From: Oikopleura dioica
Lineage: Eukaryota; Animalia; Chordata
Reading direction: 5' to 3'
DNA length: 64,000 bases
NCBI GenBank assembly: GCA_907165135.1
Contig: OU015566.1
Coordinates: 13,516,001 to 13,580,000 of the forward strand
Positions 1-64,000 of the stretch are shown piece after piece (the first letter of the stretch is position 1; every line of letters starts with the position of its first letter). A program made the position numbers and the translations under genes. Below the pieces are notes generated by a model, which worked only from the letters and a program-made list of their open reading frames with translations, was not told where the DNA came from and made no database searches.

Positions 1-1372
1 TTCTTGGCTGAAATTGGGATCAACGACATCTGCTTTCAACCTCAAATAAATACTCCTTGTTGATCCCTTCTGTACAGGCCATCTTCAGTGATCTCTTCGA
101 TTGATACGTTGACAATTGAACCAAGGCCCTCGCCCCCTTATTTTGCTCCAAAAATGAGTGAACAAGAAAATACTTCACCTTGAATGTCAAGAGTCACATT
201 TGGTGAAACAACCGGTATTTTTCCATTAGAGCTCAAAGAAGAAAGCAAAAGCGTCGGTTTTTCAGATTTGATTTCGATACTTGGCTCACAGAAAATTCTT
301 TCAATTTTTTGGGTGATAAAGTCGGTTCCATCTACTGTTACTGACTCAACAATTGTTGAAGTGTAGTTTACTAAATTTTAGAAATAGACGAGAATTTTCC
401 CGAGAAAAACCTGAATTCGCGTCGGTGAAATTATCAAAGCATTTTGAGTATTCCAAAAGGGCAAACGTCGAAAGTTTGCAATCAGTGGATACTGTATCAT
501 TCACATGGCTTTTGTTGACCATGAACAAATTCAGTAAATTTGCATCGATGCTACTCGAAGTAGAATTGTGACACTCTGAATTCTTTTTGCTGAGTTTTGG
601 GCAGCCTGTATCTCTCTGTTATTCCTCTTACCAGAGTGAGTAAAGCTCCTGTTTCTTGGCAATCGACATTGAATAAACTACAGCTGCTTGCCACTTCTGT
701 AAAAAGAAACAAGAAGATCATCTTTTGCCGCTTTGTGAAAATCTACTGCCAGCAAGAAAAACACAAAAACTATAATTATATGTATGCTGCATCGTAATTT
801 GGACAAGACAAATGACATCTTTCTCCTTGTAAAATTGCGTCGAAAAAGAAGCCGGTTATCATTTTGGTATTCATTGAGCCATGAATGGAAATAAACTTTG
901 ATGTTTCAGCAAACTTTCTATGTCAAACAAAACTTCTTTCGCTGCAAAATCGTTCTTTTCGTTGGTTTCGTTACGCCTGGAGTGTTGAATCAATATTCAA
1001 TAGGGGCCAATCAGAGCAGGTGTGATCTTAACTCGCCCCAGGGAAAGCCTTTTCTTCTCGGAGGAGATTCGATAAATCCGTTTTTTTTACTGAGAGAACT
1101 TTAAGAGAAGGTAAAAACAAAATCACTTTGATTGACCCAAAGTTGTCATAAATTATGATTTTGAAAATTAATTATAAATGATGTACTCAATTTTAGGCCG
1201 TCAAATTGAAAGTCCTAAAACTAAAGGATTTTAGACTTGATTCCTTGCTTTGTAATTAACTAATAAGAAGTAAGGATGACAATAAGGCTTGACATTTTCG
1301 TTCACATACAATCTAGCTTATCTTAAAAAACTGCGATTCAAAACAATTTTCAGAGAAGAAAATTATTCCGAA

Positions 1373-3296
1373 ATGAAGAATATCATGCTATTTATGCTTT
1401 CCTTGGTTGGCCTCACCCTCGTCTGGCTCATTCTACTAGCATCCACTGTATCTTTATCAGACACGAGATCGTATGAAGTTTCCAGGTCTGTTCAAAAACT
1501 TGAAAAAGAAGAAGCTTTGGATGCAAGAAAAACAAATTCTTCAATTATTCAAGCGCCAAAAGAAATCGAAGAGAACCCGCGAAAAATCAAGGAAGATCAG
1601 CAGAAAATACGGCTGGAGAAAAATCGCGCTTTCTGCGAAAACAAAAAGTTCCAAGATTCAAGCAAATTTGAATTGTATGGAAAGTCGTCTGGAAATGTTG
1701 GCTTCAAGGAAAAGAGTTTTCAATTCTGTTTACAAGAAATTATACTTATAAATCCTTTTTTCTTCCTTGAAATACCTTTTCTGAGACCTGTCTTGTTGCC
1801 AAAGCTGCTTCTACTTCCCTGTCGATGGCGTATCTTTTAGGCAAGGACTCTTTTTCTTTCAAATATTTGCTTGAAATTTTTAATAATTTGAGTATTTAAG
1901 GGGGTAGAAACAGCTTTTTTCCGAAGAAGGCATTTTTTGACCGGCTCTACAGACAAGAAAATCCTACATTTTCAAATTTTCTCTTCAGGTTTAGATAGAT
2001 ACATCTTAGATCTAGGAACATCTGCCTCAAAATTTGTTTAAGTCATCAATTTTTTCAGTAAGCGGGCTCAGAAGCAGCTCATCTCTCCGAAATTCTCGAT
2101 TTTCGCCAATTTTGAAACACGAATATTTCGAGTCACCTGTTAGTTAAGCAAATTTCATTCACAGTTATGTGAAGCTGAACCCCTTTTCTAGGAACATTTA
2201 TGAGGAATTTCCGTTAGCATAAATAAATCTTATGTTTTCTTTTATGTAGCTACAGTCCAAAATCGAGAAAGCTGTTTCTACCCCCTTAATTGTTTTTTTC
2301 AATTTTTAGAACAATTTGTTTTTCTTTAAAAAATCAATTTTTTGGTTTTTCTTTTTTTTAATTCCCAACCCGGGATAATAAAAAGAACAAAATAATTTAA
2401 TATTTTTAAGTAAACAAATTTGTTCTAGAAATTTTTTTATCAAAAATTTTTTGAATCCTGAAAAAGCAACTGGTCGACTTGATTCATCGAAAAAGTTGAC
2501 CTTGGAAGATGTCACATCTGGCGACGAACGTTTCAACCGAAAATGCGCAAGTTTACTCGACGGCTGCCTCGTCAAACGCTCGCCAAGGACAGTTCCCATT
2601 TCAGAACGAGTGGTTTTCGTTCGTGAACCGATGCAGCGTTTGTACTCTGCGTACAGGGACAAGATTGCGAGAATCCGCGACAGGGCTGGGTTCAGTTTGT
2701 TTTAGCCAAAATAGGGAACGCGCATCAAAAGTTCAAACAGTTCTAAATTCCGCACTGAGAGTTCGTTTTGCTATTTTCATTATTTTGACCTAAATAGAAA
2801 AGGGCGCTTAATCCAATCTGAGCCTGGAAAAAGAGAATGGTACTACGAAAAATACACGCGTTTCATGAAACCAAATGCTCCAGCTACAGCAGAAAAAGCG
2901 ATTCAAGCGAATTTCTCCGTCACTTTTGAAGAGTTCATCAGTTGGATGGTAAACAAGAATCAATTTTCTGCAGATGCTCATTGGAAACCTCAATTCAAAA
3001 ACTGCCAACCCTGCCATTACAGCTTCATTGGTCACGTGGAAACGATGGCAGAAGATCTCGACACTCTCTTTTCTCGATTAAATGTAAATTTAACTTCTTC
3101 GGACGTTTTCGCTCATTCGGATTCTGTCAACCCGCATCGAACCTCGAAAGATGACTTTACTGAAGCAAAAACGAAAGCAGCATCACTAGGAGAGATTCTT
3201 CGCAAGTTGCCGAAAAGCCACCGCGATGCATTGCTCTCTCATTATAAAACAGACTACGAGGCTTTCGGTTATGATCTACCGGATTATTTTCTTTAG
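1373..3296 (+). CDS. Carbohydrate sulfotransferase (Sulfotransfer_2, CHST8-14/HNK-1ST-like), tandem copy A, multi-exon
   Basis: N-terminal membrane anchor, TCLVAKAASTS (5'-PSB), VFVREPMQRLYSAY (3'-PB), HWKPQFKNCQPC and YKTDYEAFGYDLP motifs. Introns inferred by alignment with copy B: 1709-1785 GA-AG, 1841-2466 GC-AG, about 2691-2796 GT-AG. Confidence 0.85.
1900..2285. mobile_element. Non-autonomous DNA transposon (MITE) with TTAA target duplication, Kolobok-like termini
   Basis: TTAA|GGGGGTAGAAACAGCTTT ... AAAGCTGTTTCTACCCCC|TTAA; lies inside intron 2 of sulfotransferase A. Confidence 0.75.
2304..2440. repeat. Small hairpin repeat; a second copy lies in opposite orientation at about 5235-5375
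   Basis: Core TTATTATCCCGGGTTGGGAATTAAAAAA flanked by inverted TCTAGAACAAATTTGTTTA arms, seen at both sites. Confidence 0.6.
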
Positions 3297-3940
3297 AGTT
3301 TAACTCAGAATTAGAATATCAGAATTTGGTGCTGAAAAGAAAACTTTCTTCCAAAAATAAAGTTCTGCGCTATTGAAAAGCCGCGCGAGCTCGGTGCGGG
3401 TGGTCCCTTAAAAGAAAAACTTCTTTATGGACAAATCAGTAGCGTGGGAAGACAAATACTGTAGTCGAAACATACTGTGTTATCAGAAAACTGTAAATGG
3501 GACATGATTTCTATTATCTGTGCTTAATAAACTATATTTTTGATACGATGATCCTTTTAATTTCAATTTAATAAGCTAAGACTTGTCTCTAGAAGAGTTA
3601 TTCTTGCTTTCAGTGAAGGTTTTTTCTAAGTCTAAGAGAAGTTGCTCTTGAGAAGAACAGGTTTGTTTAGTAAAGTTAGTTTTCTTCAACTTTGGTAGCG
3701 CTCAATTTGAGCTAAAAGTGATCTTAGATTAAATGTTTCCGAAGAAGTTATCTTGTTATGATTATTTATTGAGGCTTTTAATAGGAAGACATTTTATCAA
3801 CGAATATTTTTATTTGACAAAGCTTGAGTGAATGATTAATTTAAACAGAAGATTTACTCCATCTGATTAAAAATAGTACCAAAGAGAATTAATAGCGTTT
3901 TTATGAAGAATTTCAGAAAAAGAAAACAAGGACTTGGTGA

Positions 3941-5157
3941 ATGAGGACGATTGAGAAATTTATTCTTTCCTCTGTTTTCCTTACTCTTGTTTGGCTCATT
4001 CTTCGGCAGTCATCAACTGTATATCAACTGTCATCAGATAAAGATCTTAACTCTCTTCAAGAAGAAAACCCTGATGTCATAAATGAAGCTCAAGCTTCTG
4101 ACAGAACGATTATTCGAGCAGAAAAAGCGGAATATTTGTCGAAAGAAATGAAGGATGATCATCTTGAAATGAGGCTCAAGAAACATCGTGCTTTCTGCCA
4201 GAAAAAGAACACTCACGCGGCGAATTCTCGTGACTCGTTGCTAGACTTGTATGGAAAGTCATCTGGGAATGTTGGCTTCAAGGTACAAGGGTTTTAATTA
4301 CAGTTTCGCTGCTGTTTGGTATTTCTTATGTGATTGAAACCATTTCGAAGACGTGTCTAGTAGCCAAAGCTGCTTCTACTTCGCTGACCACAGCGCTTCT
4401 TTTAGCAACCGGTCGACTTGATTCATCCAAAAAATTGACGTTAGATGATGTCACGGCTGGTGACGAGCGTTTCAACCGTAAATGCACAAGTGTACAAAAC
4501 GGCTGTCTCGTCAGACGGTCGCCAAAGACAGTGCCAATTTCGGAAAGGATCATCTTCGTCCGCGAGCCAATGGACCGTCTTTACTCTGCATACAAAGATA
4601 GAATTGCCAGACTTCATGACAGGCCCGGGTTCTGCTTTCTCTTGGTAGCATGTAAGCCTTTTATTGTTGAAAAAGTCGAGCCCGGTGGAAGAGATTGGTA
4701 CTACGAAAAATACACGCGTTTCATGAAGCCGAATGCTCCAGCAACGGCCGAATTGGCGATCAAACAAAATTTCTCCGTCTCTTTTGAAGAGTTTGTCAGC
4801 TGGTTAGTCTCAAACAACAAGTTTTCCGCCGACATGCACTGGAAACCTCAATTCACGAACTGCCAGCCCTGCCAATACAGCTTCATCGGTCACGTGGAAA
4901 CGATCGCGGAAGATTTGGACGCGCTATTCTCTCGTTTAAAAGTCTCAAATTTGACTTCTTCGCACGTCTTCGCACATTCCGATTCTGTCAACCCGCATCG
5001 AACATCCTCAACGAAGAACAACTCAGCAAAAACAGAAACAGCGACGCTTGAAGAAATTCTTCGCAAATTGCCCAAAAACCACCGCGATGCATTGCTATCT
5101 CATTATCGACAGGACTACGAGGCTTTTGGATATGATCTGCCGGATTATTTGCTCTAG
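3941..5157 (+). CDS. Carbohydrate sulfotransferase (Sulfotransfer_2), tandem copy B
   Basis: Same motifs as copy A. GT-AG intron 4283-4350 joins VGFK to TCLVAKAAST. Clear paralog of 1373-3296. Confidence 0.88.
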
Positions 5158-5998
5158 AATTTACAAACTAGAATCGAAGAAGAAAAATAGTAAAAACCAC
5201 TGTTCGATAAATAATTGTCAAAAACCGCTGTGCAAAAAAATATTTTTAAAAAATTTCTAGAACAAATTTGTTTATTTAAAGTTTTATATTCAATTCTTTT
5301 TTATTATCCCGGGTTGGGAATTAAAAAAGAATTGAAAATAAATTTTAAAATAAACAAATTTGTTCTAGAAAATTTTAATTTAACAATTGACAAATTTGAA
5401 AATGTCAATAAATAAAATTGTTGTTTTTCAGTTGTAAATAATTTTATTACCTTTCTGGAAAAAAATGATAAATACAGTTACAAGCAAATGAAAAAGCCCC
5501 TTTTCAATATTTTGGAGTTTTTCAATAAATAAATCCTTCTTTCTTTCTTGCTTCAGGAGTAGTACAGTAAAACGCAGGAAAGAGCGAGTTGTCTGGTTTA
5601 GGTAGATAACGATTGTGGTTAAAAATATGTTAATTCGCTTTTTTTTGTCTTTGAAGAAATGAAACCCAGCAAGGGAGAATATAAATAGAAGCTAATAAAA
5701 GTGCTATGTATATAAAATAAGATTAGCGGTGGCTCAAGACGGTCGTAATGATGTTTTGTTAGCTGGGAGCGGCGGCGATGCCCGAATCGACGGACTCAGC
5801 TGTCTAAATTGGATTGTTAGCCGAGACACGACCTTAGGGGATCCAACAACTGCTGGCTGGATGGACCGCTTTCTGTCCGATTTCGTAATTCAGTGGGTGC
5901 GAAAAAGGGAGGACAATGTTTCAAGTGGTTTACCAATTATTTGGTATTTTTATGCTTCGATGGGTTAAAAATGAAAATTTTGACCTAGATCAAAAATT

Positions 5999-7505
5999 CT
6001 AAGCTGGCCTAAATCTGTCAAAATAACATTGATTTAGCGCTGTGAGCAGTTTCCTGAAGCCTAACATCCTGTCACGTGACAGCCCAGTTTCATCCTTTTC
6101 GAAATCAGAACTTACCCTGAGGCAAGCTTCTGTCCTGCTCGAAAGTCTTGTCTCGTTCTCGACGCTCAACAGCCTCGTTTCCTCCACGTCCGGTTCATCC
6201 CTTTGCGTCTCATGAATGACAATAATCGGCTCTGGAATCGGAGGGAGCAGCCACATGTGGATTTTCTTCCAGCTCGATTTGATGATTATAATTACAAAGA
6301 CAATCGAGCCGACGACGATGATGGAACTTGTCAGCATTGCCAGGTCATTTTCCATGTCATTTTTTGTCCCGTTTCGCGGGCCACAGAGGTTGAATTTTTC
6401 GCAATCTTCTGGCGCTAGAATAAGGCTATTCGTGGAGAGAATAAAGACAAAGAAAAAAGGGTTGAGATGTTAACTGCCGCTTTTTGACAAGTTTACATGT
6501 TTGGGGTCAAAATAACGATCTTGTACATTTGAAGGACGAACCTTCCTGACCCAAGATAAGTGTAATCTATCTCTTGGGCCTCTCCGCAGACAGGTTTTTA
6601 ACTGTCTGTTTCTGAGATAATCCAATTTAGCTGAAGAAAAGAAGACTTACCTAAGGTCGGTGGAAGAGTTGTTGGTTGACTAACAGGCATAAGAATTACT
6701 GGCTTGGAACAGGGAGACCATTCCTTGAATTGGGTTTTAGAGAAGAATACGAGGCAAAGAGAGCTACTTTTCTTATTGAGTCATCCTTGCGAACTCGGAT
6801 GCAGAGCTCTAAGACCTCTGAGTTGGGAATATCGTTGAGCATAATCACCCCTTGAAGGTCCTTCTCGTAGCCGATGAAGCGGCGCGTCAGCCCGGCCACT
6901 TGGAGATAAGGTTTGTACAGGAGCTCGAGCACCAACTGGTCGCCGTAGAGAATATTCAACCAGTGGTTTCCGCTGTTGCTCCATTCCAGACGCACGCGGC
7001 CGTCGATGCGCGAGGCAGCAAAGTCACGTGGCGGCTCTTCGATTACCACTGAAATTTCAATTATGGTCGAGACGCACTTGTAATTGATCAAAACGCAAAA
7101 GCGTTTTTGCAATAAACTTATTTTTCGATGATCAAAAAATGATGACCGAGGCGTTTCTTGTTCTTTAGAATAGACACGGAGCACAACACCCTTCCGTCTC
7201 CACTTACAGTATTTGCCGATATCAAAGTCTTCTATTCTCGCTAGCTCCTCCCCGTCAGAGCTTAGCCTGATTTCATAGTTGGAATAAAAGTCCGTCGAGT
7301 TAATTGTACACCCGATCTCTTGCCCGGTTGACAGACTTGGGTCCAAATAGCACCGCTCGTTGACGCTAGAATCGTGAGTTTTTGTACAGTAGACGTCGGG
7401 GAGAAGGATTTCGCGGGACCATTGGCAGCTGATCTTGTGCGGAAGCCGCGACCAGCAGTTGAAACCTGGATCGGGTGGCTCTGGGTCTGGTACTGTTCGT
7501 TTCAT
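5999..7505 (-). CDS. Class I cytokine receptor-like single-pass membrane protein (multi-exon, 5' end unresolved)
   Basis: NCWSRLPHKISCQW (C-x9-C-x-W), an FN3-like module ending LCIRVRK, TM SIIVVGSIVFVIIII, and a juxtamembrane LLPPIPEP Box1-like motif. No clear WSXWS found. Confidence 0.6.
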
Positions 7506-8247
7506 TACTACTGGAGGGGATGAAGCTGGGCCGTAGAATTCTAATTATAGAGAAAAAATTTGAAAAAAATGCTTTTTCGAGTCAAAAAAATGTTTTTTCG
7601 AGTCAAAAAATGATTTTTTGCATAAAATTTTTTTAAAAAAATGGCTCGAAAACACAATTTTCGAGTCGAAAGAAGCTTCGAAATAGGATTTTTATATAAT
7701 TTCAGCATCAAGTTTCCCTCTGTGAAATTTTTCTTGAAGTCAAACTACGACGGGCTCGGTTAGTAACAAAATATTTTGAAAAAACTTAAAATAGCCTTCT
7801 GTCTGTATTTTTACTTGAATTTAGCTTCATCCCTGTTCCTGAGTTGTAAAAAATGGTCTGTGTGTTATGCCAATTGTGCCGTGCTTCATTTTCGTATTTT
7901 TGACATGCTCTCTATCTTTTGGGTTATCTCTGGGTCTATCGCGCTGGTTTCTGAGAAAGAGTGGCTAATGCGTGGGGATGGAAATGAACGGTCGGGAGGA
8001 TGCACCTGCCTTAGGCAACAATCTGAAACTCAACCAAGACCGAAGCCAAACGCGATTTCACGATGGTCGAATCAACTAACGACAGCCAAAGCTGACTTTT
8101 TCGAATTTTCAGAATAGTATTTTACGAATTTGAGTTTTTAGAGAAAGCATATTTTGAATATTCGCAAAAATATAAAGAGACAAAACCAAGGCAATAAAAA
8201 TTAACCCTAAAAATATGCCCTCATTTGCCAAACTTTATTTAAGAAGA

Positions 8248-9445
8248 AAAAGCCGCTCGCGGCTTTTTGATTCAAGACATCCAAAAAGCCGCGAGCGGCT
8301 TATCGTCTGAAGATGACAAAATTTAGCTTTGCCGAAAATTTGGCCACTATGCGTCAACGGGTTAAATTTGAGTCAAGAGTTAAACACTTTAGTTATGGTT
8401 TTTCAATTTTATTACAAAAAAAAATTCAAAAAATAAATATACAGTTAAAAAATAGAAAAAGGGATGAAGACTGTTTCATGTAGTTTGATTATGATCGGGC
8501 TCGGAATCGTCGGAGTTGTCGGTATCTGGATTGTCCATCATCCCGCTGAAAAGTTCAATGAGTTTTAGATGGCTGTGGGTTAAAAAGTTTCTGCTGATAA
8601 GCAAAACGGATAGATATGGGCTGAGCTGCCAGAATCGAGCTTTGGCACTTGAATACTCGTCCGGCAAGGACTTGAGTGTTGAGTACGTTCTCCTGCATAA
8701 AATGCTTATTTGGCATTTTTCATCTTTCTTATCTTTTTCAGAGCTATTTTCACGTGATCTCACCTGATTTGGTCATCCTTGGCTAACCAGTCAAAGTCCT
8801 CCTTTGAAAAGAGCATGGTGTGATGATAGGACATTTTGTCGAAAAAGTTGATCACGGACAAGATCGTCGTCTTCATATAAGCATCAATTTTGAACTCTTC
8901 GTTTCCATCATTCTTGAGCCACTGTTTGTACAACTTCCAGTCCTCCTGAGCTGTTTTGATGAATTTATCGCTCGACACGTAGATTGCTTAAAAAACACCA
9001 TGTTACATAAGACTTATCCTGTCTTCAGCTAAACAACCTGATAATATTGCGTCGCGGTCTGCCTCGTCCTTGTCTGGCTCCGTGGCGACATATTCCCACG
9101 AGTACTTTAAATATGCTGTTTCTGCGGTTTTCGAAGAGTTAAATTTTTTTGGTGCTGCCCAAAAGTTTCTGTTGCAAAAATAGATTAACTCATTGGTGCA
9201 GAAAGCCATTTTATTGGCGAAGCGAAAGATCGAAATTCGATTAAAATATAGAAGACAAAAGCCGCTTGCGGCTTTTTCAGGGTTTCCATTTTGAAAAAGC
9301 CGCTAGCGGCTTATTTTCGATTTGCCAATAAAATGGCTAAAAAGCAGCGATTGGTTAAGATCAAAATTCGATTGAAATATTGAAGAAAAAAGCCGCTTGC
9401 GGCTTTCTCAGGAACCTAATTTGAAAAAGCCGCACGCGACTTATT
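8248..9445. repeat. Clusters of AAGCCGC-N2-3-GCGGCTT mini-palindromes (further clusters at about 24425-24550, 53045-53095 and 59530)
   Basis: Repeated reads such as aagccgctcgcggctt, aagccgcttgcggctt, aagccgctagcggctt and aagccgctacgcggctt. Confidence 0.7.
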
Positions 9446-10102
9446 TCCTGTTTGCCAATCAAATGGTTTAAACGTAGCGATGGGTTAAGGCTGGCTTTAA
9501 TTCAGCCGGGAAATGAACTTTTTCGATCCGAAAAAAAAGGAATTTTTAAATTTTGAAAATATGTCAAAGAAAAGAATTTAAAAATTTAGAAACCGCTTTG
9601 CTAGAAAAGGATGCTTGTCGTACTGAATTTTGAGGAGGAAGAGCATTTCCGGCCAATTGCGCCAAATCATAGCGTCGCCGAGCAGTGAACAATTGCGCAC
9701 TTCCGGAACAGTGTCAGCGCGGTAGTCAAAGCGCTTGACTAAAAGTTGAAAGATATCGTGACATTCGGGATGCTGGCTTAGACGATCTTTTTTAAAGGTT
9801 GAGTTTTGAGACCGCGATTTTCGATGCTTCACATTTCGGTCTTCTGTTCAACCCTTTCCTTGAACCATGTCAATACAGTTAACGTAATCTTCCCACAACT
9901 CAGTAAACGCTTCTTCCGGAAACTCCGGCGGAGCATGTGGCTTTTCCTGCTTGTCTGTCAGATACCTTTCCATCTGCTGCTCAAGCTCTTCGATGTTTCC
10001 ATTATTATCGACCGGGCATTGTTTCGCGAAAAAGTCGATTGTCGCGCCTTCTCGTAGAAGTTGCCGGACGACTCGATATTTTGGCTTTCCAAGAGGGCCC
10101 AT
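8476..10102 (-). CDS. Uncharacterised multi-exon protein
   Basis: Chain of collinear minus-strand ORFs (9848-10102, 9578-9832, 9003-9209, 8760-8978, 8476-8763) separated by short or repeat-filled gaps; no family recognised. Confidence 0.5.
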
Positions 10103-11187
10103 TGCGCGGAATCCGTTTCCACAGGCTTCGAATAATTTTCTGTCTAGCTCTTTCTGATTTTGAGTTCGCGAATTTTAAGCCTAAAAAGGGCCAAAAATCC
10201 GGTCAAAAATGACGAACTTTTCCTGTTTTTCAGATTTTCCTTTTCTTATTCGTTTTTGCATTTCCCTCCACCAATATTCAGTACTTAAATCCACTTAGCT
10301 AACTGTACTTCGGCCCTGTAACTTACCCGAATTTGATTTCGAATAAAACCGCGACGTTCCGATGCCTCAGCGCTGAGACCTTATATCCAGTTCTCAGCTT
10401 ATGCGGATTATTTTGCTCCCAAATTTGAGCAATATCCTGCATGATTTTTCAAAAATTATTTTTCAAAACTGAGGAGCCCCCATTTTTCAACCCTGTCAAC
10501 AAGAGATGTTCTAGAGACGCTCTCGAAAAATGATGATTTTATTGAAAACAAGGAAGAGTACATGCAAAAAAATTGTCAAAAATTGGTTCAAAAGTTAGTC
10601 GCGTTTAAATTCTTCCCAAATAGAAGTGATGGATTTTGCCTTGTCAGATTTTTCGGATTCTGGCTGGGGATCTTCAGTTTGCTTTTTCAGGAGGTAGGTA
10701 CAGTAAACAATGTAGAATTGACGGAGAAAGAAGAGCACCAACATCGCGATAATGTATTTTGCCTTGACTTGTCCGACTTTTTTGGTTTATAAAATGATTT
10801 GAAGCACGATAAACTTATAACTGCCATAAGCTCATAAACCGTTCCTAAAATTGGCGACAACAAAAAGCAGCAACCCAGTTCTCCATAAAGAACTCCACTA
10901 AAAATAAACTTTCATAATCTGTCCACAAGACCGAGTAATTAATTACCGAGTAGAAAGGGTAAATCCAGCGATTGATGGTGGCTCACGAGCTTCGTTTATT
11001 TGAAACAAATTAAATTCCAATAATGCCCTGAAAAAAGAATAGCACGAGATTAATTGGATAATTCCTTACTTGAGGATGGAGGGAATGGCATTAATTGACA
11101 GTTGTCTGAGCATAACTGAGCCCAAAATAGCGTCTTTATCGGCCAAATGGAGGTGTAGAAGCCGAGAATACTCGCTTAAATACATAA

Positions 11188-11790
11188 TTAAGGGTATACT
11201 AAGCGATAACTATACCTAGAGTGGTCACCAGATTTGTCCGAAAAGTGCAAGTCGCTCTTATGAACCGCTAGCTCTTGGCAAGTGAAATACAGCGTGAAGA
11301 GATGGAGGAACATCCCAGTCGTGTTGATAGTACTTTCTCCAGTCAGAAAGGTCTTGAGTTTTTGCTTGACAGATCCTCCCACGTGCCATTGCCAAAGAAA
11401 TACGTACAGATGGAATCCGACGCCGGAAATGAAGAAGATATTCGCCAATCCGACTGAAAAGGGGATGATAAAAGAGGAAAAATAGAATTTGAAACTTACT
11501 TGATACAGTGCCAAATCCTTGGACAAGATTTAAAATGCCGAAAAACGCCAAACAAAGGTTGTAAATAATCCTGACTGCGTGAAAAGCGTTGAGAGAACAG
11601 TTACTCCAGTTTGGTTTGAGAATGACTTTGCGATTGAAAGACTCGGTTTCGGCGTCTTTTTGCTTCTTGAAAAAGTCGAGCGTGGTTGAGTAAAGAAAAG
11701 TCGCCCAGAATTTGTGGAGGAGAATCCAGATGAAGAAGGAGAAGATGCTGAAGATGAAGCTGTATTGGTAGATGACGTTGTAAAGCGTTC
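11188..11790 (-). CDS. Probable multi-pass membrane protein (partial model)
   Basis: Several hydrophobic segments in linked exons (YSFIFSIFSFFIWILL; IIYNLCLAFFGILNLV; FSVGLANIFFISGVGFHLYVFLW); family not recognised. Confidence 0.4.
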
Positions 11791-13475
11791 CTAGGCAGGA
11801 GACTGGTTTGTCGCAGATAAAGCCTTTGCATCGGCTGCCTCTTTTTGAAAGGTTTGATGACTTTTGTTAATTAAAAAATAAAGGCCTTTATCATAAAGGC
11901 TTTATAGAACCCAAAAGCATCGGTAAAATCAAACCTTTCCTTATGTCAGATAGAAATTCCAACATTTTTTCTCTAACTGTACTTTCTTCAAAAACAAAAA
12001 TCATGGTCCAGTTCTGATTCTAGAAGCAAAATATACAATAGACATTAAGATAATCTAAGTCAGGAGTCCTTCTTCCTTGATTTCAGCAATTCATCGGGGT
12101 TCTGTTTCTCACTTGCCCCGCGTGGAATTGAAAATTTTCATTGAATTATGTCGAAAAAGAGAGTTTTTAGACCTATTATTATGAATCATATGCTTGAGAG
12201 ACCGAGATTTAGTCTTCATTTTTCAACGAAATCTAATAGCAAGGAACTCAAGCAACAAGTCGGCATGCTAGTAGGAGCCCCTTTGTCTAACGATTCTTTG
12301 AAACTTGCGCGAGTTGAATTGAAATCGAAGATTGCCTCCATTTATGCCTTCCATCAGAAGCAGCCGGTGGTCCATTGTTCCCCCTCTCCACTTTGCTCCC
12401 GTCAAGTGCGCCTTTGTCCCGAAAAACTTCGCAAACAAAACCACCATGTGGCCCTTTTAATTTCCGTCGGCGCCTAAGGGCACTGCACTCCTCGCCTCGA
12501 GTGCCTAGGCAACGCCGTACAGGCCCGTTGCCACGAGTGGCACTTCCGTAAATACCGTTCCCAGCGAATTCAAAACCCCGTCAATAGAACTTTGATAGCC
12601 TCGGGAGGCAAACAGAACACGCGCTTTTGTGCACACAAAATCGATCCAATGCACCGCGTGATTTTCTCAAAAAATAAATGACAAAAAGAAAATTTCACAC
12701 AGTAGCGGCATACAGGTGCTGGCCGAAAAAGAAATCGATATGAAAATCAGCTTTCAGGCGTGAGAATTCGCCACTCTTATCATTAAAAATTCAGTTCTAA
12801 GCCTTTTAATCTCGCTATTTTGCTATCGACACATTTTGAGGTAATCCTTGAGTACCTGTTTTCGAGGAAGAAAACTGTAACGAAGAGTAATTTTCAATAT
12901 AACCATCAATACTTTCACTATAAGATTGCACATTTGTCAATCAGTGATGGTTACTTATGCTTATATAAATGCCTTAAGAAAGCGAAATTTCATGTCAAAG
13001 TTCATGTAGGTTAATATTCACTTTATCCGTCATCTTAGTCCTCTATGATTCCCAAATTTGTAGCGTAAAGATATTGAATAAGCACTGACATTTTTCTGAC
13101 CTCATTTTATCTTGATTTATTCAATAACCGTCCTCAAATTAATAAATGATGAGTCGACTACTGATTCATCCAGTGTTGTTTTATTCATTTTACTGTAGCA
13201 AACTCAACTGTAAGAAAAGGCCATGTGAAGAACTTTGTTGAACATACCAACTTCGATTCATCTCAAGAAGAACTTCACTCCATCGGTTGCTACGGCTTTG
13301 GCAATTGCCAGTCGGCGACCTTTGAAACGGTCTCCATGGTTTTCTATTCGAGGGTCGCGCGCCCACAGGTGGCGCCGATCGCGTCCCTCGTCGCCGTTGC
13401 CTCCACTGCTCGATTCATTCTACTTTGCAGCTTGTTACGCAGCGGATCAAAGTTTGAACTCTCTTCTTTTTCATC

Positions 13476-15236
<1,761 letters not shown>

Positions 15237-15388
15237 ACACTTCAAACTTTCCACAACCCTTATTTCTTACAAATTCCTGCTGTGAAATAAATCATGGTGG
15301 TTATTTTTCCACAAAAAACAAAAACGAATAAACTCTCGTTCTTTAATTTATTACGCTATTCGATGAACAACCAACGAAGACAGATCTA

Positions 15389-16566
15389 TTACCGGTACTG
15401 GCATTCAAAATCGTATAATTGTTCCATTTTTGGCGGTCCGTCAATATTCGACGAAACTGGTATAACTACTGAAGAGAGGAATTCGTATGATGAATCAGAA
15501 TCTTCCCCCTCGGTTTCTTCGTCCTCTTCCGCGGTCCAGTCGTCTTCTTCGGCGAAATCTTCTTCCTCAACTAGGGTTTCCTCTTCCTCAGCTTGGGCAG
15601 GCTGTTCTTCCTGAGTCTCCTCTGCAGCTGAAAATTGCTGATCCATTTCATCGTCCCATCTCTTTTTCACAGCTAGAAAAGCGTAAAAGATACTTTAGTT
15701 TAGATGAATATTTCTTACTTTGCTCAGCTATTTCAATGAATTCGTCCAAAACTTCAGCCGTAAAGTTGAAATCACGGCCTTTCTCTCTCATCATTTTTCG
15801 CACTTCTTGGTTTCTTTCCTTTATGAATCTTTCATCGTCCTCCTTTTTCTGTTGCTCTACTTTTCGTCGAATTTCTTCTCGTTTTCGCTCGTTCTCGCGG
15901 CGGAGGTCTTCCTTGATTGCTTCTTGTTCTTGGAGTTCCAGTTGCTTTAGGGAGATGCCTCGGACTTCTCCGCCCAGTTCCATTCCGATGTAGTCAACAA
16001 ACGACTGAAAAGACAGGTTTTTATCTTTCTCCGAGATTTTAGCTCACCACTGGTTTTTTCGACGATTCCGGCTGTCCGCGATTTATTGTCTTTGCCGCCC
16101 GTTTTATCCACGTGACTGTATCTTCCTCTTGAATCTCCTTCTCATCAACCTTCGGCCAAAGCCCCTCGACAAATTCCTTGACATCCAAGTCCACGAGAAC
16201 ACCGTTTTTTTGCGCTTCGTCGATCACTTGAAAAACTTCGAATTCAAGCGCCGATCGCAAGTTGTTTTCCGTTTGCGCGCTGATGCAGTTGATGTCTTTC
16301 AAAACGGTGTGGAATCGATTCTTTAACCACTGCAGTTTTTCCTCCATTCCCGCCTTTTTACCGGTTGAAAATATGAGCGTAGGCGGGAAAATGCAGCCAC
16401 CTACGTCCGCTCGCTCAAAATTTAGACCGGCTTCCTTTTCAGATGGATAAACTTCACCTCTTCTCGCAGCGTTCTGAACAAACTCCTCCATCATCAACGT
16501 CACCTCTTTGATGCTTTCCTTCTTTCTTTGTGCATTCGATTTCATCTCCGTTTCGGCCATTTTCAC
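15389..16566 (-). CDS. Uncharacterised E/K-rich coiled-coil and acidic protein (multi-exon), tail-to-tail with tubulin
   Basis: Three collinear ORFs (16039-16566, 15648-15983, 15389-15670). Confidence 0.5.
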
Positions 16567-18336
16567 AGCCTAAAAATAGACAATTGATTCTTCTAAAACG
16601 TTCTTGTCTGGTAGCTTCTTGTCTGAAAATAGAATCTCTGATCTTACCTTTTGCACCTTTTCGAAATCCATCTTTTTTCTCTCCACGTTTTTACTCTGAT
16701 TTTGAGATAATCTGATTGGAGAATTCCACTTTCCCACGACGACAAAAATGCCCGCACGCTTGTTTTTGAATTTTCGTGGGCGGGCACTGTAACTCAAATT
16801 TTTACAAGTTGAGTGCTAGTGTCAATAAGATGACCTCTTCTTGGCGTTTTAGTGGAGAATTGTTGGGTAGGCAAGGCTTTTCAGCAATCTTGAAAGTGGA
16901 TATGAAAGATTCTAGAAAAGGCTCATCTTGGAATCAAGTCTCGTAGACATAGACTGGTAGACAAATTTATTTTCCAACACAAAATCAGGAAGAGAATTGA
17001 AATAGACCTTTTGATCGATTAATTTATTTTCTTCAAAATCAAGTTTCTTTTCAGTTATCCTTTTTTGTCGCTGTCATCGTTGTTTTCAGAGTCCGATTTC
17101 TTCAGAAAGAGCAGACCGACAATCAAACCAACGAGCAAAATAAAATTCACGACGATAAGAATTTTGCGCGTTGTACTAATTTTTGAAACTGTCTCTGTCA
17201 TTTTTGATCTGTCAGAAAGAGGAACTCTCAGGAAAGAAAATCAGTGTAATAAAAAGAGTCGTCAAAAAGCTCAGTTGGAAAGCAGAGCGTTTGAATGAAT
17301 AGAGAAATAACAGTATCAAATGATCTTAGCCTAGTTGTTGTCTTCCCGTCAAATTTCAATGAGGACGCATCATCGGTCCTCAAGGGGCTTACCGTTATCA
17401 GTTCCAGCAACTCACAATCTCGAGTGGATTCAGTTTACGAAAGAACCCAGTTTTAACGCGCTTTGGGGGGATTTTCATTTTTGAATTTTCTTCTCAATTT
17501 TCATTGAGTTCATAAATGATCATTTTCAACCGCTAAAAAACAACCCCCCGCCTGTCAATTTTCGTGAAATTCTCAAGGTGACCATAAGGGTGCGTTTTAT
17601 GACGAGCGTTGGAATTCCGATAGCATTTCAGTCTATAATTTGAGTGTCATAATGCCGCGTGTTTTTTTACTCTTGAAGTTTGCTACCCGAGTTTGTTACA
17701 GAGTATTTGCTCCGGCGCGACCTTCTTATATGAAAAATATGCGCGAAGGTCATTTCCTTACGTCTCCGGTCCTCTACCTGGTCTCAGGGCAGAAGTTTAT
17801 TACCAAAGTACTTCTTGGACTAATGATGTGTTAGAAAGTCATAACTAAGTGGTCTGGGTTTATTGTTACTGATGACAAAGGAGTTATTGGTTATGGAAAC
17901 GTTGATTTTAATAACACAGGTTGCGTATTTAATAATTTGTATAATATTAAACAAATAATATTTATATAATTTGAGCCAAAATTTAGCCGACTTTTTGCTG
18001 AGTGCCAATAAAAAGGCTCTGACAGATTCGAGAAATAAGAAAAATACCAAGTTACATGTAAGATGTGATTTATTAGTAAGGCGGCTGCAGAAAAAATAAT
18101 TTTAATGAATAATGCACAGAACTCATTTTTGAAAAGGTTGTTCTTTTCTGCGGGATTATTAAATCCGATATTAGTAATATCATATTACTATTAAACCGAT
18201 TCTTCGTTGCCCATTGTGTAGATTAGTCTTGTGCAAGAATAACAGCAGTATTCGAATATTTCGTCCGAATAGCAGATATGTTCGTTCCTTCCAACTTGTT
18301 CACAGAGGACGGAACTGTCGAAGCAAGATGGGTCGC

Positions 18337-18857
18337 CTAAAAAAATATGATAATAACCCTTTTATAACTGTATAGCGCGTCAACTATACCTATGTCTGTT
18401 CGATTTTTGTTTTCGCCACTGAACACCTGAGTTGCGTTATAAAATATTGAAAACTCCTGAATATCCGGAATGCCATTTCCGTTTTCATCTTTTTCGTCGT
18501 CTGGCAATCCATCACCATCATCATCAATGTCGAGCTTATTAGGGATTCCATCACCGTCGTTGTCTTCATCTATATCCGGAATCCCGTCAGCATCATCATC
18601 AATGTCTTCTATGTTTGGGATTCCATCACCATCGTCATCTTCAGAAGCATCAGGAATTCCATCATTGTCATCATCCAGGTCTCTATGATCGGGAACACCA
18701 TCGCCATCGTAGTCCAAAGTTTCGAAACGATAACCTCGTGTTCCTAACACTTTCATGAATTTCAATCAATTTTGAGTTCACCTCGTTGTAACTCTTGGAA
18801 GTCATTAAGGCCAGCTATGCCAGAAAGCATTGCTAGAAATAATCGAGGCCAGATCAT
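18337..18857 (-). CDS. Secreted protein with thrombospondin type 3-like (DxDxDGIPD) calcium-binding repeats
   Basis: Signal exon [16 protein letters not shown] (ATG at 18857), 38-nt GT-AG intron 18781-18744, then about seven DxDxDG[IVL]P[DN] repeats. 3' end uncertain. Confidence 0.7.
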
Positions 18858-19471
18858 TGTCGAAAGAAAAATATAAGTAAAATAAATATATGAAGTTAAG
18901 TCTCTGTTTCTTCTTTCAAACTAGGCTATCGCAAGTTTATTCAGTAATTCAAATTATTTGTTTGCTTATTAAACAAATCAAGATTAGAAATCAAGCTCAG
19001 CGATTGTTAATGTGCTTAAATAGCATTTTTACACTCCTCTTTTTGAGTATCTTATAATCAAAAACTCGCCCTTGGTGATCAATTTCGGGGAATACAGTAT
19101 TACTAATACTGCTAATTCATCGAAAAATCCAGCGTATTTCTCGTTTTCTCGGAAAGAATTTCGCCCTGTCAAATAAACTCATTCAAATAGCGGAATGAGC
19201 AAAACATGCATTCCTCTGCATGTTTCCCCGTTCATTGCATAAGGAGCAAGAGTAACAAGCCGCAGAAGTAATTACAAGAGCTTGAAGTTTCCATGAAGTT
19301 TATGGCCAAAACAATCGACTTACTCGTGGGTTCTTTGGGACACGATCGGAATTGTCGAATGTTCGAGAACGGGATAAAAGGTGCTCCGAACGAATTTCAA
19401 AATCTCTTTATCTGGGCAAGTTTTTTTTAATTTGCTTTAGCTTTGCATGGATTTTCGTACGAATGAAGTAT

Positions 19472-21699
19472 TTATTTTTGCAAACAGTAACCATCAGGCA
19501 CAAGAATTGCATATGGGTTCCACCAAGAGAGGAAGGGGGAATGGTCAAGATATTCTCCTTCGATCGAAGTAAAATCTTCATTGAACGTAAATTTAGTCAG
19601 TTTTTCCTCTGTACCACCGCCGATAACCATCACCTCGTTATTTGGAAAAAGAACGGCTCTTGAAAACACTCGTCGCGACGTCCTGAAATATATATAGAAT
19701 AAGAATAAATTTCACTTATCAAACCAAGGAACTATGCCAATATTAGTCCATTCATCGTCGAACAGTCGCCATATTATTCGATCCGATCTAATTGTATTAT
19801 TTCGCGCTTCAAATGATACATTTACCCAGTTTCTCCAGGGAAAATAACAACTCCAAAGTCGCCCCAAACGGACGAGTAGGCATATAGAAGTTCATCTGGG
19901 AATTCAGGAATTTTCTCATCAACTATCCACCCATCAGTAGCACTAGATTTTGATTGCGATGTTGATGGCAAATGGTAGAAGGGGGTTATCATTCAAGATT
20001 CCCCTAACCCTAAACCTTATCCGGGAGGCTACGCCCCCCGGGACCCCCCCACCTAAGGCCTAAGCCAGTGGGCTTCGCTCCCGGACCCCTCTTAAGAGTT
20101 CACAGTCCCTGGCCCTAACCACTAGCCCTGATTCTAGAGATACTGGATGGCTCCAATCATAGGCTCGAATGATAGCCCCTCTCTACGTGGCAAATGGCAA
20201 ACCTGTAGCGTTCTACTAATAAGGACTCGCCTCCAATTAGAATTGGATTTCCTTTGTAAGCTGGAATATGGCCACCAATTATTTCATGGCCGTAATTTGT
20301 CGATGGTAATTCTTCAGATAAAAATGCTGAGCCATCATAACTTAAAAGAATTTAACAAATAAAAAATTTGCATCATCAACCCTTGAATATGATTGTTTCC
20401 ATCGTAAAGCATGATAAAAGCTTCTGGGTCTCCGTCTCTCGGCAAGTATCCAACGGATCCATAGAAGCAATCAAAATAAAAACTCACGCCTTCAGCCTTT
20501 TTTATATCGCAACCATCGAGAACATGCGTTGCATATTCAATCGCGTTTCCATATTCATCCATTACCCATCCTCCAAATAAATAGGTTGCGCCTTTGTATA
20601 AAATTGAGCATCCACTTTCACCAAAAAATCTGCTTTTTTCTGGCCCATAATTTATCTAGAATAATTTTATTGAATCATCAACTGATTCTGTTAGAGTAAG
20701 AAAGCAATACTTTTAAGTCTTGAGTGAAGATGTTGAAATTCGCAAGTGCATGCTCATGCTTCAAAAGAGTTGCAAATTTGCTGAGCTGAGTGAGCTGAGC
20801 TTGCCGAGTGAGCTGAGCAGTGCTCAGCTCAAACAATTATCACTTAGCTCAGCTCAGCTCAGTTCAATGATTTGAATACAATTATACTACAAAAAATCAG
20901 TAAAAACAGCTCAGCTCTGCTAAATCAGCTCCGCTCAGCTCTAATTAGGGTCCGCTCAGCTCAGCTCAGCTCAACTCTCCTAAACAAAAGGTCTGCTCAG
21001 CTCAGCTACGCTCAATGATCTCTGAAAGGGCTAGCTCAGCTCAGCTCAGAGAAATTTTTACTCAGGTCAGCTCAGCTCAGAAAAATGATCAAAATTTGCA
21101 ACTCTGCGCTTCAGGGGATACTCAAAAGGGTCTAAATTTATAATTAAAACCGAAGTGAGCTTTGAGCATTGATAATTCGGGCAAGGACATCCATCAGGGC
21201 ATCCTTCTTCGCAAGGACAATTCAAAATGTCCTGCGAGTACTGGACGGTACAAAGAGTAACACAACTTGAGCTTCCTCCACAGTTTTGAATGCATTGAAA
21301 GAGCTCATTTTCGAGTTCCGCAAAACATTTCAGATGATCTTCATTTTCTTCGGGAAAAGCACAAATACTGCAAACGTCGGCTGGACAATTTTCGCATCCG
21401 AGAATACAATCAGCATGGCAAGGACATCCATCAACACAGTCAAAACCTTCCCGGATACAAATTCTCTCGCATGCAGCATCGCCAGGGTTGCAGTCACCAA
21501 AACACGCCAAAAGGTTGTTTTCGCAGTTTGTTGAGCATATCTCACCAAGATCAAGATCCGTGCAAGTTTCGTTCAATCTCGCAAGGTTGTTAGAAAATGA
21601 ATCTTGAAAAAAAGAAAGCTCCATTATTGATTTGAATTTATGTTGACTTAATTTTGGTGCACTTGGGAGCAGGTGATCAACTCTCAGAATAATCAGCAT
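19472..21699 (-). CDS. Cys-rich repeat protein with a C-terminal kelch/beta-propeller-like region (multi-exon)
   Basis: Duplicated Cys module ending CPC..GCPDGCPC in ORF 21067-21699; downstream exons end with VMVIGGG...PYAILVPDGYC. Confidence 0.55.
20766..21105. mobile_element. MITE with (CTCAG/CTGAG)n interior; related copy at about 27829-28045
   Basis: TIR AGAGTTGCAAATTT ... AAATTTGCAACTCT enclosing dense gctgag/ctcagc repeats. Confidence 0.7.
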
Positions 21700-23024
21700 T
21701 TCTCACAATTTACAGATCGTGAAATACGAATTGATTACAAGCTGAAATATGGGTGTTATTACATAAGTTTCTATTCAAAATTTAGCAAACTCAATCATCC
21801 TCATTCACCCAAAACACTTAAAATTAAGACACCTTTGACTCCAACTTTTTTCACATGATCTTGCTTTTTTCCAATAACAGCGACACACCCTTAAATTTCT
21901 GTAATAAAATGTTGTTTGTTTCTACAAGGAGGAGTAATTTCGCTTCAAATTTTCGAGTCTCAAGGATCAGATCATGCCGCAATAGCTCAAATTCCAAACA
22001 CAAATTTGAAGAATGAAGAAGTCGAAATTCAAGACTTCACTTTTTGTTTTCTAAAACGGAGTACTCGGAGTACTCTTCCCCCGATTACTGGTCATTTTGG
22101 TAGCAGCACGTTCTAGTATATAATCGCCGGGTTTTAGGCTCAAAGAAGCTAAGCCCTGAAATAACTTTTTGACGTGGTGATTAACTTCGCTCTCCTCTTA
22201 ATCAAAATCGATCTAAAGCACCGGAACTCCTCCTGTCTAGCTTGTCTAAAACGCTGAAATTTTCTAAAAAGTCCTGAAATTTTTAAATGCTAAAAAGCAT
22301 GTTGCCGAAAGATCAACTGACACGTTTAGCCACGTGATGAACAAATTAGGCACGGGACAGAATTTTCGCCTAAATGTTATGAAAACACTAAGTCTAATTC
22401 TTCTAGAACTTACAAGTCATAATCATCGTTTATTATTGGTAGAAATATGAGTTTATCAGTTAGAAAATTGAAATATTATGGGAAACGCAGGTGCCAAAGT
22501 TTTGGTTTGAAACTTCTTTAGTGCATCATATTTACGATTTACTTTTTCGTGCTGAATCATCAATGATGATATAACCCTATTTTAAACCGCAGATAAGAAA
22601 ACGCCGAGGCTAAGCCTCTCCCTCCACCAAGATCGTCATCGCTTCAATCCTTCGGAGAAGTTCCACTGAGCTCTGCTGCTGCAATCCCAAAACAACAACA
22701 ACAGCAAAAACGAGAGAACAAGCGATTTCAATCTAAACGCTTCAAACGAGTTCTTCCTCCATTTTAATAAATTATCATAAATAAACAGATAACCATTTTA
22801 TCTTAATCTGTTTAAGCTAATAAATGCTTTGAAAAGAAGACCTGAGCATGTCATTTCTCTGAATGACTCTCGATCTCAGCTTTTCAAACGATTATTAAAC
22901 ATCCGCTTTTTTATTCTTATTCAAAACCATTACAATGAGTTAATTTAATGAGACTTAGCTTTTTACGAGCGGCAGCCCGAAAGATTTCCTCGCCATTTTA
23001 TAAAAGTATTTTCGTATTACAAAG

Positions 23025-23852
23025 ATGTCAGGTTCATCAATTATGTCAGAAAGCTCTCTTGGAAGCTACAAAGATAAAGAGTTCCCAGGCCTTCCAGGAG
23101 AAAGAAAATTTTCAGGACTCTCGAAAATGGAAATTGAAGAAATCGTGAATGCCAGAGTAAAAGAGCAAGAAAATCATTTCTCCGAAGAACTGAAGGATTT
23201 TAAAACGGTGCATCGTATTAAATTTGAAGACATCGAAAATAATCTTGAAACAAAAGATAAAAATTACGATATTATAAGGGAGGAGGTGAGTCTCCAACTA
23301 ATCGAATATGAGAAATACAAGCAGTCGATGACGAAAAAAATCGACAATAAAATTTCGGAGTGCATAAATATTCTCACAGAACAGAATAAAAATAGTGAAA
23401 AGCTTCGCCTCGAAATTTTTCAAAAAGATTTAAAGAAAATGGAGTTCGATGATTTACAAATGAAATTTAACAAGGAACTGAAGGAAATGCAAAAACAAAT
23501 GACGAATCAATTTTTAAAATTGCTTGTTTTTTATAATTTCTTTCTAGTTGCGTCTTTCTTCCTCTATCGAAATTCCGAAATATTCGTAGAACTAGCAGAT
23601 TCATTCATGATCAAATTGAATTTTCCATTTTTATTCATTTATCACGCTTTGAGTAGCCTTATTGCTATGATTTTTTATTTTCTAAAATTATTTTTTATTT
23701 ATTATACAATTTATTTTTTGTGTATAAATTATGTGTATAGTGATTTTGAATCAATGAAGATAGATAATATCAATGTGATTTTTGCATCAATATTCTTCTT
23801 TGCTTCTCTTCTTTTAATCGGAATAGGCATCGGAAAAGACTTATCCAAGTGA
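23025..23852 (+). CDS. Uncharacterised intronless protein: coiled coil followed by several TM helices
   Basis: 275-aa ATG ORF with an E/K-rich N-terminal half and a hydrophobic C-terminal half. Confidence 0.55.
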   Translation: MSGSSIMSESSLGSYKDKEFPGLPGERKFSGLSKMEIEEIVNARVKEQENHFSEELKDFKTVHRIKFEDIENNLETKDKNYDIIREEVSLQLIEYEKYKQSMTKKIDNKISECINILTEQNKNSEKLRLEIFQKDLKKMEFDDLQMKFNKELKEMQKQMTNQFLKLLVFYNFFLVASFFLYRNSEIFVELADSFMIKLNFPFLFIYHALSSLIAMIFYFLKLFFIYYTIYFLCINYVYSDFESMKIDNINVIFASIFFFASLLLIGIGIGKDLSK

Positions 23853-25303
23853 AATATTTATATTTCATTCTGTCATTATGATCATTGTTTGCTTCAAATA
23901 GTTTCCGATAATCAAATCTCCTTCCCTCTTGGCTCTTTTTACGTTATTGCTAATTACTGTCGCTGAGTTGAATAATAAAGTTCACGCGTGTCTAGCTCTT
24001 CTCCCCTTCCATGAAAATCGCTTTCTCCCGCTTTTCTCTTAGATAATTTATTGAATTCATTTTCAACCAAAGTTTGTACAGGTTCAACTCCGTTCTCATC
24101 TTCTCAGCCTCATTTTCCGCTTCGTAATATTGTACCAAACATAAAACACAGTAACAAACACAAAGATCAATCCCATTCCAGCCCATTTCCACGCAATAAA
24201 CGCTAGAAAAAAAAGATATAATTAAGTTTCGTCGTGAAAATCTCTAATCTGCAGCTGCGAGTTGAGAAATTTTTCGAGGTTAGCAAGCTGCACAAGATGT
24301 TTTTTAGAAAGATTGCAAAGAAATAAACTTGATTTTCTGAAATAATTTATACAATAAATTAAATAAAATTAATTTCAAGCAGATCTTAAATAAAAAACTA
24401 GAGGGTCTAAAGAGCTAAAATGAAAAGCCGCGTAGCGGCTTTTTTATTAACGAAACCGCACAGCGGCTTCGCAAATGGTAGAGTCTACATCTTTTATTGA
24501 TTTTCGCGCAAAGCGGCTTCGCAGAAAAATAAGCCGCTACGCGGCTTTTCATTTCAGCTTTTTAGAGTCAGGGTTCCTGAATAGATTGCAGAGCCGATTC
24601 TCATTTGATGATTTAAGGGTATCAAGTTCTTAAAAAAAAAGCCGTGTTTTCCCATTTATCTACCTGGAAGCAAGTAAGTATATCTCACCAAGCGAGGTAG
24701 TTACTTATACTAAAACACGTTTAAAATGCTTGTCTCTCAGCGATAACGTTTAAAAAATCCATGTAGAGCTTTTAAACACGCGAGATTAGAGAATTCGCAA
24801 ACTTGTGCTCGGCGTTCTTGAGCTCGAGATAAATATTTTTACAAAATTATTTCATGCTATCTTATCTCACGTCGCATGTAGCTTACAGGCGACTTCTAGC
24901 TATTACCTTTGTATTCCCAGTTGTGGATGTCCTCCATAATCCCCAAATTTTCACGAGTAGCCGAATCATTTAACCAAAAAGGCATCTTTTTAACTATTTT
25001 TTTCAATAATTTGCTGGTTATTTGGAGTTTTGGCCGAGGCAGATTGAACTGGCGTCCTCTAATGAGCTTCACGTCGAATTTATTATACAGAAATCTTCTT
25101 CGGCCGACTGTAGGGAAAACAGATAAGCCGCGGGAGTAGAGACAACACGGGGAGAAAGAAGAGATTATTCGGAATTATTTATTCCTTGCAAATAAAAAAG
25201 TGCAATATTCGGGGAAGCAAACTTTCTCTTTATCGTTGGGGTATGTTAGCCTGTTAATGATAATGCTCTCATCATTATTTTCACAGTCAGTTCTATTCTT
25301 CAA

Positions 25304-26446
25304 ATGAGAGAAAGAAGCGAAAAAATATGGGCAATTTTTTTGATTATTTTCACTGGGATTCTAATTTCGATTCCTATTAATAATCATAAAATAAGACGAG
25401 TGGATGTTCTAGATAAAGACCTTGCGCCAGGAATGACAACAACTGTTCAAGCCCCTGGGCCATTAACATCACCACGTGCACAATCAACTGCATCAACAAG
25501 TTTAGCACTGACAAGTGTTCAAAAGGAAGCAACCACTTCTATGCTCATAACAACAATTACCAAAATAACATCACCAACTATGCTGACACAAACCATGCTA
25601 CATACAACGACAACGACAGTCACCACAACAACCAATAAAGCGACAATGACAACAACTAAAACAGTCACTACAGCTACAACTTCAACAGCGACGACTTCAA
25701 CAACGACCACCATGACGACGTCAACTACATCAGCAACTGCAACTATAACGACTACAACAACAACAACAACAACCACAACAACTACATCGACTACAACCAC
25801 AACAACTACAGCCGCAACAACCACAACCAAAACTACAACTTCAACTACAACTAATTACTGTGCATCGCCAGCCTCAAACGACTGCTCAGTGACGATTCCA
25901 GAAATTTGCCATAAATTCTCAGAAAAAATCACGATAATAGATAGTTGTGAACTAGAACCGCGGCAAATGTGTGTCATGTCCACCAACAGTGTGACCCTGC
26001 ATTTCGCTCTAAGCGTTGATGTTTTCTGTGATCATACTCTACCTTTAGACGACTGGAAATCAATCTTTCACGTCACCGGTGGAGGTAATTATGGCAGCAT
26101 TGGAGATCGCGTGTTTGCAATATGGAGAAACCCAAGCGATCATTCTTTGTATATAGCTGTAAATTATCCGGAAGTTGGCAGCGAAAAAGCGGTTAATAGA
26201 CCATGTACGTCTGGAGAATGGAATAATTATTCTCTTGAAGTCAGAGCTCCCGTTAATCAATTCTACGTTGAGTACGATTTGAAACAAGATGGGCTGGTTA
26301 TTGGTTCTGGTTCCTACCTAATATCTAGCGCTTATTCTTCAGGACCGTTGAAATTTTATGTCAGCGATCCCTGGCATGATGCAGGATCTTCTTATCTTGT
26401 CAGAAATTTCTTTTACTGCTATGATAATGCTTCTGGTCCAAAATAA
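25304..26446 (+). CDS. Mucin-like membrane or secreted protein: Thr-rich stalk plus C-terminal globular, possibly lectin-like, domain
   Basis: 380-aa ORF with an N-terminal hydrophobic anchor, poly-Thr tract (ACN repeats) and SIFHVTGGGNYGSIGDRVFAIW segment. Confidence 0.7.
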   Translation: MRERSEKIWAIFLIIFTGILISIPINNHKIRRVDVLDKDLAPGMTTTVQAPGPLTSPRAQSTASTSLALTSVQKEATTSMLITTITKITSPTMLTQTMLHTTTTTVTTTTNKATMTTTKTVTTATTSTATTSTTTTMTTSTTSATATITTTTTTTTTTTTTSTTTTTTTAATTTTKTTTSTTTNYCASPASNDCSVTIPEICHKFSEKITIIDSCELEPRQMCVMSTNSVTLHFALSVDVFCDHTLPLDDWKSIFHVTGGGNYGSIGDRVFAIWRNPSDHSLYIAVNYPEVGSEKAVNRPCTSGEWNNYSLEVRAPVNQFYVEYDLKQDGLVIGSGSYLISSAYSSGPLKFYVSDPWHDAGSSYLVRNFFYCYDNASGPK

Positions 26447-28247
26447 ATGATCCGCAAAACAATTTATGTTTTAATATTTGAGTTGTATTTATTACAAAAA
26501 ATGAAGATTTGAACTTTATTCAAGAAGCTGTTTTTTTATAATTGATTGTTTTTCTTTTTCATTTTTCGGGAGTTTTCTCTTTATACATCTTGGGTTGGAT
26601 TTTCTTTGCCGTTGTTATTTTTAGTCGATCAAACATGTGGTCATTTTCAGCAAGCATCACTCAGACGGTCCACAGTTCTTTTAGCTTGAATGGATATACT
26701 TACACATACCCGCTCGTCTTTTTTGATTATAATTTTTTGTGAAGAAATTGTGCAAAAGAAAATTATTTTGTTAAATAATCAAAAAAAGATGATGATTGTC
26801 TTAGTTTGAGTTTTCTTCTTCTTCAAGCCTTGGTTTTCGGATTGATCTTCCTCGTTTGACGGAGTCACTTTGGCTTGCGACCATTGATTCACAATCGTGC
26901 CTAGAAAATGAAAAAGGATGAGATTTTTGACTCAAAAAATGATTTTTCTTTAAAAAGCTCAAAATTTTAACCCATCGAAGTCCAAATGGATCATTTTTGC
27001 TCATTATGTCATTAACCTGCCCGTACACCCTTAAAACATCAATTTTCCTTAAGTATATCCCCCCGAAATGATCGAAAATCGACCACCTTTCAAATAATTC
27101 AATCAAAAATGACCGGTAATAACTCGTTTTTTCTCCGAAGACTTCTTTTTGATCTTCCTACTAGAATCGTAATTTTTCAAGAGCCCTTCGTGTTAATAAA
27201 ATATTCTCAAGAGTACTCCAAGTCTTTTTTTACGCGTTAGTCAGTAGTAACCCAACTGTAGAGGGGTCGTTATTTTTTTGTGTTTATTTTACCTGTGGAC
27301 AAACTGCGCGTTGGAAACTGAAGCGACGAGGGATTCAGATTTTGCTGAGCCACAATCGCTCTGGGCAGAAGTGATCGCAGTCCTGGGTGAATCGGTTGGT
27401 CCAACAGCCGAGACAGCTCTTGAATTAAAATAACATAGGTCATCCCCTTGTTACCAGGATAAACGTTGGCGAAAATCTGAATTTAGCCGGATAAACTCCA
27501 GGCAAACTTGCCCCCATGTTAGCAGGATAAACTTTGGCAAAAGGGCTCATTGTTAGCAGGGTAAACTTTGGCACTCAATTAACAGGGTAGCGTGAATCAT
27601 CAGCGCTCGCCCAGGGCGTGACGTAACAGTTAGCCCGAGGAGGACTTAACCTGCTGGAAGAAAATGCCAATGAAAAATATCTACATAAAATCTGCTTGAA
27701 AATTTCAATATATATTTATAAATTCAGTATTTAATACAAATTAACGATTTTATCATTATTAATTTTAATTTTGATATTTATTCGTATTTTTAATTATTTA
27801 TTTTTAGGGCTTAGGAGGGTAGGCACCAGAGTTGCAAATTTGGCTTTATTTTCGCTGAGCTGAGTGAGCTGAGTTGAGCTACTTTTTACTGTATTTTAGT
27901 AGTAAAATTGTGTTAAAATCATTGAGCTGAGCTGAATGATTATCGACGATAATTTATCGTCTGAGCTGAGCAGATCAGTTCACTTTTGAAAATCACTGAG
28001 CAGTCTCAGCTCACTCAACTCAGCAAATTCGAAACTCTGGTAGGCACATTATACAGTATTAGAAAGCTCGGAAGCTGAGCTTTATTTTGACCATTGATAA
28101 CGGGGTGATCTCGTACCTGCTCCTTTTCGGACTCTAACCATCTTTCAAGAAGAAAAATCTCCAAAGTTGATCCCGAGTGATCCCAGGTAACCCCAACTTG
28201 ACCTCAGGTCAGCAATGATGCAGATATTATATCCAATATTGGATATA

Positions 28248-28401
28248 CAGACGACTCGCACAATTTGGACCCGCACAATTCGGCCCTTTTTGCTAATTTT
28301 CCGAAGAATTAAACATTATCTAATGATTCGGACCCGCACAATTCGGTCCTTTTTTGAGAAATCGGGAAAACAAAATTGGGCCAAATTGTGCGAGTCGTCT
28401 G
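28248..28401. mobile_element. 154-bp Tc1/mariner-like MITE nested in the foldback element
   Basis: TA|CAGACGACTCGCACAATTTGG ... CCAAATTGTGCGAGTCGTCTG|TA. Confidence 0.75.
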
Positions 28402-28473
28402 TATAAGATATTAGTCCCTATATTCTATAATGATATGGGCTATACTTCATCGAAGTCGCTTGATCTAATGAAT

Positions 28474-28995
28474 GGCCTCGGAATCCTGTAAACAGGAACA
28501 GAGACAGGAACAGGGTCCCTGTTACAGGGATCTTATTTTTGGCCCATTTGCAAAACAGGAAACAGGACAGGATAACAGGTCCGGTTTTACAGGTTTCACA
28601 GGCTTTGCAGGCCTGTAAACTCAAATTTCAGGTTTTTTATTTTTCCTTGAAGAATCAAAATTAAAAATTTTTTCTCGTTATAATCATGTCTATAGACAGT
28701 TCCGACTAAAAATAGGTTCTTTAAAACATATTTGAACGAAATTCCAAGAAAATTTTTACGAAAAATACCCGATCTTCCCTATTTCTCGCCTGTTTTCCTG
28801 CAATTTTTTTACAGGCCTGTTTCACTTTTAAAGGGCTGTTCCTGTATACAGGCGTGTTTTCCTGTATTTCCTGTTAATAGGCCTGTTTACAGGTTTATAT
28901 TGGTCTCGAAATGCAAGACAGGAAACAGGACAGGGTCCAAAAAACAGGAAACAGGACCTGTTTCAGGTTTTTAGACAGGTCAGAATTCCGAGGCC
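28474..28995. mobile_element. ACAGG/CCTGT-rich inverted-repeat element nested in the foldback element
   Basis: Termini GGCCTCGGAAT ... ATTCCGAGGCC; interior saturated with ACAGG/CCTGT; no TSD identified. Confidence 0.55.
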
Positions 28996-29455
28996 AGGCT
29001 GGGAGTTTCCGGATCGGATCTAAGATGGCCAGTTTCAAAATAAAGCTTAGCAGCTAAGCCTTAGCTACAACTCTGGTGCCTACCTTCCTAAGCCCTAAAA
29101 ATTAATTTAAAAAAATTATATATCAAAATTAAAATTAATAATATAAAATTGTTCACTTGTATTTCAAGCAGATTTGCTTCATTCGCATTTTCTTCCAGCA
29201 GGTTGAGTCCTCCTCGGGCTAACAGTTACGTCACGCCCTGGGCGAGCGCTGATGATTCACGCTACCCTGTTAATTGAGTGCCAAAGTTTACCCTGCTAAC
29301 AATGAGCCCTTTTGCCAAAGTTTATCCTGCTAACATGGGGGCAAGTTTGCCTGGGGTTTATCCTGCTAAATTCAGATTTTCGCCAACGTTTATCCTGGTA
29401 ACAAGGGGATGACCTATGTTACATAAAAACTCAGCTCTCTAAAGAGGCTTCTATC

Positions 29456-31211
29456 TTACCTAGATCCTCTTCTCAGCGATCGGACAGTATCGAGAACAGA
29501 GCCAACTACAGACGTAGCTCTGCTCTGGACGCCGTTGAGGATGACAATGGAGTCGTAGCTTGGTGGCATGCCGATCACGTGCTCGTATGCTGGTGGTTCA
29601 TCGCCATAAGAGCGGGAAGATGATTCGCCAGGGAGTTCCAACTGATGCTTCAACTGGGTTTCACGAGAATATTTACTTTTTCGACACCATAAAAGTAAGA
29701 TTTTAACTATTAATATATATTTAATCATTATTATAGGCATTGGCAATCAATTAAAAGGAGCAAAATCATAACAAATGATAGGACAGACTATTTTATTTTT
29801 TTGTAAATATCAGAAACAAATCTAAACAGAATTATCATTTAATATGGCTCTTATATGTTTGAACTATCTACCAGGGTAAAACAGGTGTTCTTTACGTGTC
29901 TCTCTTTGTTTTAGCTAACTAATAAAAGCCAGGAACTTAGAGAAAAACGATGATGAATCCGGTGGTGCACGTGGTCGTGTGATTAAAACCCTTCCCTGCT
30001 GGCTTAGCGTGAGCGCCCTGAGAAAATCCTCCGAGTTGATGACTTGATTTTGCGCCATTTGATTCTGCCGCATCATCCGCCTTCTTCTAAACAGAAATTA
30101 ATAAACTTTTCTCATCAAAATCATGTCATTTCCGACGACCTGAAGATTTGGCTAAGCTTTTTCTTTCAATCAACTTTCTTTAGAAAAAAAATTCCATAAG
30201 CAATTTTAACCTATTGAAGTCAAAAGGGCACATTTTTGGCAAAATTGCCTTCAACTGCCCTCTACACCCTTAAAATACCTTTTTTATTGAGGGTATCCCT
30301 ATGATAAGACCCTTAATTTATTATTCTTTAAAATTGAGCAACGAAATAAGGGGCTCCTTCCGAAATTTAAAGCATTAGAACCATTTAAAGTTCAAATTCG
30401 CAGCTTCGAATTCATCCCAGAAGAGCGCGTCTCCTCGATAAACTCAGAACCAAAAGGTTATCTCGTTGGCCGTGAATATTTTAAGAATAATTAAGCCGTC
30501 TGCTCCTTGGCTTATTTTCTTAGCCAAACGGGCCAAGGTCTAATTTTTTTTAGAAAATCGACTTTACCTCCTGTCGTTTACGATTTTCTGGCGGCGGCAG
30601 ACGAGGAATGTTTTCAGGCAGCAGACCAGGAGGACGAGGAGGAGGACGATCATGACGACGACGAAGAGGGTCGCGGTGATGTTGGTGTAGTCATAGTCTT
30701 TTGATTGGATGGAAAAAATGATTTCTCGTATTACCGACAGTAGCACATTAGCGATTTTTTCTGATGAGTTCTCAAACCAAAAATTGAATAAAACATCAAA
30801 TTCATCATCACTTTTGATGATTTATGGTTTTTTACTTGGAATTTCTGAAAATTTTTCAATATTATTGTTTAACGAAAAAGTCGCAAAACTGAAACCACGG
30901 GGCCCTCAGTTATATTTCTGCAATTTTCGTTATCGATGTTCAATTTTAAGGTCTCCTAAAAGTTCAACCTTCTTCGCCAAAAACAAGAATGAAAGCAAAA
31001 TGCTTCGACATATTCCTCTGTGGTCCCCCGATCCCCACAACAAACCCTCCCGCCAAACGTGCCCGTATGTGTCTTTTTCTTTATCTCTAAAGACAGAGCC
31101 GAAATAGAAGGGCGTGTGAAGCAAGAAGAGATGTGAATTTCGCACTTGGCGGTTTTGGGTCCTTTTCAGGTGTCTTTGCATAACGATAACGAATGCTGCT
31201 ATTCCTGCCAC
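29456..31211 (-). CDS. Single-pass membrane protein with two PPxY motifs (WBP1/VOPP1/Shisa-like architecture), multi-exon
   Basis: TM LFVVVMIVLLLVLLVCC followed by RRQK; last exon contains PPAY and PPSY. 5' exons uncertain. Confidence 0.5.
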
Positions 31212-32733
31212 TGCAAATTATGAGCTCCTGCTTTAGATAAGAAAAAGCGCCGCTAAATTCAGAGTATATATTCAAGTCCTTTTCAAGTTGAACTCGAATT
31301 GAACAACGCGCACTTGCGTAAGCCCCGGTTTTTTTATCGATGAGCTTAAATATTTACTTCTACGAATGTAACTAATCCGCTTCGTCGCTGACGCAACGGG
31401 CTGGTGATAAAGTTTCAACCCTTTTTTCGCGAAAAAAAGTGCAGAAAAAGGGCCCCTCTTGAAATTCAAGCGTTTTCATTAAACTAAAGACATCCTCCTC
31501 GGAAGTCAAAGAAGATCCCTAAAGGATATTAGCAAATCCTTAAATTAGGAAAAAAACGGGTTCGAGGAGGAAGTTTAGGGAACGGGAAATTAAGTACCGT
31601 GAACGCTACCTTGTTTGGCGGGAGAGGAAAGGTCTAAAAGTAGCGAAAGGAATCTGGGCCCGGACTCCCGGAGACCTCAAAAATTTGTAAAATCAAGTGA
31701 CGTTTGATCAAATATCATGTAAAATCGCAGAGCGCAACAAAATTGTTGAAGGATTTTTTAGACTCTAAATCTTTTTCTTTCATAAAAATTTCGTATAAGA
31801 GACAATTAAGGGACCCCCACACGATATTTTGGAAAGAAAAAAGGGAGAAAATTCCAATAAGGCAAGAAAAAGAAGCGTCAATTTAAGACGAACCCTCGAA
31901 ATTCGGATCCGAAAGGGTTCAACTTTGTTGAAAAAAAGTGGAAGCAATTGTCAAACAAAAAAGACTTCACGGTGACAGTTTGTTAGGTAATTATACGCTG
32001 TGCAGAGCCTTAACAAAAGGTCGTGGCTGAATCATGAATCCTGAATTACAATTGAAATACCGACAAAATATCTTCCAAAAGCAAGAAGCAGAAAAAATGA
32101 TAATGTGAAAAAAAAGAAGCCCAAGATTCCAGGAAGCGCTCGTGGCTAATTAGCTCAATTTCTGTTTATAACAGTACGTCAGTTTTTCGCCAATTAAAGC
32201 CCTAATTGACCGTGCCTTCCCGTCCAAGCTCACGCAAATTGAAGAAGATAGGCCACGCTGCTTCAGGCGTTCCTCTGTACTTTTAAAAAACTCCAGTGAA
32301 CTTTTTTTTTTCTTATCAGCGGTTTTTGATGATTTGGCTCAAAAGTCTAAAATGACTCAAAACAGAGTTATATCCTTATCAACAACAAGCCGCGGTATTG
32401 CCGCATACAAGATTAAGATTCTTGCGGCGAGGAGAAATTTACATCATTTTTTTGATAATTTTTTTAATTAATTTTTTTATTATTTTTATTTTTCATATCC
32501 AAAACAAAGTCAAAAAAAGGGTTCAAACTTGACCTAATTAATTGTTCATTTATAATTGAAATTCTAGCTTCAGAAATAGGTTTCTCCCCCTGGCCCATTT
32601 ATTAGTCTAATTATGTCCTTAATTATCTGTCGATTGTCAAATTAATTTAAATCAGTTCACGGCGATGCCGGCGGAAAAACGTTGTGATCCGGGAAAAAAG
32701 GGTTGGTTGACCAAAATTTGACGCAGAAATTGT

Positions 32734-33130
32734 CACGATAAATTGCTCCTGCAGAAACTCAACACCCTCAGTACTCTCACACGTGTAAGCGTTCTAACGT
32801 TTATTCTAGTACAGCAGTTAGGCTCAACAAAACAAACACGGGTTCTACAGCGTCTCCAGCGGTGATGATGGAGGCCCGAGAAGGATACACGTGATGGAAG
32901 TTGATGTTGGAAGCTGCGTCTCCACGTTCACTGAACAAACCTGAAATCCGATTAGTCTGCTGTAGCTCCACTAGAATCTCTAAATAAACGTGCTTCACCT
33001 CGAGTTCGAACGCTAAGCGTATGAGCAACGGTTGGTGCGAACTCAGCCGACCGTTCTCGCGCGTAGGTTTTCTTCCTGAGGGCAGGCGAGCCTGGCCGAA
33101 CCATTATTCTATCGTCTAAATCCTAACGTC
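32734..33130 (-). repeat. 3' LTR (397 bp)
   Basis: Matches 45876-46272 wherever compared; AATAAA on the element strand at 32800-32805; two CACGTG. Confidence 0.95.
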
Positions 33131-33140
33131 CCCCCTATTT
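33131..33140 (-). promoter_or_regulatory. Polypurine tract
   Basis: AAATAGGGGG(G) directly abutting the 3' LTR on the element strand. Confidence 0.7.
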
Positions 33141-33168
33141 GACCGAAGTAAACCTACCAGACCTACGT

Positions 33169-34466
33169 TTAGTATCTTCCCCGTCGAGCGCCGCGGCCGT
33201 TGAATGATCCTCGTTTTGGCGCGAAACCGTGATAGTTTCCTCGGGCTGGAGCAGGTCGTTTATATGCTCCTTCGCCGCTGAATCCTCCAGATGCTGAGCT
33301 CCACGAGCGTCCACCCGTGTACACTTTCCAGTGCTGGGCCCATGCTGGAAGGGGAATCCTCTCAACCACGTGACGGTTTTCCTCGATGCTGAAGGATGTT
33401 TCTAGGCAGCGCAAGCTTCCATTGCCGCCGACTATCACAAGTTGACAAGGCCGAAGGTGGTCCATCCCGAGCACGTGACAAAGCCTGGCCTTTTCGCCCC
33501 ACTTCGAGCAATACTCGATCAACGTCTCCAACGTCCAATTCTTCATTTCCTCCACCGATTGGATGAAGTCCAAGCCCGCCGCTTGACTTTTGATTGCCAA
33601 CTCCGACGTGGTATCGACCCATCCCCGGAGCTCGTCCTTTGACGCCTTTTCTCCCGGCTTTGGCGAGAGCTGATAATATTGTTAAATCGATGGGAACCCC
33701 GCCGGGTTTTTATCGAATATCGCAACGTGAATCAATACCCGTTTATTTCACTTACCCAGTTGGGGCTAAGGGCGCTAAAGAGACCCTGGAGATTGACCAC
33801 GTTCGCCTTGATCAAATCGTCAGCCACAACCTCACTCGCCATATTCCAGAATCTTGATTTTAACTCCTCAGTGCTGTCACACTCGTAGAGCTTCATTCTA
33901 AATCCCGACGACTTCGGGAAAAAGAGATCGTTCACCGTCACGAGGTAAGAATAGTAACCCCCAACAAGCCGAGGCGCGTTTATGAATTGATCCACTAGGT
34001 CTTGCGACCCCTTCAGCTGCAACAGCACGAATGGAAGCGTCGACGTTCGCGTGTTCTTCTGAACTCTACCGGTAAGTTTCCTTTACTACACGTGTAAGCA
34101 GACCTGTTCTTCAACCGTGAAAATCATTCGCTCCGCCTTCGCAATCTTATCACATAAGATGCGGAGAGCCGACATAAACTTTTTCACTTCCGGATCGTTT
34201 TCGTTAATCTTCACGTCCTCGATCTTTGCGAATGTGCTGACGAATTGCGCCACGGGTACGCCGCCCTTGAGCTCGTTTCTTGCACGTGTAGATTCTTCTG
34301 ACAACTTGACGTCGCGGGCTAGATCTAACTGGCCCGAAGTCATCCGGCGCTTATCATCCGTCTTGAACATGCTCGTGGTTTCTGGTGGTTGGTAGCCATC
34401 ATCTAGGTCACGGAAGGACGGGCCTGCCGTTTCCATTTCCATAGGGGTAGACTTTTTAGGGGGCAT
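33169..34466 (-). CDS. Accessory gene A: predicted 388-aa protein with a Gly/Arg-rich C-terminus, three exons (34466-34104, 34058-33756, 33669-33169)
   Basis: GT-AG introns of 45 and 86 nt (the second with GTAAGT) fuse three ORFs in frame. Ends ...PARGNYHGFAPKRGSFNGRGARRGRY, with the stop 38 bp before the LTR. Confidence 0.7.
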
Positions 34467-34649
34467 TCAGTCTAAACCGGAATTCAATTAATAAATTTAT
34501 CTACGTCTATTTTGATTAGCTCGGTACACGGGAAAGTTAGTTAAAACACGTGTTGAATGCCCCGTCCGGCGGGAGAAGTTACTCCTCGTTGATTTCGTCG
34601 TTGTCTCCATACTGGGAGCCTAAACCACTTATTACTTTTGGCTTTTTAG

Positions 34650-36366
34650 GTCTTTTCCGAAGATTTTCTCCAGAGAATTGACCGGCATCGAGGCCTACTT
34701 CAACAATCTTGCCCGCCGCCGCGAACTACATCCAGACCGCCCACGTGATCTCCTCTACAAGTACGAGTTCGATGCCCGCAGCGTGTTTCCTCAACGTGGG
34801 ACCCGCCGAGCCTACCGAGATGAAAACGTTGCGAATTCTACCCAGCGTATCACCTCACTTCGTGTCCTCTCTGACGTGCTCGGAGTCGATATTACTCCCG
34901 CTCTGCTCCGAACCGGTCGAATTCCAATTCGCGTGAGATTCGAAATCGACGGCCATCGTGAAGATCTTCGAGCTGAAATTCACCTTCCACGACCTGTTGA
35001 CCTCCAGGTCAACGTCTACACTCTTTACTGCGAATATCAGTCCGCAGTCAACCGAATTTCTGACGACCGAGACCGTATCACACGTGATCATCGTGCTATC
35101 GCGTGTCGCCGCTTCTTGGTGCACCTTCTGCGCTACACCACCTTCCGAATTCACGACGCTGCCCAGCTCTTCCACAAAATCAACCGGCCGCTTTCACACG
35201 AGATTGGCGATCCATCTGTAGGATACTTTCACTACAGTCTTGACCACGCCCCGCCATACTTCGTCTTTCTGCTCTGGTCCGTCGCTCTGCACGGGGTAAG
35301 TACTTTATTCTAAATCACTTTGCGTTTAAACTTGCCTTTTCTAACTCAACCTTATAGCGAGTACTCTACGCACGCCGGTGGGGCTTTACACCGCAAAATG
35401 GGCGCCCACATTCACTCGTGTTTAACAGATCATCTCTCCGCAATCCTGCCAGCCCAGAGTCCAACATTATCAGGTGTATTACCTCGGTCTTCGGGCGTGA
35501 TGTTTTCAACAACAGCGAGCACGGATACCGCGGCAGCCTCGGGGACGACAACAGTAAAGGTGACGCGTGAAGTCGCTTTTCCACGTGCTAAAATTCACTA
35601 GTCATTGTTCGTCTCAACTTCAACGATCTCCCGCGCTTCTTCACTGATCACAACCTTTCGATGATCATGTTCCTCGCCCTCTATCTCTTCCAGTGTACCG
35701 AAAAGCACTCCTTTGTCGGACAAGTAAGATGATTACCTGTTTTACCGGCGACCTTCTGCTGATCAGCTCCAGAAATTATGGATTCGTTCCACGTATCTGA
35801 CGCTCCTTTTTTTAGGATGAAGCGGCAGTCATCTTTGCGGGCGGGTTTTGTTACTTAGGGTCCGTTTTTGCCACGCCACGTGTGCTCGTGAAATCTGGTG
35901 GCCTCCGTCTCTTTTACGAGTTCTGCAGCAAAGGCGGCATCCACTTTCCCGACTACGTCAAGAAGCGAACAAACCGCGGCACCGAGATCTATTTCCCACG
36001 TGACATCTTCGCCCACGCCCGTAAGATTACAAAAGATATATTTATTCACGTGCCTTTAACCATCTAGCTCTATCCCAGGCTAAATTTAACATTAAACAAA
36101 TTAAATTAAACAAAATAATTCTAGGTGAGCACAGGGTGATTCCGAAAGGGTCCTTGGAACTCTACCTCGGGGTCGACCTTGTCCAGAAAATTATGGACAC
36201 AGATACCATGGAACTTCCCGTGCTCCCAATTCCTCACGCGCCTCGGTTCGAGACGGTTGATGACGATTCCATCTGGCCCAACGACGCAAAGATCCGTGAG
36301 CAACAAGCCACCCGAGGCTTGCCCACTCCTCTCGGCGGATACGGCCATCTCCGCTACTCCGCTTGA
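34650..36366 (+). CDS. Accessory gene B: antisense orphan of about 480 aa or more, at least five exons, start unresolved
   Basis: Introns 35296-35357, 35560-35601, 35724-35815 and 36021-36067 (or to 36124), all GT-AG, keep one open frame through ORFs 34678, 35882 and 36136. Confidence 0.7.
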
Positions 36367-36657
36367 TCCTTTCCTGAAATCAACGACGATTCGGCCAGAG
36401 GGCCCACTTCCGCGTGACCCAAATTTCCCGTGTTTATTTTTCTCCGTTTCTTTGGCTGCGAGAAAGCAAACTCTTCCAGCCAGCCTAAACAATTTTGTCC
36501 TACTGATTTGTTTACTTTTCTCACCTTCATGTTTCGCTTTCCGTTTCGCCGTATTTTCGGCCATCACTTTAAAATTTTCCGTTATCGCTCGCGCCAAATC
36601 CGCGTCAGTTCTTGCTCCATTTCGAAACTTATCATAACACGAGTCAACTTTTCCCAT
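36121..36657 (-). CDS. Possible accessory ORF C (basic N-terminal half)
   Basis: Long ORF from ATG 36657, but its 3' half is an in-register antisense overlap of gene B's last exon and could be a shadow. Confidence 0.3.
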   Translation of the reverse strand: MGKVDSCYDKFRNGARTDADLARAITENFKVMAENTAKRKAKHEGEKSKQISRTKLFRLAGRVCFLAAKETEKNKHGKFGSRGSGPSGRIVVDFRKGSSGVAEMAVSAERSGQASGGLLLTDLCVVGPDGIVINRLEPRRVRNWEHGKFHGICVHNFLDKVDPEVEFQGPFRNHPVLT

Positions 36658-36792
36658 TTCTAAACGACCAAATAAATGTCTTTTCTTAACCCGTCTCAAT
36701 TATTCAGCACGTGTTCTCGTGAATTGCTGTAATTAAACTGTCACGTAGCTAAGCTCTTCGAGGGGTGGTGGAGTCCATTTCGATATCAGCGA

Positions 36793-37414
36793 CTAGAAAA
36801 TGTCATGCTTCAACTCCGACAGGCTGCTTTTACCGTTCGGTCGTTGTGCAAAGCGGCGGAAGCGAACTGCTTCTTCGGCCTGATCGGCCGCGCCGTTGTT
36901 GACATCCCTAGCTCTAAGTGGCCTAGCATCGCACGTGATTCCCCGAATGCTGACCATCGACTGCATCAGTAACCCCGGGAAGTTGCACGGATCCACGTCC
37001 AGCACGTTGGCCACCCCGACCACGTTGTGAACCATGAGGTCGAATTCTCGGATCATGGCATTGTGCCCTTTGCTTTGCGCCTCCACCACTTAATCACTAT
37101 TGAAGCGACGCTACGGCTGCTTAAGCCTTACCTTCTATCAAATCGCTCAGCTCAGCGCGAACTCTTGCGATCATCGCCTCAGCCGGGTTGACCAGCGCGG
37201 ACGTTACCGGCAGAAACACTGCAGTGTCGATCTTCAGTCCACAATCCGGGCAAGCAGCGCAATCCTTCGCGCAGTTCACACACACGTGATTATCACACGA
37301 GTGGACGATGCACCGTCGCCGACAGAAATCCATCTCACGAGTGCAGATAGAGCACGCTCCTAGCACTGATCTTGGAAAGTTGTCCAAGAACATGCGAATT
37401 CCCTGGGGATCCAT
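36793..37414 (-). CDS. Accessory gene D: RING-finger (C3HC4-like) protein, about 190 aa, two or three exons
   Basis: CSIC-x15-C-x2-H-x-C-x2-C-x6-CPDC; a 43-nt GTAAGG...AAG intron (37131-37089) joins ORF 36793-37089 in frame. Confidence 0.65.
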
Positions 37415-37704
37415 TTCCTTCTAAATTCACAACTTCATTAAAATCCCTCGAAATCAGAAGACGGTACACGTGAGCACAAATAAATACAAAACCAGATGTA
37501 ACACGTGAACACATACAAAGTATTAAAACTTCCGGCTTCGCTTCTCTATCGCCCCGCATAATTTTCTCTCACGAACTTTTCCTGGATCTGCAATTTGACC
37601 CTTATTTCAATTTGTTTGCCTAACCCACCGGTTGGCGCTCGATCATTGGTCCTCGCTGTCTTCGACCCGCGCTCCTGACTTACGCATCACACCTGGCTGG
37701 TCAA

Positions 37705-38817
37705 ATGTTCACGAGTCGAAAAGAGAAAAGAACCTGGGATGCCTCGGAAACCTTGCCCGAGTCCGCTCCCCATCGTGAAAGTAAAATTCCACGTGATTCC
37801 GACGAAGCTCGCCCGTCTGCCAAACATGAATTTCTCGTGCCAAATCCCGTCGACGCTCCTGGGGGTCCTACTGTTTCCGCTGCAAACATATCGTCTACAC
37901 CCATGAAACATCCTCCTGGTGCATCCGACGTGGATTTTGATGCGAGTCGAATACCTCTTTCCGACAATTTAGCATCCGCTATGTCCCTCGATCACACGGA
38001 GTTTGCCTCGGAAAAAACCCTCCTCGGTCACGAGACAAAAGTCCCTGCGGGCGATGACACTATGATATCTCAAGACAAGACCACTATTCTTATGAACACT
38101 ATCGATCACCTGATCGACAAGAATGCCAGTCGGCTCTCCGTTAAGAGCGAGCCTGACGCTCCAGCTCCTATGGAGCTTCCGATTCTGCCCACTTTTGTGC
38201 CACGTGACCATCTATATACTCGCTGGTATTTAACAACTCATTTCAAATCTCCTTTAATAACTGACCTTTTTTAGTTACTCTCTCCAGAATTTACCGCCGA
38301 ACTTGTTTCCTGAATTTGAAATCGACGTGTTAAAGTACTATTCGCGTGGCCCACTTCTCGTACACCACGTGTTCGTTGATCTTCGCCAGCAAGCTGGTCT
38401 TCAGCACCGAATTCTCCAACATCCATTCTCACGTGTCAAACAATTTTTACTACATATAGGTACGGCTTCGTTTCGACGCGCACGACTCATATTACAGGTC
38501 GGACATTTCACTACTCACGAGTGGCTCCTCCATGCAAATTCGAACTATCCTTTCCTCCGACCGTGGAAATTGCTGCCAAAGGTTTCACCCCCGCATTTGC
38601 TCGTGATCTTCGTGGTTTACTCACGTGTTATCTCACCTCGCTTAGTGAATACTATCGCGGAAGTTGTTTTATCCAGCCTCGCACGGAAACTCAGAAGCGG
38701 CGCCTCATCGAGCTCGCGCATTCATTGTGCGACAACTTTTTCGCTCAGAATTTCGGACACGATTATCGGCCTCCATTTCTCGTCGAATATGACTCGAATC
38801 GTCGACCTAGAGAGTAA
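37705..38817 (+). CDS. Accessory gene E: antisense orphan, predicted 341 aa, three exons (37705-38225, 38275-38459, 38498-38817)
   Basis: GT-AG introns of 49 and 38 nt link three ORFs in frame; Pro/Ser-rich N-terminal half. Confidence 0.7.
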
Positions 38818-39617
38818 CCAGCCATTACCCACTATCGTCCTTAAAACCTCACGTGAACGCAAACGAACCAACTTTACTCTTCCACGATTCTCCTGCACTC
38901 TACCACTCATCTTTCTGATCTTTGCCGTTCTTTTCTTCATCCTCGTCGCTTACGCCGTATCCTTCTTCCGCGAAAAGCTCACAGCGCTCGCACACTACGT
39001 CCAGTATTTTCACACGTTTAGCCCGGTAATGCACTACATAAGGCTGCGTTAAACTAATCTCTAGCTTCCCAAAACTCATCGACGCCGACGTCAAATTGGT
39101 TTCGACGAGCTCATGTCCGTTAGCGCTGCCGCCTATGACCCCGAGCCTGTACCTGAGAACTCCCCCGTCACCACCACCATGCGTTTTGGTGGTGCAAGCC
39201 CTTGGGAATGGTAAGATCAATTGTCACTCAACCATCATGACACGTTCAAGGGTCACTTTCGGGGTCGCTTCTCTGTTTTTCTTCTCGTGTCTCCTCTGCG
39301 CCTGCGGACATCAAATAACAGCTGTCCTGAGACAATGCACGTGGAGCCTACCGAATCCTGGATCCAGTCACGACGATGGTGAATTTTCTGAAGTGATTGC
39401 TCTTCGTCGACAAATAGCCGCAGACGAACAAATGATCAAGGCGCGCAAGGCTCACTCCAAAGTCACGAAGAAACTTCGCGCTCTCGGCCCTGCTCACACT
39501 GAAATCTCATCCGTCGTACCGGCGACCGACGCTCACACTCCTACACGTGCTTCTTCTCGAAACGCAGAGCCGCTGCTCCACGTCGCTGACCACGAAAACT
39601 CTGCCTGCTGGGCTTAA
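38789..39617 (+). CDS. Accessory gene F: antisense two-TM membrane protein, predicted 249 aa, three exons (38789-39025, 39065-39210, 39251-39617)
   Basis: GT-AG introns of 39 and 40 nt. TM1 LPLIFLIFAVLFFILVAYAVSFF, HRRRR polybasic site, TM2 WVTFGVASLFFFSCLLCACG. Confidence 0.65.
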
Positions 39618-39830
39618 ATCTCCCTTTCTTTTGTCCACAAATTTCGCAAATTATTCATCGAATTATGATAGAAACTTGTAGCCACCATTCCAGGAATAAA
39701 TTTCTCACGTGAAACCAATCCGGACTCAGCTTTCCTTAGAAAGTCATTTAAAACATTTTAAACAACCGACAACCACGAAAAGAAACCAACAAACTTTAAT
39801 TTACAATTAGCACGTGTAACGTTGTTGCCA

Positions 39831-42800
39831 CTAGTTATTGCCCGGCGAACCCAGCAAACTTTCATGACTGATCCTGGGGCTTTTCCATTGATCCCGATCC
39901 ATAACTAACGACCTTGCATGCATGAACTCAGGCAGTATTAGGTCTTCGTTGTGACCAAGCATCATCAGGCCCGCGTTATTTGGATCTTTTACGCAGTCTC
40001 CGTCTACGATCGCTCTAATTGCCTTTAAAGACCACGAGTAAATCCTCTTCCTTTTCAACCCGACCTTTTCCGTGAAGCAGAGACCCTCAAACCAATCTAT
40101 CCCTTCGGGGTATTCCTCCGTGCCCGTGACGACAAAGTATGGGTTTAGGTCATTCTTCTGCCATTCCCCTTCTAAAAGAATATAATCGCCAACCTTGATT
40201 GGCTTCTCGAATTCGTCATCGTAGCTATCACCCTTCTCGTAGGGATGAAACTTAATTGGCTTTCTCGTGCGACCTTTCTCCTGGTTCTTAATAAATGCCT
40301 TTCTGCCTCGCTCACGACTCAACGCGATGTGTTCCAAAATTTTATTCATGTCAATTTTCAGCGGGCGATCAAATTTATCACGTGAAAAATAAATCTCATT
40401 TGGAGTATACCCGTGTCTGCTCGGATTTTCATTCAAGCGAGCCGCTGCCTCGACTGCGATCCGCATGTGCGATCCTTTCTTTGAGATTTCCGCCTTCAAA
40501 AACATCGTTAATTTTTGTACACGTGAGTCCATTGGTGAAAGGTGATTCTTGGACTTACTGGTCTTTTCTGGCAGATGGATCTCAATCTTCCAGTCTTTCC
40601 ACACGTCCCTCGTGGCAATACTCTTATTCACACTGCAACCGTCCAAAAAGATCCTAATTCTCTTCTCTCGGATCGGACCTCTCAAAAACTCACCTACAGC
40701 TCTACACAACACTTCCGTGCCTTTGTCCGCAGTCATTTCAGAGTTCTTGATTGGGTACAGCTTCGTTAAGCCCGAAATGGCTTCCGAGACAACCCAAAAC
40801 TTCAGCGTGGATTCCTCATTTCCTGGAAAGGAATTTCTCGTGATCACGTCGGCGAACAAAACTTGACCTAACTCCTTGGGTGACTCGTCGTTGTACTCCT
40901 TCGGGATCACCTCAATTTTCGCCTGCTTTCTGAAGTATGTGCACCCAGTGCAGCTCCTATGGACCTTCTCGACCACCTTGTTCATACCAGTCGACCAAAA
41001 TGTGCATCTCACGTGTTTTTTAAAGGCCGTAAGGGATGTACATCCCGTAACTTTCATCATGTGTCTCACGAGCAACTCTAAATACTCCAAAGGAACTACG
41101 ATCGGCTCGACCTTCTTATCTTCCACGAAGAACGCCTGCCTACACAATATTCCTACATCGTTATCTTCCTTGATTTCACACGACTTTCTCAGGCTCTCAG
41201 CGATCCTGTCACCGTACGGCATTTTTCCGTTCTTACGCTTCGATTCTATCGCTCTCTGCACGTGTCTGTCCGTGAGCTGCATCCTCCTGATTAGCCGAAA
41301 ATTCTCCAGAAACTCCTTCATCGAGAACTTTTTCAAAAAGTCATCCACCTCCACGTGAACTTCTCGCGCTTCTTTAATAAAAGGAGTTTCCTCCTGCGAC
41401 TCATTCGACTCTTTCAATCTTTTAGCCCGTGCTCTCGTGGCCATCATGCAGATTTCCTCTTCCACCTCAATCGGCTTCAAATCTGTCAACTCCGTGGCCT
41501 GCTTCAGCGTATGTCTGAAATCATTCACGTCGTCGATCAGGAAAATGCTATCGAACATCTCGATGCTCACCACGGGTTCCTTTGATTTGCACTCCACCTT
41601 TCCCGCGTGGTTCGCAGTTAACTTTGACAAGTACCCATGGCTGTCCACTTCTACACACATCCTACAATCACCATTGCAAGGCTTGAGATGTGCCTCTGAT
41701 CGGGACAGCATGTCTGCTAAGTCTACTTCAGCCGATCTGCAGCTTTTGTACACGATCCTTACATTGTACGACATCAGCTTCACGAGTCTTTCGTTGATTT
41801 TATAATCCTCTGCCAATTCCTGCCCATTTAAACATCTTTTATACAACTTCTCTACCGAGATCGAATCTGTGATCACCGTCACTGGATTGTTCACGAGGTC
41901 AATTTCCCACGAGCAGTGAATTACCGCGTTCAGAATCCCGTGCAACTCGAGTAAACAGCTGCACCATTGCGTGTTGTTGTTCGCATCCGGCCTTTTCTTG
42001 GAGTAAAGCTTATTAAGCCTTACTTTCCCATTCTCATCCTTTTGGTACAAAAATGCACCCGTGCCCTTGTTACTCGAGTCAACCACGAGAAACGTCTCGA
42101 ATTCTGCAACCACCGGGTACAGTGAGACTAAGCTTTCGTCCAGCTCTTTCTGCACTTTCTTATAACCTGCTATTAACTCGTCTGTCCAATTAATATGCTC
42201 CGCTAGGCTTTTCTTATTCTTCGTGGCTTCATACAACGGGGCTAAAATCTCCGTTCTAAACGGGAGGGAATCCGCAATGTATGTGATCCAGCCGAGCACT
42301 CTTTTCATGCATTTCACCGTTTTTATGCTCGTGTATTCCTGGTTCGCAATTTTCTCCAACACGTGTGTACTGGCTCTAATCGTGCCATTCTTTACTCTTC
42401 TTCCCAAAATGGAGATGTCTTTGCTCAAAAACGTGCACTTCTTTCCTTTCAACCTCAGATTAAACGAACTCAGTGTCTGCAAGACCGCCGCCACGTTCTC
42501 AAGAAATTCTTCCGGGGTTTTACCTACGATACAAATGTCGTCGACGTATATAAAACAATATTCTCTGTGGCTATATAAGATAATCTTCAATTTTTCACGT
42601 GCTAATAACGGGCTCGAAATCCAACCCATCGGAAGTCTCCTGTAAGCCATAGGCCCCACGTCCGGATGGTCCAGACAAAAATGTGGCCACATAATCGGGT
42701 GGAATGGGAAACAATAAAACATCGAGGAGATGTCAATGCACGCGATGAGACCCGTTTCAGTGTATTTTGCCACCTTCTGGAGCACGTACTTGATTGAATC

Positions 42801-45731
42801 AGTCTGCCTCGCAGAATGCACCGTGTCGTCATTGATTTTCGCTCTCTTACAGTCCGCCACCACGCGGATTGATCCAGCGCACAACTCAACCTTTGCAGTT
42901 TCAGCATTCTTCTTCCCCACGGGAAAGAAGCTCAAGAAATGCTTTGGAGTCATATGCTTAGGTAGGAACCCGATCACGCCTTCACTGGCTTCCTGATCTA
43001 ACTTGTCCACGAGCGCTTTCACAACTGACTCGGACATCGACTTGTTATAGCTCTGTCTCACCACCTTGCCGGACGTGTTACCCGTTATTTCAGCGTAAAT
43101 TTGGAACTCTTCCCCTGGTACACAGCCCTGTGTCCCTTCGTACAGGACCTTCTCCTTCTCCAGAATCGACAGCAGTCTCTTCTTGTAATTCTTTCCGTCC
43201 GGAATGTCCTTCAACACTTCATTGTTCACGTCAATATTGCACTCCATCCACGTGTTCTTTTCACGAGCCGCCTGATGCATCTTTTCCAGCTTTCTTGCAT
43301 AATTCACACGTGAATCTGGGTTCATTCTACCCGTGGGGGCCATATCGATGACTGAACTTGACACGCTCGGTACCAAGGTTTCGCACCTAGCAGCCGGCAT
43401 CAGCCTTTCATTCTTCACGACTTCGTACAAATTGAAGTTGTGAATCAAATTTTCTAACTCAAAAATTTCGCTTCTTTTCTTGAAACCCAAATTGCTTATG
43501 TCTACACCTCGAATCGATACTCTAGTTTCAAAGCAATTCTCTCTTGGGATACACTCGATTTTCGCGCAATTTCTTGCCAAATCGCCAAGCGAAACCAACA
43601 CGTTTCTGTCACTGCCTTCACAAACCTTCGCATTCACGAAGGAAATTTTCACGTTCCTACGTAGCCTCAACGTGAACGACACAGTGACTGGTAAGAATTT
43701 CAGCAAACTGCCCCCGGCCACCTTTCCTGCACCTGCACGAGACTTGCTTATCTTTGTTCCTTTGCTCAATTTTATCAACTCAAATAAACTCTCACTTAAC
43801 AGCGACACTGATGCCCCTGTGTCTAGTAGAAGTTTAAACCACACGTGTTCATTTTTATTCAAAACCTTCTCGCAATCAGGCAAACAGAAGTAAATCTGCA
43901 ACAATCTTCTATCCGGCTCCTTCTCTTCATCACGTGTTGTTTCCTCTACTGTTGCCCTTAATTTACAATCGTTAATCTCTCTAATTTTTGCGAATACCTC
44001 ACCGTCTAATCCGAAGTCTTCATAACCATCTTTGTCATCCAAATCCAGCTCACTGAGTAGGGCGCCAATGTCCTCACCTGATTCGGACCCCGAATACTCA
44101 CAGTGCGACCGAAGCGCCAATAACTCGTGAACCCCAACATCTTCCTGGAGGGTGTAAACACGTGGACTGCCCGACTGTTTCACCCCCTTCTTCTTAATAA
44201 ATCGGTTAAATTTACCTTTTATATCCGGTCGTTTGAACTGGCCTTTCGGTTTGTAGAACTTACTGGGGTCTTGTTTCTTTAATACTTCCAGGTCCCTCTT
44301 GTTCAAAGACTGACCCGTGTAAGCCAAAATTTTTCCCGTGCCAAACTCGACCTTCAAGTCTGGACTGTTTGTCAACTGGCTCAACCCCATGTCTCTACCA
44401 TTCGGCCTCGGAAAACTCGCCCTATTTCGGGCCATCCATTTCTCAGCCCGTTGCGCACCAAACTTCTTTGATACAAAGGCATTCAATTCAGCCTCAATTT
44501 CCTCATCCAAAGCGTTCGCCTCGTCATCTTCGGGAACGAAACTCTTCACGTGATTCGATTTTCTATTCTTGACTGCACTGCTCTGCTGGGAACAAACAAA
44601 CGCCAATGTTGACCGAAAATCATTGGTAAACATATCTAATGCCAGCTCAACCTGTGTTAACTCCACGTGACCCTGAGCCTTTGATGCCTTGTCAATCTCG
44701 TCTAGAAATAATCTCTTTTCGACGATGACATCTCGACTCAACAAGTCCTTGAACTCTAAATGGCGCTTGGTGGCAACTTTTTCTAAAATATTCTCCCATT
44801 GCCTTGGTTCCAAGCTAACTGCGCATAAAGCCAATGCAGTAGATTCCGCAAATGGGCCAAAGACATCAGGAGTAGTGCAATACTCCTCCCTAAATCTACT
44901 TGCGCCCATTGGCGTTCCACGTGGAAATCTGTTCGGTACAACAGCATTATTTGTCATAATTTTCCTCATCAACTTCCTGATGATTTCATACGTGGAACTA
45001 GTCTTGATATGAGACAATTCACCCTTCCCGACCACCTGAAGAAATTTCAGGAATTTAAAATAGTCGTTTGTTCGTGAATTATCTGCATAATCACGTGTCA
45101 TAATTTCTGCATACTGATTCAGGCTTGTGACGTAACCATTTCGCATATCATCGCGTGAAGTATCCTCCACGTTTTCACAAACTACTGGGCAGATCTTACG
45201 CACAACCGCCAAAACCTCGTCAGCTGCCGATGGTCTCCCATCCACGCGCTCGAAGTATCGCAGTAATGGCAATTCTAAACCCGGGAAAAACGTATCTTTG
45301 AAAGCTCTTTCACTCTCTTCACGATTCTGGACTGCATTGTCCATGAATCCATCATGCGTGGCGTTTACGGTGCAGTGGCTTAAAGTACCAGTGTACCTAC
45401 CAGCTGCCCGCCAACCTTCGAACATTGCCAGACCATCGGGAACCGATAACCGGCCCGTCAAATCAGGCAACCTGCCGAAATTCTCTCCCCATAAAAGAGG
45501 GACGTTTGAGACTTGGTCTGCAAACCTATTTTCACGATCATTTTTCCTGATTTCTCCGGAGAGAATTCCAGACACGTGGTTAAGCCATCCCAGAATTTTC
45601 TGGGACCTAACACTATCGTCCGCTGCCGTAAAGGCCAGTGGCACGATTTCTTTCCCGGTATAATACTTCAGCCCCGGAGGACACTGAAACATACCGTTAT
45701 TATCATACGCGTTCATAATTATAATGGCCAA
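39831..45731 (-). CDS. gag-pol: Gag-Pol polyprotein (Gag, aspartic protease, RT, RNase H, integrase), 1966 aa, uninterrupted
   Basis: LLDTGAS (PR); FIYVDDICIVG (RT); VVDSS..LELHG..ITDS..DLADMLSR (RH); H..CTGC, FADV/FLDG/MDSRV and a GPY/F-like tail (IN). Gypsy domain order; no CCHC knuckle seen in Gag. Confidence 0.97.
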   Translation of the reverse strand: MAIIIMNAYDNNGMFQCPPGLKYYTGKEIVPLAFTAADDSVRSQKILGWLNHVSGILSGEIRKNDRENRFADQVSNVPLLWGENFGRLPDLTGRLSVPDGLAMFEGWRAAGRYTGTLSHCTVNATHDGFMDNAVQNREESERAFKDTFFPGLELPLLRYFERVDGRPSAADEVLAVVRKICPVVCENVEDTSRDDMRNGYVTSLNQYAEIMTRDYADNSRTNDYFKFLKFLQVVGKGELSHIKTSSTYEIIRKLMRKIMTNNAVVPNRFPRGTPMGASRFREEYCTTPDVFGPFAESTALALCAVSLEPRQWENILEKVATKRHLEFKDLLSRDVIVEKRLFLDEIDKASKAQGHVELTQVELALDMFTNDFRSTLAFVCSQQSSAVKNRKSNHVKSFVPEDDEANALDEEIEAELNAFVSKKFGAQRAEKWMARNRASFPRPNGRDMGLSQLTNSPDLKVEFGTGKILAYTGQSLNKRDLEVLKKQDPSKFYKPKGQFKRPDIKGKFNRFIKKKGVKQSGSPRVYTLQEDVGVHELLALRSHCEYSGSESGEDIGALLSELDLDDKDGYEDFGLDGEVFAKIREINDCKLRATVEETTRDEEKEPDRRLLQIYFCLPDCEKVLNKNEHVWFKLLLDTGASVSLLSESLFELIKLSKGTKISKSRAGAGKVAGGSLLKFLPVTVSFTLRLRRNVKISFVNAKVCEGSDRNVLVSLGDLARNCAKIECIPRENCFETRVSIRGVDISNLGFKKRSEIFELENLIHNFNLYEVVKNERLMPAARCETLVPSVSSSVIDMAPTGRMNPDSRVNYARKLEKMHQAAREKNTWMECNIDVNNEVLKDIPDGKNYKKRLLSILEKEKVLYEGTQGCVPGEEFQIYAEITGNTSGKVVRQSYNKSMSESVVKALVDKLDQEASEGVIGFLPKHMTPKHFLSFFPVGKKNAETAKVELCAGSIRVVADCKRAKINDDTVHSARQTDSIKYVLQKVAKYTETGLIACIDISSMFYCFPFHPIMWPHFCLDHPDVGPMAYRRLPMGWISSPLLAREKLKIILYSHREYCFIYVDDICIVGKTPEEFLENVAAVLQTLSSFNLRLKGKKCTFLSKDISILGRRVKNGTIRASTHVLEKIANQEYTSIKTVKCMKRVLGWITYIADSLPFRTEILAPLYEATKNKKSLAEHINWTDELIAGYKKVQKELDESLVSLYPVVAEFETFLVVDSSNKGTGAFLYQKDENGKVRLNKLYSKKRPDANNNTQWCSCLLELHGILNAVIHCSWEIDLVNNPVTVITDSISVEKLYKRCLNGQELAEDYKINERLVKLMSYNVRIVYKSCRSAEVDLADMLSRSEAHLKPCNGDCRMCVEVDSHGYLSKLTANHAGKVECKSKEPVVSIEMFDSIFLIDDVNDFRHTLKQATELTDLKPIEVEEEICMMATRARAKRLKESNESQEETPFIKEAREVHVEVDDFLKKFSMKEFLENFRLIRRMQLTDRHVQRAIESKRKNGKMPYGDRIAESLRKSCEIKEDNDVGILCRQAFFVEDKKVEPIVVPLEYLELLVRHMMKVTGCTSLTAFKKHVRCTFWSTGMNKVVEKVHRSCTGCTYFRKQAKIEVIPKEYNDESPKELGQVLFADVITRNSFPGNEESTLKFWVVSEAISGLTKLYPIKNSEMTADKGTEVLCRAVGEFLRGPIREKRIRIFLDGCSVNKSIATRDVWKDWKIEIHLPEKTSKSKNHLSPMDSRVQKLTMFLKAEISKKGSHMRIAVEAAARLNENPSRHGYTPNEIYFSRDKFDRPLKIDMNKILEHIALSRERGRKAFIKNQEKGRTRKPIKFHPYEKGDSYDDEFEKPIKVGDYILLEGEWQKNDLNPYFVVTGTEEYPEGIDWFEGLCFTEKVGLKRKRIYSWSLKAIRAIVDGDCVKDPNNAGLMMLGHNEDLILPEFMHARSLVMDRDQWKSPRISHESLLGSPGNN

Positions 45732-45789
45732 GTCAACGACAAGGTCTCGAGGTTTGAATTACTGAGTAGCAGTCCGTGCCCTAAGCCTT

Positions 45790-45871
45790 GGTCTCGGAAT
45801 CAGGTAATTCCTTCCCTTAGCTTCTAGAAGTAAGGTCTCGGAATCAGGTAACTCCTTCCCAAAGCTTCCAG
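45790..45871. repeat. Two-copy tandem repeat (period 44) in the element leader
   Basis: GGTCTCGGAATCAGGTAAYTCCTTCCC..AGCTTCYAG starting at 45790 and 45834. Confidence 0.8.
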
Positions 45872-45877
45872 TCACCA
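45868..45877 (-). promoter_or_regulatory. Candidate primer-binding site
   Basis: TGGTGACTGG on the element strand, overlapping the LTR end. TGGTGAC would pair with a tRNA ending GUCACCA (Trp-like); the match is short. Confidence 0.4.
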
Positions 45878-46272
45878 CGATAAATTGCTCCTGCAGAAAC
45901 TCAACACCCTCAGTACTCTCACACGTGTAAGCGTTCTAACGTTTATTCTAGTACAGCAGTTAGGCTCAACAAAACAAACACGGGTTCTACAGCGTCTCCA
46001 GCGGTGATGATGGAGGCCCGAGAAGGATACACGTGATGGAAGTTGATGTTGGAAGCTGCGTCTCCACGTTCACTGAACAAACCTGAAATCCGATTAGTCT
46101 GCTGTAGCTCCACTAGAATCTCTAAATAAACGTGCTTCACCTCGAGTTCGAACGCTAAGCGTATGAGCAACGGTTGGTGCGAACTCAGCCGACCGTTCTC
46201 GCGCGTAGGTTTTCTTCCTGAGGGCAGGCGAGCCTGGCCGAACCATTATTCTATCGTCTAAATCCTAACGTC
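45876..46272 (-). repeat. 5' LTR (397 bp)
   Basis: Direct repeat of 32734-33130. Confidence 0.95.
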
Positions 46273-47624
46273 ATTAAAAATTTTGAAGTTTCAAGGTAAA
46301 AAAATGAAGAAAAAAGAGCTGATTGATTCTTAAGGGTATCAACAACGGTTTTGGGCATTTTTAAGGGACTTTTTTCAATCGTTGTTGACACCCTAGTTTT
46401 ATTATTTTCAACCTCCAAAACGCGGATCGAGCAATGGTAAACCGGAAGTGCGGTTACTATAACGGCGGATTAGAAGAACATGCTCTTGGAGATCTGGTCT
46501 TTTGGGCTGCTTGGCGCTGCCCTTTTCAACAAAAACGAGCGAAAATAGTATGACTCTGTCAGGTGCCACGTTAGCAGCTACAAACGCTGTTGGTTCACAT
46601 AAACCGCACCTTGACACCAGAAACGATGGGATTACGCTCAAGTTAGAGATAGACTTTAAAATTGATGCCCGGAACTAATTCCGAACGGAGCCAGAGTTTA
46701 GGGCTCATCCAATTTTCCAGAGCAGCAGTTCAGTGGCTATCCATATCCGGCTCTAGTTACCGTCTAAGAGCGGAATAAGTGCGAATTTTTTCACATTCAC
46801 GATTCGACTCAAATTTCTTGCATTTTTTTCAGCAAATTATTTCAAAAAATAATCACGGTGACACCCTTATTTCTGCAAAAAAAACCTTTCTAAGTTTGGA
46901 AATTTTCAGGTATAAAAGTAAAATCATAAGAAATAAGGGTGTCACAATGCAAACTTAATTCTCAAAAAATATGAAAAATTCTTACGGTGACACCCTAATT
47001 TCTAGAAAACTCTTAAAACAGGCCAAAAAACTTTTTTTTTGAAAGAAAAAATTAAGAGAAATAAGGGTGTCACAATACTAATTATATTCTCGAAAAATGC
47101 GCTTAAAAGTCAAGTTATTTTATGTAGATCCCCTTAATTTTTTTTCTCTTGGAAATTTTCTTTTCTAAGAAAAATATTCACTTTCTTAGCTTTAGATAAC
47201 CCTTCTCCGGCTTGCGGAATTTCATAAGCCAAGCATTTTTGAGTAGCGGATTTTGAATTCAAATTCACACTTGCGCGGCCTTTCAAAAAATTCCTGACAA
47301 AAAAATTCGTTTCATGCTCAAATCCTCAAATCCGGATTAAAAAAGAACGCTTTCGTTCCAAAAATCCAGGCTGAGTCACGTGATAAGGGAATTATTGAAG
47401 AAATGAGGGATAATTTGAGCCACGTTTTTTCTCCCCGGCAGCTGTTTCTAAAAGATTGGGGATGAGCGCCGAGGAGAATCAAGATCATCCCATAATTAAC
47501 ACCTGAGCTGTGGGGGAAAGAGAGAGTCAAGGGTGGTGGCGATGGAGATAATTATCACGGTCTTATTTCTTTTTGAGCAAAATATCGACCACGTTACGTG
47601 TTGCTTGAATTTTGTTTTGATTAA

Positions 47625-48124
47625 GGACCCCCTCGTCATGTTGGAATGACTTTTTCAAACATGCATTTCGGGTTGAAACCCTTAAGATTTTGAAAACATT
47701 TTTGTGGGTTTATGTAGCTAGATAGTTGGTCGAGGGCACCAGATAGTCAAGAACGCTCGTGCATTTCTTAAGGGTGTCGCTTTGATAGGTTAAAGTCAAA
47801 ATTTTTTCAAACATGAATATCTCACCGATAACCTTAATTTAAGAAAATTTTGAAATTCCTAAAATTTAACTCAGAGCTCTGTCGAGGGCACCAGATAGTT
47901 ATTACGATTATATCTTTATGGGTTTACTCCGAAAAAAGGGATTAAAGGTCGCTTATCAGCCAAAAAATGGGCAAATTTTGCGAGAAAAGCCCGAAAATCT
48001 CGATTTTCAACCTCGATTTTAAAGGCGTTAGAGTCGAGATGGAATTTTGTCATAATAGAGAAAAATCATTCTCAGAACTCAGAGAATCGATTCCCGAAAA
48101 TCGTCAAACATGACGGGGGGGTCC
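47625..48124. mobile_element. About 500-bp MITE with TTAA duplication (Kolobok-like)
   Basis: TTAA|GGACCCCCTCGTCATG ... CATGACGGGGGGTCC|TTAA. Confidence 0.7.
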
Positions 48125-50318
48125 TTAAGGGTGTACATGAGCTTTTTTTTATTATGAATCAAAACAGTCTGGTTGGGTTGCAAAATCATAAGTTTAAAAA
48201 TAAAATTCTTTCAGAAAAACGGCTCTTTCTCAAGAGAAAATTTGATAGAAAATCGAGTCAATTTTGATAAATTTTTAACAAAAAAACTTTTAATTTTTAA
48301 TCCTCAAATTGACGTAATCATACGTCGGAAAGCCCTTTTTAAGAAGTGCTGGATTTGTAGTCCAAAATTCGCATTTAGGCTGATCTTGTTTGAATGTTGA
48401 TCCTTGGGCTCCCTTTTTTGGTGAGTTGAATTCAAATACGAGAGCGCACCGGTTGGCTCGTCGCTTCTACGAAGGGCCTCGGGCCTTTCCAGAAACAAAC
48501 GACAGAACCAGAGGTTCTAACAAAAAGAACTTCAGAACTTGTCATTTTCGCATAAATTACAATTATTGCAATAGCAATAACAACATCACTGTAATAATGA
48601 ACAACACTGTAATAATGTAAATGCAGCCGTTCTTATCACAACTACTTCTGTTCCAAAGTACCTGCCAAGAAGCTGATACGTCAGCATCGGATATTTTATA
48701 CAATGGTTTCATTGTTGATCTTTTTGAACTCATAAAAAATGGACTAAACCAATTTTTGGAAGTGAATTTTTGGATAACCAATAAGATTGCTGTGTTTGGC
48801 CTACCGGCCAATCAAAACCCTTTCCATAAAAATCTGTTCCAAAAACTGCTTTCACCCTAAAAAATGGCAAAAATATAAAAAAATTAAAAAAAAAAACGAA
48901 AAATCATAATTTTGGCAAAATCTTGTTCTATATTGATTTTTACTTTTGATCCCTTTTTCTTCAATATTAAAGTTTTAACTTTTGTTCTCTTCACAAATTA
49001 ATTCTGAGCTTTCCGTCCATTCCTGAATCATTCTCTCCAATCATGAAATTATCGAGTCTCGAGTGTGGCCTTAGATTGAAATTCTCTCTTTCGTGGTCAA
49101 AAATCTTGTAAGGGTTGGAAAAGAGATTTCCCATTTTTTCTCTTAGATTCCACAGATTTTTCGATTCTTTTGTTTGCTTGTCGATTTTTCTTTTCTCTGT
49201 CTCTCTATTTAGCGTTTGGAAATTGAAAATGGATACAAACAAGAAGAATTTTTCAAAAAGCGGCAATAATTTGTATTTGGCTCCAAGTTTATCACGTATC
49301 AGCCCGAAAAAGCAGTTTTTTCTCATTCGCTTCAGAAGCGCTTGAAAACTCAGGGCCGGCTCGCGAGCGCCCTCGGCGCCTTTCCCGAACCACGTATCTC
49401 CCAGAGAAGCGAGGGCTTACCGCGCTTTTTGCTCCCTAAATGCCAGAAATCAACAACCGCCGCAACGGTCAACCAAGCATGAGTGGACACACAACAACAC
49501 ACATCACAATTTCCGCGAAATTCAATTTCGTTCAATTAACTGTCGAATCACGTGAGAGCTAGTTTGATCATAAGACTTTGTTGATGCAAAGTCACGTGAA
49601 TATTTTGACTGAAAAGAGGATTATTATCAAGAGGATGTAAAGTTCAAGCTTTGAACTTGAGGCTTTCTTCAAGGACTTACTTAAGGACCTCCCTACCTTA
49701 TTTGAAATAAAATTTATTTCTGAAATAATATAGAGAAGCCCTTACTTTATGAGTTTTCGATGAAAAAAATGTTTAGTTCTTCGTGGAAAAATTGCATTTT
49801 TAAGCTTGCTACTCCCTTAATTCATTTCAAACAGCATAATTTTTCACCTTGAAAATGGCATAAAAAAGTAGCTTGACAATATATTTGGTTCCTAAAATTC
49901 ACTTTGCGGAGGGAAAAATTCACTACCGTTACCCTTTTTCTTTCAGGCTGCTTATAACCAATTAGAAACTGATCCTTTTCTTTCTTGTAATCTGACGAGT
50001 AGAAGCAGGTTGTTCCGAGTAAGAGAAGTTTTTTCAAAATTTAATGACAGTCATCGGCCCTGCATTACGTTGTACTTGTGGTTACGTGCTTAATTTTGCC
50101 CCAAACTTTATGGGTAGAAAAGGTCGACACATAATAAACGATTTGGCTTAATTCCCAGAAGAAAGTTACATAATTACGAAAATCTAGCTTGCCTGTGTGC
50201 GAGAAAAGCAAACTTCGGTTTTGTCAATATTTGCCTGTGTAAACTTTACACTGTAAAGGAAGCCGAGAGTAGGAATGGCTAGTATTTGAAGATCTATTTC
50301 GCTGTAATCAAATCAAAA

Positions 50319-51376
50319 ATGGCTGAAATGTATCAAGAGATCGAATATATTGCCCGAAGTGAAACGAGTCCCTCGGAAAGAGGTACTAGTTATAGTGAGA
50401 ATGAAAGGTTTCTTCGGATGGAAGAAAAGATAAATGAGATTTTTCAAAACTTTCGAGAAGAAAATTCATTTTTGAGGAACAAAGTTTATGATCTTGAAAA
50501 GGAAGTCAAGGTCATCGTGAGCTTTTGTCGTCACAAGACGTAATAATTTCTTTGAAGACATTAAAAAATATTGTGAATGACCAATCCGAAACGATTCAAG
50601 AGCTGAAAGACAATCGCGAGAATGTTGATCTTTCAAACAAGAAGCGTGATGAAGAGATTGAGGAAATTCGGACACTTACTGAGGGATTTTCGGAGAATCA
50701 GAAGAAATTTAGGGAGTTTCATGATTCCTCTTCTAAAAAACTCGCGAAATTGCTTGATGAAGCCGCATCGATAACGGTTGGGCAGGAAGATACTTCTTCA
50801 TTGCTTACTAAAAGGTTATATTTTTCTTCCTCTGATTGAATAAATATTTATTCAAGTGACCGTCGATTAATGATTGAGAGTCAACTTCTCGGAGACTTTG
50901 ATGTCTCCGTTAAACCAATTCTGGATCTACGGGAGGCTTGCTCAGGCAAAGACATGTATCTTGTTCTTTCTGCTCTTCTTGCAAAGGAAAAAAGTGTTAA
51001 TTTCAAGTTTGATTACATCGTTAATAAGCGACGTATAGGTTTCAATCGCGTCTTTTCTATCCCCCATAGTTCCCTTTTTACTGAATGTCAATTTTTCGAA
51101 AATAAGGTGCTCATCGATTTCAAATTAGTACTACCGTTCGAGGCAAAAATAAGCGTTTCTTCACTTATTAATCAAAATAAGCAAGTTCAATACAATGCAT
51201 ATAAAAAATCTGAGATAAATTATCTCCAGCTTGCGTATGCCTTTGAAGACGTAAATATAATTGGGAAGAAGGAAGACGATAAATTTGTCTACAGATATGT
51301 TCATCAAGGACGCGAACGTGTGTCGCCAAATTATAATCATGCAACCCTTACTTGGATCATAAAAATACTCCAATAA
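50319..51376 (+). CDS. Uncharacterised multi-exon coiled-coil protein
   Basis: Three collinear ORFs with short gaps; N-terminal coiled coil. Confidence 0.45.
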
Positions 51377-51911
51377 ACGATCACTATCTCCAACTTTATC
51401 CCTTGTTTCTGATAACGAAGTGACGCTTTCATCCCCTTAGTTTTCTCGTGACGCAAAGGTCAGCCCTGAAACAACCCCGAAACATGAGTTCATTTCACAG
51501 AAAAATTTCTTCACCGAAAATCTTGCCAACTAGTTTGTTTACGGCGTTGGCCACTGTGAGATTCTTGAGAGCTCACTAAGAGCGAACTAATGAACGAATA
51601 GAACGACCTTGGAATCTGTCAACATGTGGTTAGAACATTAGCCCGTTAAATTTGCGAGGCGGCGAATGCACGTTGTAGAAAATTGCTTTCCACGATTTTG
51701 AAAATGAGAAAAATGATCCTTTTTTTAACGATTTTAAGAAAAAAAATTATTCATAAGAAAAAATTAGCTAAAGCAGCATTTTTTGCAGTATCTTTGTTTG
51801 ATCTGAGATTTTTTGGTTATTTAAGGGTGTACCCAACCCTTTGGCACTGGAATTTATCGACCTTGGAGGCTAACAATCGTTTATATAAAACAATTATTAA
51901 GAAACCGGCGT

Positions 51912-51983
51912 GGGGATATAGCTCAGTGGTAGAGCATTCGACTGCAGATCGAGAGGTCCCCGGTTCAAACCCGGGTGTCCCCT
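51912..51983 (+). tRNA. trnC: tRNA-Cys (GCA)
   Basis: GGGGATA acceptor stem, AGCTCAGTGGTAGAGC D arm, anticodon loop CTGCAGA, GGTTCAAACC T arm, U discriminator and a downstream T run. Confidence 0.97.
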
Positions 51984-52358
51984 TATTTTTCGATTCTAGC
52001 GCTTAAATTTTCCCAAGAATCCAGCAGATATCGCTTCTTTTTCATGTGAAGAGACTATTTAATGTTTCTTTTGTACAAAAAGCAAGTTTTAATTAAAGAA
52101 TAGGAAGTAAAAGACCGCGGAAAAAAACGATTACTTACTCTCCTTGTTTTTGCATAAATACGTCTGCGACTCAGGAGTGGTCCAGCTCAATTCCTGAAAT
52201 AGAAATTTGGCTATTTTGAGATAGAAGAAAATCACGTTGAAATAGACTTCCAAAAACAGCAAAACTGATGATAGACACTTTTTCCAGACAAAAATAAAAC
52301 GCTTTTTTTTTGCTCGAAAAAATAATTTATTGGGCGATTATAAATTATTGACAATAAT

Positions 52359-54099
52359 CTATTGTGAAGACTGATCGCAAACATAATACTTAGCAAAAGA
52401 AAAGAGTGCTCCTTCCTTCTTCAATTTCGAACAACACTCTTCGTTGATTTCACTGCATAAATTCAGGTGAAGAACAAGAGATTCCATGAACGGTTTGAAG
52501 TAGGAGGTCCAAATGGCTGTATCTTTTGGATATTCTTCCCGCACATCGATTTTTCGCGAAGTTCCTTTTGTGTCTTTCAGACATCTAAAAAGTAAATGAA
52601 TCTATCTTTTCTTCGTTGATGAATCTACTTTTTTGCAGGTTTGATCAAACATGGGAAGCCCTTTTCAGCATCAATTTCAAGTTCAAATCCTTCTTTTTCA
52701 AGCCCAAGAAAGTCCAAAATTTGCCCATAGCCCTCATTCGGATCTTTAATCGCCAGTTCTCCATCCAATATCAATACGTTTTCCTCCCCCAGAATTTCTT
52801 GAAAGGGGGAGATGACGTCGACGAATTCAACTTTTGCCCGAGCTTCATTCGATTCTTCTTCGACCGCGACGGTGAATTCGTCGATTTGACTTTGCATCTC
52901 CATTTTTTTGTTATTTCGAACATGCATGCTTAAAATTTTCTGTTGTTCCAGGGAAAAATTGATATTAGCCAACCCTTACCAAGAGTCTGAAGAGCCAAAA
53001 TGAAAAGCCAATATTTTCAAATCGATAAGAATGATTGTGTTGCGAAGCCGCCTTGCGGCTTCGTTTTTAAAAAAACCGCTACGCGGCTTTTCATTTTTGC
53101 ACTTCGGAAGCCGAATCAGTTTTTCACGCCTTGCTTGGATTGGCGATCAAATTTCTAAGCGACAATCATGGAGAAATCCTAACCCTTACGTTTGAGGCTC
53201 ACCTGATGCCCGAGAACGCTCTCTTGATCGGATCGCACAACACAACAATGACCTTGATCTTTGGGTTTAGCGCTTTCATTGCATGAATTTCCATCCTTCT
53301 TCTTCCCATAACTGTTATTTGGTTGTCTTCTTTGGAGCTAGACATTGCATACTGTGGAGAAGTTTCGATCAAGATTTCATCATCTGCTGCTTTTTTCATG
53401 GTTTTTAAAGAGGGTAAAATGGAGAAAACTGGCGCTAGAAAAGAACCGTTTCCTGGTCTGAGGTCCAGTAAATAGCTTTGTTTCAGCGCATTGAACTTGT
53501 ATTCGTTAAGTTTGTGCTGCGCGGTGTTTTCTGTAGTGTTCTTGCTGTATTCTAGGATTTTCTGCGCGTTCGAAGGATTGCTAAAGAATCGCAGCTCTCC
53601 GTGGGTGTAAACAACTTAAATTTTTATTTGAGAAAGAACTGGTTTGTGCTCCTTACTTTGAGGATGGCAGCCAAGAAAACTCAACGACCCCGTGCCACAT
53701 TTCGCCATGCCGATTCCGAGAACATCTGGAAACCGCGACTTCTGTGTTTTGTTTGAACTTCTGATGGTGAAAGGACAACTTGAATGTTTTACTCCCGCTT
53801 CGGATTGGAAATTTTCTTTGACGTTTTTTCGGAATTTTTCAGGAACATTACTTTTTTATCGTCAAAAATTGCATCATAAATATTTTCTTTCAATCTTTTG
53901 ACATTTTCCTGATTATATATTCGTACGGATTCTTTTCAAAAACCCATTTCTCTTCTAGTGGCTCATCGATTTCAATAAATTCTTGCGTCAAATCAAAACT
54001 GAGCTCTTTCGTAAACGACTGTAAGAAGAAAAGAAAAATGAAACAAAGAGGAAGAATTAACTGTAACGATCTAGTGGAAACTGCATTTTCTTTTTCCAT
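52359..54099 (-). CDS. Heparan sulfate 3-O-sulfotransferase-like (Sulfotransfer_1) type II membrane protein, multi-exon
   Basis: TM anchor in 53890-54099; GIGMAKCGTGSL (5'-PSB), ETSPQY, VLCDPIKRAFS (3'-PB), LILDG and KGFPCL. Confidence 0.75.
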
Positions 54100-54653
54100 T
54101 TTCTCTTTTGTTGTTATCGTAATCGGGAGTTACCATGAGAATTCTCATTTGCAGCGCACTAGAACGAAGCGCCCTCGGGTAATTTCACTGTGCCACTAAG
54201 GTTTAGTGCCGTTTATTTATATTCAATCGAAAGAAATCATTTTATACACAAAAATTTTCAGAAACTCTCATGATAACAGGAATGTCACTTTCCACATCAG
54301 AAGCAATTGTTCCGATGATTTGTGCTCTGATAAATTGATCTTCATCATCAAGGTCAACTCGCTGAATGGTACTTGACGTGCCAGGAAATATGAAAATTGA
54401 ATTGTTGATCCTTTTTGCAGTTCCGTAATAATTAGTCTAAGTGAAAAATTATTATAAATAGAGAACGCTGATTCTAACATTTTGAAGGTTTCCGAGTTCT
54501 GTCCAGCTATTATTTTTCAGCAGCCATATCCATTTTTGCTGCGTTTCTCCACTCACACCACCCGCGAGCAAAAGATTTCCACTTGACAGACCGATCAAAA
54601 AATGATGCCTCGTGTAACTTCAATAGAACTTAGAAATTAAACTGCCTTATTCA

Positions 54654-55236
54654 TTACTGAGGAAAATCAGTCAGAGAAGACCATCCTGAAGAACTAAAGG
54701 TCTCAACTTTAGTCGCTCCATTGTTCATCCATCCACCAACTGTTGTTGGTTGCCCTTTATAGAACGCAAGGCCCCCTGAGGGATGACGATAGGTTGTGCT
54801 GTGGGCGGCAACAGAAGCTGTCCCATCGAAAATTTCACAACTAATCCAGTTGTCCGGAAAGCAAATCAGAGCTTTGGCTCCGTTGTTGATCGAAATCGCA
54901 GCTGAATCTTTTTCCATAGGTTTTATCAATCGCATCGACTGATTTTTCCATTCACACCCCTCCAACCTAGCAATCTTGAAAAAGCTTCATTATTTTGCAA
55001 TTATCATAAACGAACACCTTTTGCGGATCTGATTCTCCACCAAAGATGTACAGCATGTCCTTGATGATCGCATGAGGAGCAAATTTTGTAAAGACATCGG
55101 AAGGTGCTGTCACGGAAACTGCTGTTTGAGTTGAGTCGTCAACAGAAAATTTGTATGATTCGCTCAAACTTTCGCCCATCACCAAGAAATGCTTAAATTC
55201 ATCATTTGTCTTAGAGCTCTTGGTAATGCAAGACAT
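54654..55236 (-). CDS. Kelch/beta-propeller-like exons of a larger multi-exon gene (probably extending to about 56560)
   Basis: MLYIFGGESD, ALICF..CEIFDG, GLAFYKGQPTTVGG and VETFSSSGWSSLTDFP. Confidence 0.55.
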
Positions 55237-56675
55237 ACCTGCGGCAAAAGATTAAACAGATACTCGTTGCCTTGATTTTTAGAACAATCAGTGGTTCCAG
55301 TGCAAAAGATACTGTCGTTTGGATCGCATAGAGTCACATGAATCTACTTATTTAATTTAAAAATAATATGGTTTTTGAGCTAAAGACCGTCAAAAAGAAG
55401 GACTTTGCATTGTTAAAAGTGAACGGCTTCCAATAAAAGGATCGCCCATGACTTTCAACGAGATCATCTTGAAAGAGAGCACACCCGTCATCCACGAGTT
55501 TTATTGTTTTTTCGCCCGCTTTAGCACTAGATATACGTATTTTTATAGGCTATAATAATGATTTGAAGCATTATAAAAACCATCTTACCCGGTCCAGATT
55601 TGATTTATTCTGAAATCTGAAAACTTGTTGCTTGGGTAATCAATCAACAGTTTCAATCCAAGCATTGGCTCTTTATTGCAGTCGTAGCTGTTCGATTTGT
55701 AAGAAGATTCGACACAAATTGATGGTGCAGGAATATTGTCAACGTCAAGTGCAAGATTTTGGGCGATATTGATTGCCGCAGCTGAGTTTATTTGCTAGTT
55801 TTTAGGTCAGAAGAAAGGAAACTGTTAACGATTTTACCATGCTTATTTTCGTACTAGTTGAGCTTTCATACTCGCATTGAAGATCAAAGGGAGAATCAAT
55901 TGTCATGTTTCCATTAAGCTATAATTAAAATCAAAATCGTTATGAATCATAAGTTACGAGATATGATACAATCATTTTACATTATATTTTTCTTGGACGA
56001 TTCCATTCAATTCAAATTTGATTTTCTCCATGTCTGCTGGGTCAGGATAGGATGTTTTCACATCACAGTCAGAAAACAGCACTATAATTGCATATTTCTT
56101 GTCTGAAACATGGGTGAACCTTCAAAAGGGGACGAGCTTTGATTTCTAGCGCCGAAATTGCAATCTGAAGAGTTGCTTCGATCATTGCCGAGATAGATCG
56201 TCTCGGTCCAATCATCGCCTCTATTCCAGTGCTTCATCAAAGTTACTAACCCTGTTCGTTTACAATTTTCCGCCGATTTGAAAACTTAGTTCCTGATCAA
56301 AGCAAGTCTGGTTGATGGATATGATAAATTTATGTTTCGAACAGTCGACATTCACGAATTCGTCCCTGTCACATGCCCGACCAAAACATAAGAATGAGAA
56401 TAGAATGAATAGAACCTAAGTTATCATAATCTTCCGCAGAAATAAATAATAAGAGAACATCTCTAAATTCGATGGATCTCACCAAAATAAAGTTTCTTTC
56501 TTCCATTTGACTTATTCTCTTGGAACTGGAAAGCAAAGCAATCAATTCTGATTGTTCGTTAAATTGAGCATAACTCGTAAATTTAACGAGAAGTTGTGAA
56601 ATATTTTACCTGAGAAAGAGTTTTCGGATTATTTTTTAGCAATTTATTGAATAAATAGAAGAGCAAAAATCTCAT

Positions 56676-58700
56676 GCAGCTATATTCTCGGCTTCTTCGA
56701 TCGGATCAACATCTTTGGAAGGCCGTACTTTGACGCTTTTTGATCGGGATGGCAATGAGGTGAACATTTTCGAGATTTTTGAGACTTTCAGATCGCCAGT
56801 CGTCATTCGTCGTCCGACAAATGCCTTTTCCGAGTTTCTTACCTATGAACGCCAATAAATTGTTATAGATGCGCCGATTGGTTAATAATGAAAGAACGAT
56901 TCCTTTAGAGATCCTCTGGAAGACTTTTCTTCATCCTTTTCTTTCTCTTCTCCAGGGTCCGATAATTTGAGCTCACGCTAAAACTCCACGAAACAAAGCT
57001 TGAGAACTCAGTTTTTAAATTGGAGTTTTGAGAAACTCATAGATGAGAGCTCGCGTGAGAAATCAAATTTTGTGGTGGCGCTCGCGATCCACGAGCCAGT
57101 CAAGGCGGGGTAGACGATTTTTGTAAGTGCGCAGCCTTACGCAACGCGCCTACGATCCGCTGTGGCTGCGCCGACTCGCCGCCGGGCCAACCGGCGGGCC
57201 AATCAGCGCGCTCGCTCAAATGGAGTTTTTGAAAACTCATGAGATTTCCCTGCTCTCAAGCAAAATCTCAGATTTTCTCCAAATGATTTCTCAAGTCACA
57301 CTGAGTTCTCAATTTGAGAAAATTTGAGCGTCTAGCCGAAATGAGTTTTAGCGTGAGCTCAAATTATCGGACCCTGCTCTTCTCCAATTGGAAGACCCGT
57401 TTTCTCAGCAATTCTGGCCACAATATCTGCTTGTGGTTCATAAATGCAGCCCTAAACCCTAGCTGCATGATTAAACCATTTCCTTGGCTGTCTTCCGAGT
57501 AGATCAAGATACAATTAGGTGGCATTTCGGGAATGACCGCAATAATGCCCAAGAGGTGATCAGGGCTTTCGAGGCTCTCGTCCATGTGAATGTAAGTAAT
57601 GCTCGGATAAGGCAGCAAGGCAAGGTCTTGGTCGACTGTACAAATCAGCAGCGCGTCTAAAAAGGGATCAAACTGTATAATCTCGAACTTGCTATCCGCT
57701 GTAGCTACCTTCGCGGAGAACTAATCTGGCTTCCATCTTTGCTCCTTCTCGTTTCAAGCTTCCAACTGCCATCGAAGCAATTTGTTTACCACGGGAGAAG
57801 TTGACCCGCTGCGAGCCCATGTAGTCGCAATTGTAAGCTAAAAAAGGTTAACCCGAAAGCATTTTTTCCATTTTTAGTTGACAAGAGCTTCAGGAAGCCT
57901 CAAAAGAAAAGCTCCCTCTTGAAATCAAGGAAGAGTACCTGCCGATTTCCTCACAACAACGCTGCATTCTGGCGCTTGATTAATCAAAATATGATGCGCT
58001 TCTGCAATCAGCTCCTTTGCTGGACCCATGTAGATGTCCACATGTGACCAGGCCCCCGCCTTGTTGAAGCTAAACAAGAGTTCATTATCATTCATTTATT
58101 GGCAGTATGGAAAACGCATCAGTCTTAATTCGTTGACCCTTTTACTTACTTATAATTAACTTGCTCTTTACCATATGTCCAAATGAGCCCGCGCCTAATC
58201 AAGGGATACAGATGCCATAAATTAGAAAAGCCTGTAATAAGGAAAAAACAGAGAAGAACTATGACAAATTAACTTTGAATCATGAACTTGAATATTGAAA
58301 ATTGGAACTGAGTTTAATTAGGAGTCAATTTAGCCTTTTGAATGACAACCTGTTTTTTAGTAGAAATAAACTGTCAATTTGGCCATTTTTGGGACAGCTA
58401 AGAGCGAAAGGGTTAATTTTTAATCTCTGAAAATTAAGTTTTGCGTCATGTGACTTATTTCAATCCCGTTTAGTAACCCGTTTTATGACCCCTTCTCGTC
58501 TCATTTCCCGAAAAGAGCAGATTTAAAATCAAACGGGAGGATACTGTAATCAACAGATCGCTTCTTATACCGTGCGCATTCAATATCCCTGTATAATGCC
58601 CAATATCTCGCCATTTAGAACAACATTATCCATGTTGAAAATTAAATCAACAGGGCCCGCTTCATTCGCTCCTGACGTGTTGATTGTAACACCCGCAGCA
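56676..58700 (-). CDS. Uncharacterised multi-exon gene interrupted by a hAT-like MITE
   Basis: Series of short open exons with GT/AG borders on the minus strand, including ORF 57364-57618; exact model not resolved. Confidence 0.35.
56953..57376. mobile_element. hAT-like MITE, 424 bp, 8-bp TSD CTCTTCTC
   Basis: CTCTTCTC|CAGGGTCCGATAATTTGAGCTCACGCTAAAACTC ... GAGTTTTAGCGTGAGCTCAAATTATCGGACCCTG|CTCTTCTC. Confidence 0.9.
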
Positions 58701-61076
58701 ATTCTGAAATTAAATGAAGAATAGGACAAACAAAATGAATTGAATTATAAATGAGCGGTCCACCTTACCGTCGAACAATATCTACTTGAGGATCGAGAAT
58801 GCTTCACAAATCAACAATTACTGTAATCGAGCGCGAAGCATATGATTTTTAATCGAAAATTAATAAGACTTGTTTCTGCGTTATTATTATTATTGATGCA
58901 AATCTCGGTCCAACTGGCAACTTGTGGTCTGAAAATATGTCTGTATAAAAACAGACATCCCACACTGTATTTCAAATTTTGTTAAAAATAACCCCTTTAT
59001 GATGAAGTTAATAAAGAAACCAAAAAGTGATGGATAGCAGATGGAGATTTACATGAGTTCAGCGCGACCTTTTTAACATGACATGATACTGTCTATATAT
59101 GCTAATAGAGTAGGTAATAGTCTTCCACCGGCGCGATTGTATGTGAAAACATGAGTCGATCCTCCAATCCTGAATTTGTCCTGCAGCAGCGGTCGGAATT
59201 GAGCCTATGTGACCTTTCTTTGTAGCTCCCAATTTTCATCAGCATAAAACGCGTCCCCTTATTCCCAGGATCCTCTTGAATGACCTTCTCTTCGGTCGTT
59301 TCTTAACCCCACTTAGGAAAATTGAAACTACAACATCAAACTCAAACCTGTCCGGCAGAAAACAAGCAAATCATATCTTCCGTCTATCACTAGAATGCCG
59401 AGATTCGTACGAATCCAACAAATTGCTTTGTCATTTGAAATCAACGGGCAACTTTGAAGCGATTGTTTAGATTTTCAATGAGTTAACCCATCCGCGCACC
59501 AATGCAAAAAACGTGTTTTTGGGCAATAAAGCCGCATGCGGCTTATTTCAGATTTTCGAGAATAATCAAAGTTAAAAAGACAATGTTCCTCGAAAATGGG
59601 TTCTAAAATGGCCAGTATGCGCGTATGGGTTAAAAATGTGGCCCAAAAAGATCGTTCTCACAATTTCTCTTTCCATGAAAAACAAATTGACCCCTCTTCT
59701 GACAGCTCGAGATCTGCCACTTCTCTAACTGTCACATCTTCTATCTTTTTACAGCCGGTTTCCTTTTTCGAACACAGCCGAAGCATATTTTCGATTCCAT
59801 ATGTAGTGTTTTTAAGCTCTCTTGTAGCCTTATTAAGCTCCCTCCTTATTTCTCTATATATTCATTCTTTCTTCATTTGGACCCATCAAAATTGAAAATT
59901 GCATTGTGGACAGGTAGTGCCATTGGCGTCTTGTGCCTTAATCCGCTCTCCTGCGCCTCGGGCACGGTCACTGCTTTTCATTAAAAACAGTAACATTCTT
60001 GGTCAGTTGGAATATTTCCTCTGAACTTGGATTAAGATTGATAGATGCATATGGATTTTTGCTCGCCGACTTCTTGAATAATTTACTTTCTGATCGCCAG
60101 AGAGTATTTCAGACTATTGATGAAGCTTCAATATTGTTCCAATAAAAACAGTCGAGGGATCAATTTGGGTTTTCATGCCAAAAATCAAGACAAATGAAGC
60201 GCTGAAAATTGAGTTTACGGAATGACTGAAGAAATGACTAGACGAAAAGATTCTCCAGATGACAGACGGTGGAGAATGAAGCCGGAAATCTTGAAGCTCT
60301 TGAACGGGACTCGAGATCTTCCAAAGCCAAAATGCTGACAGTAATACAAATTCAACAACCTATTTAGACTAGATTATCCAATTTTCATCAACGAGAAATG
60401 AAGATTTTCAGACTTTTCCTACTGCTGTTTGATTCTAGCGCTCTTGGAAAGATTGTCACGTGGAAGGGAGAGAACTCAATGCCTGATGGACGACAGGGTC
60501 GGAGATTCACAGAGATATTGGTTGTTTTTTGTTGAATCCAGAAGAGGGCGAATTTTAATGAGTGGGATTGGGAGTCAAAAGGAGGGATTTCCAATTTCAA
60601 ATATTTTCGATGATGACTTATGGAGCGCTTGGAGAGCTGATGATCTCGTTTCTGCGTCGACTTTTCTTTATGTGATGCGATTTCCGCAGCCGATTCTGTT
60701 TGAAAGTCTTACAGTCAGGGGCGAATTTCTTTTTTATTTGATTGTTTTCTTTCTTTCTTGTTGTGGAATTTGCTGGGAAGTTTCGATGATCATGTGCGAC
60801 TGTGCGCAGTTTGACGTACCCATCTGTCTCGATCTTGACTCAGGAAGGGGATCAGACTTACTTTTCTTCGATAAATGATTTAAAGATTCTCCATTGAGAG
60901 CCTTTTCAATGCACAACAAATGGATGTCCTGTTGACTTTTTGAATGCATTTGAAAACGGCGAGGAGTTGATCAGAAATGTCACCTTCCAAGGAATCGGCT
61001 TCCGGATCATTTTCGTCCTCAAAAGAGGGGATTTGAGAGCTGAGATGTAGTTCCAGTTCAACGAAGGCCAGCTCGG

Positions 61077-61590
61077 TTGTTTCGGCTTCGATGGGTCAAT
61101 AGAAGGGATGCGCAGAAGATAGCAGTTACTGACTTGAGTGTAAGATACTGTGATGGAAGTTGCGCGCCGCCACCGACAACAACGACCACAACAACGACGA
61201 CAACGACGACTACCACGACTTCAACAACTACAACATCCACAACGACTAAGAGACGAAGGCGGCCACAACGGTTTTCCATCTTCAAATGTTACTTTACTAA
61301 ATTCCTTCAGGCCTCAGCGACCAGTTCGCCCTCAACGGCCAAATCGCCCGTTTCGGCCGCAGCGACCCGAGTTCGACCTTCGGCCTCAATCTCGTCCTCT
61401 CCTCTCAGCTGGAAATTCTAATAATCCAGCTTACTTTGACAGGTACAGAAAGCCCTTCTTCGCTCATAGCGGCGATGGAGCAAATTTCGTCGCTGCGTCT
61501 ACTGTAATTGTTTGTTGTAGCAGTACTCGGAGCCTGATGAAAGACGCCTATTGGACTCTCTGTCTTACTTTCTGTTTGTTTTTGTGTTGA
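61077..61590 (+). CDS. 3' exons of a Thr-rich, PQRP-repeat surface protein with a hydrophobic C-terminus (possibly GPI-anchored)
   Basis: Poly-Thr tract, PQRP repeats and terminal hydrophobic stretch; 5' part not modelled. Confidence 0.4.
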
Positions 61591-61706
61591 AATGTGAAAA
61601 AGTCACAATAAATAACTGGCACACCCAAATAAATGACTGTCCCTTTTATCCGTATAAAACTCCGGTTCTTCGAGAATAACAGTATACAAAAGAAAAAACG
61701 AAGAAA

Positions 61707-62227
61707 ATGAAACTGATCAACTCACTTTTTGCCCTCTTTGCCCTTGCTGCTGGCTACAATCTTCGACCAAGAAATGGACAGTAAGTTTTTTTTTCGCTGT
61801 CTTTTTTCTAATACAATATTCTTCAGAGTTCGTTACCAGGAAGATGCCCTTGAAGTTGACGATCACGGAAACCCAATTTTGAGAGATTACGACTCTGCTT
61901 TCGCTCCAGGTAGGATTGAAAGGCCGTGACATTGGAACTTCACCCGCGATTCCATTTGGAAGCTTCTAAGCTCAACTTATTGCTCTTTAGGTGCGACTAC
62001 TGGTGAAGAGCACGACCCCAATTGGGTGCCAACAATGGATGATGTGGAACAGCTCATCTACGATCAGCAAGTCTCTGCTGAAGAATCTGAAGATTTTGAA
62101 GCTTCTGAGGAGATTCGTAAGTTCAACCGTTGAGTACACACTAGCTATATTTATCTCTGTAGAAGCTCCAGACAGCCGGGACTGGGAACCAGCTGCTGGC
62201 GATATCTTCATCCATGTCCGAGACTAA
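61707..62227 (+). CDS. Small acidic secreted protein, four exons
   Basis: TATAAAA at 61653, signal MKLINSLFALFALAAG, three GT-AG introns in frame, ends ...DIFIHVRD. Confidence 0.75.
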
Positions 62228-62505
62228 CTGCAGAGCTGAATGTCAATCCAACTTCACAATTGTGCCCGACTAATTTCTTTCAACCGCTTTGATTTTGATG
62301 AATAAACTTCAACTTACAACGACCCCTTATTGACGAGTTTTAGACTTAATTCTTTGAATTCCAAAGATCAGACTTGAGCTCTGCATTTTTGTTTATTTTT
62401 TGTTGTTTTTAACAAACACTGCAGTATGAACTCCCTATAAAACCGGCGCACCTCGACGCTCTGAAGTACTCTTAAGAACTTTCAAAAAGAGCCGTCCAAC
62501 CAAAA

Positions 62506-62721
62506 ATGAAATTGATCAACTCCATTTTCATGCTTTTCGCCATTGCAACTGGCTATCGACTCGTCCAAGAGGAGCAGTGAGTTGAGATCACCAAATCCAG
62601 ATAATACGTTTCGTTTTTTAGGAGCGAATCAGTCGAAATAGTTCAATCGTCGATCTCAGAATATTCCATCCAGGAGTCGGAGGTCTCTGAAGTCGTCTCC
62701 GAGGAGGTTTACTACGGATAA
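62506..62721 (+). CDS. Small secreted Ser/Glu-rich peptide (about 57 aa), two exons, signal exon paralogous to 61707
   Basis: TATAAAA at 62436, signal MKLINSIFMLFAIATG, intron in the same phase, ends ...SEEVYYG. Confidence 0.75.
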
Positions 62722-63143
62722 AAGCTCCATTCTTCGACAACAGTGATTCCTGACATCAATTCTTTCACTTTTGTGAATTCTTATTTACTCAAATAAAAAA
62801 CAAAAAAAAACCTTGAATGATACAGACCTCGAGTTTCATACGGCCTTGTTGAAGCAAAGCACGATCTGATCCTCCTGCATAATTCCAAAAATCAGATTAT
62901 TAAATCTATTTAATATAATCTCTACTCCGTTATTTTCACAAACTACAAAATATAATTTGCAGCGGTGTTTCCATATTTCAATCAAGAGTTTTATTTTGAG
63001 GAAAGCACTGTTTTGTGAAGCGCCACGAGCTATTAACCTCTTGGTGAAAGTGCACCGCCACCTAGCTGCGTTCGCTCTAGCCAGGCGAAAAATAAATAAC
63101 GGAAGCAATTGAGAGTTTATCAGAATATCTGAAAAATCCGAAA

Positions 63144-64000
63144 ATGAAGGTTTTTATTCTTAGAGATCCTAGAAAATAATAGAGATTTATTTTTAGCTCT
63201 TCTCCTTAATTGCCTTCGCAGCAGCCTCTGAATCTGAATACACCACTGAAACGACTACAACGGAAGAATGGACCACTGGAACTACTCCTCAGACTCCAGG
63301 GATCTAAATTTTTGCCGAAAATCAATTGCGATTGCGATGCGATTGCGACGCAAAATGGTCCGGAAATTGCGATGCGATTGCGATTTTTTTCGCAAATTGC
63401 GAATTTTTCGCGAATTGCGATTTTGTCGCCATTTGCGAAATTTTAGCGTAAAAAGTAATTTTTCAAAGGATTTAAGACTATTTTTTGAGGTCAGGCTTAC
63501 AATTAAGCCTTTAGAACACAGAAAATAGGCTCTGAGTCAAAGAAAACCCGTGTCAGAATAACGAAGGAGCATTTTGACAAGACCGAAATTCGCAAAAAAT
63601 CGCAATTTGCGAATTATTGACGAAAATTGAGTTGCGATTGCGATGCGATTCGATCAAAAAATAATTTGCGATTGCGAATTTTCTGCGAAATTTCGCATCG
63701 CAATCGCAAAATATTCGCAAATTGCGATTTTCGCGAAAAAATTTAAATCCCTGTCAGACTCCTCACTTCACTACTGAGACCACTAGTGTTTGGTCAACTC
63801 AACAGTACACCGATTGCGGCGGCTACATCACTGAGCTCCAAACGTTTTCGTCTCCAGGCGGATTTGGTGGAGAATTCATCTATCCCAATCACGCTCATTG
63901 TGTCTGGACCATCAACATTCGAGGAGTTCCCGGTTTCATCATCAGCGCCAATCGATTCGCCGTCGAACAGGCCTATCGATGCCAATGGGACCACGTCAAG
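63144..64000 (+). CDS. Secreted CUB-domain protein (runs off the window), exon 2 interrupted by a MITE
   Basis: MK|LFSLIAFAAA signal, Thr-rich linker, DCGGYI..SP..YPNHAHCVWTI..FAVE..CQWDHV (CUB pattern). Confidence 0.75.
63297..63753. mobile_element. hAT-like MITE, 457 bp, 8-bp TSD TCAGACTC
   Basis: TCAGACTC|CAGGGATCTAAATTTTTG ... AAAAATTTAAATCCCTG|TCAGACTC; arms rich in TTGCGA/TCGCAA. Confidence 0.9.

What the first reader, a model, noticed from the sequence alone, without database searches (positions are those of the whole stretch)
32780..46035. Element-wide array of the CACGTG palindrome (at least 47 copies, about 15-fold excess)
Seen: I count 47 CACGTG in 13.5 kb (about one per 290 bp) against about 3 expected from composition, and about a dozen in the other 50 kb. 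They occur in both LTRs, in intergenic spacers, inside three short introns (34089, 35582, 36047) and in all three reading frames of Gag-Pol (e.g. NHV, SRV, NTW), so codon usage alone does not explain them. The + strand 3' flank is A/T in 39 of 47 versus 28 of 47 for the 5' flank, a hint of orientation. Knowledge: CACGTG is the class B E-box of Myc/Max, USF and MiT/TFE, and 6-nt palindromes form retroviral kissing loops. Inference: a distributed cis code under selection, serving either host bHLH recruitment, genome dimerisation or packaging, or an element-encoded RNA-binding protein.
Basis: partly seen in the sequence, partly recalled or inferred. Interest (0 to 1): 0.9.

Follow-up and report, generated by a model that had tools for sequence, protein, structure and literature searches.

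The report
Retroelement studded with CACGTG sites
A young, giant retrovirus-like jumping gene in a marine-animal-type genome carries the 6-letter palindrome CACGTG about every 290 bases, 15 times more often than chance; the excess looks selected and is absent from the relatives examined, but what reads it is unknown.

Summary
About 3 are expected from composition or dinucleotide shuffles (maximum 9 in 500), giving z≈25, the top hexamer by far.

The carrier is a 13.5-kb Ty3/gypsy-type LTR retroelement on the minus strand (32734-46272). It has identical 397-bp LTRs, an intact 1966-aa Gag-Pol and a 6.7-kb 3' region of unknown content.

In Gag-Pol the excess survives codon-preserving shuffles (17 sites against 2.8). 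All 8 His-Val dipeptides are CAC-GTG, and relatives lack His-Val at those columns. Sites are spaced more evenly than random, and half-degenerate CACGNG sites are also in excess.

Relatives at 30-36% protein identity have no excess of this or any other motif. Closer fragments (45-71%) show no protein-level footprint. The array is therefore a recent gain in a narrow lineage.

RNA accessibility gives no support to kissing loops. The best reading is a dispersed tag read on double-stranded DNA by a dimeric, bHLH-type factor, probably of the host. This is inferred, not shown. I found no precedent in the literature. DNA of closer relatives was not fetched; that step is referred.

The parts
32734..46272 (-). 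Whole LTR retroelement (13,539 bp), sense strand is the minus strand
   Evidence: Self-BLAST and base-by-base extension define the LTR pair. GC is 0.45-0.50 and GC skew about -0.2 on the + strand across the whole span, against about 0.38 GC in the flanks.
45876..46272 (-). 5' LTR (397 bp) with 2 CACGTG (46030, 45922); both lie downstream of the TATA-like and near the AATAAA-like strings
   Evidence: 100% identical to the other LTR; sequence read. The ends are not TG..CA and there is no clean target-site duplication.
32734..33130 (-). 3' LTR (397 bp) with 2 CACGTG (32888, 32780), preceded on the sense strand by a purine run ending in five G (polypurine-tract-like)
39831..45731 (-). Gag-Pol ORF, 1966 codons, uninterrupted, first Met at codon 6; 17 CACGTG
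   Evidence: Pfam finds RVT_1, RT_RNaseH_2, RT_RNaseH and a weak gag-asp_proteas hit. The best solved structure is Ty3 RT/RNase H. YVDD at residue 1062; no CCHC knuckle.
43719..43847 (-). Aspartic protease signal (residues 629-671)
   Evidence: Pfam PF13975, E = 0.0044, below the curated cut-off
42399..42809 (-). Reverse transcriptase core (residues 975-1111)
   Evidence: Pfam RVT_1, E = 1.3e-13
41829..42188 (-). RNase H domain (residues 1182-1301)
   Evidence: Pfam RT_RNaseH_2 and RT_RNaseH
40029..41096 (-). Divergent integrase region (about residues 1546-1901)
   Evidence: Weak Integrase_H2C2 hit. The AlphaFold model is of low confidence (pLDDT 44.5). Foldseek nevertheless returns Ty3 integrase first (7q5b_B, probability 0.99) and then only retroviral integrases. 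The sequence profile against PDB does not reach it.
33131..39830 (-). 3' region (6.7 kb) given as one part: sense-strand coding-like segments that are interrupted; 26 CACGTG (3.9 per kb)
   Evidence: Eight sense segments of 75-192 codons have Gag-Pol-like codon scores and every antisense segment scores negative. No Pfam family was found when searched segment by segment. No translated similarity to the 3' regions of relatives.
32780..46035 (.). The CACGTG array, 47 copies. Starts: 32780 32888 33367 33472 34089 34283 34547 34742 35081 35582 35877 35997 36047 36708 36932 37283 37467 37502 37790 38201 38366 38430 38622 38850 39338 39544 39706 39811 40379 40520 41010 41259 41352 42360 42596 43249 43307 43842 43931 44159 44547 44664 44918 45092 45573 45922 46030
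   Evidence: Mean gap 288 nt; CV 0.71 against 0.98 for random placement (P = 0.007); minimum gap 35 nt. A further 61 dispersed CACGNG/CNCGTG sites bring the total to 108.

Best explanation
The carrier is a recently inserted, apparently intact, giant Ty3/gypsy-type LTR retroelement related to the Tor group of Oikopleura. Its own narrow lineage has accumulated about 45 independent CACGTG sites, plus about 60 half-degenerate CACGNG sites, spread over the LTRs, the coding sequence and the uncharacterised 3' region.

Shown: the excess is far beyond composition, dinucleotide and codon-usage nulls. It reaches into protein sequence. It is spaced more evenly than chance. It is absent from the relatives examined.

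Inferred: the array is kept by selection on the element. The motif is read on double-stranded DNA (provirus or cDNA) by a dimeric reader with two half-sites, most likely a host bHLH-family factor (class B / 'E-box C' specificity). One site every one to two nucleosome lengths would act as a distributed chromatin or transcription control for the whole element, for example keeping it accessible or tying its expression to cells that hold the factor, rather than as a local enhancer.

For: Null models: 47 observed against 3.09 +/- 1.75.

Coding sequence: in the ORF, 17 observed against 2.77 +/- 1.45 (maximum 8 in 2000) under synonymous shuffles. From the protein and its own codon usage I expect 2.0, 0.6 and 0.2 sites per register, against 8, 8 and 1 observed. 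Half of all CGT Arg codons lie in the motif, and 8 of 8 His-Val are CAC-GTG. His-Val occurs 8 times against 2.9 expected, and only 1 of 78 aligned cells in relatives has His-Val at those columns. Density is highest where the protein is least constrained: gag 3.9 per kb and the 3' region 3.9, against RT-RH 2.35.

Spacing: CV 0.71, P = 0.007; no two sites closer than 35 nt, P = 0.005.

Reader fingerprint: the motif is a perfect palindrome, and only 1.6% of hexamers are palindromes. Centre variants are depleted (8 against 16.8). Variants with one altered half are enriched (60 against 17.7). Variants with both halves altered are not enriched. This is the graded pattern of a two-half-site dimer; CACGNG is described as 'E-box C' in PMC5655970.

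Host: the flanks also use the motif more than chance (15 against 4.05, rank 15 of 1990), while their variants are at expectation.

Precedent in kin: in Tor elements, tissue-specific expression depends on determinants inside the element, and some have internal promoters (PMC4402516).

Against an RNA role: predicted accessibility equals that of controls.
Against: No binding data exist, and the host and its bHLH repertoire are unidentified. The flanks are not symmetric as a homodimer would predict: 8-nt palindromes number 10 of 45 against 12.2 expected, and A/T is favoured only on the sense-strand 5' side. Canonical bHLH contacts make positions 2 and 5 the least tolerant, yet here they are the most tolerant; this fits the 'E-box C' class but not class B readers in general. 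Both LTR sites lie downstream of the TATA-like string, not in a typical upstream enhancer position. Why 45 dispersed sites should be better than a cluster is unexplained. No relative shares the array, so conservation cannot be used as evidence of function.
Confidence: 0.45

Rival explanations
1. An element-encoded protein (Gag, integrase or a product of the uncharacterised 3' region) reads the motif as a self-label. This could be on genomic RNA for selective packaging, or on cDNA or proviral DNA. The logic would be like the dispersed packaging signals of some RNA viruses or bacterial DNA uptake sequences, and each lineage would be free to evolve its own tag.
For: The array is lineage-specific and sits in an element with 6.7 kb of fast-evolving coding-like sequence of unknown function. 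It is dispersed, evenly spaced, and occurs in coding and non-coding parts alike. The sense-strand one-sided A/T flank hints at a strand-specific reader.
Against: No DNA- or RNA-binding domain was recognised in any segment, and Gag has no zinc knuckle. The relatives examined carry no alternative dispersed motif of their own; the best z is 5-9 on 6-8 copies, for k = 6-8, so 'a tag per lineage' is not seen. A strand-specific reader gives no reason for a perfect palindrome or for half-site grading.
Confidence: 0.2
2. This is an RNA-level role of the self-complementary hexamer: multivalent CACGUG-CACGUG pairing between or within genomic RNAs, serving dimerisation, condensation or packaging.
For: The hexamer is a palindrome and so pairs with itself. 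It has many copies on one transcript, and they are evenly spread.
Against: Predicted probability that the hexamer is unpaired is the same as for GC-matched and central-CG controls (median 0.018 against 0.014, p = 0.2), and no site is predicted to be exposed. There is no site in the 144-nt leader where dimer-initiation sites normally lie. Enrichment of half-degenerate variants that cannot self-pair (CACGAG and others) is not expected under pairing.
Confidence: 0.1
3. This is a neutral by-product of a host-specific mutation, repair or conversion bias that creates CACGTG, and it has no function for the element.
For: The host flanks also show a 3.7-fold excess. Absence from relatives could simply reflect different hosts.
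Against: A bias with hexamer specificity is unknown. The element is four times richer in the motif than the host's own DNA, and the GC-rich host tubulin region (12001-16000) has none. The element's composition (GC 0.48 against 0.39) shows it is not at host equilibrium. Even spacing and minimum-distance avoidance are not expected from mutation. Non-synonymous gains (His-Val) and realised sites far above codon-usage expectation point to selection. Host variants of the motif are at expectation.
Confidence: 0.12
4. This is chance, base composition, codon usage or internal repeats.
For: None beyond the fact that higher-order Markov models absorb part of the excess.
Against: The maximum is 9 in 500 dinucleotide shuffles and 8 in 2000 synonymous shuffles. 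All site contexts differ, and the only repeat is the LTR pair. The higher-order expectations are circular.
Confidence: 0.01

Closest known systems
Tor elements of Oikopleura dioica (Ty3/gypsy-type retrovirus-like elements; PMC4402516)
   Same: It is an LTR element with gag-pol followed by further coding sequence. The best named relative of the Pol is an O. dioica protein (35% identity). Like recent Tor insertions it has near-identical LTRs and an intact ORF. In Tor, regulatory determinants lie inside the element.
   Different: Pol is only about 35% identical. The element is 13.5 kb with a 6.7-kb interrupted 3' region and no recognisable env. There is no clean 4-5-bp target duplication. Nothing like a CACGTG array is reported for Tor in the papers I could read.
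Su(Hw) binding-site array of the Drosophila gypsy element (from my own knowledge, not tested here)
   Same: It is a retroelement carrying many copies of one host-factor site, acting at the chromatin level.
   Different: The gypsy array is a tight cluster of about a dozen sites in a few hundred bases of the 5' untranslated region. Here the sites avoid clustering and cover all 13.5 kb, coding sequence included.
Class B / 'E-box C' sites of bHLH factors (Myc/Max, USF, MiT/TFE, ARNT, Hairy/Hes/Hey; CACGNG named in PMC5655970)
   Same: The core CACGTG, an obligatory central CG, and tolerance of one degenerate half (CACGNG) all match.
   Different: Known functional sites are single or clustered in promoters and enhancers. 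Here there are no symmetric flank preferences, and no binding was shown.
Bacterial DNA uptake sequences and dispersed packaging signals of RNA viruses (from my own knowledge)
   Same: All are short tags found in large excess, spread more evenly than random, present in coding sequence in several frames, and able to shape peptide content.
   Different: Those tags are orientation-specific and have known readers. Here the tag is a palindrome in a eukaryotic retroelement and has no known reader.
Retroviral dimer-initiation palindromes (kissing loops; from my own knowledge)
   Same: Both involve a six-base self-complementary sequence.
   Different: Those are one or a few copies shown in a hairpin loop of the 5' leader. 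Here there are 47 copies, none in the leader and none predicted to be exposed.

Membership tests
Ty3/gypsy-type LTR retroelement (Metaviridae-like) | Two direct long terminal repeats bounding the element | tested here: met
   397-bp LTRs, 100% identical, 13,142 bp apart
Ty3/gypsy-type LTR retroelement (Metaviridae-like) | Pol domain order protease - RT - RNase H - integrase | tested here: met
   Pfam finds PR (weak), RT and RH in that order. The integrase is seen only as a weak H2C2 hit and by fold: Ty3 integrase is the top Foldseek hit, from a low-confidence model.
Ty3/gypsy-type LTR retroelement (Metaviridae-like) | RT most similar to Ty3/gypsy RTs, with a YxDD catalytic motif | tested here: met
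   Ty3 RT/RH is the best solved structure, by single sequence and by profile. YVDD at residue 1062.
Ty3/gypsy-type LTR retroelement (Metaviridae-like) | Polypurine tract before the 3' LTR and a tRNA primer-binding site after the 5' LTR | tested here: inconclusive
   A purine run ending in five G abuts the 3' LTR. A TGG-containing stretch follows the 5' LTR, but no tRNA match was tested.
Ty3/gypsy-type LTR retroelement (Metaviridae-like) | TG..CA LTR termini and a 4-6-bp target-site duplication | tested here: not met
   The LTR ends as defined by identity are not TG..CA. The flanking pentamers agree at 3 of 5 positions only. This is a common but not universal feature.
Tor group (Oikopleura) | Pol groups with Tor1-4 in a phylogeny | not tested
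   I have only a best named hit to an O. dioica protein at 35% identity. No tree was made, and Tor reference sequences were not fetched (see referred steps).
Tor group (Oikopleura) | Third gene encoding an envelope-like transmembrane glycoprotein | tested here: inconclusive
   The 3' region has coding-like segments but no family hit and no similarity with relatives. Exons were not joined.
bHLH E-box (class B / E-box C) site array | CACGTG core with two half-sites, and graded loss when one or both halves change | tested here: met
   Full site 15.3-fold; one half altered 3.4-fold; both halves altered about 1-fold; centre altered 0.48-fold
bHLH E-box (class B / E-box C) site array | Symmetric flank preference, as for a homodimer | tested here: not met
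   8-nt palindromes number 10 of 45 against 12.2 expected. A/T is preferred on one side only.
bHLH E-box (class B / E-box C) site array | Occupancy by a bHLH protein of the host | not testable with these tools
   The host is unidentified: two host ORFs gave no hits or only remote hits in the protein collection.
Retroviral kissing-loop dimer-initiation site | Palindrome displayed in a hairpin loop of the 5' leader | tested here: not met
   There is no site in the leader, 45732-45875. Accessibility equals that of controls and no site is exposed. This rests on prediction only.
Dispersed self-label (uptake-sequence or packaging-signal type) | Many copies, over-dispersed, in coding and non-coding sequence | tested here: met
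Dispersed self-label (uptake-sequence or packaging-signal type) | A cognate reader encoded by the system | tested here: inconclusive
   No binding domain was recognised. The model of the largest 3' segment was useless (pLDDT 40.6).

The most novel reading that the evidence does not exclude
An LTR retroelement has evolved an element-wide 'address label': a palindromic tag repeated about every 290 bp through LTRs, genes and spacers. The tag is written even into the protein sequence, and a dimeric factor reads it along the whole provirus or cDNA. This would be a mode of cis-control not described for retroelements. In logic it is akin to bacterial uptake sequences or to distributed licensing signals in host genes.
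Probability: 0.35. Interest if true: 0.85.

Novelty: new variant of a known kind. Interest (0 to 1): 0.66.

Why it matters
Retroelement control sequences are normally sought in the LTRs and leader. Here about 45 independently gained copies of one well-known factor-binding palindrome cover a whole 13.5-kb element. They were gained at measurable cost to codon choice and even to amino-acid sequence, and they keep their distance from one another.

If the array is read by a host factor, a mobile element can tune its chromatin state or cell-type expression through its entire body. It could also soak up, or spread through the genome, dozens of sites for a key regulator with every insertion.

If it is read by the element's own protein, it would be the first dispersed self-label in an LTR retroelement. 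Either way it gives a clear, countable sequence signature that can be searched for in other elements.

Tried and rejected
- **Internal repeats as the source:** rejected. All site contexts differ and only the LTRs repeat.
- **Codon usage:** rejected.
- **Composite or tandem sites (full site next to a variant):** rejected. Variants are no closer to full sites than random.
- **Helical phasing of the gaps:** no consistent signal.
- **Extended palindromes:** none in excess.
- **'Each lineage has its own motif':** rejected for the relatives held.
- **RNA exposure:** no signal.
- **Host identification:** failed with two host ORFs. The word-index protein search with Pol found only remote hits; the exhaustive search was needed to find the family.
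- **Function of the 3' region:** nothing from Pfam searched segment by segment, nothing from tblastx against relatives, and the single-sequence model was useless (pLDDT 40.6), so no fold search was run on it.
- **Integrase:** not found by Pfam rve or by a profile against PDB; found only by fold.
- **Literature:** no paper links CACGTG with Oikopleura elements or reports an element-wide E-box array. The Oikopleura promoter E-box in PMC6389100 is reported as matching the TFAP4 binding site, not linked to CACGTG.
Full report
**Observation.** The window holds 62 CACGTG, 47 of them with starts between 32780 and 46030. Inside that span base composition predicts 2.7 and a first-order Markov model 3.0. 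Five hundred dinucleotide-preserving shuffles give 3.09 +/- 1.75, with a maximum of 9. CACGTG is the most over-represented hexamer (z about 25), and the next ones are its own overlaps. Markov orders 3 and 4 predict 23 and 39, but only because their sub-words are supplied by the motif itself. Every site has a different context apart from the two LTR pairs, so the excess does not come from internal repeats.

**The carrier.**
- The element lies on the minus strand, 32734-46272.
- Its LTRs are 397 bp and identical (32734-33130 and 45876-46272). That points to a recent insertion.
- One uninterrupted ORF of 1966 codons (45731 down to 39831) has a weak protease hit, RT, RNase H and YVDD. Ty3 RT/RNase H is its best solved relative.
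- Its C-terminal third gives only a faint integrase zinc-finger hit. A low-confidence model of it (pLDDT 44.5) retrieves the Ty3 integrase first and then only retroviral integrases.
- The element is therefore a Ty3/gypsy-type element with a very divergent integrase.
- The LTR ends are not TG..CA and I see no clean target duplication.

**The 3' region.** Between pol and the 3' LTR lie 6.7 kb (33131-39830). Eight sense-strand segments of 75-192 codons there have Gag-Pol-like codon usage, and every antisense segment scores negative. These segments lie in all three frames, separated by roughly seven interruptions (about four or five changes of frame and two or three in-frame stops). None matched a Pfam family or the 3' regions of relatives.

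**Host.**
- CpG observed/expected is about 1 and GC about 0.39.
- The window holds a tubulin gene, Sulfotransfer_2 genes and a tRNA-Cys.
- Two host ORFs found nothing useful in the protein collection.
- The exhaustive protein search found a family of roughly 2000-aa Gag-Pols at 30-37% identity. The best hit is an Oikopleura dioica protein, and the rest come from metagenome assemblies (ENA, JGI, Logan).
- The host is therefore probably an appendicularian or another marine animal. It is not human.

**Is it selected?**
- In Gag-Pol, 17 sites stand against 2.77 +/- 1.45 (maximum 8 in 2000) when synonymous codons are shuffled.
- From the protein and its own codon usage I expect 2.0, 0.6 and 0.2 sites in the three registers. 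The observed counts are 8, 8 and 1. Eight of the 16 CGT arginine codons lie in the motif, and all eight His-Val pairs read CAC-GTG.
- His-Val itself is in excess (8 against 2.9). At those eight column pairs only 1 of 78 aligned cells in 14 relatives has His-Val. The residues at sites are otherwise as conserved as their neighbourhood (0.234 against 0.223).
- Density follows constraint: gag 3.9 per kb and the 3' region 3.9, against 2.35 in PR-RT-RH.
- The sites are over-dispersed: CV of gaps 0.71 against 0.98 (P = 0.007), and none closer than 35 nt (P = 0.005).

These features argue for selection on the nucleotide motif, balanced against protein constraint.

**What is read?**
- Single changes at the centre are depleted (8 against 16.8; CAAGTG/CACTTG 0 against 6.7).
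- Changes at the outer positions are mildly enriched (1.6-fold).
- Changes at positions 2 or 5 are strongly enriched (60 against 17.7).
- Changing both halves abolishes the excess.

So one intact CACG/CGTG half-site, plus the outer G and the central CG, is what counts. This is the graded pattern of a reader with two half-sites. It matches the site class written CACGNG ('E-box C') in PMC5655970. The 61 variant sites are dispersed and are not paired with full sites.

Against a simple homodimer, the flanks are not symmetric. On the sense strand the base 5' of the motif is A or T in 37 of 45 unique sites (p = 3.5e-5), while the 3' base is at background. This asymmetry comes from the non-ORF part.

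**RNA rival.** With local folding (150-nt windows), the probability that the hexamer is unpaired is the same as for matched controls on both strands, and no site is predicted to be exposed. The 144-nt leader has no site.

**Relatives.**
- Six metagenome loci encoding Gag-Pols 30-36% identical hold 1-4 CACGTG per 6-16 kb, as expected by chance.
- None of them has any other motif (k = 6-8) with a comparable excess.
- One relative has terminal repeats 15.6 kb apart, so giant size is a family trait.
- Closer kin are known only as protein fragments (45-71% identity). At the covered sites 8 of 23 cells could encode the motif, all in conserved RT. The 61%-identical fragment has 0 of 3, and His-Val is not enriched (3 against 5.2).
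- The array is therefore a gain of this element's own narrow lineage.

**Host flanks.** There are 15 sites against 4.05 expected, rank 15 of 1990, and the variants are at expectation. The GC-rich tubulin region has none.

**Interpretation.** Chance, composition, codon usage and repeats are excluded. A neutral host mutational bias is unlikely for four reasons:
- the excess has hexamer specificity;
- the element is four-fold richer in the motif than the host's own DNA;
- the spacing is even;
- some gains are non-synonymous.

The palindrome and the half-site grading favour a dimeric reader of double-stranded DNA. A host bHLH-type factor is the most economical candidate. Tor elements are known to carry internal determinants of tissue-specific expression and internal promoters (PMC4402516). 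An element-encoded reader (a self-label) remains possible because 6.7 kb of the element is uncharacterised. I found no published precedent for an element-wide E-box array.

1. Searches fetched six metagenome contigs by look-up before I knew that the family's nearest named kin is from an animal. I did go on comparing the loci already held. The step is named under referred steps.
2. My script printed the bounds of open segments in the 3' region. If the interruptions are breaks rather than introns, that output shows their places.
3. The leader-RNA sequence was used in no call. Two recalled motif strings, an 8-mer flank extension and the N-box pattern, were counted in my scripts, and nothing in the report rests on those counts. 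All other strings counted were the finding's own motif and its one-letter or two-letter variants, and the CACGNG and N-box notations were afterwards seen in PMC5655970.

Noticed in passing
window 13921-15036 (+): This is a large exon of a tubulin gene (Pfam Tubulin and Tubulin_C). The surrounding 12001-16000 is the most GC-rich host stretch and contains no CACGTG, which makes it a useful internal control.
   Followed up: partly
window 2865-3296 (+) and 4330-5157 (+): These look like two paralogous ORFs. The second matches Pfam Sulfotransfer_2; the first was not tested. Each carries a CACGTG (3033, 4891) in a nearly identical context, so part of the host-flank excess comes from a gene duplication.
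   Followed up: partly
window 51912-51983 (+): A tRNA-Cys(GCA) gene, the only Rfam or ARAGORN hit in the window.
   Followed up: no
window flanks 1-32733 and 46273-64000: The hexamers ACTGTA/TACAGT (41 against 10.8) and the AGCTCA/CTCAGC/CAGCTC family are more over-represented in host DNA than CACGTG. A short tandem of that type lies at 20903-20940. The cause is unknown; it may be a dispersed host repeat or signal.
   Followed up: no
window 32729-32733 / 46273-46277 and the LTR ends: The LTR termini are not TG..CA, and the flanking pentamers match at only 3 of 5 positions, so there is no clean target-site duplication despite the identical LTRs.
   Followed up: partly
window 46920-46970 and 47048-47098: A 51-nt direct repeat pair (82% identical) lies about 650 nt beyond the element's end.
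   Followed up: no
window 33131-39830 (+ strand): Long antisense ORFs (up to 263 codons) all have negative coding scores. They are by-products of the element's skewed composition, not genes.
   Followed up: yes
L002-L005 (protein P0016): The same 1959-aa Gag-Pol, residue for residue, occurs in four independent samples (two ENA, one JGI, one Logan). This relative is widespread and probably recently active in an abundant organism.
   Followed up: no
L006:1-420 and 15639-16058: Terminal direct repeats of about 420 nt, 86.5% identical, lie 15.6 kb apart. Giant size with a long post-pol region seems to be a trait of the whole family.
   Followed up: partly
window 39831-45731 (-): Gag has no CCHC zinc knuckle, and the integrase core is invisible to Pfam (rve) and to a family profile against PDB. 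It was detected only by fold.
   Followed up: yes
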